Assembly (NCBI GenBank): GCA_963547065.1
Contig: CAUUQE010000001.1
Span: 1-57,725, forward strand
Origin: an uncultured Prevotella sp.
Lineage (GTDB): Bacteria; Bacteroidota; Bacteroidia; Bacteroidales; Bacteroidaceae
Direction of reading: 5' to 3'
Length of the DNA stretch: 57,725 bases
Shown here one piece after another: positions 1 through 57,725 of the stretch (position 1 is its first letter; each line of letters opens with the position of its first letter). A program made the position numbers and the translations under genes. The notes under the pieces were generated by a model, which saw only the letters and a program-made list of their open reading frames with translations, was not told the origin of the DNA and searched no databases.

Positions 1-2
1 CT

Positions 3-95
3 TTCGGTGCCAGTCTGACTAAGAAATACGATCCGAACGGTGTAGACCGGCTGACTGAACGCGTAGTGTTGCAAGTAGAGGCTGGACAATTATGA
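3..95 (+). CDS. 3' end of an unidentified CDS entering from the left edge (FGASLTKKYDPNGVDRLTERVVLQVEAGQL*)
   Basis: Frame 3 is open from the window edge to TGA at 93-95 and converges on GH109. The family was not recognised. Confidence 0.4.
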   Translation, partial: FGASLTKKYDPNGVDRLTERVVLQVEAGQL

Positions 96-236
96 TAGAA
101 ATCTACAGTGAATACGCCTCTTTCCTCAAGACACATGTAATTCTTCAAAAAACTTCTATAGAAATATATACGTTCTCAATGATCTTACGAAGAAAGTATC
201 TGAATTCCATGCCTAAAATAAAAAGAAATATTTATC

Positions 237-1775
237 CTAATCTTTCTTTTTCTTCTTCTCCCAATATTTCTTGCCTTTTATTTTAAGTTGCTCGGTAAAG
301 GCTTTTGCACTCTGCATAGATTGAGCTTCATCAGCTGGTGAGGCGTAGGCATGTGTGAAACCTTTTATCTCGTCCCAGTGTCCGCGAGTGAAATCAGGAA
401 CCTCTACAGGCTTATTTCCATTATCCATTGAGATAGAACCAAGTTCGGCGAGGCAGCACCATTCTGCCAAGTCGTACACATCCATATCAAGAGGTAAACC
501 GTTTTGCAGACAATAAACTAATCTGCTATCCATAATGAAGTCCATCCCTCCATGGCCTCCAACTTCTTTTGCCTCCTCACCATATCTCTTTACCAACGGG
601 CTTGTATACTTCTCTACAAGAGCCTTGGTATCTTCAGCAGATAGATAATTATGACCAGAGAGATCGTCATTGGATGGTTTGACACCAGCCTGTACCATAT
701 TTGTAGACGATAGGGCATAACCTTCTATGGGATATTTATTGGCAAAACCTTTCGTCCCTGTAAGTTGATACATACGGTTGTAGGGTTGCGGTGTCATCAC
801 ATTATGGTGTATTTCGAGCACCTTACCCTTTTCAGTACGGATAAGTGTTGCTGTTTGATCGCCATTACGGAAGTCTTTGCACACCTCACCCGAGTATTTT
901 TCTACCAACGCTTTACCATTAAACGACTTTGTATCCATTGCTATGAGGGTACGCATTCGATCCCCACGGTGAATATTAAGTACTTGTGCAATAGGACCGA
1001 GACCATGAGTAGCATATACATCACCACGAAAATCTTTGTTATAATGCAGTCTCCAGCCTAATTTGTCATCTGTACTCTTTTTCCAATAGTGTGCCCAGTA
1101 AGGCGAGAGATCGTGACGGTAGGCACCCTGTACATATATAACATCACCGAAAAGTCCATGTTGCGCCATATAGAGCGAGTTGAGTTCGAAGAAGTCGTAG
1201 CAGCAGTTCTCGAGCATGATACAATGCAGGCGGGTTTGTTCGGAAAGATCAATGAGTGTCCAAATTTCGTTCAAATTCATTGCCGAAGGAACTTCAATAG
1301 CGGCGTGTTTTCCATGTGTCATAGCCTCTTTGGCTACAAGAAAATGATGTTCCCAGTCTGTAGCGATATATACAAGATCGATATCAGGACGCTTGCATAG
1401 TTCCTTGTAACCGTTTTCACCATAATATATATCAGCAGCAGGCATACTTGCCTTACGTAAAATATTCTGACATGCTTCTGCACGCTCTTTTTCGTAGTCG
1501 CATAAGGCCATCACTTGTATACCAGGAATATGCGTCCAGCGTTCTACAGCTGATGGTCCGCGCATACCTAATCCCACGAAAGCTACACGAACAACTTTGA
1601 GTTTTGGAGTAACGAGATTGACAGCAGACTGCTGTCCAGCCTTACGATTGGGGACTTCAGTAACAACAGTACCGTTCTCTATCTTATAAGACCAATTGAA
1701 TTGTGCTTCTATAGCCTGCGGAAACGACAACAAGACTATAAGTGACAATAAAGAAAAAAGATGTTTATGTTTCAT
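237..1775 (-). CDS. GH109 NAD+-dependent glycosidase (Gfo/Idh/MocA fold; alpha-N-acetylgalactosaminidase-like), secreted
   Basis: Signal peptide, Rossmann motif VGLGMRG, IEVP, MLENCCY, YATHGLGP and the GH109 signature GGHGGMD. Confidence 0.9.
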   Translation of the reverse strand: MKHKHLFSLLSLIVLLSFPQAIEAQFNWSYKIENGTVVTEVPNRKAGQQSAVNLVTPKLKVVRVAFVGLGMRGPSAVERWTHIPGIQVMALCDYEKERAEACQNILRKASMPAADIYYGENGYKELCKRPDIDLVYIATDWEHHFLVAKEAMTHGKHAAIEVPSAMNLNEIWTLIDLSEQTRLHCIMLENCCYDFFELNSLYMAQHGLFGDVIYVQGAYRHDLSPYWAHYWKKSTDDKLGWRLHYNKDFRGDVYATHGLGPIAQVLNIHRGDRMRTLIAMDTKSFNGKALVEKYSGEVCKDFRNGDQTATLIRTEKGKVLEIHHNVMTPQPYNRMYQLTGTKGFANKYPIEGYALSSTNMVQAGVKPSNDDLSGHNYLSAEDTKALVEKYTSPLVKRYGEEAKEVGGHGGMDFIMDSRLVYCLQNGLPLDMDVYDLAEWCCLAELGSISMDNGNKPVEVPDFTRGHWDEIKGFTHAYASPADEAQSMQSAKAFTEQLKIKGKKYWEKKKKKD

Positions 1776-1819
1776 ATAATTTAAGTTTATAAATCTTATT
1801 ACTATCTCTCAAAGACGAA

Positions 1820-1827
1820 CAAATATA
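1820..1827 (-). promoter_or_regulatory. Candidate Bacteroidota primary-sigma -7 element (TATATTTG) upstream of GH109
   Basis: Matches TAnnTTTG on the minus strand about 45 bp before the ATG at 1775. Confidence 0.4.
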
Positions 1828-1977
1828 ATAAGAAAAAGGCTCTTCGTTACTTAAAAGTGGGGTGATTTAATATTTTTTAAGTTGAAAAATTAGTAAGTCA
1901 GTGAGATGATGAAGTGAGAAACGTTTATTACAACTCTTATAGAGTAACTTGAGCTACATTAAGAAATTTCTTTTCTT

Positions 1978-3561
1978 TTACAGAGCTTCGAAATAAGGCA
2001 GCCGACCTATGGGAACGTCTATTATAATCTTACGACCCCCTTTATACACCTTTCCACGTTCATCTCTCCATCGTCCGCGTGGCAGAAGTACCGTACGACG
2101 TGTTGTATCACTTACCACGGGTGCCACAAGGTATTTATCTCCCAACATAAACTGATCCTTTATCAATGCATAACCTTGATGTGGAAAAGCATATTCCATA
2201 TGACGTACAATAGGCTCGCCCGTTATTGATGAACGCTTAGCGCAAGTGAGAATATAGCTACCTAACCGTACATGGAGGTTGGCCATATTACGAACAATAG
2301 CCAAATTCTCTTTATTAAGTATACGCCATGGGGCTACAGAAAATTGCATCATCGGCATAAGGGTGTGAACTTCGGTTGACCGAATAACAAGATGTTGGTC
2401 AAAACTATTGTCATCAATCCCGAGAAAGGTACTGAACGAGCCTCCACCAATCATATCAGGGCAGGTATAGATATAACCCAATAAACCTGCAGCTAATATA
2501 TCAGGCACAAGAAGGCGAATAGCATTCCATGAGTAGTCTTTATCACCCAGTCTCTGTACTAATTCTCTACATCCCATCTGCCAACCAGCACGGTACTCGT
2601 TGAAAGGAAACTCACAACCGATTTCTGCCCAAGCTCGAGTATGATCTACTGAAAGACTCCCTTGTTTGAATGACACAAGGTCGGAACGATCATAAAAATG
2701 GTTATCACCTCCATCAAACTTAAATCCGTCAATGCCGTATTTGTGCTGCATCTGATGTAACTGCTGTATAAAATAAGTCTTAGCCTCGGGGTTGGTAAAA
2801 TCGAAACAGGCACTTTGCCCATTCCACCATCGAATGATGGCAGGAGTTCCTGTAGCATCTTTTAGTAACAGATTTTTCTCCGCAAGCGAGCGATACTCAG
2901 GACTGTCTGCCGATACAAATGGGCATACCCATAACATCACCTTAAACCCCATGGTATGTAACTGCTCTACCATCTGCCGCGGAGTAGGAAATCTGTCGGG
3001 CTTAAATTCGAAATTTCCATAATATCGTTGCCAATTGTCATCTATCATGATAATGCCAGGTGGAAAGTCATGTTTCACAATATTTTCGGCGTATGTCAGT
3101 ACATCTTTCTGATTCTGGTTGTACATTAGTTCTATCCATGTGTTATATTGTGGCATGGTAAAGAATAAACTGTCAGGTAATAAGCCGTTGGGCTTAAAGT
3201 GTTTTTCCATTGCTGCAAGATATGCCTCTCGTAAGCTTCTTCCCCCGGCATTCGGCTCTATCTTCTCGTAAGCAGACTCTATGTGGATATTTCCGTTAGA
3301 AATACTGAATTTAAAAGGATGATCGCTCCAAATATAGCGTCCCATGCTCGACACAAGCAGAGGAGACACCTGATTATTATCGTTACGGTTCGCCAAATTA
3401 AATTCTGCAAGCGAAGCTATATAAGGCATGTTCGAACCTAGCGCTGTAGCTCCTCCCCACCAATATTCATCCTGCTGAATAGCTATATCTGTTACCTGCT
3501 GTGCCGTCAAGATATTATTCATAAAACAAGCTAAAAATAACAGTTTGTATTTATTAAACAT
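1978..3561 (-). CDS. GH31 glycosidase, probable alpha-galactosidase-type (MYORG/GH31_19-like)
   Basis: Signal peptide; motifs PQYNTWIEL, IMIDDNWQ, DGFKFDGGD (nucleophile Asp), PDMIGGG, MMQFSVAPW and DQFMLGDKYLVAPV. Confidence 0.85.
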   Translation of the reverse strand: MFNKYKLLFLACFMNNILTAQQVTDIAIQQDEYWWGGATALGSNMPYIASLAEFNLANRNDNNQVSPLLVSSMGRYIWSDHPFKFSISNGNIHIESAYEKIEPNAGGRSLREAYLAAMEKHFKPNGLLPDSLFFTMPQYNTWIELMYNQNQKDVLTYAENIVKHDFPPGIIMIDDNWQRYYGNFEFKPDRFPTPRQMVEQLHTMGFKVMLWVCPFVSADSPEYRSLAEKNLLLKDATGTPAIIRWWNGQSACFDFTNPEAKTYFIQQLHQMQHKYGIDGFKFDGGDNHFYDRSDLVSFKQGSLSVDHTRAWAEIGCEFPFNEYRAGWQMGCRELVQRLGDKDYSWNAIRLLVPDILAAGLLGYIYTCPDMIGGGSFSTFLGIDDNSFDQHLVIRSTEVHTLMPMMQFSVAPWRILNKENLAIVRNMANLHVRLGSYILTCAKRSSITGEPIVRHMEYAFPHQGYALIKDQFMLGDKYLVAPVVSDTTRRTVLLPRGRWRDERGKVYKGGRKIIIDVPIGRLPYFEAL

Positions 3562-3655
3562 ATTATAATATTGTTATTTTATTTTTTATTTTGAATCTGT
3601 AAACTCAAATAACCTCCACCATTAGTCTTTATACAAAGATATAAGTGATATATTA

Positions 3656-3691
3656 CCGGGAATATTTCACTTGCAGGTGGAACATTCCCGG
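3656..3691. terminator. Intergenic stem-loop between the lipoprotein and GH31 (terminator or mRNA-stability element)
   Basis: Inverted repeat CCGGGAATATTTCAC-TTGCAG-GTGGAACATTCCCGG. Confidence 0.55.
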
Positions 3692-3720
3692 ATTTCTAAT
3701 TTTCTTAATTAATTTACATC

Positions 3721-5493
3721 TTATTTCAGTTCTTCATAATTAAGTGTAAACTTTGCAGAACCTTTAGGCGTTACAGTCTTGTCTGCTCCAATATTGATAC
3801 CTTCCTTCAAGTCAACAATCACTTTATAACGACCTGCAGTTTTCGGAATAGTGAAACTGCCATTAGCACCTGCAGCATTAACATAGATGCTGTTGAAGTT
3901 AGTATTAGGCAACCGGACAGAAAATCCGGAATGTGGATAGGTAACATAGAAGGCGACATCTCCTCCCCATCCAAAATTATAAAATGTACCCTCATATGTC
4001 CCCTTAGCCGTCTTTACTAATGGAAGAACGTTATCAGCATCCCAAACCACGGGGGTTGATGTTTCTGTTGGTGCCCAACTCCATCCATCCATATAAATTG
4101 TGTTAGGATATGCACTAGTAGGAGTAGCGTAGAAAGTTCCGCTAAAAATATCCATGCGCACATAATATGTATCAGATACTGACTTTAATGTCCATGTTGG
4201 ATTCCCCCCTCCATCAAACAGGTCGGGATTAGCCGTGTATGCGGAGAGATCGAAACTCGAAGAGACTGTCTGTCCATGCGTTAACTTAACATTACCTTCA
4301 TAAACATAGCAAGCTCCACTTTTCAAGGTAAGATTACTACCATTAAACTGTACTGTATTTTTCACTTCACTGCCATTAACTACCACCTTTCCGTTACCAA
4401 AGAAGACAGATTTGCCTCCACCAGCGACTTCCACCGATGTACATATGTTATTTTGGAAATTTGCACGTATAGTAAACGGCCCACCTGCAGTCAAAGGGAA
4501 GCTCTTATTCTTATCATCTACAGTACTTTGAATAATCTTTTTACCATCCCAAAGAATGTATTCACCAGTACCACCACGTTTCAGACGGAATATGCCGGCG
4601 TTGCTCTTACCCCACATACCCGTTTCCGGATTATCTCCATCGGGTGCCGTCCATGTATAATATCTATCATTACCACTCTCAAAGCCTTTCATTATCATCT
4701 TTTGTTTCTCCGCTGTAATTTCTCCATCCTGCCAATGACCGGATATCGTTCCGAGAATATAATAGCAGGCGTTATTGGGTAATGGTGTCCAAAAGTGCTT
4801 CTCACCCGTAGTTAACTCAAACGTTATAGGATTAAAACTCACTGTGAATGAAGATTCGATATCACCGCCAATAACGATAGAGTCTTTCGCCATAGAGCTA
4901 ATATCCCCGTTGGTTGTACCCCAGTAAATCCCGTTTTTACTCGTAGTAGTAGAAATAATACCCTTTACTCCTGCAGGATAAACGTTCTCAGTAGGTGTTA
5001 CATATACATCACCATTTTTAATGAGATCTATTGCTTGCCCTGTACTCAATAGAAGATGCAAAGTTCCAAAGTTGGGTATGGAAACAGAGGGAAAGTCAAA
5101 AGTTTGTACGAGTTCACCACTACGGGTATTGTCCAATTTTACTTCTAGTTTCAGATTGTCTGCTTTTGCATTCTTGGGAAGGGGTACGAAGAGGTTATCA
5201 TTGATGTGGAATGATTGGCCAAGCAGCGACTGTTGCTTTACAACAAGAGTATCACCAGTACTATTGGTAAGCGTCAGTACATACTGTTCGAGATTTCTTT
5301 CATCAGTCATTTCACCTGAGACATTAATTTTATCTCCATAAGACAGATCACTCTGTGGGGAGACAATTATATCCATTGCCGGCTTCGGACCGTTTTTTTC
5401 ATTAGAAATAGTATTTTCGTTATCACTACAACTTATAGAAAGTAGTCCAGTAAGAACCATTATAAAAAAATATACTTTTTTCAACATAATCAT
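3721..5493 (-). CDS. PUL surface lipoprotein, SusE/F-like glycan-binding protein
   Basis: Lipobox LSISC-S; beta-rich Gly/Thr/Trp repeats (YYILGTISGHW, IYMDGWSW, GRYKVIVDL); lies downstream of susCD. Confidence 0.65.
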   Translation of the reverse strand: MIMLKKVYFFIMVLTGLLSISCSDNENTISNEKNGPKPAMDIIVSPQSDLSYGDKINVSGEMTDERNLEQYVLTLTNSTGDTLVVKQQSLLGQSFHINDNLFVPLPKNAKADNLKLEVKLDNTRSGELVQTFDFPSVSIPNFGTLHLLLSTGQAIDLIKNGDVYVTPTENVYPAGVKGIISTTTSKNGIYWGTTNGDISSMAKDSIVIGGDIESSFTVSFNPITFELTTGEKHFWTPLPNNACYYILGTISGHWQDGEITAEKQKMIMKGFESGNDRYYTWTAPDGDNPETGMWGKSNAGIFRLKRGGTGEYILWDGKKIIQSTVDDKNKSFPLTAGGPFTIRANFQNNICTSVEVAGGGKSVFFGNGKVVVNGSEVKNTVQFNGSNLTLKSGACYVYEGNVKLTHGQTVSSSFDLSAYTANPDLFDGGGNPTWTLKSVSDTYYVRMDIFSGTFYATPTSAYPNTIYMDGWSWAPTETSTPVVWDADNVLPLVKTAKGTYEGTFYNFGWGGDVAFYVTYPHSGFSVRLPNTNFNSIYVNAAGANGSFTIPKTAGRYKVIVDLKEGINIGADKTVTPKGSAKFTLNYEELK

Positions 5494-5499
5494 AATATT

Positions 5500-6657
5500 T
5501 TATGCTTTAATAAAAATTTTCATTTGATACATCCACCTCAATATAAAGAAAACAAGAATACCCTGTATCGTAATTATAAGTACAGGATAATAACCTTCTA
5601 TCCATTGTTTGAAACCATAGAAGAAGGTATTGATAACAGAGTCAAACACAATGTATTCACCGATAAAATAAGCCATTAGCGAATTCATACCATAAACCTT
5701 AAGCCATCCTAAACCACGAACCCAGCCTTTAATGTCAATACAAAAGTAGAATAATCCCATTAAAAGGAAACAGATTCCACTTGCAAATAGCGTCATAGAA
5801 CTAGACCATATGTGTTTAATAATGGGTATCCATGGACTCATTACAAGAGCAATAATAATTAACACCGCACCTGTTATCATTAACTTAAGAAACTTATTGG
5901 ATGCAGAAAAGTTACTTCGTAGGATATATCCTGCCATATGACCGGAGAATACCGTTGCAACAAAATTCAACGAACTCATAATCCAAGTATAATGATAGGT
6001 AGTATCCCACGTCCAGTTATCACCGTTCCAAACCACACCATCACGGAAACGTCCAAGTACAACCTTGTCTATCTGCTCACATATATTCGCATTGATAGTA
6101 AAGTCCATATTTCCCCATAGCGCAAAAATGGTAATATAAGTAACAAACAGAAGAGCTACGACTATAATTTGTGTACGCAGTGAAGTGAAAACATAAAGAA
6201 AGGTTACAACAACATATCCCACAGCGATACTCTGTAATGTGTTGCAGAATAGATGCAATTGTTTTAGGTCAAAAGCAAGCAGATTGCCTTGTATAACAAC
6301 TCCCAATATCCAGAGAATAACAAACCGTTTGAGGATACGAAAGTAGAAACTTCGATCTACTTTCTCCTTACCGATTTTGTATTTAGACATCGTGAACGGT
6401 ATCGTAACACCTGACATAAACATAAATAACGGCATGATAATATCCCAAAAGCAGAATCCTTCCCACGGAACATGGGTAACCTGTCCTATTACCCATGCAC
6501 CGATTGTACTTTCCGCAGGCTTCCGTATCAATAACCATTCGTAAATAATAGGTTGAATGAGCACTAGGCAAGCTAAATCAAGGCCTCGTAAGATGTCGAG
6601 CGATAACAGACGCTTAGGTATTTCTGCATTGGTTGTTGTATCTACAGAGGTCTTCAT
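5500..6657 (-). CDS. HGSNAT-like (DUF5009/NagX-type) polytopic membrane acetyltransferase
   Basis: Motifs RLLSLDILRG, HVPWEGFCFWDIIMPLFMFMSG (His equivalent to the HGSNAT HxxWxGxxxxD motif) and PIIKHIWSSS; many hydrophobic helices. Confidence 0.8.
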   Translation of the reverse strand: MKTSVDTTTNAEIPKRLLSLDILRGLDLACLVLIQPIIYEWLLIRKPAESTIGAWVIGQVTHVPWEGFCFWDIIMPLFMFMSGVTIPFTMSKYKIGKEKVDRSFYFRILKRFVILWILGVVIQGNLLAFDLKQLHLFCNTLQSIAVGYVVVTFLYVFTSLRTQIIVVALLFVTYITIFALWGNMDFTINANICEQIDKVVLGRFRDGVVWNGDNWTWDTTYHYTWIMSSLNFVATVFSGHMAGYILRSNFSASNKFLKLMITGAVLIIIALVMSPWIPIIKHIWSSSMTLFASGICFLLMGLFYFCIDIKGWVRGLGWLKVYGMNSLMAYFIGEYIVFDSVINTFFYGFKQWIEGYYPVLIITIQGILVFFILRWMYQMKIFIKA

Positions 6658-6661
6658 AGAC

Positions 6662-8101
6662 TTACTTCTTTATGAACCTGATACTTGAGGAACTCTTTTT
6701 CAAATTGCCTGTAGCGCTTATCTCAATATTTATACCGAGATTATTGTAACCAGTAGCACTCTCCCAAATCTTATCATTAGCTAATCTGACGGCATATTCG
6801 GGGCGGGATGCAATACTCTTTTCCGGATCTGGCATAAATAAGAAAAATTGATAACTTCCTGCAGGAATATTTGTAGGCAATGCTATTGTTCGATTCACGG
6901 ACGCATTATGTAAAGGTTTCCACGTACGCGGATCGTCAGGTAATGTCACTTCATACTCTGTTTTATCCTTGGTAGAACGTAATATCAACTTCACATTGCG
7001 AGGATTATACATGGACGCATAGCCAACATTTTGCAATTCAAGTTTTATTACAAGATCGCTGCCGGGTATATGCTTTATTGAGTATTCACCACGAGAAAGC
7101 ACGATACGATACCCTAAATTCTTCTTAATGTCTGGGAGGTAACCGTCTGTTTCCCATTTTTTTAGCACATTCCGATCATAAGCGTCATTAAGAAACGACC
7201 AATGTAATAAACGCATCTCGTCCACAGCATCTTTCCCTGCAGAAGGAGTTGCTGAAGAATTAGGCAAACAAGTCTCACCACCGATGGGGAGATAAAGCCC
7301 CTCCTCAGCCAAATAAGTCTTATCTTTTTCCACATCAATATAAGTTCCCATGTTTGTTTTATCAGACATAAAGGCATCATTGTGATGTGCAATACGCGCA
7401 ATGGGCTCGTTGCTAAATGCCTGCTTTGCCGTTATAGCTGTCGAAGAGCCAATAAAGTCTTGTTTGTATTTCGGTGTCCGAACTTGTATGCAACGATCTT
7501 TAGGTAACACTTCAAGCCATTTGTTGAGTAATTCCTTATAAGAAGCCGTGTTATTCAGATGATTAGAAGAGTAATACCATTCACCCCATGCCCCTATAAA
7601 ACCGGCTTGTACACAGGCGATAACATCCTTATTGACAGTAAATACAGGTTTCATTTGATCCAAATGCCGCTTAATAACATTCATCGAAGCATCGGGTTCT
7701 GTCTGTGCAGACGTGTAGGCAAAGCGTAAAATAGCTTTCATTCCATTTTTACGAATAATCCCCATATCTGTATTCAGTTTGCTAACGATCCCTGAGGGTA
7801 GATCCTTATCACGATAATCTTTAAAGTAATAAAGTATCTGTACCAGCGTTTTACCTTCGTTATGCAAACGTTGAATATAACCATCATCTACAGGATTAGT
7901 GGCATTGCTCTCAATCTCAGTATAGAAACCACGTTCTGGATTAACAAATATTTCGTCTGTTGGAGCATATTTTATTGTTTTCATCTCAACTGCAGGTGGT
8001 TGAGGTTCCGGCACATCAGGACCTTGTGAATTATTCTTATCACTGCAAGAGTACAGGAATAATATCACTACCGGCAATATCCAATAATTCTTTTTTCTCA
8101 T
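6662..8101 (-). CDS. DUF4874/DUF4832 lipoprotein, putative TIM-barrel glycoside hydrolase
   Basis: Lipobox FLYSC-S and Pro-rich linker; motifs NPERGFY, ILRFAY, QAGFIGAWGEW, HHNDAF, IGGET and LGYRI. Confidence 0.75.
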   Translation of the reverse strand: MRKKNYWILPVVILFLYSCSDKNNSQGPDVPEPQPPAVEMKTIKYAPTDEIFVNPERGFYTEIESNATNPVDDGYIQRLHNEGKTLVQILYYFKDYRDKDLPSGIVSKLNTDMGIIRKNGMKAILRFAYTSAQTEPDASMNVIKRHLDQMKPVFTVNKDVIACVQAGFIGAWGEWYYSSNHLNNTASYKELLNKWLEVLPKDRCIQVRTPKYKQDFIGSSTAITAKQAFSNEPIARIAHHNDAFMSDKTNMGTYIDVEKDKTYLAEEGLYLPIGGETCLPNSSATPSAGKDAVDEMRLLHWSFLNDAYDRNVLKKWETDGYLPDIKKNLGYRIVLSRGEYSIKHIPGSDLVIKLELQNVGYASMYNPRNVKLILRSTKDKTEYEVTLPDDPRTWKPLHNASVNRTIALPTNIPAGSYQFFLFMPDPEKSIASRPEYAVRLANDKIWESATGYNNLGINIEISATGNLKKSSSSIRFIKK

Positions 8102-8144
8102 AACTGTTATTTCTTTTATACATTATATAATCATTAATTTTCAA

Positions 8145-9689
8145 TTACTTATACCCCTCATTTTGTTTCACTTGTCCTTTTCCATCAAGAATGACAGATA
8201 ACGGCAACGGATATAATTCCTTGTATTCCTCGGCATAGGGTGAATTATTGATAGCTTTAACCAACGGGATAAGTTTATGATAACGTATCATATCGGCACG
8301 ATATTGCCCATTTTCGCACCAGAATTCATGCCAGCGTTCAGTCAAAACGGCATTTAACACTTTTTCGGGAGTATTGTAATCGGAAGTGCTCAGATTTCCT
8401 AAACCTGCTCGATTACGAATAACATTTATGTATCTGATAGCTTCTTGAAGGTCTGCACTCGAAGCTCCTGTCTTTTGTGAGAGAGCCTCGGCTAAAGAAA
8501 GATACACATCAGCATAACGATAAAGAATAAGATCTATATCTGAGTGACCGCCGGAACCTTTCACATTAGGATCATAGCCCATCTTCAAAGCAATGGGTCC
8601 AACTGCTAATGGCGATTGCGGTGTATCCTTGTCTATAACTTTACCCGACGAGTTGGTATAAGAAGGTAGCAATCTCGTACGCCGTACATCGCCTGTTTCA
8701 AACGAATTGTAGAAATACCATGTGCTGGTAATAGTACCCCAACCGCCGCTCATGCCGTCTTGTGCAAAGTCTGTGGGCAATACCATCATGTGCCATTGGT
8801 TGATGCTCGGTCCGTCATAAGCACAAGGCAAAGCAAAAATGATTTCTTTATTTGCCATACCTTGTCCGCCACGTTCGAACATTTTTACATAATCTTTTTG
8901 CAATTGATAGCCATACTGTGGAGTCGTTAACTCACGAGCTAAAGTTTCTACCTTATTAAAATAGCCCTTATCTATCGGCGTCTCATGCAGATACAGGCGG
9001 ATAAGCAACATCTTAGCAAAGCCTCTGCTGAAACGTCCGTATTCTTCTTTGCCAGGCATAGGCAAATGTTTTCCTGCAAAGAGTAAATCGTCTTCGATAA
9101 ACTTTGTCATCTCAGTACGCGAAAGTCTCGGTAAAGGAGTTTCTTTCAATGGATTCTTCAATACTTCCAAAGGAGCAACAACCAACGGACCGTACATATC
9201 ATAGAGTGTATATGAAAGGAAAGCACGTGCACAACGAACCTCTGCCTCATAGAACTGTTTTTTATTTTCGTCGAGCGGGCTGTTGGCAATATCGTCCAAT
9301 ACTAGCGTACAACGGCTCACCTTATTGGCGTATCCACCACTGTATTTTGTGTTACGCGTAAAATAAAACCATGTAACTTCATCGCTTTCCGGATAGAAAT
9401 TAAGTTCTGTAGCCATTTTCTGTGCTCCGAATGTTCCCGCAAGAATACCGGTGGTACAATCATTCAAAAACATTACTCCATTCTCTGACGGGCTGTATAT
9501 TCCATCCCACCAGTTTCCTCGTAGAGGATAATAGCACGACATAACCAGTGCGGCAATATCTTCTTCTGTTTTAGGAAAAGTGGTAGGGTTGATTTCCGAA
9601 TAATCTACGGGCGTAAGATCGCAACTGTTCATTGCTCCCAAACAAGTAATACCCAACAATACCGAATATATAAATTTAAATCTTTTCAT
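8145..9689 (-). CDS. SusD/RagB family lipoprotein
   Basis: Lipobox MNSC-D; motifs AEVRCARA, LYRYADVYLSLAEA, ERWHEFWCE and QNEGY. The ATG at 9689 is preferred over the GTG at 9698. Confidence 0.9.
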   Translation of the reverse strand: MKRFKFIYSVLLGITCLGAMNSCDLTPVDYSEINPTTFPKTEEDIAALVMSCYYPLRGNWWDGIYSPSENGVMFLNDCTTGILAGTFGAQKMATELNFYPESDEVTWFYFTRNTKYSGGYANKVSRCTLVLDDIANSPLDENKKQFYEAEVRCARAFLSYTLYDMYGPLVVAPLEVLKNPLKETPLPRLSRTEMTKFIEDDLLFAGKHLPMPGKEEYGRFSRGFAKMLLIRLYLHETPIDKGYFNKVETLARELTTPQYGYQLQKDYVKMFERGGQGMANKEIIFALPCAYDGPSINQWHMMVLPTDFAQDGMSGGWGTITSTWYFYNSFETGDVRRTRLLPSYTNSSGKVIDKDTPQSPLAVGPIALKMGYDPNVKGSGGHSDIDLILYRYADVYLSLAEALSQKTGASSADLQEAIRYINVIRNRAGLGNLSTSDYNTPEKVLNAVLTERWHEFWCENGQYRADMIRYHKLIPLVKAINNSPYAEEYKELYPLPLSVILDGKGQVKQNEGYK

Positions 9690-9711
9690 AATTTCCACAC
9701 TATAAATAATA

Positions 9712-12700
9712 TTAGAATGTAACGTTGATTCCCAAGCTGTAAGTACGGGCGTTGGGGTAAGCAGCTGTATAATAATCGGTCTCAGGATCTAACCCCTTGT
9801 AGGGAGTAATACAGAACAAGTTGTTTGCACTGAAAGAAATTCGCACTTTCGATATAACTTTAGTACGCTCAAGCCACGTTTTGGGCAGGCTCCATCCCAA
9901 TGTAATATTAGACAAGCGGATAAACCATGCATTTTGATAATACCAATCGCCGGAGGTATAGTTAGTATTCCATCCATTAAATGAACATGGGTATTCGGTA
10001 GAAGGATTATCCCACGTCCAGCGTTTCTGAATAAGACGTAAAGCATTGTAGCCGAAACGGGCTAAATCGCCTCCGCCAAGACCATACGCCATCTGTGTAG
10101 GATCTTGCATCTTACGGTCAAACATGCCGTTAAACTGGACACTCAAATCGAAATCTTTGTAGCGGAACGTATTGATAAGACCAGCTAGCCAGCCCGGATC
10201 TTGCGAACCGATAAGCACATTATCGGCATCATCGATGATACCATCAGGCTCTCCTGTGAGGATAAAACGACCGTTTTCGTCTACTATCGGTTGATTATTT
10301 GCATCACGTTTATAGCCATTGATATCTTTGATAACCACTTCGCCCGGACGTAAGTTTGGTTGTGCAGCAGGCACTTTCTCGCCTATCTGAAGGATATGGT
10401 CGGCCAATCGTGAGTAGATAGGGCGTATAGGATCATCTACTTTCTCGTAAACACCGGGCTTCCAGTCGGGCGTACGTTCTTTCCATCGATCTTTATATTT
10501 GGTAAAAGTGAAGTCGGTGGTCCACTTAAAGTCTTTCGTATCGATATTCCTCGTATTGATGGTTACCTCAATACCCGTGCTTTGTGTCTTGCCTACATTT
10601 GCCATAACTTTAGAAACGTCGTGGTAAAAATTAAGAGGATTGTAATTCAGCAAATCAGAAACTATCTTATGATAAAATTCTACACTTGCCAAGATGCGGT
10701 TATTTAAAAATCCCATATCCAAGCCTATGTTCCACTCGGTGGTCGTTTCCCATTTCAAATCAGGATTCTCCAACTTAGAAGGGAATACGCCGATAATCTG
10801 AGATTTGTCTGCACGATTATAGGCAGGAGCTGCAGAATAGCTGGCAAACGCATTGGTACCGATATCTGAATTACCCGTCTGTCCCCAGCTAAGACGCAAT
10901 TTCAGCATGCTCATCCAGTCATATTTCTTCATAAAATCCTCCTCGGTAACCGTCCATCCTAATGCTACAGACGGGAAATATCCCCACTTATGATTTTTGG
11001 CAAAGACACTTGCACCGTCTGAACGCAATGTAGCTGTCAGATAGTAGCGGTCTTTCAGAATATAATTGGTACGGAAGAAATAAGACAACATCTTATTTTT
11101 GGAATATCCCGAGCCTACAATTTTTGTTCCTGTGCCTGCTCCCATATTATTATAAAGAAAGCCATCAGTAAGAAAGTTATTGTTACCGAGATTAGAACCT
11201 TCGTGCTCAAACTGTTCATAAGAAGTTCCTACCAACAAATTTACCTTATGCACATCATTGAAAGTGCGATTATAATTAGCCGTTGCCTCAAGCAGATACT
11301 GATTATTGTCAGTAGTATAAATATCGCCATTTCCCTGCTGTGCTTTCCCCCAAAGAGTGGTTTTAGGCTCATAAGTCTTACGGCTGATATTAGCACGATC
11401 AATGCCTGCATTCACTCTGAGAGTGAGACCATCAATAGGATTAGCTTCTAAATAGATATTGCCCAGCAGACGATCGGTACGTCCTTTGTCTATATCATTT
11501 AGCAGAGAGTATGGGTTGGGCTGTGTTCCCAAAAGCGGATTAACGGGATATTCTCCTGTCTTCGGATCATAGGCCTTGATATGAGGACCCATCTGAACCG
11601 CGGCACGGATAATACCAGACTTTTCATATTGCGCCTCGCCAAGCTGAGTATTATTATTGTCTATACGAGTAAGCGTTATATTGACGCCTGCTTTGAAAAT
11701 ATCAAGAAACTTTTGGTCGATATTACTCTTCAAGGTATAGCGAGTCATTCCCGAGTTCCTGATAATGCCTTCGTTATCATAATAGTTGAGCGACACCATA
11801 TATTGTGTTTCCTTGGAACCGCCTCTAATACTCAAGTTATGTTCCTGTATGTTGCCGTTACGCGTGATCAGTCCTATCCAGTCGGTTCCTGCACCTGCGG
11901 CAGCAATCTCTGCATCGGTATAAGGACGGGTGTATGCCAGTCCGTTCTTAGGCGAAGCAAGTGCCTCGGCCAGTGTACGTTTGCCCCACGGCCCAACTTC
12001 ATTTTCCCATATCCAGTACTCCCATGTAGATTTGTTTTTCTCTACCATCCATTCTTTCAACGAAAGCATATCGTAAGTATCGGAATATTTCTGGAACGAA
12101 TAGTTGTAAGAATAATCTACTTGAGCCTTTCCTTCTTTACCCCGTTTGGTAGTGACGATTACCACTCCATTAGCAGCACGTGCTCCATAGATGGCTGTGG
12201 CACTGGCGTCTTTGAGCACCTCTATGCTTTCTATGTCGTTCGGATTTAGAAAATTGAGCACTCCCTGAGTACCTGGATTCATACGATCGTTTACACCTTT
12301 AACTTGGTCTAATTTGGCAATGGGGAAACCGTCTACAATATATAACGGATCGTTATTGGCATTTACGGAGCCGGCACCACGCACAAGAATATCAAGGCCG
12401 CCGCCCGGCTGTGCCGAATTCTGTCTCACATACAGTCCTGCAGCCTTGCCGGCTAAAGCATGGGCAGCCGAAGCCACACCTGCTAAAGCTACATCACTCC
12501 CTTTCACAGAAGAAATGGCACCTGTCAGATCGCGCTTCTTCATCTTCCCATAACCTACCACAACCACTTCGTCTAACGCCTTGCTGTCTTCACGTAGCAG
12601 AATTTCCATCGTACCTTGAGTCGCTTTCACCTCTTGCGTAGTAAAGCCAAGGAAAGATACCGTGAGCATGCTGTTAGGGGTAACATCTAAACTGAACCTA

Positions 12701-13158
12701 CCTTCAAGGTCAGTAACCGTTCCGTTGCTGGTTCCTTTTTCTTTCACACTCGCACCGATGACAGGTTCTCCATCATCATCGCGTACGACGCCTTTCACAA
12801 CTCTGTGCTGTCCCTTAGACTGCTGTGTTCTGACTTCTTTTTGAGGATTGTCGGACACTACTATCGATTTATCCGACACAATGGTGTACTGTAGGCCACG
12901 TGCAGGCAGTACTGAGTTGAGCACCGTAGATACAGCAGCATTGGTATACGAAACTGTTACATCGCGCCTATCGCCGACAACCGCGTTACGATACGAGAAG
13001 CGATAAGTAGTCTGCCTCTCTATAGCACTAAACATTTGCTTAAGCGAAACGTTCTTCAGATTAACGGTTACCGTCTGTCCCTGAGCATAGGCGCCCAAAC
13101 AAACCACACACAGTAACAGCATCAATACGCAATACTTAATTTCATGGCGTATATCCAT
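9712..13158 (-). CDS. SusC/RagA TonB-dependent transporter with N-terminal STN signalling domain
   Basis: STN-like N-terminus (LKQMFSAIERQTTYRFSY), carboxypeptidase-like domain, DIESIEVLKDASATAIYGARAANGV and C-terminal Phe. Confidence 0.95.
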   Translation of the reverse strand: MDIRHEIKYCVLMLLLCVVCLGAYAQGQTVTVNLKNVSLKQMFSAIERQTTYRFSYRNAVVGDRRDVTVSYTNAAVSTVLNSVLPARGLQYTIVSDKSIVVSDNPQKEVRTQQSKGQHRVVKGVVRDDDGEPVIGASVKEKGTSNGTVTDLEGRFSLDVTPNSMLTVSFLGFTTQEVKATQGTMEILLREDSKALDEVVVVGYGKMKKRDLTGAISSVKGSDVALAGVASAAHALAGKAAGLYVRQNSAQPGGGLDILVRGAGSVNANNDPLYIVDGFPIAKLDQVKGVNDRMNPGTQGVLNFLNPNDIESIEVLKDASATAIYGARAANGVVIVTTKRGKEGKAQVDYSYNYSFQKYSDTYDMLSLKEWMVEKNKSTWEYWIWENEVGPWGKRTLAEALASPKNGLAYTRPYTDAEIAAAGAGTDWIGLITRNGNIQEHNLSIRGGSKETQYMVSLNYYDNEGIIRNSGMTRYTLKSNIDQKFLDIFKAGVNITLTRIDNNNTQLGEAQYEKSGIIRAAVQMGPHIKAYDPKTGEYPVNPLLGTQPNPYSLLNDIDKGRTDRLLGNIYLEANPIDGLTLRVNAGIDRANISRKTYEPKTTLWGKAQQGNGDIYTTDNNQYLLEATANYNRTFNDVHKVNLLVGTSYEQFEHEGSNLGNNNFLTDGFLYNNMGAGTGTKIVGSGYSKNKMLSYFFRTNYILKDRYYLTATLRSDGASVFAKNHKWGYFPSVALGWTVTEEDFMKKYDWMSMLKLRLSWGQTGNSDIGTNAFASYSAAPAYNRADKSQIIGVFPSKLENPDLKWETTTEWNIGLDMGFLNNRILASVEFYHKIVSDLLNYNPLNFYHDVSKVMANVGKTQSTGIEVTINTRNIDTKDFKWTTDFTFTKYKDRWKERTPDWKPGVYEKVDDPIRPIYSRLADHILQIGEKVPAAQPNLRPGEVVIKDINGYKRDANNQPIVDENGRFILTGEPDGIIDDADNVLIGSQDPGWLAGLINTFRYKDFDLSVQFNGMFDRKMQDPTQMAYGLGGGDLARFGYNALRLIQKRWTWDNPSTEYPCSFNGWNTNYTSGDWYYQNAWFIRLSNITLGWSLPKTWLERTKVISKVRISFSANNLFCITPYKGLDPETDYYTAAYPNARTYSLGINVTF

Positions 13159-13621
13159 ATTGTAATCATTTATTTAAAGTTAAACATTCTATTTCCGTTG
13201 TCACGGCATATTAGATCTGTAAGGGTTAGACAAATTCGCAAAGGTATTGTACTGATAAACACTTATTTTTTAACAAAAACAAACATTTGGACAGCAGCAA
13301 AACGTTACATATGCATAAGTCTTCCGTTCTTATACCTATTGAATAACGGGTATACATCCACCTTGTATCGACAATACAGCATTGGTGTAAGGAGCATACA
13401 CCATTACTCTATGAAATACAGTCGCAATTTTCATGATACGCGATGTACAGACTTTCCGTTATAGCACTCTCATAGGGATGCTTTTCAAACAAGAATATAA
13501 TGTATCTCCTTGACTTAGGTAATAGCGATGAGGCTTTTCATAGGCGTATAAGGAGAGATTATCACGTATTTATTTTCAGGCAAGAATCTTTTTAAAAACA
13601 TGCCTTTCATTGATATGATGC

Positions 13622-13651
13622 GGGCAGCACGCAATATATAGCATGCTGCCC
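13622..13651 (-). terminator. Probable terminator hairpin downstream of the second susD
   Basis: GGGCAGCACGC-AATATATA-GCATGCTGCCC, about 40 bp past the susD stop. Confidence 0.55.
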
Positions 13652-13688
13652 ACACATAAGAAACGTCTGTATAAAGACTATAGAATGT

Positions 13689-15275
13689 TTATTTATAGCG
13701 CCCTGTGTCCCACCATACGCGCACGTTCATGCCATCCCCTTTGCCATTGTTGAGCGTTGTAGCTTTGGCGTTAGGGTTCTCTCGCAGTTCCGTATCGGTA
13801 TAGCGCAGCTTCTTTACGAACTCTCCGTTGGCCGCGTTGATAGCCGAATTGAGGCTTACAGCGACAGGCGTAAGCGCTGGATAGCCCGTGCGACGGAATT
13901 CGCTCCATGCTTCTACGCCATCGGGATATAGTGCGAGCCACTTTTGAGTGATGATCTGTCGCAGATGTCCTTCCTGTGTAGATTGCGAACTCCATGCTAC
14001 TGAGCCCGTCGTCTTGTAAGTATTATCATCGACCGTACTATAAAGTGTGCTGGCTACATCGGCACGTTCGGCATCGAACGAGGCCTGTATGCCTTTCAAA
14101 TACTCATCTTCTGCCGTGCCTGCACCTGTCCAGCCGCGCAGAGAGGCCTCTGCTTTAAGGAAGCAAACCTCGGCATATTCCATCACTTTCTGCCGTTTGG
14201 CAACGTTGAAAGAAGTAGTTTTGTCGTCTTTACTGTTCCATGCCGGCAAGGTTTGCAAGCCCCATACGTACGATTTGTCGGGATATGTAGCAATGTCTTC
14301 CGATGCCAATCCGTTCGGAATGCCTGCAAACTTAGGAGCTGCGGCGGTAGATGTTTCCGTGTGGCCGAACCAAAGCGCCGTGCGTGGATCTTGCACCGAG
14401 CTCGTTTGTTTCAGCATATTTTCCATTGTTTTGCTCATACAGAACTCGCCCCAACCCGATATCTGGAACAGTGGCCAGCCGTTGGCACCTGTTCCGGAGA
14501 TATAAACTCCTGCATTATCTTGGTTGCTGCTCATCAGTCCGCCGGTAGCTGCAAGCGCGGCTTCGCCCTCTTTCTTGGCCGTTTCCGGATCGATGTAAGC
14601 CAATCGCAACGCATAACGAAGGCGCAAAGAGTTGGCCAATTTGATCCATTTACCGAGGTCTCCGTCGAAAATAAGGTCTTGGTTAGCCTTGTATGTCACC
14701 ATCGAAGCATTCGTAAGATTGGCATTCAAGGAGTCTACTGCTTCTGTCAGTTCCTTGAATATCGCCGTATAGATGCTCTGCTGACTATCATATTTAGCCT
14801 GACTGCTGCCCTCTGCTCCCTCCGTATAGGGAATGTCGCCGAAAATATCCGTAGTTTGAGCCGTGCAACGGGCGGTGAATATTCGCATAGTTTGCAGGAT
14901 ATTGCCATATTCGGGCCGTGCTTCAGTAATTTCTTTCGCCTTCTTAAACTGTTTCAGAACGCCCACATAATAAGAGTTCCAGAAACCGTCGGTCACCCAA
15001 TTGCTTTTATACGAGTAGCTGTCTGATGAGAAATAAGCGGCCGAATTGGCGAAATACTGTGCATAAAGATTAGTGTGGAGATTATCTCCCACCTGATATT
15101 CCCAAGAAGCAATGCGTGCTCCCTGCTCTTGGATATAGGGCATCATGTAATCAGGATTGCCCGACGTGATACCCATAGGATCGCTGTTCATCGAGTCGAA
15201 AGAATCCGTACAGCTCACGCCAACTCCGCATACGGCAAGAGCAAGCCCCATTGTTTTAATGATATTGCATTTCAT
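13689..15275 (-). CDS. SusD-like lipoprotein (SusD-like_2 type)
   Basis: Start reassigned to the ATG at 15275 (MKCNIIKTMGLALAVCGVGVSC, lipobox); motifs TDIFGDIPY, ANSLRLRYALR, IITQKWLA, EAWSEFRRTGYP and VWWD. Confidence 0.9.
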   Translation of the reverse strand: MKCNIIKTMGLALAVCGVGVSCTDSFDSMNSDPMGITSGNPDYMMPYIQEQGARIASWEYQVGDNLHTNLYAQYFANSAAYFSSDSYSYKSNWVTDGFWNSYYVGVLKQFKKAKEITEARPEYGNILQTMRIFTARCTAQTTDIFGDIPYTEGAEGSSQAKYDSQQSIYTAIFKELTEAVDSLNANLTNASMVTYKANQDLIFDGDLGKWIKLANSLRLRYALRLAYIDPETAKKEGEAALAATGGLMSSNQDNAGVYISGTGANGWPLFQISGWGEFCMSKTMENMLKQTSSVQDPRTALWFGHTETSTAAAPKFAGIPNGLASEDIATYPDKSYVWGLQTLPAWNSKDDKTTSFNVAKRQKVMEYAEVCFLKAEASLRGWTGAGTAEDEYLKGIQASFDAERADVASTLYSTVDDNTYKTTGSVAWSSQSTQEGHLRQIITQKWLALYPDGVEAWSEFRRTGYPALTPVAVSLNSAINAANGEFVKKLRYTDTELRENPNAKATTLNNGKGDGMNVRVWWDTGRYK

Positions 15276-15288
15276 GATCGTGCTTGTT

Positions 15289-18200
15289 TTAGAATTTAAC
15301 GTTGAGAGAGATACCATAGCTTCGCGTCGGAGGCATAGATGCCAGCTCGAATGCCTGTGCATAATCGTTGCGGGAGAATGCACCTTCGGGGTTGACGGGA
15401 GCCGCCTTATAGAAATAGAACAGGTCGCGACCGACTAAAGACACTTTTACATACTTTATCGGAGTGTTGCGGAACCACGCTTGCGGAAGAATGTAACCAA
15501 GAGAAAGTTCGCGCATCTTTACATACGAACCTTTATAAATAAACTCTTCCATGATGCCGTCGGGACCGGCAACTTTCGTCCAATAGTTCTCTGCACTTAC
15601 GCCCTTGGTGTTCTGTTGCCCGCTTTCGGTTACGCCGTCTACAACGATCTGCTGTCCGTTTTCGCGCCCGTAAAGCGTACGGGCGGCTGTTCCCTGCTGA
15701 CAGGCATAATTGTCGGTGTTCGAAATGAAGTCGCCTCCCTGCCTTACATCTACCAAAGCCGAAAGCATGAAGTCTTTATATCGAAGCGTATTGCCTATAG
15801 AACCCGTCCAATTAGGGAGCATATTTCCGATGACTTGGTCGGATACGCTTTGGGGTAACCCATTGTCATCTACCACAATTCGTCCTTGATCATCGCGTTT
15901 GTAAGCTTTCCCGATGATGTCTCCATATTTGCCTCCCGACTCTACGACCACGCTCCCAGAACGAATTTCGCCGAGTGTAAAGCGCGAGATTTCACGGTCT
16001 AACGACTCGCAGCGCGTACGGTTAAGTCCCCAGTTCAGACTGATGTCCCAGTTCCAGTCCTTGGTCTTGACCGGCGTTCCCGTAAGCATCAGTTCGTATC
16101 CGTGACTCTTAATCTTGCCGGCATTGATCAACTTCTGCGTATAACCGGATGATCCGGGCATATCGACACTCAATATTTGATTCTTGGTTGTGGTGGAATA
16201 GTATGTAAAATCTATGCCCAAACGGTTGTCGAAGAAACGTGCTTCCGTGCCGATTTCACCCGACACGGTGGATTCAGGCTTGAGATTTTCCAACGATTTG
16301 ATTTTACCGATATACTCTTTAATGATGTTCGGGTTCACTTTATCGCCCTCAGGATCGTTCTTATCGCCCGATGTCCAAAGGTAATAGTAGGTGGCCAGCT
16401 TGTAGGGATCGGTATCGTTGCCCACTTGCGCAAGCGATCCGCGCACCTTCCAGTAATTCACCCACTCGGGCAGTTTCAGCATCTGCGATAGGATAACGCT
16501 GGCACTAACCGAAGGATAGAAGTAAGAACGGTTGTTTCGGGGCAGCGTAGACGACCAGTCGTTGCGCCCCGTAACGTCGAGATATACCATGTTTTTGTAG
16601 CCCAACGTAGCACCGAAGAATACCGACTGTATTTCTTTTTTCGAATAACCTTCGCCCGTTGTCTGGGTAAGACCGTTGGCCAAGTTCTTCACGCGCGGTA
16701 TGGCAAACAGGCCCGATGAACCGTACAGGCTCTCATACTTCATATTCATGACCGATGTTCCGAGGTTTGCATTTACAGAAAAATCGCCAAACGTTTTGTC
16801 GAAATACAGAATAAGATCGGCAGTGAACTCCTTGTTGGTGAGCGTGCTGTTAAGATATTGCGATGCCGTAGACGTGGGGTCGGGCAGCGCGTTGTAGTTC
16901 TTAAGATGGTCGTTATACCAGTCTACGCCCGCGCGCCCCGTGAGACGAAGCCAATCTGTAAACTGATACGACGCGCTGAGCTGCCCTATAATGCGGTTGC
17001 GTTCCATTCTGCTGCCGTTTTCCTCGTCTGTCAAGGCATAAGGATTGGCGTAGTTATCGCTCGGCCCCGACCAGTTTACGGCATTATTAATATAGCTTCC
17101 CGTGCCGCGCGGGTTCTTCAGATCGGCAAGACGGATACCTCTCGGCATCTTCACCAGCTGTACCATCAGCCCGTATTCGCCCTGTCCCGGGCGATTGAAA
17201 GTGAGCTCACGCATATAATTCATCTTGGCCCCGATGGTCAGACTCTTGTTCTTAAACTCGGTGTTCAGGCTGAAATACTGGCGATTTTGCTTGTAGTTGG
17301 GCACGATGTCGTCGGCTCTGGAGTCGGTAAACGACAGGCGCCCCGACAGAAATTCGCCTCCGGCCGCCGCCGTGACCGTATTAGTGTAGGTCACGCCGGT
17401 TTCGTAGAAATCCTTGATATAGTCCTTCTGCGGCGTCAGCCCATACGAAGTGTAGCGGCTATCGCCGTACAACATCTGCCGCCAGTTACCTATCCGCTGG
17501 CCTTCCATCTTAGGTCCCCAGCTCATTTGCGACCTTATGTCGTACGTGCCGCCCGAACCTTGGCCGTAAACATTCTGGTAATCGTAGGGCGAGTAAACGC
17601 TTGAAATGCTGAGATTTCCGTTATATTCCAGCGTCAGAGGCTGCCCCTGCCGACCTTTCTTAGTAGTGATAACGATGGCGCCGTTCTGTGCGCGCGAGCC
17701 GTAGAGAGCTGCCGCATTGGCTCCCTTGAGCACCGATATGCTCTCGATGTCTTCGGGATTAATCTCTGATGCTGCCCCTGCATAGTCGCTGCCGCCCCAC
17801 TGATCGGCCTGTTCCGTAGTACCGTCGTTGATGGGAAGACCGTCTACCACCCACAGCGGCTGGTTATTGCCGCTCAGAGAGTTGAGTCCTCGCATGATGA
17901 TGCGTGTGGAACCGCCCAGCCCCGTGCCCGACTGCGCGATCTGCACGCCCGCCACTTTGCCCTGCAGCATATTCGACACGCTCTGCGATTTGTTCTCCGT
18001 GAGCGCGCTCGTGTTCACTTCTTGCATAGCATAGCCCAAGGCCTTCTTCTCGCGCTTGATGCCTAAAGCCGTCACGACGACCTCGTTCAATTCCGATGAA
18101 ACGGGCTTCAGCACCACTCTGACAGTGCTCCTCGCGCCGACAGAGACCTCTGCAGTTTCGTAGCCCAGATAAGACACGACGAGCGTTGCGCCGTCGTCTG

Positions 18201-18462
18201 CCTACAGCGAGAACCGTCCGTCCAGATCGGTGACGCCCCCGCTTTTCGTCCCTTTCGCATAGACACTGGCTCCGACGACAGCCTCGCCGTTTTCGTCGAG
18301 CACGATTCCCGTCACCCTCTTCTGCGCCTGCTGCTGCCGTTCGGCGCTGCCCTGCAGAGAATTTGCTGCCACCAAAGGAACGCTTGTTCCGAGCAGACCG
18401 GCAAGAAGGAGCATAGCAAGTCTCCTTCTGCCCAAGTTTGTTTGTCGTTTAAGGTTTTTCAT
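15289..18462 (-). pseudogene. SusC/RagA TonB-dependent transporter interrupted by a single in-frame TAG at 18204-18202
   Basis: ORFs 18202-18462 and 15289-18177 share a frame and read ...DLDGRFSL*ADDGATLVVSYLGY..., a continuous carboxypeptidase-like domain. Downstream SusC motifs are intact (VVTALGIKRE, VLKGANAAALYGSRA, C-terminal F). Confidence 0.85.
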
Positions 18463-18630
18463 TTTGTTTTAAAAGTTTAATAGATAGTAAAAAAAATAGT
18501 ATAGTATGCTGATTTCTGTTGCCGTGGCTTCCTCTGCGAGCCATAGTCTCGGTGGGCGCCACCCCGCGCCTTGCAGGTGCAGATATGCCCAGTGAGCCGC
18601 GCCGGCGCACGTTCTGAAGCCGCTCGGCGA

Positions 18631-18705
18631 GCCGTCTAAACCTGTCCCGCATGCCGTCTGAATCGCTCGGCAGGTCGCCTAAACCTGTCTGGCGGGCCGT
18701 CTGAA
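18631..18705. repeat. Degenerate 21-22 bp-period array with GCCGTCT(G/A)AA cores
   Basis: Cores at 18631 (GCCGTCTAAA), 18653 (GCCGTCTGAA), 18674 (GTCGCCTAAA) and 18696 (GCCGTCTGAA). Confidence 0.65.
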
Positions 18706-18822
18706 TCACCTCACGGACATGCTAAAAACTCGAGCGGCATACTGAACCATTCGGGCGGGCATACTGAAAGTTCAGAGCCTCTTTACCTGCCCGCTTTCTC
18801 TGCATCAAGTGCAGGCCCGCAG

Positions 18823-18897
18823 AATCTGTCGACTAATTTTCAAAATCTGTCGACTAATTTTCAAAATCTGTCGACTAAATTTTTAGAATCTGTCGAC
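18823..18897. repeat. Tandem repeat: 4 copies of AATCTGTCGAC with period 21/21/22 bp
   Basis: Cores start at 18823, 18844, 18865 and 18887; full unit AATCTGTCGACTAATTTTCAA. Confidence 0.9.
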
Positions 18898-18958
18898 ACA
18901 TTTCGTAAGAAGTGACGTCATCCCCTGCGGAGGCGGGCGTAATGTTTCAAAGAAGCGG

Positions 18959-18992
18959 GCGTCGCCCCGCGCTCTGGACGGCGCTGCGACGC
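18959..18992 (-). terminator. GC-rich hairpin just downstream of the phosphoesterase
   Basis: GCGTCGC...GCGACGC inverted repeat ending about 12 bp from the stop codon. Confidence 0.35.
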
Positions 18993-19003
18993 TTTCGGGG
19001 AGC

Positions 19004-20011
19004 TTATTCCGAGGGCCGGCGCGCGCGCCAGTCGTCTTTTGTGTAGCTGTCGGGATAGGTGGTGCGGCAGAGCTGTTCGCCCGTCGTTTGCCGGATGTAG
19101 GTGTCGAACCGCCGTTGTCTTTCTTTGAGAACGATGATCCTTGCGCCGTTGGGCAGATGGTTGTACTCTGTGTTTCCGCCCGAAAAACGGCCGTAGGCAA
19201 GCAGCACGTCGTGCCGCATGACAGAGTAATCGTTGTCGTGATCATGGCCTACGAAGATGCCCATCACGTCGCCGCATTCTTTCATGGCTGCGAACATGCC
19301 GGTGTTGAGTTTGGGCGAACAGGCTGTTTCCATGCGCGTGCCGATCATGATGTCGTCTTCCGTGGCCGATGCTTGATTGTATTCGGGCAGCGGGATGTGG
19401 AAGAAGGCCAGCGAGGGCACGGGCGCTCCGCCGTTTTCGGTCGTGAACTTGCGGCTCTGCCGGCGATACCAGTCTATTTGTTCGAACGTGAGCCACGCGT
19501 AGCCGTCTATGCTTTTCAGCTGCGACATGGCGTGAGAGTCCATGCAATAGAGCAGGGCGGCGGCGGTGTTTCCCGTAGATGGTTTCACCTGCAGCACGTA
19601 GTCGGGCGAGCGGCGGCCGTTGCGTTCGGGCTGTATGTTGTTCGGTGCGCTGCATATCTGGTCGTAGAGTGCTTCGTTGGTGGTGGCTCCTTCTGCGGCG
19701 TCGTGGTTGCCGAAGAGCACGACGAATGGCACGTTTTGCGCCGACAGGCATTCGAGAACGTCGCTCATGGCCTCGCTGCCCGGGTGGGAATATATCACGT
19801 CGCCCGTTACTACGATGAGATCGGGGTGCTCGGCCCGTACCACTGCTTTGATGCAGCGTAGCGCCGAGGCGGAATTGGGGTTGCCCTTGGCGTAGTGCAG
19901 ATCGGTGAATTGGGCGATTTTGAACTCGCCGTTCTCGTGGAATCTGAGCTCTTGTGCTCCGATGGTCGCCGCCATGAGGCAGCCGATGCAGAAGAGTGCC
20001 GGTCGTTTCAT
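19004..20011 (-). CDS. Secreted calcineurin-like metallophosphoesterase (Dcr2-like)
   Basis: Signal peptide; motifs FTDLH, VTGD, FGNHD, FFHIPLPEY and GHDHDND. Confidence 0.9.
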   Translation of the reverse strand: MKRPALFCIGCLMAATIGAQELRFHENGEFKIAQFTDLHYAKGNPNSASALRCIKAVVRAEHPDLIVVTGDVIYSHPGSEAMSDVLECLSAQNVPFVVLFGNHDAAEGATTNEALYDQICSAPNNIQPERNGRRSPDYVLQVKPSTGNTAAALLYCMDSHAMSQLKSIDGYAWLTFEQIDWYRRQSRKFTTENGGAPVPSLAFFHIPLPEYNQASATEDDIMIGTRMETACSPKLNTGMFAAMKECGDVMGIFVGHDHDNDYSVMRHDVLLAYGRFSGGNTEYNHLPNGARIIVLKERQRRFDTYIRQTTGEQLCRTTYPDSYTKDDWRARRPSE

Positions 20012-20015
20012 GGCT

Positions 20016-21200
20016 CTATACCTTATTTAATATGTCCAGACATAGCCCGTGTGCCTTGATCATCATGCGCGGAATATGGAAGGGGCCTTTGAACAGGTTG
20101 CCTTTGGCGGGCTGCGCCACGGTGCCGTCGCGATGCAGATAGCCGTACCATTCGCCGAATTCTGCATCGGGGAAGTGGGCGTATGTCCACTCGCTGATGC
20201 GCTGATGGCGATAGAGATACTCCTCGTCGCCGGTGCCGAGATAGGCATAAAGCGATGCTATGATGGCCTCGCACTGTGGCCACCAGAACTTCATGTCTTG
20301 CGAATAGTCTTGCGGAGGCAGGTTCTTGCAGTCGCGGAAGTTGATTATTCCGCCGTATAGCTTGTCCCATCCCCAGTCCCACGACCAGTTGAAAATGGTC
20401 AATGCAGTATCCATCAGGCTCTTATCCCAGCCGCGCAGCCTTGCTTCTTCCATAATAAACCACGCCGTTTCGAGGCAATGGCCCGGGTTGATCGTACGCG
20501 CCATGTTGGTATTGATGAATTCTCCGTCGGGCCCGACAGTCTCTAAGAGCGCCTTGAATTCGGGGTGCATGAAATATCTTCGTAGTTTGTCAATAGACTC
20601 GTCGATCTGTGCGGTCAGCTTGGGATCGTCAATAACGGCACGTATGCGCGAGCCCACATTGATGAGGATCATAACGATGGAGTGGCTCTGCAGTTTCACT
20701 TCGGGTTCGAACTTGGGCGTAAGGAAGCCCGGAGTGGTGAGAAAACGCTGCGTATCGCTGAAAATCTTCATGGCTTTGTCGGCATAATTTTTGTCGCCTG
20801 TGGCCAACGCATATTCGGACATGGCTATAGCAGCGAATGTTTCAGAGAACACATAGCGACGCTTGCGTAGAGGTTTGCCATCGGCAGTGACAGAGAAATA
20901 CATGTGTCCGTCGTCGTCAAAGCAGTGTTTCTCTATGAAGTCGAGCGTGCTTTTGGCGGCGTGTAGCCATTCTTCGTTCTTCTCTATGTTGTTGTAGGCA
21001 AAAGCACAGATAAAGGCAAAACGTCCTTGGAACCATACTGACTTGGTGGTGTCCATCAGCGAACCGTCGCGATCAAGACAAGTATATATTCCTCCATGCT
21101 GACGATCCAGCCCATGTTTCAGCCAAAACGGCATAATGTTTTGCGTGAGATCGCGCTTGTATGAGTTTGCCCAAAACTCAAGATATTCAGTCTTATTCAT
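20016..21200 (-). CDS. N-acylglucosamine 2-epimerase (AGE family)
   Basis: Motifs PFWLKHG, KSVWFQGR, INPGHCLE, KFWWPQCE, GEWYGYLHRDG and FKGPFHIPR. Confidence 0.92.
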   Translation of the reverse strand: MNKTEYLEFWANSYKRDLTQNIMPFWLKHGLDRQHGGIYTCLDRDGSLMDTTKSVWFQGRFAFICAFAYNNIEKNEEWLHAAKSTLDFIEKHCFDDDGHMYFSVTADGKPLRKRRYVFSETFAAIAMSEYALATGDKNYADKAMKIFSDTQRFLTTPGFLTPKFEPEVKLQSHSIVMILINVGSRIRAVIDDPKLTAQIDESIDKLRRYFMHPEFKALLETVGPDGEFINTNMARTINPGHCLETAWFIMEEARLRGWDKSLMDTALTIFNWSWDWGWDKLYGGIINFRDCKNLPPQDYSQDMKFWWPQCEAIIASLYAYLGTGDEEYLYRHQRISEWTYAHFPDAEFGEWYGYLHRDGTVAQPAKGNLFKGPFHIPRMMIKAHGLCLDILNKV

Positions 21201-21231
21201 ACGCTGTGTGTTTTAAAGTTATCATTGTGTT

Positions 21232-21348
21232 TTATTGATTCAAATACTTCTCGATACCTGTTTTGAGTGCATTCCGGTAATCATACTTGCGCACATGTAC
21301 CATATCGAAAACGAAATGGCCGTCGGATGCGTTGATGCAGGCATAGAT
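21232..21348 (-). pseudogene. C-terminal relic of a deleted gene (GHL10/DUF4985-like glycosidase C-terminus)
   Basis: IYACINASDGHFVFDMVHVRKYDYRNALKTGIEKYLNQ* has coding-like composition and ends about 30 bp before AGE, but is joined directly to AT-rich promoter DNA. The family match is from memory. Confidence 0.5.
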
Positions 21349-21384
21349 ATTGGTGAGCAATGAAATAAAAGCATAGGTTCTATT

Positions 21385-21500
21385 TTTAGCTAAAGCATAA
21401 TATTGATGGAGTATTTTGTGCAAATATAGGCTTAATTACACTAACTTCCAAAATATTTTCGACAAATCTTTGGTCGATACTTAATATTTTTGTAAATTGC
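21385..21500. promoter_or_regulatory. Divergent promoter region for the AGE arm and the DUF4434-ROK arm, with candidate operators
   Basis: Minus-strand TATATTTG (-7 element) at 21421-21428; palindrome TTTAGCTAAA at 21385-21394; inverted repeat TCGAC-N9-GTCGA at 21459-21477. Confidence 0.5.
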
Positions 21501-21547
21501 ACCCGAGTTTAATTCAAATATTAAATAACTAAACCTTAATTAATAAA

Positions 21548-22642
21548 ATGGTAAGCAGAAGGAAATTTATTAAGAAAACAATGCTTGCAGGCCTATCGGC
21601 CGTGGTGGCTCCACAGTTGCTAAACGCCAAAGAGAGGCTGTTGCCGCAGAGGCAACCGGTACTGCCTAAAGAAACCAGTGGCGTCTCTCGCTATCTTGTA
21701 AAGAAGAATAATGGCTTGCGAATAACAGGAACTTTCTTAGACGAAATATCGCACGACATCCCTCATCAGAACTGGGGAGAGAAGGAATGGGAGCAGGATT
21801 TCCGTTACATGAAGGCCATCGGCATTGACACGGTGATCGTTATTCGTTCGGGATATCGCAAGTTCATTACCTATCCTTCACCTTATTTATTAAAGAAAGG
21901 ATGCTATATGCCTTCGGTAGACCTGATCGACATGTTTCTCAGGTTGGCAGACAAATACGGAATGAAGTTCTATTTCGGCCTTTACGATTCGGGGCATTAC
22001 TGGGACACGGGCGATATGTCGCAGGAATTGGAAGATAACAAATATGTCATTGAAGAGGCATGGAAGCTTTATGGAAAGCACAAAAGTTTCAAAGGGTGGT
22101 ATATAAGTACGGAGATAAGCCGGCAGACAAAAGGTGCCATCAATACGTTTCACACGATGGGCAAGCAATGTAAAGACGTGTCGGGAGGACTGCCTGTCTT
22201 CATTTCTCCGTGGATAGACGGTAAAAAGGCCGTAATGGGTACGGGCAAAATGACGAACGATCAAGCAGTCTCCGTGCAGCAACACGAAAAGGAATGGAAT
22301 GAAATTTTCGACGGTATACACGATGTGGTAGACGCTTGTGCATTCCAAGATGGACACATAGACTACGATGAATTGGATGCTTTCTTTACCGTAAACAAGA
22401 AGTTGGCAGATAAATACGGCATGCAATGTTGGACAAACGCCGAGACTTTCGACCGCGACATGCCGATACATTTTCTGCCGATAAAGTTTGATAAGCTGCG
22501 TCTGAAGCTGGAAGCAGCGCACAAATGCGGCTACGATAAGGGCATCACGTTTGAATTCTCTCACTTTATGAGCCCGCAATCGGCCTATATCCAAGCCCAT
22601 CATCTTTACGACAGATACAAGGAATACTTTAATATAAAGTAA
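21548..22642 (+). CDS. DUF4434-family putative glycoside hydrolase with Tat-type signal
   Basis: Twin-arginine leader SRRKFIK; motifs ITGTFLDEISHDIPHQNWG, GWYISTE, AFQDG, WTNAETFDRD and ITFEFSHF. Confidence 0.8.
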   Translation: MVSRRKFIKKTMLAGLSAVVAPQLLNAKERLLPQRQPVLPKETSGVSRYLVKKNNGLRITGTFLDEISHDIPHQNWGEKEWEQDFRYMKAIGIDTVIVIRSGYRKFITYPSPYLLKKGCYMPSVDLIDMFLRLADKYGMKFYFGLYDSGHYWDTGDMSQELEDNKYVIEEAWKLYGKHKSFKGWYISTEISRQTKGAINTFHTMGKQCKDVSGGLPVFISPWIDGKKAVMGTGKMTNDQAVSVQQHEKEWNEIFDGIHDVVDACAFQDGHIDYDELDAFFTVNKKLADKYGMQCWTNAETFDRDMPIHFLPIKFDKLRLKLEAAHKCGYDKGITFEFSHFMSPQSAYIQAHHLYDRYKEYFNIK

Positions 22643-22687
22643 GCTTGAATGCAGGTATAGCAACAATATATACATCGCGTAGCCGTT

Positions 22688-22761
22688 TTAGATATATCGT
22701 CAACCGGTCTTATATAACATATCTAAGTGCTTTAGGCAAACTATCTATTCCGCTTAAACAA
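22688..22761. repeat. Degenerate 22 bp-period array
   Basis: TTAGATAT at 22688, TTATATAA at 22710, TTAGGCAA at 22732 and TTAAACAA at 22754; TATCTA at 22720 and 22742. Confidence 0.45.
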
Positions 22762-22890
22762 GTTATGTAATAATGCCATGAGCAGCAACTTGTTATAGCA
22801 GCCTAAAAGCCTATGTAAGCAGGTCGACTGAAATGTTCGACCAAAAAATATACAAAATCATCGAAATTACCATAAAATAAAACAATAACA

Positions 22891-24294
22891 ATGAATACAT
22901 CCGTAAGATTTGGGTATATAGTTTTTCTGTCGATCGTTGCCGCTGCGGGCGGTCTGTTGTTCGGATACGACACTGCAGTGATATCTGGAACGATAGAACA
23001 AGTAACCTCTCAATTCTCTCTCAACACCCTGCAGCAAGGCTGGTACGTGGGTTGTGCACTGATAGGCTCCATTTTGGGCGTTGCTTCTGCGGGAATTATG
23101 AGCGACAGATTGGGCAGGCGTCCCACAATGTTTATCTCTGCATTCCTTTTCACTCTGTCGGCTGTTGGCTGTGCTGCCAGTCCCAGTTTCTCATGGCTGA
23201 TATTTTATCGTCTCATAGGGGGTGTGGGCATTGGTATCGTATCTATCGTTGCGCCGATGTACATTTCAGAGATTGCCGTCACAACCTATCGGGGCAGGCT
23301 GGTTTCGCTTTATCAATTGGCCATCACCGTGGGCTTTCTCGCAGCCTATTTCGTTAACTATCTCTTGCTCGACCTATCGGAGTCTTCTACATTCTCGGCG
23401 GGATGGATGCAGCTTGTTTTTGCAGATGAGGTTTGGAGAGGCATGCTCGGCATGGAAACCTTGCCCGCTGCAACGTTCTTTTTAATTCTGTTTTTCATTC
23501 CCGAAAGTCCTAGATGGTTCATCGTAAAAGCAAAGGAAAACAAGGCAAAGCATATCTTTTCGAGGATTTACCGGAACAACGACGATGTGGAAAGGCAGAT
23601 CGCAGACACGACGTCTATGCTGTCTTCCGAAGCAAAATCGGAGTGGCGCGAGCTGCTTCGCCCGGGTATATTGAAAGCAGTTATTATCGGTGTGTGCATC
23701 GCCATATTGGGACAGTTCATGGGAGTGAATGCCGTACTCTACTATGGTCCGTCTATTTTCAAGGAAGCAGGCATGAACGATCCGCTGTTCTGTCAGGTTC
23801 TGGTGGGCGTTGTCAATATGCTTACAACAGTTATCGCCATGCTTATTATAGATAAGGTGGGGCGTCATAAGCTGATTTATTACGGTGTGTCGGGCATGAT
23901 CGCGTCTCTTATTCTCATTGCTGTGTACTTCATGTTCTCTTATATGTTTTCGGTTTACTTCATGCTTACCTTCTTTCTTATCTATGTCTTTTGCTGTGCC
24001 ATCTCCATCAGTGCCGTTGTATGGGTTCTACTCTCGGAGATGTATCCTAACAGTGTGCGCGGATTAGCTATGTCGATAGCTGGTTTTTCCCTTTGGATAG
24101 GTACATATCTTATCGGACAACTTACGCCTTGGATGCTCGAGAACCTGTCTCCGGCAGGAACGTTCGTGCTGTTTGCCGTGATGTGCATCCCCTATATGCT
24201 CATTATGTGGAAACTTGTTCCCGAGACAGCAGGCATGTCTTTGGAAGATATCGAGCGTTATTGGACGAAAGAAAAGAACGAAAAACAATCATAA
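22891..24294 (+). CDS. MFS sugar porter (sugar:H+ symporter)
   Basis: Motifs GGLLFGYDTAVISG, DRLGRR, PMYISEIA, RGRLVSLYQLAIT, PESPRW and VPETAG. Confidence 0.95.
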   Translation: MNTSVRFGYIVFLSIVAAAGGLLFGYDTAVISGTIEQVTSQFSLNTLQQGWYVGCALIGSILGVASAGIMSDRLGRRPTMFISAFLFTLSAVGCAASPSFSWLIFYRLIGGVGIGIVSIVAPMYISEIAVTTYRGRLVSLYQLAITVGFLAAYFVNYLLLDLSESSTFSAGWMQLVFADEVWRGMLGMETLPAATFFLILFFIPESPRWFIVKAKENKAKHIFSRIYRNNDDVERQIADTTSMLSSEAKSEWRELLRPGILKAVIIGVCIAILGQFMGVNAVLYYGPSIFKEAGMNDPLFCQVLVGVVNMLTTVIAMLIIDKVGRHKLIYYGVSGMIASLILIAVYFMFSYMFSVYFMLTFFLIYVFCCAISISAVVWVLLSEMYPNSVRGLAMSIAGFSLWIGTYLIGQLTPWMLENLSPAGTFVLFAVMCIPYMLIMWKLVPETAGMSLEDIERYWTKEKNEKQS

Positions 24295-24298
24295 GGAT

Positions 24299-24433
24299 AT
24301 GAAAAGACTGCTTGCTATCGCATTGGTTATGGAGCTTGCCACACAACTGTGTGCAGGAAAACGGGCGCTGATATGGTTCAATGGAGAAGCTAATTTCCTA
24401 AAAAGGAATGTCTCTGGGAAACTTAAATATTAA
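24299..24433 (+). pseudogene. N-terminal relic of a deleted secreted DUF4985-type glycosidase
   Basis: The ATG is 4 bp after the MFS stop. A signal-like MKRLLAIALVMELATQLCA is followed by KRALIWFNGEANF, resembling the xMWFDAEANF start of DUF4985 proteins (recalled), then the gene ends abruptly. Confidence 0.5.
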
Positions 24434-24437
24434 AAAT

Positions 24438-25538
24438 ATGAGACGAATAATAGGGATTATCATGCTCTTGCTGCTGCCGACAGCAGGTGTTTTTGCCAAG
24501 ATTGACTACGAAAACAAGATACTTGGTACAGACAGAAATATCTCCTACACCGGTCGTACGGAAAGAACGACCGACGGAACCGTGAGCTACGATTGGGTTG
24601 GAACTTACTTTCAGACCGACTTCACCGGCGGTTCCATCGCCGTAAACATTTCTGATACGGGCACGAGTTTCCACAATCTATTTATTGATGGGAAGCTGAT
24701 TAAGAAAATCAAAGTTAATGGCAATGAATCTCATAACGTGGTGTTGGCCGACGGACTTGACAGAGGTGTTCACCGACTTTGCCTGCAGAAATGCACCGAA
24801 GGGGAATATGGACGTACGACTATTCACGGTCTCTGCCTTGCAAGAGGTGGCACCTTGAAAGCCGTTGCCCCCAAGGAAAGGATGATAGAAGTTATTGGTG
24901 ACTCTTATACTTGCGGCTTCGGTACGGAAAGTAATAACGCAAATGATAGGTTTCAGCTGGAGACCGAGAATTGTAATAAGGCGTACGGATGTATCATTGC
25001 GCGCTATTTTAATGCCGACTATGTACTGGTAGCTCACTCCGGACAGGGATTGATCAAAGATTGGGGCGACACGGTACAAGTGTCGGTACAAAACATGACG
25101 ACCCGTTACCTGCAGGTGTACGATGATCATAACCGTAAAACTTACGACTTCAAGGAGTATCGTCCGCAGCTTGTTATTATCAATCTCGGCACCAACGACT
25201 TCGCTTCGGGGGCCATACCTACCGCCGAACAGTACGTTAACGCTTATCTGAAACTCATAGACACCGTTAAACTGCACTATGGAGACATTCCTGTCTTTTG
25301 CATAATACCCTATTCGGCAGGGCTCTATCTCACAGCATGTCTTCGCCAATTGAAAGAGAAAACCGCCGCGCATAATCATATCTATGTGGCTTCTCCGATG
25401 CCGGATATCATCACGCAAGACTATGATATGGGTGCTGCATGGCACCCGAATTACCAAGGGCAACGCAAGATTGCCATGACGCTTATTCCGCAAATATCGG
25501 CCATCATGGGGTGGCAACTAAATTCGTACGACCTATGA
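24438..25538 (+). CDS. SGNH/GDSL carbohydrate esterase (CE2-like acetyl esterase), secreted
   Basis: Signal peptide from the ATG at 24438; motifs IGDSYTCG, AHSGQG, INLGTND and WHP; beta-sandwich N-domain. Confidence 0.85.
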   Translation: MRRIIGIIMLLLLPTAGVFAKIDYENKILGTDRNISYTGRTERTTDGTVSYDWVGTYFQTDFTGGSIAVNISDTGTSFHNLFIDGKLIKKIKVNGNESHNVVLADGLDRGVHRLCLQKCTEGEYGRTTIHGLCLARGGTLKAVAPKERMIEVIGDSYTCGFGTESNNANDRFQLETENCNKAYGCIIARYFNADYVLVAHSGQGLIKDWGDTVQVSVQNMTTRYLQVYDDHNRKTYDFKEYRPQLVIINLGTNDFASGAIPTAEQYVNAYLKLIDTVKLHYGDIPVFCIIPYSAGLYLTACLRQLKEKTAAHNHIYVASPMPDIITQDYDMGAAWHPNYQGQRKIAMTLIPQISAIMGWQLNSYDL

Positions 25539-26728
25539 TAAATATGTTTCAAAATGACAAAGACTCGAAGAACAGCATCATTAAGAGCAAAATCATCGAG
25601 TATATCATTCTTAACGGTAACTCCACGAATACAGATCTCTCGAAAGAACTGAATTTAAGTGTGCCGACCGTGTCAAAAATCATCAATGAAATGTGTGAAG
25701 ATAGTTTCGTGATAGAATACGGAAAGTTGGAAACTACAGAAGGTAGAAAGCCCAACCTGTATGGATTGAACCCCGATTCAGGCTATTTCATCGGCGTAGA
25801 TATCAAACAAAATACGGTAAATATCGGTCAGATGAACTTCAGGGGAGACCTTGTAGAACTCTCGATGGACGAGCCTTACCAGTTCCAAAATACGCCCGAA
25901 GCACTCGATGAACTGTGCGTGCACATTCAACATTTCATCGATAACCTGAATATAGCTCGCGAGAAAATACTCGATATAAACATCAATATCTCTGGACGTG
26001 TAAACCCCGACACGGGCTACAGTTACAGTCTGTTTAACTTTTCAGAGGTGCCGCTTACCAAGTTGTTATCCGATAAAATAGGTTGTCAAGTAACGATAGA
26101 CAATGATACGAGAGCTATGACTTTCGGTGAATATATGAAAGGTTGCGTAAAAGGTGAGAAGGATATATTGTTTGTAAATCTTAGTTGGGGGCTCGGATTA
26201 GGTATCGTTATTGATGGAAATCTCTATAAAGGTAAGTCGGGATTTTCAGGAGAGTTCGGTCACATGCCGGCATTCGACAACGAGATTATCTGTCATTGCG
26301 GTAAGAAAGGATGTCTCGAAACCGAAGCATCAGGCAAGGCATTCATACGCATTGTCAGCGAAAGAATTAAAAATGGAGAAACTTCAATATTGCCCGACAG
26401 CGGCAATGAGGAATATTCACTGGAAGAACTTATCGATGCTACCAATCGTGAGGATCCTCTCTGTCTCGATGTCCTTGAAAGTATAGGGCAGAAACTCGGT
26501 AAGGCCATCGCCACATTAATAAATATCTTCAATCCCGACTTGGTTGTTATCGGTGGGACGATGTCGCAAACAGGAAACTTGCTTATGCACTCCATCAATA
26601 CTTCTATCTTGAAGTATTCGTTGAATCTTGTCAATAAAGACACTAAAATTTGTATTTCGAAGCTGAAAGACCGTGCAGGTGTCATCGGTGCCTGCATGCT
26701 GGCTCGCAAGTCGGTGCTTGATGCATAG
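25535..26728 (+). CDS. ROK-family transcriptional repressor
   Basis: ATGA overlap with the esterase stop; N-terminal wHTH (LSVPTVSKII, GRKP); motifs DNDTRA, GEFGH and CHCGKKGCLETEAS. Confidence 0.92.
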   Translation: MINMFQNDKDSKNSIIKSKIIEYIILNGNSTNTDLSKELNLSVPTVSKIINEMCEDSFVIEYGKLETTEGRKPNLYGLNPDSGYFIGVDIKQNTVNIGQMNFRGDLVELSMDEPYQFQNTPEALDELCVHIQHFIDNLNIAREKILDININISGRVNPDTGYSYSLFNFSEVPLTKLLSDKIGCQVTIDNDTRAMTFGEYMKGCVKGEKDILFVNLSWGLGLGIVIDGNLYKGKSGFSGEFGHMPAFDNEIICHCGKKGCLETEASGKAFIRIVSERIKNGETSILPDSGNEEYSLEELIDATNREDPLCLDVLESIGQKLGKAIATLINIFNPDLVVIGGTMSQTGNLLMHSINTSILKYSLNLVNKDTKICISKLKDRAGVIGACMLARKSVLDA

Positions 26729-26850
26729 TCAACATACATCATGAATAGAAATTAATTTATCGTGAAAAAATAGCACAGGACGCAGGTAAAACTATTTATT
26801 TCTCCAAGGTTTTTATCTTTTGTTTTGATGGGTGGTTGCACGTTTTTTAT

Positions 26851-26858
26851 TAATTTTG
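26851..26858 (+). promoter_or_regulatory. Bacteroidota -7 promoter element (TAATTTTG) for dsbD
   Basis: TAnnTTTGC 25 bp before the ATG. Confidence 0.55.
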
Positions 26859-26883
26859 CAGCGATAACAAACACTTATAAGAC

Positions 26884-28926
26884 ATGAGAAAAGCTATAAC
26901 ATTTATTTTATTATTGTTGTCTACGGCGTTTGCTAACGCCCAAATAGTAAATCCGGTTCATGCCTCATCACAGTTGAAAACCGATGGAAGCGCTATCGGA
27001 GAGATTGTTTTCAGTTTGAAAATCGATGCCGGATGGCACGTATATTCTTCTAACCTTGGTTCCGAAGGGCCGATACAAGCGTCTTTCCATGTCGTGAAAA
27101 TGGAAGGTGCAGAGCCGGTGGGCAGTCTTACACACCGTGGAAACGAGATATCGAAGTATGATAATGTGTTCGGTATGCGGCTACGTTACTTTGAAAACAG
27201 CGTACAATTCATTCAAAAAGTAAAATTCATAAAGCCCGATTACAAGATAGATGCCTACCTCGAGTATGGTGCATGTAACGATCAGAGTTGTATGCCACCG
27301 CAGCAAATTTCAATTATTAAATCAGGTAAATCGCCCTCCGTAGACGCTAAAGCAGTCAAAGAGGAACCGAAAAAGGAGGCCATAAAGACGGAGAAATCAC
27401 AAGAAACGACAACTGATAGCACCGTTTCGGCAGTTCTTGTGCCTGCTGTGGTACAGACAGATTCAAGCAAAACCGTTGTTGCAGGCAACCTTTGGAACCC
27501 TGTTATTAAAGAAATGCGCGCTTTTGACGGTACTCCTACCGACAGTAACAGCTCGTTGATTTACATTTTCTTTATGGGATTCTTGGGCGGAATGCTCGCT
27601 CTATTCACGCCGTGTGTGTGGCCTATCATCCCCATGACGGTGAGTTTCTTCCTGAAACGTTCTAAAAATCGTGCCAAAGGACTGCGTGATGCCGTCACTT
27701 ACGGCATATCTATTATCGTGATATTCCTCATGCTCGGTCTTCTTGTCACGTCTATCTACGATCCTCACAAGTTGAACGAGCTGGCCACAAGTGCCGTGTT
27801 CAATATCCTTTTCTTCCTGATGTTGGTTGTTTTCGCCTTATCCTTTTTCGGTTGGTTTGAGCTTCGACTGCCCGCATCATGGGGCAATAAGGTAGATAGC
27901 AAAGCCTCTGCTACCACTGGTTTATTGTCTATTTTCCTCATGGCACTTACGCTTGTGCTCGTTTCTTTCTCGTGCACAGCTCCCATTGTAGGGCTTCTGC
28001 TTGTCGAAGCCGCCACATCTGGTAATCTTATTGGGCCTGCCATCGGCATGTTTGGCTTCGCTTTGGCGCTGGCATTGCCGTTCACTTTGTTCGCTATCTT
28101 TCCCTCTTGGCTCAAACAGGTGCCTAAGTCGGGCTCGTGGATGAACACGATCAAGATTGTTCTCGGGTTCATAGAACTGGCTTTTGCACTAAAGTTTCTG
28201 TCGGTAGCCGACCTTGCTTACGGTTGGCACATCCTTGATCGTGAAGTGTTCTTGTCGCTTTGGATCGTGATATTCGGCCTGCTCGGTCTGTATCTCATCG
28301 GTAAATTAAAGTTTCAGAGCGATATGGTAAGCGGTGAAAACAAGCCCATGTCGGTGGCGTGCATCATGCTCGGTCTCTGTTCTTTGGCTTTCTCGGTCTA
28401 TATGGTGCCCGGTCTATGGGGCGCACCCTGTAAGGCTGTAAGTGCTTTTGCACCCCCCATCAGCACACAGGATTTCAATCTAAGCACCCACGAAGTACGT
28501 GCTACTTACACTAACTATGAAGAAGGAATGGCCGCAGCTGCCCGAGAAGGCAAGCCGGCATTTATAGATTTCACCGGTTTTGGCTGCGTAAACTGCCGAA
28601 AGATGGAGGCTGCAGTGTGGACAGATGCTTCGGTTGCCGACGTGCTAACGAAAGATTATGTGCTCATTTCGCTCTTTGTAGACGACAAGACACCGCTTGC
28701 TGCACCGATAGAAATCATGGAGAACGGTCAGAAACATACGCTTCGTACCATCGGAGATAAGTGGAGTTACCTGCAACGCAGTAAGTTTGGCGCCAACACA
28801 CAGCCGTTCTATGTGCCTGTAGATAACGATGGAAACCCGTTGGCCGGCTCTTTCAGCTACAAAGAAGATGTGTCTGCTTTCCTCGGTTTCCTCAACAAAG
28901 GATTGCGGAATTATAAAAAACGCTGA
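26884..28926 (+). CDS. dsbD: Thiol:disulfide interchange protein DsbD
   Basis: N-domain CNDQSC, TM cysteines in TPCVWP and FSCTAP, and thioredoxin-like GCVNCRKME. Confidence 0.9.
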   Translation: MRKAITFILLLLSTAFANAQIVNPVHASSQLKTDGSAIGEIVFSLKIDAGWHVYSSNLGSEGPIQASFHVVKMEGAEPVGSLTHRGNEISKYDNVFGMRLRYFENSVQFIQKVKFIKPDYKIDAYLEYGACNDQSCMPPQQISIIKSGKSPSVDAKAVKEEPKKEAIKTEKSQETTTDSTVSAVLVPAVVQTDSSKTVVAGNLWNPVIKEMRAFDGTPTDSNSSLIYIFFMGFLGGMLALFTPCVWPIIPMTVSFFLKRSKNRAKGLRDAVTYGISIIVIFLMLGLLVTSIYDPHKLNELATSAVFNILFFLMLVVFALSFFGWFELRLPASWGNKVDSKASATTGLLSIFLMALTLVLVSFSCTAPIVGLLLVEAATSGNLIGPAIGMFGFALALALPFTLFAIFPSWLKQVPKSGSWMNTIKIVLGFIELAFALKFLSVADLAYGWHILDREVFLSLWIVIFGLLGLYLIGKLKFQSDMVSGENKPMSVACIMLGLCSLAFSVYMVPGLWGAPCKAVSAFAPPISTQDFNLSTHEVRATYTNYEEGMAAAAREGKPAFIDFTGFGCVNCRKMEAAVWTDASVADVLTKDYVLISLFVDDKTPLAAPIEIMENGQKHTLRTIGDKWSYLQRSKFGANTQPFYVPVDNDGNPLAGSFSYKEDVSAFLGFLNKGLRNYKKR

Positions 28927-28944
28927 CAGTGCGCATATTTTACG

Positions 28945-28992
28945 GAACAAAACCCCACGGTATCGGGCTTCAAGATACCTGTGGTTTTGTTC
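28945..28992 (+). terminator. Terminator-like hairpin after dsbD
   Basis: GAACAAAACCCCACGGTATC...GATACCTGTGGTTTTGTTC followed by T-rich sequence. Confidence 0.6.
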
Positions 28993-29052
28993 TTTCCAAG
29001 CCTTTCTTTATTATTCATACCCATCTATCGAATTCCATAAAAACAACAAACG

Positions 29053-30342
29053 ATGCTTGATAACGCTACGAAAACCCAAATTCTCCGGCTGATCAATCGC
29101 GAGGTAGTGCCCGCTGTAGGCTGCACAGAGCCTATGGCTGTGGCGCTTTGTACGGCAAAGGCTGCTGAAACACTCGGTATGCGTCCGCAGAAGATAACGG
29201 CCTTGTTGAGCGCGAACATACTGAAAAACGCTATGGGAGTGGGTATTCCGGGCACAGGGATGATAGGTTTGCCCATCGCCATTGCTCTTGGAGCTATCGT
29301 CGGGCGGTCGGAATATCAGCTCGAAGTCATTAAAGACCTCACGCCGGAGGCGCTGTCCGAGGGCAAGGCATTCATCGATGAACGCCGTATAGACATCCGG
29401 TTGAAAAAGATAACCGAGAAACTTTACATCGAAATACGGTGCGAAGCGGAGGGCAATACGGCCGTGGCAGTCATCGCAGGTGGCCATACAGACTTCATAC
29501 GCGTGGAGCGTAACGGCGACATATGGCTCGACCGTTCCCGACAGGCGGTCGAAACAACGGAAGAAAAAGACGTTTCGCTGAACCTGAAGATGGTTTATGA
29601 TTTCGCTACAACTACGCCAATCAACGATCTGCGCTTCATTCTAAAGACTAAAGATTATAATCTCAAGGCCGCCGAAGAGTCGCGCAAAGGCAATTACGGT
29701 CACTGTCTCGGCAAGACGATGGATAGGCCCTTGAGCCACGGAATATTCGGAAACAGCATCTTCTCGCATATTCTTTCAAAGACAGCCTCGGCATGTGACG
29801 CCCGTATGGGGGGAGCTATGATCCCCGTAATGAGCAACAGCGGCTCCGGCAACCAAGGTATATGTGCCACAAACCCCGTGGTTGTGTTTGCTATGGAGAA
29901 CGAAAACACCGAAGAGGAGCTTATTCGAGCGCTCACATTAAGCCATCTCACAGCCATATACATCAAACAGAGTCTCGGCAAACTGTCGGCCCTTTGCGGC
30001 TGTGTGGTGGCAAGTATCGGTTCGAGTTGCGGCATTACTTACCTCATGGGTGGCGACTACAACCGCATCTGCCATGCCGTAAAGAATATGATTGCCAATC
30101 TTACCGGTATGATATGCGACGGAGCGAAGCCCAGCTGCTCACTTAAAATCTGTTCAGGTGTAAGCACTGCGCTGCTTTCGGCGCTGCTCTCTATGGAAGG
30201 AAAGCACGTAACAGCGGCCGAAGGCATTATAGATGAAGATGTAGACCGCAGCATCCATAACCTTACGAGCATAGGTAAAGATGCCATGTGTGCCACAGAC
30301 GACATGGTTCTGCACATTATGACGAGCAAACAGAATTGCTGA
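29053..30342 (+). CDS. L-cysteine desulfidase / serine dehydratase alpha-like protein (UPF0597, YhaM/CyuA family)
   Basis: Motifs PAVGCTEP, DARMGG, MSNSGSGNQG, LSALCG and GMICDGAKPSC. Confidence 0.88.
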   Translation: MLDNATKTQILRLINREVVPAVGCTEPMAVALCTAKAAETLGMRPQKITALLSANILKNAMGVGIPGTGMIGLPIAIALGAIVGRSEYQLEVIKDLTPEALSEGKAFIDERRIDIRLKKITEKLYIEIRCEAEGNTAVAVIAGGHTDFIRVERNGDIWLDRSRQAVETTEEKDVSLNLKMVYDFATTTPINDLRFILKTKDYNLKAAEESRKGNYGHCLGKTMDRPLSHGIFGNSIFSHILSKTASACDARMGGAMIPVMSNSGSGNQGICATNPVVVFAMENENTEEELIRALTLSHLTAIYIKQSLGKLSALCGCVVASIGSSCGITYLMGGDYNRICHAVKNMIANLTGMICDGAKPSCSLKICSGVSTALLSALLSMEGKHVTAAEGIIDEDVDRSIHNLTSIGKDAMCATDDMVLHIMTSKQNC

Positions 30343-30426
30343 TCGGCGGACATAAACATCCACCCCATAAAACAACCTATGCAACAGTGGATTACTTACA
30401 TTGCAAGAGTTGTTTTATTACAGTGT

Positions 30427-30492
30427 CTGTCTAAGATCGCCAGACACCCCGTTTAAAGTACTTAGACAGACCGTTTAAAGGCGATAGATGGC
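30427..30492. repeat. Degenerate 22 bp-period array of internally palindromic units
   Basis: CTGTCTAAGATCGCCAGACACC at 30427, CCGTTTAAAGTACTTAGACAGA at 30449 and CCGTTTAAAGGCGATAGATGGC at 30471. Confidence 0.6.
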
Positions 30493-30674
30493 ATATTTAT
30501 CTGAGAGAGATAGTAAGAGTAAGTTTCAAAAAGGGTGAATAATACCGCATCTTTTCATGCATTTTCTTTGCCAAATGCAAATTTATTTGTAAATTGGCAC
30601 CGCCTTTCTATGAGGCATAGGTCATGAAAGACCTAAAATTATACAACTACCTAACATTCGTAAAAGAACACGAC

Positions 30675-31688
30675 ATGATTATCCTATACAAAAGATATTG
30701 CTCCCCAAAAGTCCTATTCTCTTGCATCGCTTTGCTGTTTGCCGTTGGTGATGCATCTGCTTCTACCGCACGGGCGGCCGACTCTTTGGCAACAGACGAT
30801 TGGGCCATTGTGAACGTATCGGTTTGCAATCTGCGACAGGCCGGCGATTACAATGCAGGACAAGCTTCGCAGGCGTTGCTCGGTATGCCCCTGCGCGTGA
30901 ATCAAAAGAGCGGTGCATGGCTGCAAGTTACCACCCCCGACGATTATGAGTCGTGGGTATTGGCACAGACGGTGCAACAGGTTAGCCGAGCCGAGCTCAC
31001 TGCATGGAATACAGGCAGGCAGGTTGTGGTTACTGCCCTGTATGCTTTTGTATACACCAAGCCCGATGTAGCGGCGCAAACCGTGAGCGATGTGGCAGCC
31101 GGAGACCGCCTGAAGCTGCTCGGCAAGCATGGTATGTTTTTCCATGTGGGCTATCCCGACGGGCGCAGAGGATATCTGCATGTGCGCAACGGACAGGAGA
31201 TAAGGGCGTGGCGCAGAGCTGTCAAACGTAATGCACAGAGTATCATTGCCTCGGCTAAACGGCTTATGGGACTGCCATACATGTGGGGCGGTACGAGTAC
31301 GAAAGGGGTGGATTGTAGCGGCTTCGTGCGTACGACGTTGTTGATGCACGACATTATTATTCCTCGCGACGCCTCGCAGCAGGCTTACAAAGGTGAACAT
31401 CTGGAGATAGCACCCGACTTCGCCAATCTCGTAGCGGGCGATTTGGTGTTCTTCGGCTCACGTGATGAGCAGACAGGCAAGCCGCATGTGAGTCATGTAG
31501 GCATCTATCTGGGCGATAAGAAATTTATTCATTCGCTCGGGTTTGTGCATATCAACAGCTTCAATCCGCAGGATAAAGAGTACGACGAGTACGATTTGAA
31601 CCGGTTGTTGTGGGCTCAACGAGTGCTACCCTATATAAATAAAGAAGACGGTATGAGCACCACCGATCGCAATTCTTATTACAAATAA
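30675..31688 (+). CDS. NlpC/P60 (C40) gamma-D-glutamyl peptidase with SH3b domains (YkfC/dipeptidyl-peptidase VI-like)
   Basis: Motifs PYMWGGTSTKGVDCSG, PRDASQQ, GDLVFF, HVGIY and FIH; signal peptide. The start may be 30624 or 30675. Confidence 0.88.
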   Translation: MIILYKRYCSPKVLFSCIALLFAVGDASASTARAADSLATDDWAIVNVSVCNLRQAGDYNAGQASQALLGMPLRVNQKSGAWLQVTTPDDYESWVLAQTVQQVSRAELTAWNTGRQVVVTALYAFVYTKPDVAAQTVSDVAAGDRLKLLGKHGMFFHVGYPDGRRGYLHVRNGQEIRAWRRAVKRNAQSIIASAKRLMGLPYMWGGTSTKGVDCSGFVRTTLLMHDIIIPRDASQQAYKGEHLEIAPDFANLVAGDLVFFGSRDEQTGKPHVSHVGIYLGDKKFIHSLGFVHINSFNPQDKEYDEYDLNRLLWAQRVLPYINKEDGMSTTDRNSYYK

Positions 31689-31737
31689 ACGCCGGTCGGC
31701 ATAAAAACGAAAGATATTCCACATAACAAGAAAAATT

Positions 31738-32907
31738 ATGAGTAACAGACGAGAGTTTCTGAAAAAGGCTACGTTGGCCACAGTGGGGGCGGCCGTCTCC
31801 ATCAACAAGGCAGACGCCATCGGCAAGATGGTGCTCCCTTTATTCAATGTCAATAGGAAAGCCGGCCATACAGGCAGGCTCGAAATGAAGTTCTTTCCCT
31901 ATGAATTGAAATTGCGCCATGTGTTTACCGTGGCTTCTTACTCGCGCTCGACCACTCCCGACGTACAGTTAGAGATTACATACGACGGTGTTACGGGCTA
32001 CGGAGAGGCCTCTATGCCGCAATATCTCGGGCAGTCGGTGGCGAGTGTCACGGCATTTTTAAGCAAAGTAGATCTCGGTCAGTTCCACGATCCGTTCCAG
32101 TTAGAAGACATTTTGAGTTATGTAGACGGCTTATCTGCAGGGGATACGGCAGCCAAAGCGGCCATCGACATCGCTTTGCATGATCTTGTAGGTAAGCTGC
32201 TCGGTGCTCCGTGGTATAAAATATGGGGACTTAACAAGGCTAAAGCGCCTTCTACCACCTTTACAATAGGCATTGATACATCCGAAGTGGTAAGACAAAA
32301 AACACGGGAATGTGCCGACAGGTTCAATATATTAAAGGTGAAGCTGGGACGCGACAACGATAAAGAGCTGATAGAAACCATTCGAGGGGTGACAAAACTA
32401 CCGATTGCCGTAGACGTAAACCAAGGATGGAAAGACCGACAGATGGCTCTCGATATGATATACTGGCTGAAAGAGCGTGGTATCGTGATGGTGGAACAGC
32501 CCATGCCTAAGGAACAAAAGGACGATATTGCGTGGATAACGCAGCAAAGTCCGCTGCCTATCTTCGCCGATGAGGCTATACAGAGGCTGAAAGACATCAA
32601 GAATGTGGAAGGGGCCTATTCGGGTATCAACATTAAGCTGATGAAATGTACGGGTATGCGCGAGGCTTGGAAGATGCTGAACTATGCACGCGCCATCGGT
32701 ATGAAAGTCATGGTGGGCTGCATGACGGAAACTTCGTGCGCTGTAAGTGCTGCGGCTCAGCTGTCTCCGGCCGTAGACTTCGCCGATTTGGACGGTAACC
32801 TGCTCATCGCAAACGACCGTTTCAAAGGTATGGAAGTGGTGAAAGGACGGATTACACTGCCCAATCGTCCGGGCATTGGCATAGTGAAAATATCACCGAA
32901 AGCATAA
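31738..32907 (+). CDS. L-Ala-D/L-Glu dipeptide epimerase (enolase superfamily) with Tat-type leader
   Basis: Leader NRREFLK; motifs KVKLG, DVNQGW, EQP, DE, NIKLMK, GCMTE and DLD. Confidence 0.9.
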   Translation: MSNRREFLKKATLATVGAAVSINKADAIGKMVLPLFNVNRKAGHTGRLEMKFFPYELKLRHVFTVASYSRSTTPDVQLEITYDGVTGYGEASMPQYLGQSVASVTAFLSKVDLGQFHDPFQLEDILSYVDGLSAGDTAAKAAIDIALHDLVGKLLGAPWYKIWGLNKAKAPSTTFTIGIDTSEVVRQKTRECADRFNILKVKLGRDNDKELIETIRGVTKLPIAVDVNQGWKDRQMALDMIYWLKERGIVMVEQPMPKEQKDDIAWITQQSPLPIFADEAIQRLKDIKNVEGAYSGINIKLMKCTGMREAWKMLNYARAIGMKVMVGCMTETSCAVSAAAQLSPAVDFADLDGNLLIANDRFKGMEVVKGRITLPNRPGIGIVKISPKA

Positions 32908-32919
32908 CTCGCTGATCAC

Positions 32920-34260
32920 ATGATGACACACTATCGCCTACATATCGCCCTTGCGCTCGTATTCTTGAGCTGTTTCATGGCTGCCGAAGCGCAGTTGCAA
33001 CCCGCCGATCTGCACCATCGGCTACTGACAGACTTCAATAAAAGCCACGACGAGGTGAAAAACTATATCCGGAGATATATACCGGATGCGACCGACGAAC
33101 AGATGGAACAGTGGGAGCAGACAAAGGCTCTGGAGACAATGGTTATAGACGGTAAGAAGCGTTATTTCCACAATGCGGCGCCCAATCTGTTCCGTATAGA
33201 CCCCGAATGTGCCCGTATCAAAGCGGCGAAAGACGGCATAAAGGTGGAAGGTTCCGAAGAGATAAACAAGGAAAACGTGCCTCTGATTATCAGAAATGCG
33301 GCGAAAGACGGCCTGCGGATAGCCGAACCGAAACGACACCGCGTTACTTATACACTGACAGTAGAGGCAGATGCCGTGCCTGAAGGGCAAATTATTCGCT
33401 GCTGGTTGCCTTTTCCGCGAACGGATATAGCACGACAAACCGACGTAAAACTGCTGAGTACATCTGAAAAGAGTTACAAACGTTCTCCCGAAAGTTGTGC
33501 CCATTCCACTCTGTACATGGAGAAAAGAGCTGAAAAAGGTAAGCCCACGGTGTTTCAAGAGGTTTTTGAATACACATCTAAAGGATGCTGGTACGACCTA
33601 CAACCCAAACAAATAAAACCCTATAATACGCGCACTTTATTATATAAGAAGTACACCTCAGAACGCGATCAGCACATCTTATTCACACCACGACTGCGCT
33701 GCATTGCCGACAGTCTTACCCGCGGTGAGCGACATCCATTGCTGAAAGCGAAAAAAATCTTTGCATGGATCGATGCTAACTTTCCTTGGGCATCGGCACG
33801 TGAGTATTCTACGATTAAGAATATTCCTGAATATGTGATGGAAAATCGTCACGGAGATTGCGGACAGGTGACACTACTTTTTCTTACGCTTTGCCGTATC
33901 AGCGGCATTCCGGCCCGTTTCGAAAGTGGTTTTATGATGCATCCGGGCAGCGAAAACCTACATGATTGGGGCGAAATTTACTTCGAAGGTTTGGGATGGG
34001 TGCCCGTAGACATGTCATTCGGTATGCCGTCTTACGCTGTCAACGAGCAAGAACGCTGGTTTTTCCTCGGTGGAATAGATTCGTGGCGTATGGTGGTTAA
34101 CACCGATTTTGGTATGCCCTTATGGCCCGAAAAGAACTTTCCGCGCAGTGAAACGGTAGACTTTCAACGCGGAGAAGTAGAATGGGCCGGCGGTAACTTG
34201 TATTTCGACCAGTGGTCGTGGGATTTGGAAGTTACGCCTATAGAAATACCTTCGCCATAA
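32920..34260 (+). CDS. Secreted transglutaminase-like domain protein
   Basis: Cys-His-Asp triad in HGDCG, HDWGEIY and GWVPVD; signal peptide. Confidence 0.85.
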   Translation: MMTHYRLHIALALVFLSCFMAAEAQLQPADLHHRLLTDFNKSHDEVKNYIRRYIPDATDEQMEQWEQTKALETMVIDGKKRYFHNAAPNLFRIDPECARIKAAKDGIKVEGSEEINKENVPLIIRNAAKDGLRIAEPKRHRVTYTLTVEADAVPEGQIIRCWLPFPRTDIARQTDVKLLSTSEKSYKRSPESCAHSTLYMEKRAEKGKPTVFQEVFEYTSKGCWYDLQPKQIKPYNTRTLLYKKYTSERDQHILFTPRLRCIADSLTRGERHPLLKAKKIFAWIDANFPWASAREYSTIKNIPEYVMENRHGDCGQVTLLFLTLCRISGIPARFESGFMMHPGSENLHDWGEIYFEGLGWVPVDMSFGMPSYAVNEQERWFFLGGIDSWRMVVNTDFGMPLWPEKNFPRSETVDFQRGEVEWAGGNLYFDQWSWDLEVTPIEIPSP

Positions 34261-34317
34261 AGTGAATAAGTCTTTATCTCCTAAATCAATTTAAAACTAT
34301 CCTCAGAAATATCTTAC

Positions 34318-34505
34318 ATGGATGCACTAACCATTGTTATCACGATTATGGTCTATTCCTATTGTTATTCTCGGTTTCTTATTTTGTCGGTCGTAAGACC
34401 GACAATACCGGTTTCTTTTGTCGGTAATCGTAAATCGAAATGGTGGGTGTAGTCATTGCTACAATGGGTTCTTTCGTATCCTGCGTTACTTTTGCCAGCG
34501 TACCA
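34318..34505 (+). pseudogene. Decayed sodium:solute symporter, N-terminal remnant
   Basis: With three frameshifts it reads MDALTIVITIMVY/LLLFSVSYFVGRKTDNTGFF/VGNRKSKWWV/VIATMGSFVSCVTFASVP, the typical SSS N-terminus. Confidence 0.75.
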
Positions 34506-34630
34506 CGGCTTTGGCCTCTAATAGTTTGTTTCGGCAGCAGTCATAATGATATAGGGCGACGAAAATGTTGTTGATTTGTGCCCGTCGCTTTTTTATCAGT
34601 TATTTCTTTATCTGTTTACGCTAATATCCG

Positions 34631-34662
34631 CTTGGCCATTTGTCATAATGGAAATAGCCAAG
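34631..34662 (-). terminator. Hairpin downstream of relA/spoT
   Basis: CTTGGCCATTT-N10-AAATAGCCAAG; the single mismatch becomes a G:U pair only on the minus strand. Confidence 0.45.
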
Positions 34663-34891
34663 GCTATACTACAGGTTGGAACTTTGCTTTCGGTGTATTG
34701 GTTATCTCTTTAGTGCCTGTGAGACAGGCATTATTTTGTAAAGTTTGGGAACTGACGTAGAACGCAGATATAATGATGTTGAACGAAGAATAAGTATTAT
34801 TTCTTGTTATGGTTACTTTGCTCTGTGCATGTAAAGATACGGAACGCCTCGTTCTCAAATGCTTGGTAGGTAAGGAAACAAAAGAAGAAAG

Positions 34892-37156
34892 TTATAAAAG
34901 TTGCTGGATTTCTTGTAAATCCTTGATGTTTTTCAGGTTGTCCATAATAATTTTTACTTCATCGCGGTCATGTACTTTTAATTCAATGATACCATCGAAG
35001 ATGCCTTGGTCGCTCGATATGGTTATTTTTTGTATGTTGGTATCGAGTTTCCCAGAAATGATTTCGGCCACATCTTGCAGCATTCCTTTTCGGTCGATGC
35101 CTTGGATTTTGATGCTTGCATTGAAATATAATTGCTTATGCATGTCCCACTTGGCATCAAGGATACGGTTCCCGAAACTTGATTTTAGTCGGTTCGCTAT
35201 CGGACATGTGCGTTTGTGTATTTCAATTTGGTTCTTATTGTCAATATAGCCTAATGTATCATCGCCTGGTATGGGATGGCAGCAGTTGGGGAAAATAAAT
35301 GTGTTGATATTATCTTCGGTGATGACGACGGGCTTTTTTTTGTTAAAGTCTTTACCCACAACGATAAATTGTCTGTCGCCTTGTGAGTTGTCTAGCTTCT
35401 TATCATGGTTGAAGAACGGCATGTATCGGCGCCAGCCCCCCGAAGTGTTTCCCCGTTTGTTTTTGCCGAGCAATTCGTTGAGGTCCCTTTCTTCTAAGAT
35501 TATGCTTTTTTCCCCGATTGCGAGGAAAAGACTTTCGTGTTTTTGAATCTCATGGAGAGTACATAGTCTGTCAATGACAGAGGTGGTCATCTCCATATCA
35601 TTCTCTTTCAGCCATTCGGCCAGAATAGTTTCACCTTTTTTTTGTATTTCTCTATTGTCGCGTCGCAGAATAGCTTGTATCTTGGCCTTGGCCTTGGCTG
35701 TAGAGACAAAATTAATCCATGACGGTTGTACATGCTGTGACTTACTGGTGAGTATCTCTACTTGGTCGCCGCTCTGAAGTTTGTGACTTAGCGGTACGAG
35801 CTTATGGTTCACCTTTGCACCGATACAATGACTGCCGAGGAAAGTATGTATTTGGAATGCAAAGTCTAAAGCTGTACAGCCTGCAGGCATGGTCTTGATT
35901 TCACCTTTTGGGGTAAATACAAAAATCTCTGATGCAAAGAGGTTTAGTTTGATGGCATCAAGAAAATCCATGGCATCAGGTTGCGGATCATCCAATATTT
36001 CTTTGATTGTACGCAGCCAGTCGTTCAGTTCGCCTTCATCTTCGGTGATCTCTCCCTCTTCTTTATATTTCCAATGAGCTGCAAATCCTTGTTCGGCAAT
36101 CTCGTTCATGCGGTCACTACGAATTTGTACTTCGATCCATTGTCCTTGTTTACTCATCAATGTAACATGCAAAGCCTGATAACCGTTGGCTTTCGGGTGG
36201 TTGAGCCAATCGCGTAGGCGGTCCGGATGTGATTTATAGATTTTGCTGATGGCTACATATATCTGGAAACATTCGTTGATTTCTTCTTCGCGTATCTTGG
36301 GGGTAAAGATAATTCTTACGGCAAGGATGTCGTAAATTTCGTCGAATGTAACGTGTTTTGTCTGCATCTTATTCCAAATAGAATAAGGACTCTTTACACG
36401 TGCTTTGATCTCATATTGTATGCCCATTTTATCAAGGGCTTCTCGGATGGGAGTGGTGAACTGCAGAAAGAGTTTGTCGCGTTCTTCTTTTGTGAATGAA
36501 AGCTTATTGGTGATATTCTCGTATTCCTGTGGATGTTCGAACTTGAAGCTCAGGTTTTCGAGCTCGGTTTTGATTTTATTCAGTCCGAGACGATTGGCTA
36601 AGGGGGCGTATATATATATGGTCTCTCCCGCAATCTTATATTGTTTGTTGGGTGGTTGACTGGCTAAGGTACGCATGTTGTGCAGACGATCGCATATCTT
36701 GATGAGTATCACACGAATATCATCACTCATGGTGAGTAGTAATTTCTTGAAGTTCTCTGCTTGAGCTGATGCCTTGTCACCAAAGATACCTCCAGATATT
36801 TTGGTCAGCCCGTCAACAATCTGTGCAATCTTTGGACCGAAAATATTCTCTATGTCTTCCACTGTGTAGTCAGTATCTTCTACTACATCGTGGAGGAGTG
36901 CTGAGCAAATACTCGTTGAACCGAGACCCATTTCTTCACAGGCAATTTGTGCTACAGCAATAGGATGCATGATATAGGGCTCGCCGGATAGGCGACGTAC
37001 TCCTTTATGTGCCTGCCTTGCAAAATGGAATGCTTTGGTGATAATGTCTACTTTTTTACGATGACGCGATGCCAAATACGTATCTAGCAGGTGTTGAAAC
37101 GATTTGTTGATCATCCTGTCCTCGATAGTCTCCTCTTTTTTTTCTTTTTGCGTCAT
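34892..37156 (-). CDS. relA: Bifunctional (p)ppGpp synthetase/hydrolase, RelA/SpoT family
   Basis: HD hydrolase (LLHDVVEDT), synthetase (RVKSPYS, YDILAVR, NGYQALH, EVQIR), TGS and ACT domains. Confidence 0.95.
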   Translation of the reverse strand: MTQKEKKEETIEDRMINKSFQHLLDTYLASRHRKKVDIITKAFHFARQAHKGVRRLSGEPYIMHPIAVAQIACEEMGLGSTSICSALLHDVVEDTDYTVEDIENIFGPKIAQIVDGLTKISGGIFGDKASAQAENFKKLLLTMSDDIRVILIKICDRLHNMRTLASQPPNKQYKIAGETIYIYAPLANRLGLNKIKTELENLSFKFEHPQEYENITNKLSFTKEERDKLFLQFTTPIREALDKMGIQYEIKARVKSPYSIWNKMQTKHVTFDEIYDILAVRIIFTPKIREEEINECFQIYVAISKIYKSHPDRLRDWLNHPKANGYQALHVTLMSKQGQWIEVQIRSDRMNEIAEQGFAAHWKYKEEGEITEDEGELNDWLRTIKEILDDPQPDAMDFLDAIKLNLFASEIFVFTPKGEIKTMPAGCTALDFAFQIHTFLGSHCIGAKVNHKLVPLSHKLQSGDQVEILTSKSQHVQPSWINFVSTAKAKAKIQAILRRDNREIQKKGETILAEWLKENDMEMTTSVIDRLCTLHEIQKHESLFLAIGEKSIILEERDLNELLGKNKRGNTSGGWRRYMPFFNHDKKLDNSQGDRQFIVVGKDFNKKKPVVITEDNINTFIFPNCCHPIPGDDTLGYIDNKNQIEIHKRTCPIANRLKSSFGNRILDAKWDMHKQLYFNASIKIQGIDRKGMLQDVAEIISGKLDTNIQKITISSDQGIFDGIIELKVHDRDEVKIIMDNLKNIKDLQEIQQLL

Positions 37157-37206
37157 ATCATCAGTTTCATATTACTCCATATTCGCAGTATCCTATCTTT
37201 ATAGTA

Positions 37207-38541
37207 TTATTTTACCTTTAGTTTTTTACCGGCACGGATATTCGATCCACTGATTCCGTTCAACTTCTTTAATGTTTTTACGGTGGTATGATTTCGTGCT
37301 GCTATCTCTGATAGCGTATCTCCTTCACGTATGGTTATGCTTTTACCAGCTTCAGCACGTTGTTTATGTTTCTTTTTGTCTTTTTTTATCCTTTTACTTC
37401 GACTATACGTGTGAACGTGCGTATACGTGGGTATGTCGTCATTAACTTCAACTTCGGTACGCTTGTTCAGTAAGTCTGCGTTATAAGCATAAATAGCATC
37501 TTCTTTGTCAATGAACGCATTAATCTTTGAGACAGGCAGTCTGAGGGGCGAAGGTTTGGTGCTACCGTTTACTATATTATGACGATATTGCGGATTTAAG
37601 TCTTTCAGCTGTTCTGCATTGATATTGAGCACATGGGCAATTTGGTCGAAATGTATATCTCGATTCACTACGATTGTATCTGTCTTCATGGGGAGTTCCG
37701 TTACCATAGGACATATATTGTGATCACAATAGTAATTCATGATGTAGTTGGCTGCTATAAATGCCGGTACATAACCGCGCGTTTCTTTTGGTAAATAGGG
37801 ATATATTTGCCAATAATCGGTTTCTCCTTTTGCTCGGTGTATAGCTTTGCTAATTTTATCAGGACCACAGTTATAGGCTGCGATTACAAGATTCCAATCG
37901 CCGAATATCTTATAAAGATCTTTTAAATAATGGGCAGCTGCGTAAGAAGACTTTACAGGATCGCGACGTTCATCTACCAAAGAGTTTACATCCAATCCAT
38001 ATCTTTTGCCGGTTGCGAGCATGAATTGCCAAAGGCCGGTAGCACCCACACGCGATACCGCTTTTGGGTTTAGACCAGATTCTATAACAGGAAGATACTT
38101 TAATTCCAAAGGTAGACCGTAGTTTTCAAGAGCCTGTTCGAAGATAGGCATATAGAAATTGGTCGTTCCTAACATGATACTGACTGAACGGCGTAATCTC
38201 CCGCTGTATCTATCAATAAACTTTTGCACAACATCGTTGTAAGGCATTTCGATGACGGTAGGGAGTTTACTGAGTCGCTCCTTGTATACGTGTTTGGCAT
38301 ACATTGGATTGATATTAGGCATATTGCAATTTGTATCAGGTCTCAGATAAGTCCGGGTATTGTATAGGTGTAAGAGACTATCTACACCGGATGTCATCGC
38401 TTCCGGCAAATCGATAACCTCCTTTTTTCCATGCTGATTGGTAACTGTAATCTCTGTTTCGTCATCATTGTTCTGTGCTTGTATATTTCCTGCACAGCAT
38501 AAAGATGTCATTATTATCAGCAATAATTTAAATCTTTCCAT
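37207..38541 (-). CDS. mltD: Lytic murein transglycosylase with LysM domain (MltD-like)
   Basis: Motifs IESGLNPKAVS, GLWQF, AAYNCG and ETRGYV; C-terminal LysM (GDTLSEIA). Confidence 0.88.
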   Translation of the reverse strand: MERFKLLLIIMTSLCCAGNIQAQNNDDETEITVTNQHGKKEVIDLPEAMTSGVDSLLHLYNTRTYLRPDTNCNMPNINPMYAKHVYKERLSKLPTVIEMPYNDVVQKFIDRYSGRLRRSVSIMLGTTNFYMPIFEQALENYGLPLELKYLPVIESGLNPKAVSRVGATGLWQFMLATGKRYGLDVNSLVDERRDPVKSSYAAAHYLKDLYKIFGDWNLVIAAYNCGPDKISKAIHRAKGETDYWQIYPYLPKETRGYVPAFIAANYIMNYYCDHNICPMVTELPMKTDTIVVNRDIHFDQIAHVLNINAEQLKDLNPQYRHNIVNGSTKPSPLRLPVSKINAFIDKEDAIYAYNADLLNKRTEVEVNDDIPTYTHVHTYSRSKRIKKDKKKHKQRAEAGKSITIREGDTLSEIAARNHTTVKTLKKLNGISGSNIRAGKKLKVK

Positions 38542-38566
38542 TCTGTTTTTTTATGTTCTGTATCTT

Positions 38567-39295
38567 TTAGAAATTAATACTGCATTGTAGTCCTATCCCT
38601 GCTGAATTAAGCGGATTTCTACTGGTATTTCCGTTGATAATGGCGGGTGATATGCGAAGCGTAAGATTATCAGAAATGTCAAATTCCGATAGCGAGGCGT
38701 CCACATAAGCATCAATAACCGATAAGGCATATATACCGATCATGGTGAATATACTTAGATCACGCCATCGGCGATACCGGTCTTTACGCTTTCTGAATAG
38801 TTCTTGATATCTTTCTATGTTGTCTGGTGTTATTTTATTACCGAGATGAAGAAACTGGTCATAGCTATGAGTTTGCGAATCATTATCTACCAAGTCCATG
38901 TATGCTTGCGAATAGTCGCGATACATTTGATTGTTCCAACGCAGAGCGTAGACACCCCCCACAAAGCCTCCATAGACAATAGGTAATTTCCAATACTTAC
39001 GATTATATATTTGTCCGGCACCGGGCAATACAATCGCAAGCCATAATGCCCGCTTAGGACTGGGGCGCCATGTGTCCCAGTCATGTTTGTTTTTTTTTAT
39101 TACTTTACTTGCCTGTGGCAGTAACGTGGTATCTTTTCGTATCGATATCGTCTTAAACTCACTATTTGTTCCCCTCGTGTCGGACAATACAGTCTGTATG
39201 GTATCGGTTTGAGCCGTTACCTTCGGAATGATAAACCATGATAATGTGCCGACTATTAAACAGCCAACGATATATTTTATACGAACAGTATTCAA
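38567..39295 (-). CDS. DUF5683 domain protein
   Basis: Motifs PGAGQIYNRKYWKLPIVYG and IDAYVDA; conserved position after parB in Bacteroidota. Confidence 0.8.
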   Translation of the reverse strand: MNTVRIKYIVGCLIVGTLSWFIIPKVTAQTDTIQTVLSDTRGTNSEFKTISIRKDTTLLPQASKVIKKNKHDWDTWRPSPKRALWLAIVLPGAGQIYNRKYWKLPIVYGGFVGGVYALRWNNQMYRDYSQAYMDLVDNDSQTHSYDQFLHLGNKITPDNIERYQELFRKRKDRYRRWRDLSIFTMIGIYALSVIDAYVDASLSEFDISDNLTLRISPAIINGNTSRNPLNSAGIGLQCSINF

Positions 39296-39296
39296 T

Positions 39297-40202
39297 CTAT
39301 TTTAATTTGTCAAAGATGTGCATGATGCGCACCAATTCCTCTTCACTGGCAAAGGGGATACTGATCTTTCCTTTACCTTTTGATGAACAGGTAAGTTGTA
39401 CTTTGGTATTAAGAAATTGCGACAGTTGTTTTTTCAGCGTATTGAACTCTTCCGGTATTTCCGTTTTAGCCGTAATCTTTTTATTTCCGGTATCAACGGT
39501 TTCTCCATTCTTTAACTGTTGCACTATTTCTTCTACTTTCCGTACGGAATAACCATATTTCTGTATCTCTTTGAACACCTTAACCTGTAATGACGGACTC
39601 TCAAGCGAAAGTAGTGCACGGGCGTGCCCCATGTCGATCTCTTTCTTCTGCAAGGCCATTTGTACCTGTGCAGGAAGTCTTAGCAGTCGCAGGTAGTTAG
39701 CAATGGCAGTACGACTCTTGCCCACGCGTTCTGATACTTTCTCCTGCGTCATACCGGTATTTTCCATCAGATGTTCGTATGCCAGAGCAATCTCTATGGC
39801 GTTTAGGTCTTCACGCTGGATGTTCTCTACCAACGCCATCTCCATCACACTCTCATCGTCTATTGTACGTATGTAGGCGGGGATTGCTTTCAGTCCGGCT
39901 ATTTGCGATGCCCGCCAACGGCGTTCTCCGGCGATGATCTGGAAGCGGTTGGCTGCAGTCTGTCGTAATGTAACGGGCTGTATAATGCCTATTTCACGAA
40001 TACTTGTTGCCAGTTCGTTCAACGCATCTTCATCAAACTCGCGTCGGGGCTGGTTGGGATTGGCTTCTATTTCGTCTACAGCAATTTCATTGATGGTAGA
40101 ACTTCCTTGTGTACGTACGCTCTCGGTGGATATCAGTGCGTCAAGACCACGCCCAAGCGCATTATTTTTAGATGAGGAACTATATTTCTTGTGTACAGCC
40201 AT
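39297..40202 (-). CDS. parB: Chromosome partitioning protein ParB/Spo0J
   Basis: Motifs LGRGLDAL, NPNQPR, IIAGERRWRA, ENIQREDL and HTH GKSRTAIANYLRLL. Confidence 0.95.
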   Translation of the reverse strand: MAVHKKYSSSSKNNALGRGLDALISTESVRTQGSSTINEIAVDEIEANPNQPRREFDEDALNELATSIREIGIIQPVTLRQTAANRFQIIAGERRWRASQIAGLKAIPAYIRTIDDESVMEMALVENIQREDLNAIEIALAYEHLMENTGMTQEKVSERVGKSRTAIANYLRLLRLPAQVQMALQKKEIDMGHARALLSLESPSLQVKVFKEIQKYGYSVRKVEEIVQQLKNGETVDTGNKKITAKTEIPEEFNTLKKQLSQFLNTKVQLTCSSKGKGKISIPFASEEELVRIMHIFDKLK

Positions 40203-40266
40203 TTCTTAAGAATGATTAATTATAAGTGTGTTATGGTTCATGCAGATTTTTACGTACAGGCTATGA

Positions 40267-41031
40267 TCAATGTCTCTTATTGATAATTTCCTTGGCCAAG
40301 GCCAGATGGTTCTGTGAACCGGCAGAATCTGTATCGTAGAGGATTACGGGCAGTCCGTGGCTTTGACTCTCGCTCAGCTTAACGTTTCTCTGGATAACAG
40401 TCTGGAACACCAATTCCTGAAAGTGTCGTTTCACTTCTTCGTAAATCTGATTAGCTAGTCGCAGACGACTGTCATACATTGTCAGTAGAAAGCCTTCTAT
40501 CTCGAGTTTCGGGTTCAGCCGGCTTTTGATAATCTTAATAGTGTTGAGCAGTTTGCTGATACCTTCGAGCGCGAAATATTCACACTGCACGGGGATAATG
40601 ACGGAGTCTGCCGCTGTGAGTGAATTCACCGTGATGAGTCCGAGCGATGGACTACAGTCTATCAGGATATAATCGTAGTCGTTCTTAATCGGATCGAGCA
40701 AGTTTTTGATCACTTTCTCACGGTTCTCCAAGTTGAGCATCTCTATTTCGGCACCAACAAGGTCTATATGGCTTGGAATAATGTCCAGCCGGTTAATGTC
40801 GGTCGTATAGATAGCATCTCGTATGTCGGCGTGGTTTATAATGCATTCGTAGAGCGAGCAGTCCACCTCTTTAAGGTCTACTCCCAGCCCGCTTGAGGCG
40901 TTTGCCTGCGGATCAGCGTCTACCACGAGCACCGATTTCTCCAGAGTGGCAAGCGAGGCAGCCAAGTTGATCGTGGTAGTGGTTTTGCCCACACCGCCCT
41001 TTTGATTGGCTAATGCGATGATATTTCCCAT
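40267..41031 (-). CDS. parA: Chromosome partitioning ATPase ParA/Soj
   Basis: Motifs NQKGGVGKTTT, DADPQAN, IDCSPS and PVQCEYFALEG. Confidence 0.96.
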   Translation of the reverse strand: MGNIIALANQKGGVGKTTTTINLAASLATLEKSVLVVDADPQANASSGLGVDLKEVDCSLYECIINHADIRDAIYTTDINRLDIIPSHIDLVGAEIEMLNLENREKVIKNLLDPIKNDYDYILIDCSPSLGLITVNSLTAADSVIIPVQCEYFALEGISKLLNTIKIIKSRLNPKLEIEGFLLTMYDSRLRLANQIYEEVKRHFQELVFQTVIQRNVKLSESQSHGLPVILYDTDSAGSQNHLALAKEIINKRH

Positions 41032-41066
41032 TTCATTAAAATTTAGTACCTATATATTTCGTGCGT

Positions 41067-41124
41067 GCAAAGTTACATATTTTATATGAAAAAGAGGTAA
41101 ATTAAACCTTTTTTCGTACTTTTG
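41067..41124. promoter_or_regulatory. Back-to-back Bacteroidota -7 elements (parA leftward, surE-lpxB rightward)
   Basis: Minus-strand TAACTTTGC at 41067-41075 and plus-strand TACTTTTG at 41117-41124. Confidence 0.55.
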
Positions 41125-41305
41125 TACCGAAATAACCTATATCTCGGGTGTGCTGAAGAGTGTGCTGGTGTGCATATGAATGTATGGAAACCGAGCTTAC
41201 AGGAAGTTTGTACCTCCTACAAAGGGGCATCTGTGGTTCGGTGGTGTGCGTAAGTTTGAAAAAGAAGCAGGTGCCGTGTCTGAGAGGTGTCACGGGCATG
41301 TTTTG

Positions 41306-41412
41306 GAAACACTGAAAATATATTTCCGAGAGACTGTGGCCGTATTCTCGAAAAACTGCAGTGGCATCCCGAAAAATGTAAATATATTCTAGAGAAAGAA
41401 CAGACATATTCC
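41306..41412. repeat. Degenerate 21-22 bp-period array
   Basis: Units at 41306, 41328, 41350, 41371 and 41392 share roughly GA(A/G)AnACTG...TATTC. Confidence 0.45.
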
Positions 41413-41688
41413 TAAGTTTGCCTGCATGTTCCGAGGAACACGGTGCTGCCCGCTGTCAATATGACGTCATGTTCGGAACAATAGATTACCACGATGGTTC
41501 GGATGAAATGCAGGAAGCACATCCGTCGGTCTGCAGAAGAGTCCAGATTGTGGCAAGCGTTGTTGAGTGTCAGCAAGCATCAAGAGATATAACCGTCAGG
41601 CACCGTTGAATATATCGGCAGGTGTTGTTATGTGCGGCATTCCGCGTCATCGCACGCCATAGTAAGCATCATAAAAACATAGTGACTC

Positions 41689-42471
41689 ATGGATAAAAAC
41701 AGACCTTTTATACTTATTTCGAATGACGATGGCTACCATTCCCCCGGTATCCGTGCACTTGTAGACATGGTTAGCGGCATAGGTGATGTGTTAGTGTGCG
41801 CTCCGGAGGCGGCTCGCTCAGGTTATTCGTGTGCTTTTTCGGCTGCCTCGCCTCTGCGACTCAAGCGTAGGCGCAGCATAGATACGACCGATGTGTGGTC
41901 GTGTAGCGGAACACCGGTTGATTGCGTGAAGCTGGCGCTTGACCAGTTCTGCTCTCATCGTCGGCCCGACTTGATACTCGGGGGCATCAACCATGGCGAT
42001 AATTCATCCGTGAATGCCCATTATTCAGGCACTATGGGTGTAGCTATGGAGGGATGCATGAAACATATCCCGTCAATAGCTTTTTCATCTTGCTATTGCA
42101 ATGAAGATGCCAATCTCGAACCGCTGCACCCTTTCGTGGAGATGATTGTACAGCGTGTACTTGAGGAAGGGCTACCTAAGGGTATTTGCCTGAATGTGAA
42201 TTTTCCCGCACGCGAACGATTCGAGGGCATCAAAGTGTGCCGTATGGCGTACGGAAGTTGGATCAATGAAGTGGTAACAGCACATCATCCCCACGGTTAT
42301 AACTATTACTGGATGGTGGGAGAGTACCATAACGACGAGCCACAGGCTGAAGATACCGATCGCACGGCACTCAGTCAAGGCTACGTAGCCATCACTCCTG
42401 TGCGGATGGACATTACGGCATACGACTATATGCAGCATGCCAAAGCACTGTTCAATGCAGAAGAACTTTGA
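41689..42471 (+). CDS. surE: 5'/3'-nucleotidase SurE
   Basis: Motifs ILISNDDG, GTPVDCV, GGINHG, YSGT and LNVNFP. Confidence 0.95.
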   Translation: MDKNRPFILISNDDGYHSPGIRALVDMVSGIGDVLVCAPEAARSGYSCAFSAASPLRLKRRRSIDTTDVWSCSGTPVDCVKLALDQFCSHRRPDLILGGINHGDNSSVNAHYSGTMGVAMEGCMKHIPSIAFSSCYCNEDANLEPLHPFVEMIVQRVLEEGLPKGICLNVNFPARERFEGIKVCRMAYGSWINEVVTAHHPHGYNYYWMVGEYHNDEPQAEDTDRTALSQGYVAITPVRMDITAYDYMQHAKALFNAEEL

Positions 42472-42502
42472 TCGAACGCCCTACAGTAAAGAACTCCGAC
42501 CT

Positions 42503-43681
42503 ATGAAATATTATCTTATAGCAGGCGAGGCGAGTGGCGATCTGCACGCTTCGCATCTCATGCACTCACTCAGAAAGGCCGACAGCCGTGCCGAATTCCG
42601 CTTCTTCGGCGGCGACCTGATGGCAGCAGAGGGTGGAACGTGCGTGAAGCATTATAAGGAACTTGCCTATATGGGGTTCGTTCCCGTGCTGTTGCACCTA
42701 CGCACGATTTTCAGAAACATGGCGATGTGTAAACACGATATTGTCAGCTGGCAGCCCGATGTTGTGATCTTGGTAGACTATCCGGGCTTCAATCTCAGCA
42801 TAGCCAAGTATCTTCACGCCCGCACTTCCATCCCTGTGTACTATTATATATCGCCTAAAATCTGGGCATGGAAAGAGTATCGCATAAAAAGCATTAAGAG
42901 AGATGTGAGCGAACTGTTTTCCATATTGCCCTTCGAAGTGGCATTCTATGAGCAGAAACATTGTTTCCCCGTACATTATGTGGGTAATCCCACGGCAGAC
43001 GAGGTGCGGAAGTTTCGCTCCAAATATCATGAAATGCAGGCCGGTTTCGCTAAACGGATGAATGAGATCAATGCTTTGTCTTCAGTGAAAGTGGCGCCTC
43101 TTGACGACAGGCCTATCATCGCCCTGCTTGCCGGCAGTCGTAAACAGGAAATAAAGGATAATCTTCCGGCTATGATAGCGGCTGCCCGCAGATATGGAGA
43201 TTATCAGATGGTGCTTGCCGGTGCGCCTTCCATCGACGACGCCTACTATGCACAATTTATAAAGGGCACAGAAGTGAGATTGGTGAGAAATGAAACTTAC
43301 GCCCTTCTCTCTCATGCCACAGCAGCACTGGTAACAAGCGGAACGGCAACACTCGAGGCGGCTATGTTCAACGTTCCGCAGGTGGTGTGTTACGAAACAC
43401 CTGTGCCGCATCTCATCCGTTTCGCATTTAACCACGTCATCAAGGTGAAATACATTTCACTTGTCAACCTGATAGTTGATCGCGAGATTGTGCCCGAGCT
43501 GTTTGCCGACCGCTTCTCTGAAGCGGGCATAGCGTCTGAACTCGGCAAAATACTGTCGGGTAGTGCAGACAGAGACCGCATGCTGCAGGCCTACCAAGAA
43601 GTGCGTCGCCGGCTCAGCAACAAGATTGCCCCCGACAATGCTGCCCGTATCATGGTCGGCCTTCTCGACAGACGGCGATAG
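42503..43681 (+). CDS. lpxB: Lipid-A-disaccharide synthase
   Basis: Start MKYYLIAGEASGD; motifs VDYPGFN, SPKIWAW, ILPFE, GSRKQE, SGTATLE and ISLVN. Confidence 0.95.
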   Translation: MKYYLIAGEASGDLHASHLMHSLRKADSRAEFRFFGGDLMAAEGGTCVKHYKELAYMGFVPVLLHLRTIFRNMAMCKHDIVSWQPDVVILVDYPGFNLSIAKYLHARTSIPVYYYISPKIWAWKEYRIKSIKRDVSELFSILPFEVAFYEQKHCFPVHYVGNPTADEVRKFRSKYHEMQAGFAKRMNEINALSSVKVAPLDDRPIIALLAGSRKQEIKDNLPAMIAAARRYGDYQMVLAGAPSIDDAYYAQFIKGTEVRLVRNETYALLSHATAALVTSGTATLEAAMFNVPQVVCYETPVPHLIRFAFNHVIKVKYISLVNLIVDREIVPELFADRFSEAGIASELGKILSGSADRDRMLQAYQEVRRRLSNKIAPDNAARIMVGLLDRRR

Positions 43682-43748
43682 AGGTGCGCTCTTTCAGCGA
43701 TAGACAGCGCGCCTGACCGGCATAGGTAATACATATAACGTGGATAGG
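43675..43748. repeat. Degenerate 22 bp-period array downstream of lpxB
   Basis: GCGATAGA at 43675 and 43697, GGCATAGG at 43719 and GGATAGG at 43742. Confidence 0.4.
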
Positions 43749-43971
43749 TGGTGCATTTATGAGAGGTATGTTGCTCCACATACCTGTTAATAGGTAGTTT
43801 GCAGGGCGGGCAGAGTGGTGGTGTATGTGTGTCTGTTGTAGGGCTAATGCGTTGAAAAACAGCGAGATAACATTTTTTATAAAAGTCGTAATTATCTGTT
43901 GGAAGACTGTTGTGGCGGGTATTTTTTCCAAATCATGGCTTTTAGGTATTGTGTGAAAGGATGGCTATATG

Positions 43972-43979
43972 TAACTTTG
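43972..43979 (+). promoter_or_regulatory. Bacteroidota -7 element (TAACTTTG) for the TonB-dependent receptor
   Basis: TAnnTTTGC 50 bp upstream of the ATG, with TTG about 20 bp further upstream. Confidence 0.55.
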
Positions 43980-44029
43980 CATACATGAAAAGCTTCATAG
44001 GCTGTAATTAACTTATTTGTTTTTTAGGT

Positions 44030-46384
44030 ATGAAAAAATCTACTTTTTACGTTTTATTATTGTTGTTCTTACGTCTGCCGGGAACTCTATGGGCGGCAAA
44101 CGACAATACGACTGACACAGGTGGCGACGCCAATGTATTCGGGCATGTGGTGGATGCCAAAACACACGAACAACTGCCTTACGTATATGTGGCGGTGAAT
44201 GGTACTACACTTGAAACGTCAACCGATGCGACGGGGTCTTATTTTCTGAAACATCTGCCGGTTGGTACGTGTACTATTGAGGTGAAACTGCTGGGTTATC
44301 GCACTTCAAAGTGCGAAATTACAACGGTTACGGGAAAAACCTTAGAGCTTAACTTCGAACTGACTGCCGATGCGATATCGCTCGATGAGGTTGTAACCAC
44401 AGCAAACCGTTCGCAAACGTTGCGTAGAGAGGCTCCTGCATTGGTGAATGTGGTGGATACGAAAACTTTCGAGGTTACGAATTCGGCTTGTCTGTCGCAT
44501 GGGCTCAACTTTCAGCCGGGCGTAAGAACGGAGGATAATTGTCAGAATTGCGGCTTCTCACAGGTGCGCATCAATGGATTAGACGGCCATTACTCGCAGA
44601 TATTGATAGATTCTCGGCCCGTTTTCAGTTCGCTCAACGGTATATACGGCTTGGAACAAATACCGGCAAACATGATAGATCGCGTAGAAGTGGTACGTGG
44701 CGGAGGTTCGGCTCTCTATGGGGCATCGGCGATAGGCGGTACTATCAATGTGATTACCAAGGAGCCATTACGTAATTCGGCTGAACTTGCACATACGATA
44801 ACTTCTATTAACGGGAAGGGTGGCTATGAGAACAATACCACTGCCAACGCATCTTTGGTGACAGAAGACGGTAAAGTGGGCTTTTATGTTTACGGGCAGC
44901 ATCATTATCGACCGGGCTACGATCACGACGGAGATGGCTATACTGAGCTGCCGAATCTGCGTAATCAAACGGTTGGATTCAGCTCTTTCTATAAATTCAG
45001 TTCCTATTCGAAACTTACACTGCAGTATCATAACACAAGTGAGTTCCGCAGGGGAGGCAATCATCTTGAACTTGCTCCGCACGAAGCTAATATTGCTGAA
45101 CAGTTAGATCACGAAGTGAATAGCGGGAACATGGCCTATGATTTTATATCCCATAACGGTAACGATCGTTTGAAAGCTTATTTTTCGTTTTCGAACACGG
45201 CGCGTAAGAGCTATTACGGAGGTATAGGCGAGGGTACTCCCGATGATGTGGATACAGCCCGTAAGGCATACGGTCGTACGAAAGATTTTACGTATATCTT
45301 TGGTACGCAGTATGTACACAGTTTCGACGAACTGCTCATGATGCCGTCGGATCTCACTATAGGGGCGGAATATAGTTATGACGGGCTGCGTGATCAGATT
45401 GTGGGTTACAATCATCTGCTCGATCAAAAGGTGCGTGTTGCCAGTGGTTATTTTCAAAATGAGTGGAAAAACCCGCGGTGGAGTTTCCTTCTTGGCGGAC
45501 GCTTTGATAAGCATAATTTGATCGGACATGTCATCTTCAGTCCACGAGTGAATGTGCGGTGGAGCCCGTCGGATAAAGTTAATCTGCGTGCAAGCTACTC
45601 CGGAGGATTTCGTGCACCGCAAGCGTTTGACGAAGATTTGCATGTAGGCTTCGCAGGCGGTGAACGTATTGTTACTCAACTGGCTTCTAATCTGAAAGAG
45701 GAACGCTCTCATAGTTTTAGTGTTTCAGCAGATATGTACAGAAATTTTGGTTCTGTGCAGACTAATTTCCTCATCGAAGCCTTTTACACGTTACTTACAG
45801 ATAAATTCGCTCTTCGTACACTTGATCGTAAAGATGCGGAAGGCAACGATATACAGGAACGTTATAACAGCGGGGGTGCCAAAGTATTTGGGTTGAACCT
45901 GGAAGCTCGTGCCGCTCTTACGTCTTGGTTCTCGCTGCAAGGCGGTATCACTTTGCAGAAAAGTAGGTACGATCGGCCCGAAGAATGGAACGATAAAGCG
46001 CCCAAGGAGAGAAGAATACTGCGCACACCAGACACATACGGGTATTTTACAGCTTCATTTACGCCTATTAAATGTCTTACAGTTTCGCTTACGGGTAATT
46101 ATACGGGGAATATGCTTGTAGGTCATATGGCACACATACGTGAAGATGGAATAGACATTCCCCCTGTAGCTGTGAGAACTCCACAGTTTGTTACGCTCAA
46201 TACGAAAATCGCGTACGATATACACGTTGTGGGACATGTAGGCATACAACTCAATGGCGGAGTTCAGAATATGACGAATGATTATCAGAAAGATTTCGAT
46301 AGAGGGTGGGGACGAGACTCTGCTTATATATATGGGCCGGGGGTGCCACGATGCTATTTCCTCGGACTGAAGTTATTTTATTAA
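44030..46384 (+). CDS. Stand-alone TonB-dependent receptor (non-SusC; CxxC plug, probable metal/cofactor uptake)
   Basis: Signal peptide, carboxypeptidase-like domain, plug motif CQNCGFSQVRING, IDRVEVVRGGGSALYG and aromatic C-terminus; no susD partner. Confidence 0.88.
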   Translation: MKKSTFYVLLLLFLRLPGTLWAANDNTTDTGGDANVFGHVVDAKTHEQLPYVYVAVNGTTLETSTDATGSYFLKHLPVGTCTIEVKLLGYRTSKCEITTVTGKTLELNFELTADAISLDEVVTTANRSQTLRREAPALVNVVDTKTFEVTNSACLSHGLNFQPGVRTEDNCQNCGFSQVRINGLDGHYSQILIDSRPVFSSLNGIYGLEQIPANMIDRVEVVRGGGSALYGASAIGGTINVITKEPLRNSAELAHTITSINGKGGYENNTTANASLVTEDGKVGFYVYGQHHYRPGYDHDGDGYTELPNLRNQTVGFSSFYKFSSYSKLTLQYHNTSEFRRGGNHLELAPHEANIAEQLDHEVNSGNMAYDFISHNGNDRLKAYFSFSNTARKSYYGGIGEGTPDDVDTARKAYGRTKDFTYIFGTQYVHSFDELLMMPSDLTIGAEYSYDGLRDQIVGYNHLLDQKVRVASGYFQNEWKNPRWSFLLGGRFDKHNLIGHVIFSPRVNVRWSPSDKVNLRASYSGGFRAPQAFDEDLHVGFAGGERIVTQLASNLKEERSHSFSVSADMYRNFGSVQTNFLIEAFYTLLTDKFALRTLDRKDAEGNDIQERYNSGGAKVFGLNLEARAALTSWFSLQGGITLQKSRYDRPEEWNDKAPKERRILRTPDTYGYFTASFTPIKCLTVSLTGNYTGNMLVGHMAHIREDGIDIPPVAVRTPQFVTLNTKIAYDIHVVGHVGIQLNGGVQNMTNDYQKDFDRGWGRDSAYIYGPGVPRCYFLGLKLFY

Positions 46385-46519
46385 TTTAAGAAGTCTATAA
46401 TGTCTATATTTATTCTGTATTGGGATGAATAAGGACGTTTCTTTTAAGGAAGTTATGATAAGGATTTATTCAAGAAAATTTATTGGTGTTCCTGCGTCTT
46501 AGCCGGCAATAATAATCAA

Positions 46520-46605
46520 AATATATTCTCCCACCTGCTTGGATTATACTCAGAAAGTGTTATGTTAAACTTTTAGGGTATCCCAAACAGGCGGGAGATT
46601 ATATT
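46520..46605 (-). terminator. Long (~86 nt) imperfect hairpin 3' of GH5
   Basis: AATATATTCTCCCACCTGCTTGG...CCAAACAGGCGGGAGATTATATT; two stem mismatches become G:U pairs on the minus strand. Confidence 0.6.
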
Positions 46606-46633
46606 GAATAAAGACTATTTGTCTAATATATTG

Positions 46634-47872
46634 TTATTTTCCTGATGCGGAAGTCTTTTTATTCAACCTCTTGAACACATCCTTAAAATATTTGGCCCGT
46701 TGAGTTTCTTTTGCTTGTGGAGCTGGAGCCTTTTCTCTACTAAACCAGAATGCATTAAGACCTTCCGGACTTTCCAGACTCCATCCTTGCCACTCGCGGA
46801 AAGCATGGAAGCACCAAGAGAAATTATTCTTCTCGAAGATATCTATAACATCTTTAAACCAATTGATAGCCGAATTTACAGGTGCCCATGTGATGACACT
46901 GAATTCACCGATCAAGACAGGAACTTTATATTCAGAGGCAAAATTTGTCAGGGGCTTGAGTTCAGCTTCTAAGGTTGCTTTGTCACAATAAGTTTCTTCC
47001 TTTTCCCACCAATGGTTTTTGGCCTTTCCCGGGTATTCTCTTTTGAAAGAAGCAATGGCTTCTTCATGAGTCATTGTTTTGGAATTGTATTCTCCTTTAT
47101 ATAATATTCCCTGACAAGCAAAGGTTTCAGGGCAATAGAAATGAAGACTGTATACCACCCGCTTGTCTTTCTGAATAATCTTTTTCTTTTCTTTTTGGAA
47201 GGTTTCTGCCACCAGACCGGGTTGGAAAACAATCCATACGTTTTTGTTAACAGTGCGAATTGCTGTTATGATATCGGGTACCATAGCCAACCATTCCTGC
47301 ACCGCAGCTCTTCCTTTCTCGCTGGGCTCGTTGAAAAGATCATATCCCCATATCTCATTTTCGTATTCTTTTTTTGTAAAATGCTGTGCAATGTTCTTCC
47401 ACATCCGGATAAGAGCATCTTTCATTTCCGGATGATTTGCCCAAAAACCACGCTGGTTGTGGTCGTCTAATGTTGGTACTTTTCCGTTTACATAGATAGG
47501 AGGCTCATGCAAGTCTAGAATAACTTTTACATTTACACTTTGTGCAGCACGTACTTTTTCTTCTACCAAATTCAGATATTCCGGCAAGGTTTCCCATAAA
47601 TCTTTTCCCTTTTTCAAAGCATAAGTTGCTGGGTTAAGTTGCAATCTTATGACGTTGGCGCCCCAAGTACTCAAATCTTTGATTGTTTGTGGGTGTAGTC
47701 CGTTAGCAGTCTGAACCATGAAGCCTCGCACTCTTGGGGGGGACGTTACTACTACCGGTGGGTTAGGGGGATTAGGGTTGGGATTAGGTGCAGGAGGTGT
47801 GTCTGGGGTATTCTTATCACCGCAAGCAAATAGGATTGGCAACATAAACAACAATGCAATAATTTTTTTCAT
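46634..47872 (-). CDS. GH5 family glycoside hydrolase, lipoprotein with Pro/Asn linker
   Basis: Lipobox LFAC-G; motifs GANVIRL, ILDLHEP, YDLFNEP (acid/base), SLHFY, LIGEFS (nucleophile) and SWCFH. Confidence 0.88.
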   Translation of the reverse strand: MKKIIALLFMLPILFACGDKNTPDTPPAPNPNPNPPNPPVVVTSPPRVRGFMVQTANGLHPQTIKDLSTWGANVIRLQLNPATYALKKGKDLWETLPEYLNLVEEKVRAAQSVNVKVILDLHEPPIYVNGKVPTLDDHNQRGFWANHPEMKDALIRMWKNIAQHFTKKEYENEIWGYDLFNEPSEKGRAAVQEWLAMVPDIITAIRTVNKNVWIVFQPGLVAETFQKEKKKIIQKDKRVVYSLHFYCPETFACQGILYKGEYNSKTMTHEEAIASFKREYPGKAKNHWWEKEETYCDKATLEAELKPLTNFASEYKVPVLIGEFSVITWAPVNSAINWFKDVIDIFEKNNFSWCFHAFREWQGWSLESPEGLNAFWFSREKAPAPQAKETQRAKYFKDVFKRLNKKTSASGK

Positions 47873-48889
47873 AATTACAGTTTTAAGTTAATAATTAAAG
47901 TATGAACAATGCTATGTTCTTCCTCATAATTTTAGTTCTAAGTATTGTTAATTAAAATGAGACTATAACCGTATTCTGTTCAACAGACATATTAATTTTG
48001 ATAAGCCTTTTACTAGTATATTACAATCCAAAAAACATGAACCCTAAAATTGAAACTGAATTTGTGTGAAAAATATAGTGAATAAGAACATTCAGAATGA
48101 AAAAATGGAAAATTTAAGATTTATATATGTTACAGTCACTTGCCATAATCCTTGCAAAGTGCCGGCTGGCATCTAATATATTGTTATTTGAATTGTATCG
48201 TTATGATGAAATATGATAAAAGGGTTGTGTGCCAGATATGTTGTGAATAATACTCATCTTTCATAGGGTGATACTTTATGTCTCGTACATCTATGCAATA
48301 TCATTAATACAGGGCAGGTCTATGCCCGTTAAACAAGAGGTGTAAAATAGGGAGAATTTATTTTCGTGTAATATTTGTAGTCATTCCGTCAGATTTAATA
48401 TATATGAAATTTGTTGACATTCATTTAACTAATATAAATGGTATAGCGAGGAGAGTTAAGAAATATAAAAGTGTAAATATAGGAAATAACTTAATATTAT
48501 TATATCAAATTAATGTAGAATTATCAATAATAGTTCAAGATTGTTAACAGGTTTCAGTTTCTATTGCTTATGTGTACAAAATGCTCTTTGTGTGTAACTT
48601 CGGTGAGAATTGCAAATTCTGTTCAAAATTTTTTATAGATAGTCAGATTTATAACAGAATTATACATTTTTAACCTATCTTATTCCCATTTATATTGTTT
48701 AATTATATACTTTTGTTACTATTAATGAATAGGACGTTGATTGGATAAGTTTTTCTTTTTTCCATAACAGTTAAATAAAATACCACAATTTATATTATTT
48801 ATTAGGTCAGTTATTATTTACCCAATTATATAAGTTTTATGTCTGGAAAATATATCTACTGTAGAATATAGGACAGATATTTTTGTAAA

Positions 48890-49465
48890 ATGAAGATAGA
48901 GGAAAGATTTTTTAATAACATATACAACAAATATTATCGACGGTCTTATCTGTTCGTAAAATCATATATACATTCGGATCTTGTAACCGAAGACATTGTA
49001 ACCGAAGCACTTATTGCATTGTGGGAAAATTTAAGACAACAAGCGGGGAGCGGACAAGAAAAGAGTTCAGACAAGGATATTGCACCTCTGTTGTTTACCA
49101 TTCTCCGAAATAAAGCTTATAACCATTTGAAGCATGAAGCAATAAAAAAATCTGCAATTGAAAATTTACAGGATATGAAAAGTTACGAATTGTCTGTCAG
49201 AATATCTTCCTTGGAAGCGTGTAATCCAGATAAAATATTTATGGAAGATATCGGTAGGATCGTGGAAGAGACTTTAAGTCAACTCCCCCAACAGACTCGG
49301 GTGATATTCCAAATGAGCCGTAATGAAGGAAAGAGTAATATGGAGATCGCGTCGGAAATAAGTATATCTGAAAAAACAGTGGAGTATCATATAACCAAGA
49401 CTCTTAAAGCCTTAAGACTATCATTAAAGGATTATTTGCCCATATTCTTATTCTTTTTTGCATAA
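48890..49465 (+). CDS. ECF RNA polymerase sigma-70 factor (Bacteroidota PUL type)
   Basis: Motifs EDIV..LWE, LFTILRNKAYNHLKH, LPQQTRVIFQMSR and ISEKTVEYHITKTLKALR. Confidence 0.93.
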   Translation: MKIEERFFNNIYNKYYRRSYLFVKSYIHSDLVTEDIVTEALIALWENLRQQAGSGQEKSSDKDIAPLLFTILRNKAYNHLKHEAIKKSAIENLQDMKSYELSVRISSLEACNPDKIFMEDIGRIVEETLSQLPQQTRVIFQMSRNEGKSNMEIASEISISEKTVEYHITKTLKALRLSLKDYLPIFLFFFA

Positions 49466-49722
49466 ATTCATTTTTCTTTTTAGGGTTTGGGTTTGTTGGG
49501 TTGTTTTATATTAAAAGGCCCAAACCTATTATGAATTGAAAAAACATGGAATTACCTAACTGGCAAATCATCGTCATACAATATATTAATATTATTCTAT
49601 ACGTGATACCTCGGAAAAACACGGAAAGGTATTTTCGTATTTCGGAACGAGTTTCTATGAGTTTAGAAATAGATAGTCAACTCTAATTTAAGTTACGAAT
49701 CTAAAAATAAGATAGAATAAAT

Positions 49723-50661
49723 ATGGATGCGAATTTACTTCATCGATATGTTGCGGGAGATGTATCTGAGCAGGAAGCTTTGGAAGTTGCAGCATGGATT
49801 GCCGAGAGTAATAAGAATGAACATCAATATAAGGTTTATCGCAGTTTGTATGATATTGCATTATGGAGAACGGAAGAGGCTGAAGTGTTTTTACAGAAAA
49901 AAAACTATGGGATTCTCTCCAAGTCTTTAATGATTAAGATGTGTCGTATTGCTGCGATCGTTCTTGTAGTCTTTTCTCTCACATATTGGTGGGCCAGGGG
50001 AAAGGGAGATATTGCGCCGGCCATACAGACTGTTCATACGCCCAAAGGGCAACGTACGGAAATGTTGTTGTCGGATGGAACAAAGGTATGGATAAATTCT
50101 AATAGTACTTTGAAGTATAGCGATTTTACATCTCAAGACCGTCGTGTGGTAGAATTGGATGGTGAGGGTTATTTTATTGTAACGAAGAACCCTGCCAAAC
50201 CTTTTATTGTAAAGACCTCTCGATATGATATTAAAGTGTTGGGTACGGAATTTAATGTGACAGCTTATTCTTCAACGCGTGATTGGCATGCATCGTTGAT
50301 TAATGGTAAGATAGATATTGATGCGAAAGACGGTAGCAATTTGATGGTACTTGAACCAAATACGGAAGCATACGTGGAAAACGGAAATCTAATGAAACGC
50401 AGTATGAACACAATTGAAAGTGCGTTCAAATGGCGTAGAGGCCAAATAAGTTTTGAAAATCGATCAATGACAGAAATCATTCGAAAGTTGGAAGCCTGTT
50501 ATGATGTCAAGATCATTGTTTACAATAAAAGAATACTTCAAAGTCGATACACCGGGACGTTTGCCGTCCACGACGGAATCAGTCATATACTGGATGTGTT
50601 GAGTGCGTACGATAAATTTGCGTATACTTTAGAAAATGACAATAAAATTATTATTTACTGA
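49723..50661 (+). CDS. FecR-family anti-sigma factor
   Basis: Single TM helix, then LSDGTKVWINSNSTLKY, LDGEGYF and KVLGTEFNV. Confidence 0.93.
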   Translation: MDANLLHRYVAGDVSEQEALEVAAWIAESNKNEHQYKVYRSLYDIALWRTEEAEVFLQKKNYGILSKSLMIKMCRIAAIVLVVFSLTYWWARGKGDIAPAIQTVHTPKGQRTEMLLSDGTKVWINSNSTLKYSDFTSQDRRVVELDGEGYFIVTKNPAKPFIVKTSRYDIKVLGTEFNVTAYSSTRDWHASLINGKIDIDAKDGSNLMVLEPNTEAYVENGNLMKRSMNTIESAFKWRRGQISFENRSMTEIIRKLEACYDVKIIVYNKRILQSRYTGTFAVHDGISHILDVLSAYDKFAYTLENDNKIIIY

Positions 50662-50715
50662 CCTAATAATGAATTCTATGAAGTAAGAACAAAAAGATGA
50701 TCAAAGATGACAAAG

Positions 50716-50743
50716 CGAGATGATGAGTAGCATCATCATCTCG
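50716..50743 (+). terminator. Perfect 11 bp hairpin between fecR and susC
   Basis: CGAGATGATGA-GTAGCA-TCATCATCTCG. Confidence 0.6.
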
Positions 50744-50799
50744 TAAACTAGATTTGAAATAACCTAATATTAATTAAGCCATAATTCAATGCCAAGGGT

Positions 50800-53700
50800 A
50801 TGAAAAATATGTTAAACGCTAGTGATTTTTTTAGAAATTTCTTGGATAGCACAAAACGACAAGTTATGCTTGTTCTTATATTGTTGTCTACAATTGTCTA
50901 TACAGGGCAGACAAACGCTCAATCCAAGAAAGTAACTATTGTAACTTCGAGCATGACAATAAAGGATGTCATGCACGAAATTGAAAAGCAGACCGGCTAT
51001 ATGTTTGTTTACAATAACAAGAATATAGACCTAAATAAGGTGATTAAAATTGATGCTGCCAATACTTCAGTTGTCTCTGTTTTGGAAATGATCTTCAAGT
51101 CTACGGATATCACTTACAAGATGAATGGCAATAATATTCTGCTGATGACATCTGCTCAAAAGGAACAGTCGCAAGGGGCTGCTACAAGGAATGGACAAGA
51201 TTCGCACCGGCAGATTGTGGGAACCGTCAAAGATAAAAATGGAGAACCGATCATCGGTGCCAGTATTATGGTGAAAGGTAGTAAGGGACAAGGTACCTTA
51301 ACCGATGCTGACGGTTCTTTTAAATTAAATGTTCCGGAGAATGCTACAATAGAGATTTCATATATCGGTTTTGTAGCACAAGATATTAAAGTCGGTAGTC
51401 ATAAAAGTTTTAATATCATTTTACAGGAAGACAAAAAGATACTTGATGAAGTGGTAGTTGTAGGATATGGTAATCAGAAGAGAGTGAATATTGCCGGTTC
51501 GGTAGCTTCCGTTAAAGGAGACGATTTGATTAAATCTCCCGTATCAACTGTGTCTAATGCACTCTCCGGTAAAATGCCAGGTTTGGTCACGTTACAGTCA
51601 TCTGGTCTTCCCGGTTCAGACGGAGCTACGATGAAAATACGTGGTTTCGATGCTCCGTTGGTATTAATTGACGGATCTGAAGGTGATATTTCGACCATAG
51701 ATGCTAATGAGATAGAATCGATTTCTATTTTGAAAGATGCTTCTGCTTCTATTTATGGTGCGCGGGCAGGAAACGGTGTCATTTTGATAACTACTAAACG
51801 AGGCGTTAAGGGTAAACCGACTTTGACTTTGAATACATCTTTTACTTGGCAAGGTATTACGGACATGCCCAAGATGGCGTCGTCTGGACAGATGGCCCAA
51901 GTACGACGGGAAGGGCATTTGCAAAGTGGACAGCCAGAGAGCACTGCTCCGTATACAGAAGAAGAAATTAAGAAATATTATGAAGGTACAGACCCTCAAT
52001 ATCCCAATACGGACTGGTATGGTTTGTTGATTAGAGACTGGGCTCCCCAGCAGCAACATAATCTTTCTATACGAGGTGGTTCTGATAATATCAAGTTCTA
52101 CGGATTCTTGGGCTATTTGAAACAAGAAACCTTATTTAAAAGAAGTGACGCTTTTTACAGACGATATAATATTAGAGGGAGTATAGATGCAAGGATTACT
52201 GAAAATTTGTCAGCTAGTATGGATTTCTCTTTAGTAGTGGGAGAACGTAATTATACTACTCGAAATATGAACGAGAACTTGTGGGGTGATTTTTGGAATA
52301 CATCTCCAATGTATCCTGATAGATTTCCCGACCCTACAAAGATCCCTTATGCTGAAGGTGGTGGTACGGGTGGTGCCCATATTACAACAGATAGGAGCCT
52401 TTCCGGCTATAACGATACAAGAAGTCAAGAAACAAGGTTTATCGGTGAATTGAAGTATAATTTCTCATTCTTGAAAGGTTTGCAGGCTAAAACCAGACTC
52501 GATTATCTGCAAATGTATGCCACACAAAAAATCTTCCAAAAGCCTGTTCCGTTTTGGAAATATGATTACGGTGCAAATAAATATACAAATTCTGGTAGTT
52601 TTGGTTCTTCTGCGAATTTGGGTTATGTTCTTCCCAATAATCGACGTATGATTTACCAAACGTCTCTTGAATATAAAAATGTATTTAAGAAAATACATGA
52701 TATAAATGCATTGGTTCTTTTTGAGGCTACCGACTATTTCAATACTCGTATTTTAGCCAATAGATCTAACTTCCTAACACCTGCCATAGACGAAATGCTT
52801 GCAGGAAGTACAGAGGGGATGACTAATGGTGCCTCTACAACAGAAATGGGACGTATGAGCTGGGTTGGCCGTTTAAACTATACACTTATGAATCGATATA
52901 TCTTAGATGCAACGTTCCGCGCAGATGCTTCGGCAAAATTTCCGAAAGAATCTCGCTGGGGATATTTCCCGAGTGTGTCTCTTGCATGGCGTATCAATGA
53001 AGAAGGCTTTATGAAGAAATTTGAGAATCTCGATGCTCTTAAGTTACGTTTGAGCTATGGCGCATCTGGAAATGACAATGTAGGTAATTTTGCATATTTG
53101 GCTGGTTACGATATTATGGGTGCTAAGGATGGTGGTTCATATATCTTTGGTTCGCAACGCCAAATGGGTATATGGCCGAAAGGGTTGGCTAATCCTGACC
53201 TGACATGGGAGAAGCTTAAGATTTATAATGTAGGTATTGATGCATCTTTCTGGAAAGGTTTGCTATACGGTTCTTTTGATATCTTCTATAGAAAAAGAAC
53301 AGGGATACCCGGAACACGCTTAATCACATTACCTTCAACTTTCGGTGCTACCCTTCCTGAAGAGAATCTGAATAGTACAAGTACAAGAGGATTTGAGTTG
53401 ACTGTGGCATCTTCCGGTCAGTGGGCCGATCTCCGTTGGGATGTGAATGCCAATATATCATGGGCACGTTCAAAATGGATTTACTATGAAGAACCCGATT
53501 ATACTGATCCTGATCAACGTAGAATAAATAGGAAAACCGGTCAATGGACAGATAGGCGGTTCGGTTATATTGCTGAAGGTTTATTTACTAGCCAGGAGGA
53601 GATAGATAATCTTCCTTATAATCAGGACCAGCGTAATAATAAAACATTACGTCCTGGTGATGTTAGATTTAGAGACATAAATGGTGATAAAGTGATAGAT

Positions 53701-54192
53701 TGGAAAGATGAGGTTGAAATAGGAAAAGGCACAAGACCAACATGGTTTGCTGGTTTTAATCCTACTCTTCACTATAAGGACTTTGATTTGAGCTTGTCTT
53801 TCCAAGGAGCATTCGGGTTTGATGTGGTTGCATCTTTAGGAGGTAATACACGTGAATATTTCGAGTCTCGTTGGACGCCAGAAAATAATGATCGGAATGC
53901 TTTGATTCCCAGAGTGGGTGGAACCAGTGATAATAGTCATATTTCAACTTATTGGTTGGTTTCTGGTGATTATGTGCGATGGAAATCTTTTACACTTGGC
54001 TATACGCTCAAGCATGAGATATTGAAGAAGGCAAATATCCAAAGTATTCATTTCTTCTTCTCTGGTAGTAATATTTATACTTGGAGTAAATTGAAGAAAT
54101 ATGGTCTGGATCCCGAAGGTCCTTCTGGGAGAGGTGGTCTCTACTATCCTCAGCAACGTGATTTATCTCTTGGAGCAACTGTAATCTTTTAA
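50800..54192 (+). CDS. SusC/RagA TonB-dependent transporter with STN domain
   Basis: STN segment IEKQTGYMFVY, EIESISILKDASASIYGARAGNGVILITTKRG and C-terminal F. Confidence 0.95.
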   Translation: MKNMLNASDFFRNFLDSTKRQVMLVLILLSTIVYTGQTNAQSKKVTIVTSSMTIKDVMHEIEKQTGYMFVYNNKNIDLNKVIKIDAANTSVVSVLEMIFKSTDITYKMNGNNILLMTSAQKEQSQGAATRNGQDSHRQIVGTVKDKNGEPIIGASIMVKGSKGQGTLTDADGSFKLNVPENATIEISYIGFVAQDIKVGSHKSFNIILQEDKKILDEVVVVGYGNQKRVNIAGSVASVKGDDLIKSPVSTVSNALSGKMPGLVTLQSSGLPGSDGATMKIRGFDAPLVLIDGSEGDISTIDANEIESISILKDASASIYGARAGNGVILITTKRGVKGKPTLTLNTSFTWQGITDMPKMASSGQMAQVRREGHLQSGQPESTAPYTEEEIKKYYEGTDPQYPNTDWYGLLIRDWAPQQQHNLSIRGGSDNIKFYGFLGYLKQETLFKRSDAFYRRYNIRGSIDARITENLSASMDFSLVVGERNYTTRNMNENLWGDFWNTSPMYPDRFPDPTKIPYAEGGGTGGAHITTDRSLSGYNDTRSQETRFIGELKYNFSFLKGLQAKTRLDYLQMYATQKIFQKPVPFWKYDYGANKYTNSGSFGSSANLGYVLPNNRRMIYQTSLEYKNVFKKIHDINALVLFEATDYFNTRILANRSNFLTPAIDEMLAGSTEGMTNGASTTEMGRMSWVGRLNYTLMNRYILDATFRADASAKFPKESRWGYFPSVSLAWRINEEGFMKKFENLDALKLRLSYGASGNDNVGNFAYLAGYDIMGAKDGGSYIFGSQRQMGIWPKGLANPDLTWEKLKIYNVGIDASFWKGLLYGSFDIFYRKRTGIPGTRLITLPSTFGATLPEENLNSTSTRGFELTVASSGQWADLRWDVNANISWARSKWIYYEEPDYTDPDQRRINRKTGQWTDRRFGYIAEGLFTSQEEIDNLPYNQDQRNNKTLRPGDVRFRDINGDKVIDWKDEVEIGKGTRPTWFAGFNPTLHYKDFDLSLSFQGAFGFDVVASLGGNTREYFESRWTPENNDRNALIPRVGGTSDNSHISTYWLVSGDYVRWKSFTLGYTLKHEILKKANIQSIHFFFSGSNIYTWSKLKKYGLDPEGPSGRGGLYYPQQRDLSLGATVIF

Positions 54193-54202
54193 ACGATAAA
54201 TT

Positions 54203-56035
54203 ATGAAAACACAGATATATAAAACTAAAAAAATTGGGCAATACATTGTGTTTGCCTGTGTTGTTTTATCGGTAACATTTTTTGAAGCTTGTGATGTCTT
54301 GGATAAAAAGCCATTAGATAATATCAGTGATGCTACAGTTTGGAATGATGAGACATTGATCGATGCAGATATTACCGGTGCTTATGCCAAAACTACTGTC
54401 CTTGTAAATGAAGCTGATAATGTTGTCTCGGCAAATAAAAGTAACTTTTTTGCTATTTATTTTGTAAATAATGTCAGTGACGAATCTAAATCTGCTTCAA
54501 ATTTTGCAGGTAATGCCTATAAGTTTAAATTTGGTGCTTTGAAAATTCAAGGTGGATTATTGGAATATTGGGAACATCCTTATAATATCATTCGTGTATT
54601 GAATGAACTTTTGGAACGGATCCCTAACGCAGCCGTATCTCAGAATTTCAAACAGAAACGAATGGCAGAAGTTCGTTTCCTGCGCGCCTTTAACTATTTT
54701 GCAATGGTAAAAAGATATGGCGGTGTTCCTCTCATCACGAAAGTGCAACATAAGGATGATTCTGAATCAGAACTCAGGCCTGCGAGAAATAAAGAGCAGG
54801 ATGTATATGATTTTATTATTTCAGAAGCTATAGCAGTTAGTAAAGAACTTCCCGATTCAATAGCTGCTGATGACTGGGGACGTCCCACCAAGTATGCGGC
54901 TTTAGCATTGGCTTCCCGTGCTGCTCTTTATGCTGGGAGTATCGCTCAATATGGAACTGTTGAGTTAGATGGTGTTGTCGGTATTGATCATAACTTGGCC
55001 GGCCGATATTATCAGGAATCTTACGATGCTTCTAAAGAAATCGTTAATTCTGCACGATACGCATTGTATAATGATGATGCTAACAAGATAAAGAATTTTA
55101 AGAATATCTTCCTTAAGAAGAGAAATTCCGAGATAATCTTTGCTCGCCAGCACGACGGTAGTGATAAAGAAGTCGGTGGTGCCGGTTGGTGTTATGATTA
55201 TTTCCAATGCCCTTATCCCAATGGATGGTCTAATGGAAACCATGATGCTCCTTATCTTGAAATGGCCGAAGCATTTGAATATAAGGATGGAAGTCCGGGT
55301 AAAATAAAGGAAGAATTTTATGAAAAAGACAGATTGGTTACAATGGATGAATTATGGCACGATAAAGATCCGCGTTTCTTTGCAACCATCTATACACAGG
55401 GTACGCAATGGCAAGGAAGAACGCTCAATTACTACAATGGGCTTATTTTACCTGATGGATCAGTTCTGCAGCAAGGCTCTTATGGAGGGGTTTTAGCCAA
55501 TGGTGAACAGAAATATTGGGTAGCATGTGGATTTGGAGTGATGAAATATTTGGATGAAAGTAAGAATAACGGAGACGGTTCTACAGCCGGTATCTTTGGT
55601 TCCAAGCAAGATTTTATCATTTTTCGTTATGGGGAAATTTTATTGAATTATGCAGAGGCGGCGTTGGCATTAGGTAAGACAGGCGAGGCGATTAATGCGG
55701 TTAATCAGATACGCGAGCGTGCCGGAATAGCCAAACTCACAACCATTGATATGGATAAGATACGTCATGAAAGACGAGTTGAATTGGCTTTTGAAGGTCA
55801 TCGCTATTGGGACTTGCGTCGTTGGCGTATTGCAGAAGACTATTTGTCTCGTGATATGCACGGTCTGAAGTTTATTTTAGATTATAAAACGAGGAAGTTC
55901 CGTATTCAGAAAATCGATAAGATAGATGGTGCTACTAAAACGCCCTTATTCAGACCCGAAAATTATTACTTCCCCATTACGCATGCGCGTACAAATCAAA
56001 ACCGTAATTTGGTAGAAAACCCGGGATATAAATAA
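54203..56035 (+). CDS. SusD/RagB family lipoprotein
   Basis: Lipobox FEAC-D; motifs AEVRFLRA, YGGVPL, FRYGEILLNYAEA, ERRVELAFEGHRYWDLRRW and ENPGY. Confidence 0.93.
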   Translation: MKTQIYKTKKIGQYIVFACVVLSVTFFEACDVLDKKPLDNISDATVWNDETLIDADITGAYAKTTVLVNEADNVVSANKSNFFAIYFVNNVSDESKSASNFAGNAYKFKFGALKIQGGLLEYWEHPYNIIRVLNELLERIPNAAVSQNFKQKRMAEVRFLRAFNYFAMVKRYGGVPLITKVQHKDDSESELRPARNKEQDVYDFIISEAIAVSKELPDSIAADDWGRPTKYAALALASRAALYAGSIAQYGTVELDGVVGIDHNLAGRYYQESYDASKEIVNSARYALYNDDANKIKNFKNIFLKKRNSEIIFARQHDGSDKEVGGAGWCYDYFQCPYPNGWSNGNHDAPYLEMAEAFEYKDGSPGKIKEEFYEKDRLVTMDELWHDKDPRFFATIYTQGTQWQGRTLNYYNGLILPDGSVLQQGSYGGVLANGEQKYWVACGFGVMKYLDESKNNGDGSTAGIFGSKQDFIIFRYGEILLNYAEAALALGKTGEAINAVNQIRERAGIAKLTTIDMDKIRHERRVELAFEGHRYWDLRRWRIAEDYLSRDMHGLKFILDYKTRKFRIQKIDKIDGATKTPLFRPENYYFPITHARTNQNRNLVENPGYK

Positions 56036-56188
56036 TATGTTCCCGTCAATTAATTTCTTTTTTTGGAGAAACAGGAGGGGTATAATGGAACTTGTGTGAA
56101 TGATTATGCCCTCTTTACTGTGTGTTATACCTTAAATAAAAATAAATTAAATATAAAGAATAAACAACTTACAAATAAACAAAAAGAA

Positions 56189-57133
56189 ATGAAAACTTTA
56201 AATGTATTATTATTGTTCATATTGTTTTCGTTGGGTTTAAATGCCCAAAAGTTTACAATCCCCGTATTCCCCGATCCGCAAAGTGAAGTGGATGAAAGAA
56301 TGGATATGTTTGAGAGTCAGGTGGATTGGATTGTTAAGAACCGCGAAAAATTAAATATGCCTATCGTGCTTTGTGTAGGCGATTTGGCTAATTTTGATAA
56401 CTATACCCATTGGGATAAGGCCAGCCAACAGTTTGAAAAGTTCGATAAAATCAGATTACCTTATGCTTTGACATTAGGCAACCATGATACCGAAGCAGTG
56501 GGCGAGTATGATGGAAGTGCTGCACCCGGCAACACCAATCAGAATCTAAGAAAGACATTTAAATTCAATTCTTACTTCCCAACCTCTCGATTTATTGCGC
56601 AAAGAGGACGGTTTGAACCAGGAAAGAGCGACAATGCCTACTATACTTTCAAAACCGGAAACACTTATTGGCTTGTTCTGACGTTAGAGTTTTGTCCTCG
56701 TCAAGGCGCTATCAATTGGGCTAATGATGTTGTGAAGGCTTTTCACGAATACAATGTTATTGTGTTGACACACTATCACCTTAGTGGTAAAGGCGAAATT
56801 GTTCAAAATAATGCCGGCTATGGCGACTTTAGTCCGCAGTTTGTGTTCGACCGTTTCCTCAAATTGCATCCCAATATCCGTTTTGTTATCAGCGGTCATG
56901 TTATGAAAACAGCCTTTAGAGTAGATGAGGGTGTTCATCATAACAAAATCTATCAGATTTTACAGAACTATCAAAACGAAGATAACGGCGGTGGTTATCT
57001 GCGCCTCTTAAACTTTGATTTGAACAAAGGTACAGTTGTAGCAGAACTCTATTCGCCTTTCTATAACAAGTATAAAGAACCTGAAACCAAATATACGATC
57101 GAAGGATTAGAGCTGGTTAAGCCTAAACTTTGA
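56189..57133 (+). CDS. Secreted calcineurin-like metallophosphoesterase
   Basis: Start reassigned to the ATG at 56189 (MKTLNVLLLFILFSLGLNA); motifs PDPQ, VGD, GNHD, LTH and SGH. Confidence 0.85.
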   Translation: MKTLNVLLLFILFSLGLNAQKFTIPVFPDPQSEVDERMDMFESQVDWIVKNREKLNMPIVLCVGDLANFDNYTHWDKASQQFEKFDKIRLPYALTLGNHDTEAVGEYDGSAAPGNTNQNLRKTFKFNSYFPTSRFIAQRGRFEPGKSDNAYYTFKTGNTYWLVLTLEFCPRQGAINWANDVVKAFHEYNVIVLTHYHLSGKGEIVQNNAGYGDFSPQFVFDRFLKLHPNIRFVISGHVMKTAFRVDEGVHHNKIYQILQNYQNEDNGGGYLRLLNFDLNKGTVVAELYSPFYNKYKEPETKYTIEGLELVKPKL

Positions 57134-57190
57134 TACGATTGGCAGGTGTAAAAGCTTGCGTACGATATTTCTTTTCAACTTTTTTATATA

Positions 57191-57238
57191 GGCAGATTGA
57201 AAGATGGTGGCTTTTAGGTCCTCAATCTTTCATCTGCC
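57191..57238 (+). terminator. Intergenic hairpin between the phosphoesterase and the second GH5
   Basis: GGCAGATTGAAAGAT...ATCTTTCATCTGCC. Confidence 0.55.
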
Positions 57239-57283
57239 ATAGAAAGGATTACAAAGTTTTTGTAAATGTAAAGTAAGCAACTG

Positions 57284-57725
57284 ATGAAACGTTATATATT
57301 TTATTTATTTCTGCTTTTATGTGTGATGTGTGGTGGAACAACTGATGCAAAGTCGCCTAAACAGGTATCCAATAATATACAGCCGCAGACTGTTCGTGGC
57401 TTTATGGTAGAAACAGCAGAGTCTGTTGACAAGAAAACCCTTGTTGATGCCAAGAGTTGGGGAGCCAATGTTGTAAGGCTGCAACTTAACCCTTTAAGTT
57501 ACGCCATCAAGCGGAAACGCAATTTCTGGGAAGCATTTCCCGATTATTTAAAGCTGGTTCAAACCAAAATCGACGATGCTCGGCAGGTCGGTTTGAAAGT
57601 TGTTGTAGACCTGCACGAACCTCCCATGATGGATGGAGATAAGGCACCTACATCTACAAAACAAGGAACAGAGGCCTTTTGGGAAAATCCTGAACTAAAA
57701 ACCAACTTTATTCGGATGTGGAAAG
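57284..57725 (+). CDS. GH5 family glycoside hydrolase, 5' part (runs off the window; absent from the ORF track)
   Basis: Hand translation gives MKRYIFYLFLLLCVMCGG...VRGFMVETA...SWGANVVRLQLNP...VVDLHEPP...FIRMWK, a clear paralogue of 46634-47872. Confidence 0.85.
   Translation, partial: MKRYIFYLFLLLCVMCGGTTDAKSPKQVSNNIQPQTVRGFMVETAESVDKKTLVDAKSWGANVVRLQLNPLSYAIKRKRNFWEAFPDYLKLVQTKIDDARQVGLKVVVDLHEPPMMDGDKAPTSTKQGTEAFWENPELKTNFIRMWK

Follow-up and report, generated by a model that had tools for sequence, protein, structure and literature searches.

A conserved Prevotella locus pairing a DUF4832 lipoprotein with an HGSNAT/NagX-like acetyltransferase, and its possible role in galactosamine-polymer utilization

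In human lysosomes, HGSNAT and the alpha-N-acetylglucosaminidase NAGLU together break down heparan sulfate (PDB 8VKJ, 8JKV). Flavonifractor plautii attacks the blood-group A antigen with a GalNAc deacetylase and a GH36 galactosaminidase (PDB 9AWT, 9AYU). The Pel and galactosaminogalactan (GAG) hydrolases PelA(h), Sph3 and Ega3 fall in other families (GH166, GH135 and GH114) than the DUF4832 protein described here, and the PelA, Sph3 and PslG hydrolases also occur in exopolysaccharide-synthesis contexts. Bacterial NagX (Shewanella SO_3504 family, NF046061) is encoded in operons for chitin/GlcNAc, with free glucosamine as its presumed substrate. It is reported from fitness data to be required for growth on glucosamine in five bacteria, periplasmic N-acetylation being the proposed activity, and to have a distant relative in TfMurT, the putative MurNAc transporter of Tannerella forsythia (PMC9007349). 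According to PMC12423673, function has yet to be confirmed by experiment for any DUF5009 protein. Gram-positive pel operons are accompanied by DUF4832 genes (PMC7112168), and Pel-dependent aggregates are dispersed by SIR_1591 from the Streptococcus intermedius pel operon, a TIM barrel plus DUF4832, just as by PelA hydrolase (PMC12345266; mBio 2025). As far as these sources go, such dispersal by a distant Gram-positive member is the sole experimental anchor for DUF4832.

The locus considered here lies in an uncultured Prevotella sp., on a 57,725-nucleotide stretch (the window) that is an entire contig of a 2.5-Mb metagenome-assembled genome (MAG), 86% complete. Seven co-oriented open reading frames occupy positions 237 to 13158 of the minus strand, exactly the limits given in the first-pass annotation, whose gene identities (HGSNAT-like acetyltransferase, GH109, GH31, DUF4832 surface enzyme) all hold by family matches:

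13159..13688, no strand, non-coding stretch of 530 bp 5' of the SusC-like gene, presumed promoter/regulatory region
9712..13158, minus strand, SusC/RagA-type TonB-dependent outer-membrane transporter, 1148 aa
8145..9698, minus strand, SusD-like outer-membrane lipoprotein, 517 aa
6662..8101, minus strand, DUF4874 + DUF4832 surface lipoprotein, 479 aa
5500..6657, minus strand, HGSNAT/NagX-like (DUF5009-type) polytopic inner-membrane acetyltransferase (AcT), 385 aa
3721..5493, minus strand, surface lipoprotein, SusF-like, 590 aa
1978..3561, minus strand, predicted periplasmic GH31 alpha-galactosidase, 527 aa
237..1775, minus strand, predicted periplasmic GH109 NAD-dependent N-acetylgalactosaminidase, 512 aa

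Intergenic gaps from the SusC-like gene to GH109 measure 13, 43, 4, 6, 159 and 202 bp, so that only 4 bp and 6 bp separate AcT from the genes on either side, the tight coupling that had been remarked at first reading. GH109 is the final gene before the contig end and, since the window is the whole contig, the locus is cut 236 bp past it and may continue. The DUF4832 protein, the 590-aa protein and SusD are predicted lipoproteins with acidic post-Cys residues, and GH31 and GH109 carry SPI-type signal peptides, a predicted topology compatible with a Sus-type relay. The open reading frames and Pfam matches gave no inner-membrane transporter in the locus besides the AcT candidate, and a domain search of it gave no beta-galactosidase, fucosidase, sialidase or GH20. 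The locus is real and conserved, and probably undescribed so far, a literature search having found no paper on such a locus.

We consider it about an even call that this is a polysaccharide utilization locus (PUL) directed at a microbial polymer of galactosamine, alpha-linked and in part de-N-acetylated, that is degraded by an acetylate-then-cut mechanism. Candidate substrates are Pel (alpha-1,4 GalNAc/GalN), fungal GAG (alpha-1,4 Gal/GalNAc/GalN) or a similar exopolysaccharide; Pel as described contains no galactose, so GH31 would be idle on pure Pel. At the cell surface the polymer would be bound by the 590-aa lipoprotein and SusD and cut by the anchored DUF4874/DUF4832 TIM-barrel hydrolase into oligosaccharides, which would reach the periplasm through SusC. 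AcT would load the acetyl group of cytoplasmic acetyl-CoA on its conserved H62 and pass it to free-amine GalN residues, converting these to GalNAc. Terminal GalNAc would be removed by GH109 and terminal alpha-1,4-linked Gal by GH31, and the monosaccharides would feed into amino-sugar and galactose catabolism, the genes for which lie elsewhere in the genome.

The SusC-like protein matches TIGR04056 (E 6.3e-271), carries the TIGR04057 signature and has Plug and CarbopepD_reg_2 (CarboxypepD_reg domain) matches in Pfam, with an N-terminal STN-like extension scoring 24.5 bits, under the 28.4-bit Pfam cut-off; its orthologues in nine related loci are 66-81% identical. Its partner is the SusD-like lipoprotein (PF07980, E 2.7e-26; PF14322; lipobox ...MNSC; 64-76% identity across related loci). 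The 590-aa lipoprotein (lipobox SISC22-SDNEN), a gene unnamed in the first-pass annotation, has no match in Pfam or NCBIfam. It is predicted to be all-beta and multi-domain (model pLDDT 77), its top Foldseek match is SusF (4FE9, E 7.6e-6, with a TM score of merely 0.16-0.19), and its closest ESM Atlas clusters are Bacteroidota DUF5016/DUF5121/DUF5125 proteins. It is kept at 51-62% identity in nine loci, every time after AcT, and is probably a SusE/F-type surface glycan-binding protein. The upstream stretch holds no minus-strand open reading frame of at least 100 aa, and sigma-70 and terminator scans of it gave results not better than shuffles. An ECF sigma and/or FecR anti-sigma gene flanks the locus in five relatives (L002, L012, L013, L017, L042), unlike in the window, where no such pair is adjacent; paralogues in the window's own genome are only 22-33% identical.

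AcT, whose homologues are named 'DUF5009 domain-containing protein', belongs to the same protein family as NagX and has the same size, but at 125 bits (NF046061, E 3.7e-36) it falls short of the 480-bit equivalog cut-off. Unlike NagX, it belongs to a PUL whose exo-enzymes are galacto-specific, its gene having that of a DUF4832 hydrolase on one side and that of a glycan-binding lipoprotein on the other. The family profile finds human HGSNAT (8VKJ) at E 4.7e-16. Like HGSNAT, AcT is polytopic and has the same conserved histidine, H62 aligning to His297, within the HxxWxGxxxxD motif pointed out at first reading (H62-V-P-W65-E-G67-F-C-F-W-D72). Across 18 homologues H62, W65, G67 and D72 do not vary, and D21-x-x-R24 is likewise invariant in the homologue alignment. 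From these features AcT is predicted to take acetyl off cytoplasmic acetyl-CoA and pass it to periplasmic free-amine sugars and, by analogy with the HGSNAT/NAGLU pair, would acetylate a free-amine hexosamine across the membrane, enabling an N-acetyl-specific exo-glycosidase. It differs from HGSNAT in comprising the catalytic transmembrane core only, at 385 aa, in its compartment, the bacterial periplasm, in its probable acceptor, GalN instead of GlcN, and in its partner, an NAD-dependent GH109 instead of GH89.

The gene set is found again in Segatella, Prevotella, Bacteroides nordii and Tannerella forsythia; rumen and horse-gut genomes carry it with the gene order rearranged. Synteny is full in Segatella oulorum, S. 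salivae, Prevotella illustrans, Prevotella MAGs, B. nordii and one Bacteroides MAG; T. forsythia ATCC 43037 has SusC-SusD-DUF4832-AcT alone, and in L016, L017, L025, L042 and L058 the order is shuffled. Co-occurrence in other genomes, on which the earlier interpretation depended, is thus found and survives rearrangement. Among 80 loci anchored on the AcT gene, DUF4832 lies within 10 kb of AcT in 17 (immediately upstream in 16 of these), GH31 in 14, all within the 17, GH109 at 48-82% identity in 16, and the 590-aa protein in 9. Of 401 genomes sampled from the phylum, just 26 have a DUF4832 homologue, including the genome of the window itself, yet one is present in 17 of the 80 AcT loci, so the conservation of the DUF4832-AcT linkage is far above chance. 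It recurs in several lineages, since DUF4832-linked genes need at least seven label changes on an 84-row AcT tree and include two that are very distant, L119 and L127 (26-28% identity). What is conserved as a core is the pair of DUF4832 and AcT, which the first-pass annotation had not singled out. GH31 is absent from T. forsythia, L043 and L061, and about 50 of the 80 AcT homologues (41-49% identity) lie in unrelated contexts (MFS transporter, GH20, GH95, GH123, sialidase, housekeeping genes).

GH109 is a frequent and not an obligatory partner: only 8 of 20 AcT+DUF4832 loci have it within about 10 kb of AcT, and the versions in Segatella and T. forsythia lack it. The 12 loci lacking GH109 would suit a reading in which the substrate class is the same but AcT N-acetylates free GalN (or GlcN) in the periplasm, for uptake and catabolism, in the manner proposed for NagX, or is an inner-membrane permease as claimed for TfMurT. 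NagX genetics as reported concern free glucosamine, not oligosaccharide ends, and TfMurT is a distant relative (PMC9007349); the lack of another inner-membrane transporter in the locus points the same way. However, a pure permease would have no need of the invariant catalytic His and DxxR, no enzyme is known to release free GalN in Bacteroidales loci, the galactosaminidase-like GH36 gene never accompanies AcT in the 37 DUF4832 loci, and AcT is directly followed by a GH109-like gene in nine further loci without DUF4832 or other set genes, besides the eight with DUF4832. We regard free-sugar acetylation or transport as unlikely.

Under the galactosamine-polymer reading, the DUF4832 protein is predicted to be an endo-acting glycoside hydrolase on an alpha-linked GalNAc/GalN(/Gal) polymer. 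It matches DUF4874 (PF16173, E 5.5e-49) and DUF4832 (PF16116, E 4.3e-62), carries the lipobox LFLYSC19-SDKNN and has no sequence match in PDB. It is like SIR_1591 in Pfam family, architecture and size, by which the two are likened and not by sequence alignment; the window protein, a lipoprotein of the cell surface, is encoded in a SusC/SusD locus for catabolism, whereas SIR_1591 is a membrane-anchored trimming enzyme of a biosynthetic operon. NPERG 54-58, E174, D242 and E276 are invariant in 16 homologues, E174 and E276 being candidate catalytic residues. The AlphaFold model (pLDDT 89) is a (beta/alpha)8 barrel with a C-terminal beta-sandwich. Among solved folds it comes closest to GH5_4, with a Z of 14.4, and to beta-amylase, with a Z of 14.1, identity being 10-13%; by family its top structural matches are GH5_4, GH14, GH113 and GH39. 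As the fold is nearest clan GH-A beta-glycanases and beta-amylase, alpha-galactosaminidase activity is not implied by the structure. These top matches would fit a beta-glycanase of other specificity, in a mosaic locus for a complex glycan with alpha-Gal and alpha-GalNAc caps such as a bacterial capsule, a teichoic-acid-like polymer or a plant/algal glycan. GH42 in 16% of the members of one of the 30 nearest ESM Atlas clusters is in accord with this, as are the diverse contexts of DUF4832 genes (phosphatases in L058 and L017, GH28 in L124, a 2734-aa repeat protein). Galactosamine/tagatose-pathway neighbours, the GH36 partner, the coupling to AcT and the Pel-operon member all speak against it, and we rate this the least likely of the explanations considered.

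The neighbours of DUF4832 genes, surveyed in 20 loci anchored on DUF4832 itself, share a galacto/amino-sugar theme. They include DeoR, an AgaS-family SIS protein (TIGR02815, E 2e-104), EamA, PfkB and a class-II ketose-bisphosphate aldolase (L114, L121); an APH-family kinase, GalE, aldose 1-epimerase and a GlmM-like mutase (L116, L119, L127), with PIG-L deacetylase genes in L116 and L127; and GatZ/KbaZ plus a kinase (L058), GatZ/KbaZ not being found in the window's 86%-complete genome. Such galacto/amino-sugar neighbours extend to other orders and classes of the phylum, some DUF4832 proteins of the phylum bear T9SS sorting tails, and others are encoded in exopolysaccharide-synthesis contexts (Wzz/GNVR tyrosine kinase in L118 and L120, GT4 in L117). 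In 7 of these 20 loci, the neighbour is a GH36-like enzyme matching the 'A type blood alpha-D-galactosamine galactosaminidase' (9AWT/9AYU) at E 8e-60 and the 'alpha-galactosidase' 8X1B at E 3e-61, and ordinary GH36 at only ~1e-5; it has no homologue in the window's genome. All 37 DUF4832 loci together comprise 20 with AcT, 7 with GH36, none with both and 10 with neither (10 of the 20 DUF4832-anchored loci), although the count for exclusivity rests mainly on the 20 independent loci, as 17 of the 20 AcT-positive ones were found via AcT itself. Such exclusivity would be expected if the two were alternative ways of dealing with GalN termini. The F. plautii route likewise concerns alpha-linked GalN/GalNAc termini and employs a homologue of this GH36, but deacetylates and then cuts GalN, whereas the window locus would acetylate and then cut GalNAc.

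GH31 (PF01055, E 7e-34; PF21365), which we take to be of CAZy subfamily 19, is a close homologue of the alpha-galactosidases 8J50-8J53 (B. salyersiae GH31_dist EIY61740.1 and relatives) and human MYORG, matching 8J53, a 'GH31 alpha-galactosidase', at E 1.9e-207 over residues 25-526, 8J50 at E 7e-155 and MYORG (7QQF) at E 7e-65. Its nucleophile motif is GFKFDGGD, and GFKFDG and CPDMIGGG are identical in the PDB alignment. Judged by these matches it falls in the MYORG-like bacterial group and is a periplasmic alpha-galactosidase rather than a glucosidase or xylosidase, in line with the KFD-based assignment made at first reading. Relatives are said to have been described in FEBS J in 2023 as cutting alpha-1,4-galactobiose and globotriose. 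GH109 (GH109_C PF21252, E 4e-33; PF01408, E 1.3e-14) carries a GLGMRG Rossmann motif and an EVGGHGGMD loop, matches 6T2B at E 9.7e-78 and the alpha-N-acetylgalactosaminidase 2IXA at E 1.4e-59, and is 80-82% identical in three Prevotella MAG loci. A B. salyersiae member of the GH31 family reportedly cleaves pNP-alpha-Gal (PMC6442616).

It is possible, and ahead of the other two alternatives, though still unlikely, that the locus harvests host glycans: globo-series/P-type glycosphingolipid glycans, Forssman, blood-group A or Tn-type mucin. The DUF4832 protein would then be an endo-beta-glycanase or endoglycoceramidase-like enzyme, GH109 would take off alpha- or beta-GalNAc, GH31 would remove Gal-alpha-1,4 of Gb3-type cores, and AcT would be accessory. 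The locus is carried by Bacteroidales that live with hosts, in mouth, gut and rumen, the GH31 relatives are alpha-galactosidases, GH109 was first discovered on the blood-group A antigen and its match 2IXA is an alpha-N-acetylgalactosaminidase, and the clan GH-A-like DUF4832 model resembles endoglycoceramidase II (2OSW, Z 12.2). ECF-sigma/anti-sigma control, seen in the relatives, is typical of host O-glycan PULs in Bacteroides thetaiotaomicron. Against this, the most tightly conserved pair, DUF4832 plus AcT, would be left with no role, as to our knowledge host glycans of these types contain no free-amine hexosamine, and the beta-galactosidase, fucosidase, sialidase and GH20 usual in host-glycan PULs are lacking. 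DUF4832 keeps the same neighbours in other orders and classes, with T9SS tails and exopolysaccharide-synthesis loci, and its alpha-galactosaminidase-like GH36 partner and Pel-operon link point to GalN, which weakens the host-glycan alternative that the first-pass annotation had thought the more ordinary.

The earlier galactosamine-polymer interpretation is partly supported: the Pel-dispersing relative, the AgaS/PfkB/aldolase and GH36 neighbours and the AcT/GH36 exclusivity speak for it, and, as far as computation reaches, none of the three outcomes named at first reading as refuting it was seen. If it is true, bare amino sugars would be re-acetylated outside the cytoplasm, enabling their cutting by glycosidases.

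The locus comprises seven minus-strand open reading frames separated by gaps of 13, 43, 4, 6, 159, and 202 bp, which bears out the co-oriented set described in the first-pass annotation and its tightly coupled acetyltransferase, placed 4 bp and 6 bp from its two neighbors. Relevant features of the window are as follows.

237-13158, minus strand: the studied locus, encoding SusC, SusD, the DUF4832 lipoprotein, the acetyltransferase (AcT), a 590-aa lipoprotein, GH31, and GH109
6662-8101, minus strand: the DUF4832 lipoprotein
5500-6657, minus strand: AcT, an HGSNAT/NagX-like membrane protein of 385 aa
13689-26728: a second glycan locus
48890-57133: a third polysaccharide utilization locus (PUL)

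The susC-like and susD-like genes are adjacent across the 13-bp gap (SusC/RagA model TIGR04056, E 6e-271; PF07980, E 2.7e-26), and GH31, GH109, the DUF4832 lipoprotein, and the putatively SusF-like 590-aa lipoprotein are all encoded on one strand, as in a Sus-like PUL. Lipoprotein signals followed by acidic residues occur on the DUF4832 protein, the 590-aa protein, and SusD, and ordinary signal peptides on GH31 and GH109; the predicted division between surface and periplasm is the usual one for a Sus-like system. No linked sensor or regulator adjoins the locus in the window. An ECF sigma and/or FecR anti-sigma gene flanks it in five relatives from other genomes (L002, L012, L013, L017, and L042), and their sigma/anti-sigma pair has no ortholog in the window's own genome, only paralogs with 22-33% identity. 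The window spans the entire contig C1 of this genome, a 2.52-Mb MAG in 256 contigs that is 86% complete. Among named organisms, the genome's housekeeping protein LpxB is closest to that of Prevotella species (71-77% identity). The contig end 236 bp past GH109 cuts the locus, so further genes may follow. The esterase-like gene found after GH109 in one relative (L005) had no match in the window's genome when used as a query. A promoter and terminator scan was uninformative: promoter-like sites numbered 47 (39.5 in shuffles) and terminator-like sites 9 (9.3 in shuffles).

Horizontal transfer of the studied locus was considered and rejected, its GC content being 0.411 against a genome mean of 0.421 (5-kb windows 0.363-0.476). 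Directly upstream lies the second, unrelated glycan locus, with genes for SusC/SusD, a metallophosphoesterase, a GlcNAc 2-epimerase-family protein, DUF4434, an MFS sugar transporter, a CE2 esterase, and a ROK regulator. It is this block that looks compositionally foreign: its GC content is 0.489 and reaches 0.57 in 2-kb windows at 18-20 kb, whereas the 95th percentile of 5-kb windows across the genome is 0.476. Ahead of the third PUL (ECF sigma, FecR anti-sigma, STN-SusC, SusD, and a metallophosphoesterase), GC content is down to 0.31 at 48-50 kb.

The sole library match of AcT was to the NagX "transmembrane glucosamine N-acetyltransferase" model (NF046061, E 3.7e-36), at 125 bits and thus below its 480-bit equivalog cut-off; no Pfam family matched at E 0.001 or better, and homologs of AcT are annotated as DUF5009 domain-containing proteins. 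NagX mutants of five bacteria fail to grow on glucosamine, and NagX was proposed by the authors to carry out periplasmic N-acetylation using cytoplasmic acetyl-CoA (PMC9007349). The same source presents TfMurT, a putative transporter, as a distant NagX relative, and a 2025 survey credits DUF5009 proteins with no experimentally confirmed function (PMC12423673). That AcT acts on free GalN, or is a permease, in a locus for the galactosamine polymers proposed here is an improbable alternative. We favor an acetyltransferase of polymer-derived residues. A profile of 18 AcT homologs matches human HGSNAT (8VKJ, E 4.7e-16), as a member of the TmAT superfamily would, and AcT H62 aligns with HGSNAT His297, which carries the acetyl group. 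The motif recognized at first pass is present as H62-VP-W-E-G-FCFW-D72, and H62, W65, G67, and D72 are invariant in the 18 sequences, together with D21 and R24 of the DxxR motif in the first helix (His and DxxR motif names of the HGSNAT/NagX/DUF5009 family from PMC9007349 and PMC12423673).

Most AcT homologs at 41-49% identity occur in unrelated contexts. In eight rumen-type loci (L019, L021, L029, L032, L034, L046, L047, and L054), the homolog directly follows a UhpC/GlpT-like organophosphate MFS transporter, a context unrelated to DUF4832, and in the seven other than L029 a conserved 194-aa protein comes next. The window's own genome encodes a second, very distant HGSNAT-like paralog, 22% identical to AcT (contig C172, 1951-2946).

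The DUF4832 protein (479 aa) contains both DUF4874 (E 5.5e-49) and DUF4832 (E 4.3e-62), and its model (pLDDT 89) comprises a (beta/alpha)8 barrel at 54-330 and a beta-sandwich domain at 333-461. E174 and E276, both invariant, form a candidate catalytic pair. No solved relative was found by sequence. By fold (Foldseek, VIA wide search) it resembles only generic clan GH-A glycanases and beta-amylase (Z ~14, 10-13% identity); the fold matches listed included no GH114, GH135, or GH166 enzyme, which is uninformative either way. The fold is closest to beta-glycanases, a point against the mechanism that we propose, and the locus might instead serve a complex glycan of unspecified kind with a beta-acting DUF4832 enzyme, although we consider this quite unlikely. 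Under the preferred reading the enzyme would cut an alpha-linked galactosamine polymer. The pel operons of streptococci and clostridia include a DUF4832 gene as an accessory (PMC7112168), and Streptococcus intermedius SIR_1591, which consists of a transmembrane helix, a TIM barrel, and a DUF4832 domain, disperses Pel-dependent aggregates equally to the PelA hydrolase domain (PMC12345266). The window's protein resembles SIR_1591 in domain family and architecture, and this aggregate dispersal is the only experiment for DUF4874/DUF4832. A Tannerella forsythia DUF4832 protein was detected in a vesicle proteome (PMC10682907), and the literature search on DUF4874 returned nothing beyond a proteome table.

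Among the DUF4832 enzymes of other genomes, one is a 2734-aa giant with Listeria-Bacteroides (Flg_new) repeats (L124:1672-9876), those of L114, L117, and L121 carry T9SS C-terminal sorting domains, and one genome has three tandem copies (L115). A DUF4832 gene was also flagged in Bacteroides thetaiotaomicron. Some of the genes occur in exopolysaccharide-synthesis settings (L118, L120, and L117), where the neighbors are either a Wzz/GNVR tyrosine-kinase gene together with a patatin-Omp85 protein or a combination of GT4 and TPR genes, which by analogy with pel operons suggests enzymes that trim a self-made polymer.

GH31 matches the "GH31 alpha-galactosidase" 8J53 at E 1.9e-207 (residues 25-526), followed by 8J50 (E 7e-155) and human MYORG (E 7e-65), against E 1e-26 or worse for ordinary alpha-glucosidases and xylosidases, in agreement with the alpha-galactosidase type first suggested for it. 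Its nucleophile motif, the expected KFD, and its acid/base motif (PDMIGG) are identical in alignment to those of solved members. We take the MYORG-like bacterial GH31 group to be GH31 subfamily 19, and a 2023 FEBS J paper is said to have found these enzymes specific for alpha-1,4-galactobiose and globotriose; a literature search on GH31_19 found nothing related. A Bacteroides salyersiae member of the group cleaves pNP-alpha-galactoside (PMC6442616). GH109 combines a Gfo/Idh/MocA Rossmann domain (PF01408) with the GH109 C-terminal domain (PF21252) and matches Akkermansia GH109 (6T2B, E 9.7e-78) and the alpha-N-acetylgalactosaminidase 2IXA (E 1.4e-59). It has the Rossmann motif and, as EVGGHGGMD, the GGHGG loop, reportedly identified as the catalytic loop of GH109 by Teze et al. 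in 2020. The 590-aa protein had no family match in the domain-library search. It has a lipobox and an all-beta, multi-domain model, for which the top Foldseek match is the starch-binding lipoprotein SusF at a TM of only 0.16-0.19, and its ESM Atlas neighbors are DUF5016/5121/5125 proteins of Bacteroidota; the position of its gene after the acetyltransferase, not SusD, is unusual for the SusE/SusF type. We predict with moderate confidence that it is a surface glycan-binding protein.

Conservation of the gene set was assessed by mapping the seven proteins onto 80 AcT-anchored loci (10-kb flanks) from species-representative genomes. The co-occurrence that the first reading called for was recovered, with DUF4832 in 17 of the 80 loci (immediately upstream of AcT in 16) and GH31 in 14, all within those 17; GH109 (48-82% identity) was present in 16/80 and the 590-aa protein in 9/80. 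The whole gene order is conserved in Segatella oulorum, S. salivae, Prevotella illustrans, and several Prevotella MAGs. Every gene is also present in Bacteroides nordii and a Bacteroides MAG, with GH31 and GH109 relocated; rumen and horse-gut MAGs (L016, L017, L025, L042, and L058) have the same enzymes in different orders, and T. forsythia ATCC 43037 retains SusC-SusD-DUF4832-acetyltransferase only. Cultured carriers include S. salivae DSM 15606, S. oulorum ATCC 43324, and B. nordii JCM 12987. The conserved core is DUF4832 plus the acetyltransferase, with GH31, GH109, and the binding protein as frequent additions: GH109 lies within only 8 of the 20 loci that have both AcT and DUF4832, and a GH109-like gene directly follows AcT in nine loci that have none of the other genes. 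In a phylogeny of 84 acetyltransferases, the 21 rows linked to DUF4832, two of which share just 26-28% identity with the window's AcT, need at least seven label changes, which argues that the linkage is not one inherited accident.

Harvest of host globo-series or blood-group glycans would give GH109 and GH31 a neat use and would suit the host-associated carriers and the sigma/anti-sigma control seen in relatives. However, it leaves the core pair of DUF4832 and AcT without a role, and we regard it as unlikely.

One horse-gut Bacteroidales MAG (L058:49-8612) has four ~520-aa tandem paralogs and a 760-aa protein just upstream of its DUF4832-AcT pair, none with a Pfam domain match except for a TAT signal on one paralog, and an alkaline phosphatase gene inserted between AcT and GH31.

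A profile search across 401 sampled genomes and 180 genera of the phylum found DUF4832 homologs in 26 genomes, counting the window's own, and in 16 genera. We fetched ~17 kb around 20 of these matches and clustered and annotated the neighbors, which share a consistent theme. SusC/SusD pairs occur in seven of the 20 loci. Two loci from unrelated genomes (L114 and L121) encode DeoR, an AgaS-family isomerase/deaminase (TIGR02815, E 2e-104), PfkB, a class-II ketose-bisphosphate aldolase, and EamA, the gene set of the GalN/GalNAc-to-tagatose pathway of Escherichia coli (aga operon). Three others (L116, L119, and L127) encode an APH-family kinase, GalE, aldose 1-epimerase, a GlmM-like mutase, and PIG-L deacetylases, and a GatZ/KbaZ aldolase subunit and a kinase lie near DUF4832 in L058. 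Such neighbors elsewhere in the phylum are left unexplained by a host-glycan substrate. No GatZ/KbaZ was found in the window's own 86%-complete MAG. That MAG has a PIG-L deacetylase, an APH-family kinase (55% identical to the kinase beside DUF4832 in L058), and a CBM9_2-like protein on contig C128 (L134, 1-7013), adjoining an AT3 acyltransferase, an EamA transporter, and a truncated TonB receptor. PIG-L, APH, and CBM9_2 genes likewise flank the DUF4832 locus L127, and the C128 set may be a cytoplasmic amino-sugar branch serving the studied locus.

In seven of the 20 loci, DUF4832 stands beside a GH36-like enzyme of 690-784 aa. Its best solved relatives are 8X1B "alpha-galactosidase" (E 3e-61) and 9AWT/9AYU "A type blood alpha-D-galactosamine galactosaminidase" (E 8e-60), as against only ~1e-5 for classical GH36 alpha-galactosidases. 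Across 37 DUF4832 loci, AcT is present in 20, GH36 in 7, both in none, and neither in 10; for the 20 loci chosen regardless of AcT, the counts are 3, 7, 0, and 10, and the half with neither counts against the mechanism. Mutual exclusivity is expected if DUF4832 products end in free-amine GalN that needs one of two remedies, either a direct GalN cut or acetylation followed by a GalNAc-specific enzyme.

From gene identities, motifs, predicted localization signals, conservation, and the complementary distribution with GH36, we infer a substrate, an endo-activity for the DUF4832 enzyme, a GalN acceptor for AcT, and an order of steps. A partly de-N-acetylated alpha-linked galactosamine polymer would be captured on the cell surface, where the DUF4832 lipoprotein would cut it, SusC/SusD would import the fragments, the membrane enzyme AcT would re-acetylate their GalN residues, and GH109 and the GH31 alpha-galactosidase would trim the products. 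Galactosaminogalactan (GAG), the fungal alpha-1,4 Gal/GalNAc/GalN polymer, fits all three exo-activities, and bacterial Pel fits all except the galactosidase. We give this mechanism as a whole about an even chance. The presence of GH109 in fewer than half of the 20 loci, the unrelated contexts of most AcT homologs, and the missing GatZ/KbaZ were counted against it. The first-pass proposal of acetylation followed by hydrolysis is partly supported: its gene identities and conserved co-occurrence hold, and the part assigned to GH109 is weakened.

Each of PULs, GH109, the present type of GH31 enzyme, and the idea behind NagX was known before. A DUF4832 hydrolase with an HGSNAT-like AcT in a Sus-like locus, an "acetylate, then hydrolyse" logic for GalN, and a GH36 alternative elsewhere appear, in the literature searched, to be an undescribed combination. 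In the openly accessible literature, we found neither a PUL for Pel or galactosaminogalactan nor a PUL with an HGSNAT-like gene. Titles and abstract openings joining galactosaminogalactan with polysaccharide utilization named no PUL for this polymer, and searches joining glucosaminide N-acetyltransferase with polysaccharide utilization, or combining GH109, GH31, acetyltransferase, and SusD, found none. We tentatively suggest, at somewhat below an even chance, that this is the first PUL dedicated to Pel/GAG-type biofilm polymers; that AcT re-N-acetylates polymer-derived GalN in the periplasm, a step new to bacterial glycan degradation, and so licenses GH109; and that Bacteroidota have two interchangeable GalN solutions, AcT with GH109 or a GH36 galactosaminidase-like enzyme, both built around DUF4832 as a new GH family of endo-alpha-galactosaminidases.

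As adhesive components of the matrix, the partly deacetylated polymers Pel and galactosaminogalactan shield the biofilms that Pseudomonas, streptococci, Bacillus, and Aspergillus form, and the hydrolases that cut them (PelA, Sph3, and Ega3) have been explored as anti-biofilm agents; the locus would, if the proposal is true, supply new enzyme candidates against such biofilms. It would also provide a function for two large families, DUF5009 and DUF4874/DUF4832, a natural context for GH31 alpha-galactosidases, and a bacterial parallel to the HGSNAT step of heparan sulfate breakdown in human lysosomes, the step that is defective in Sanfilippo syndrome type C. Commensal Bacteroidales of the mouth, gut, and rumen would then eat the biofilm matrix of their neighbors through a dedicated harvesting locus.
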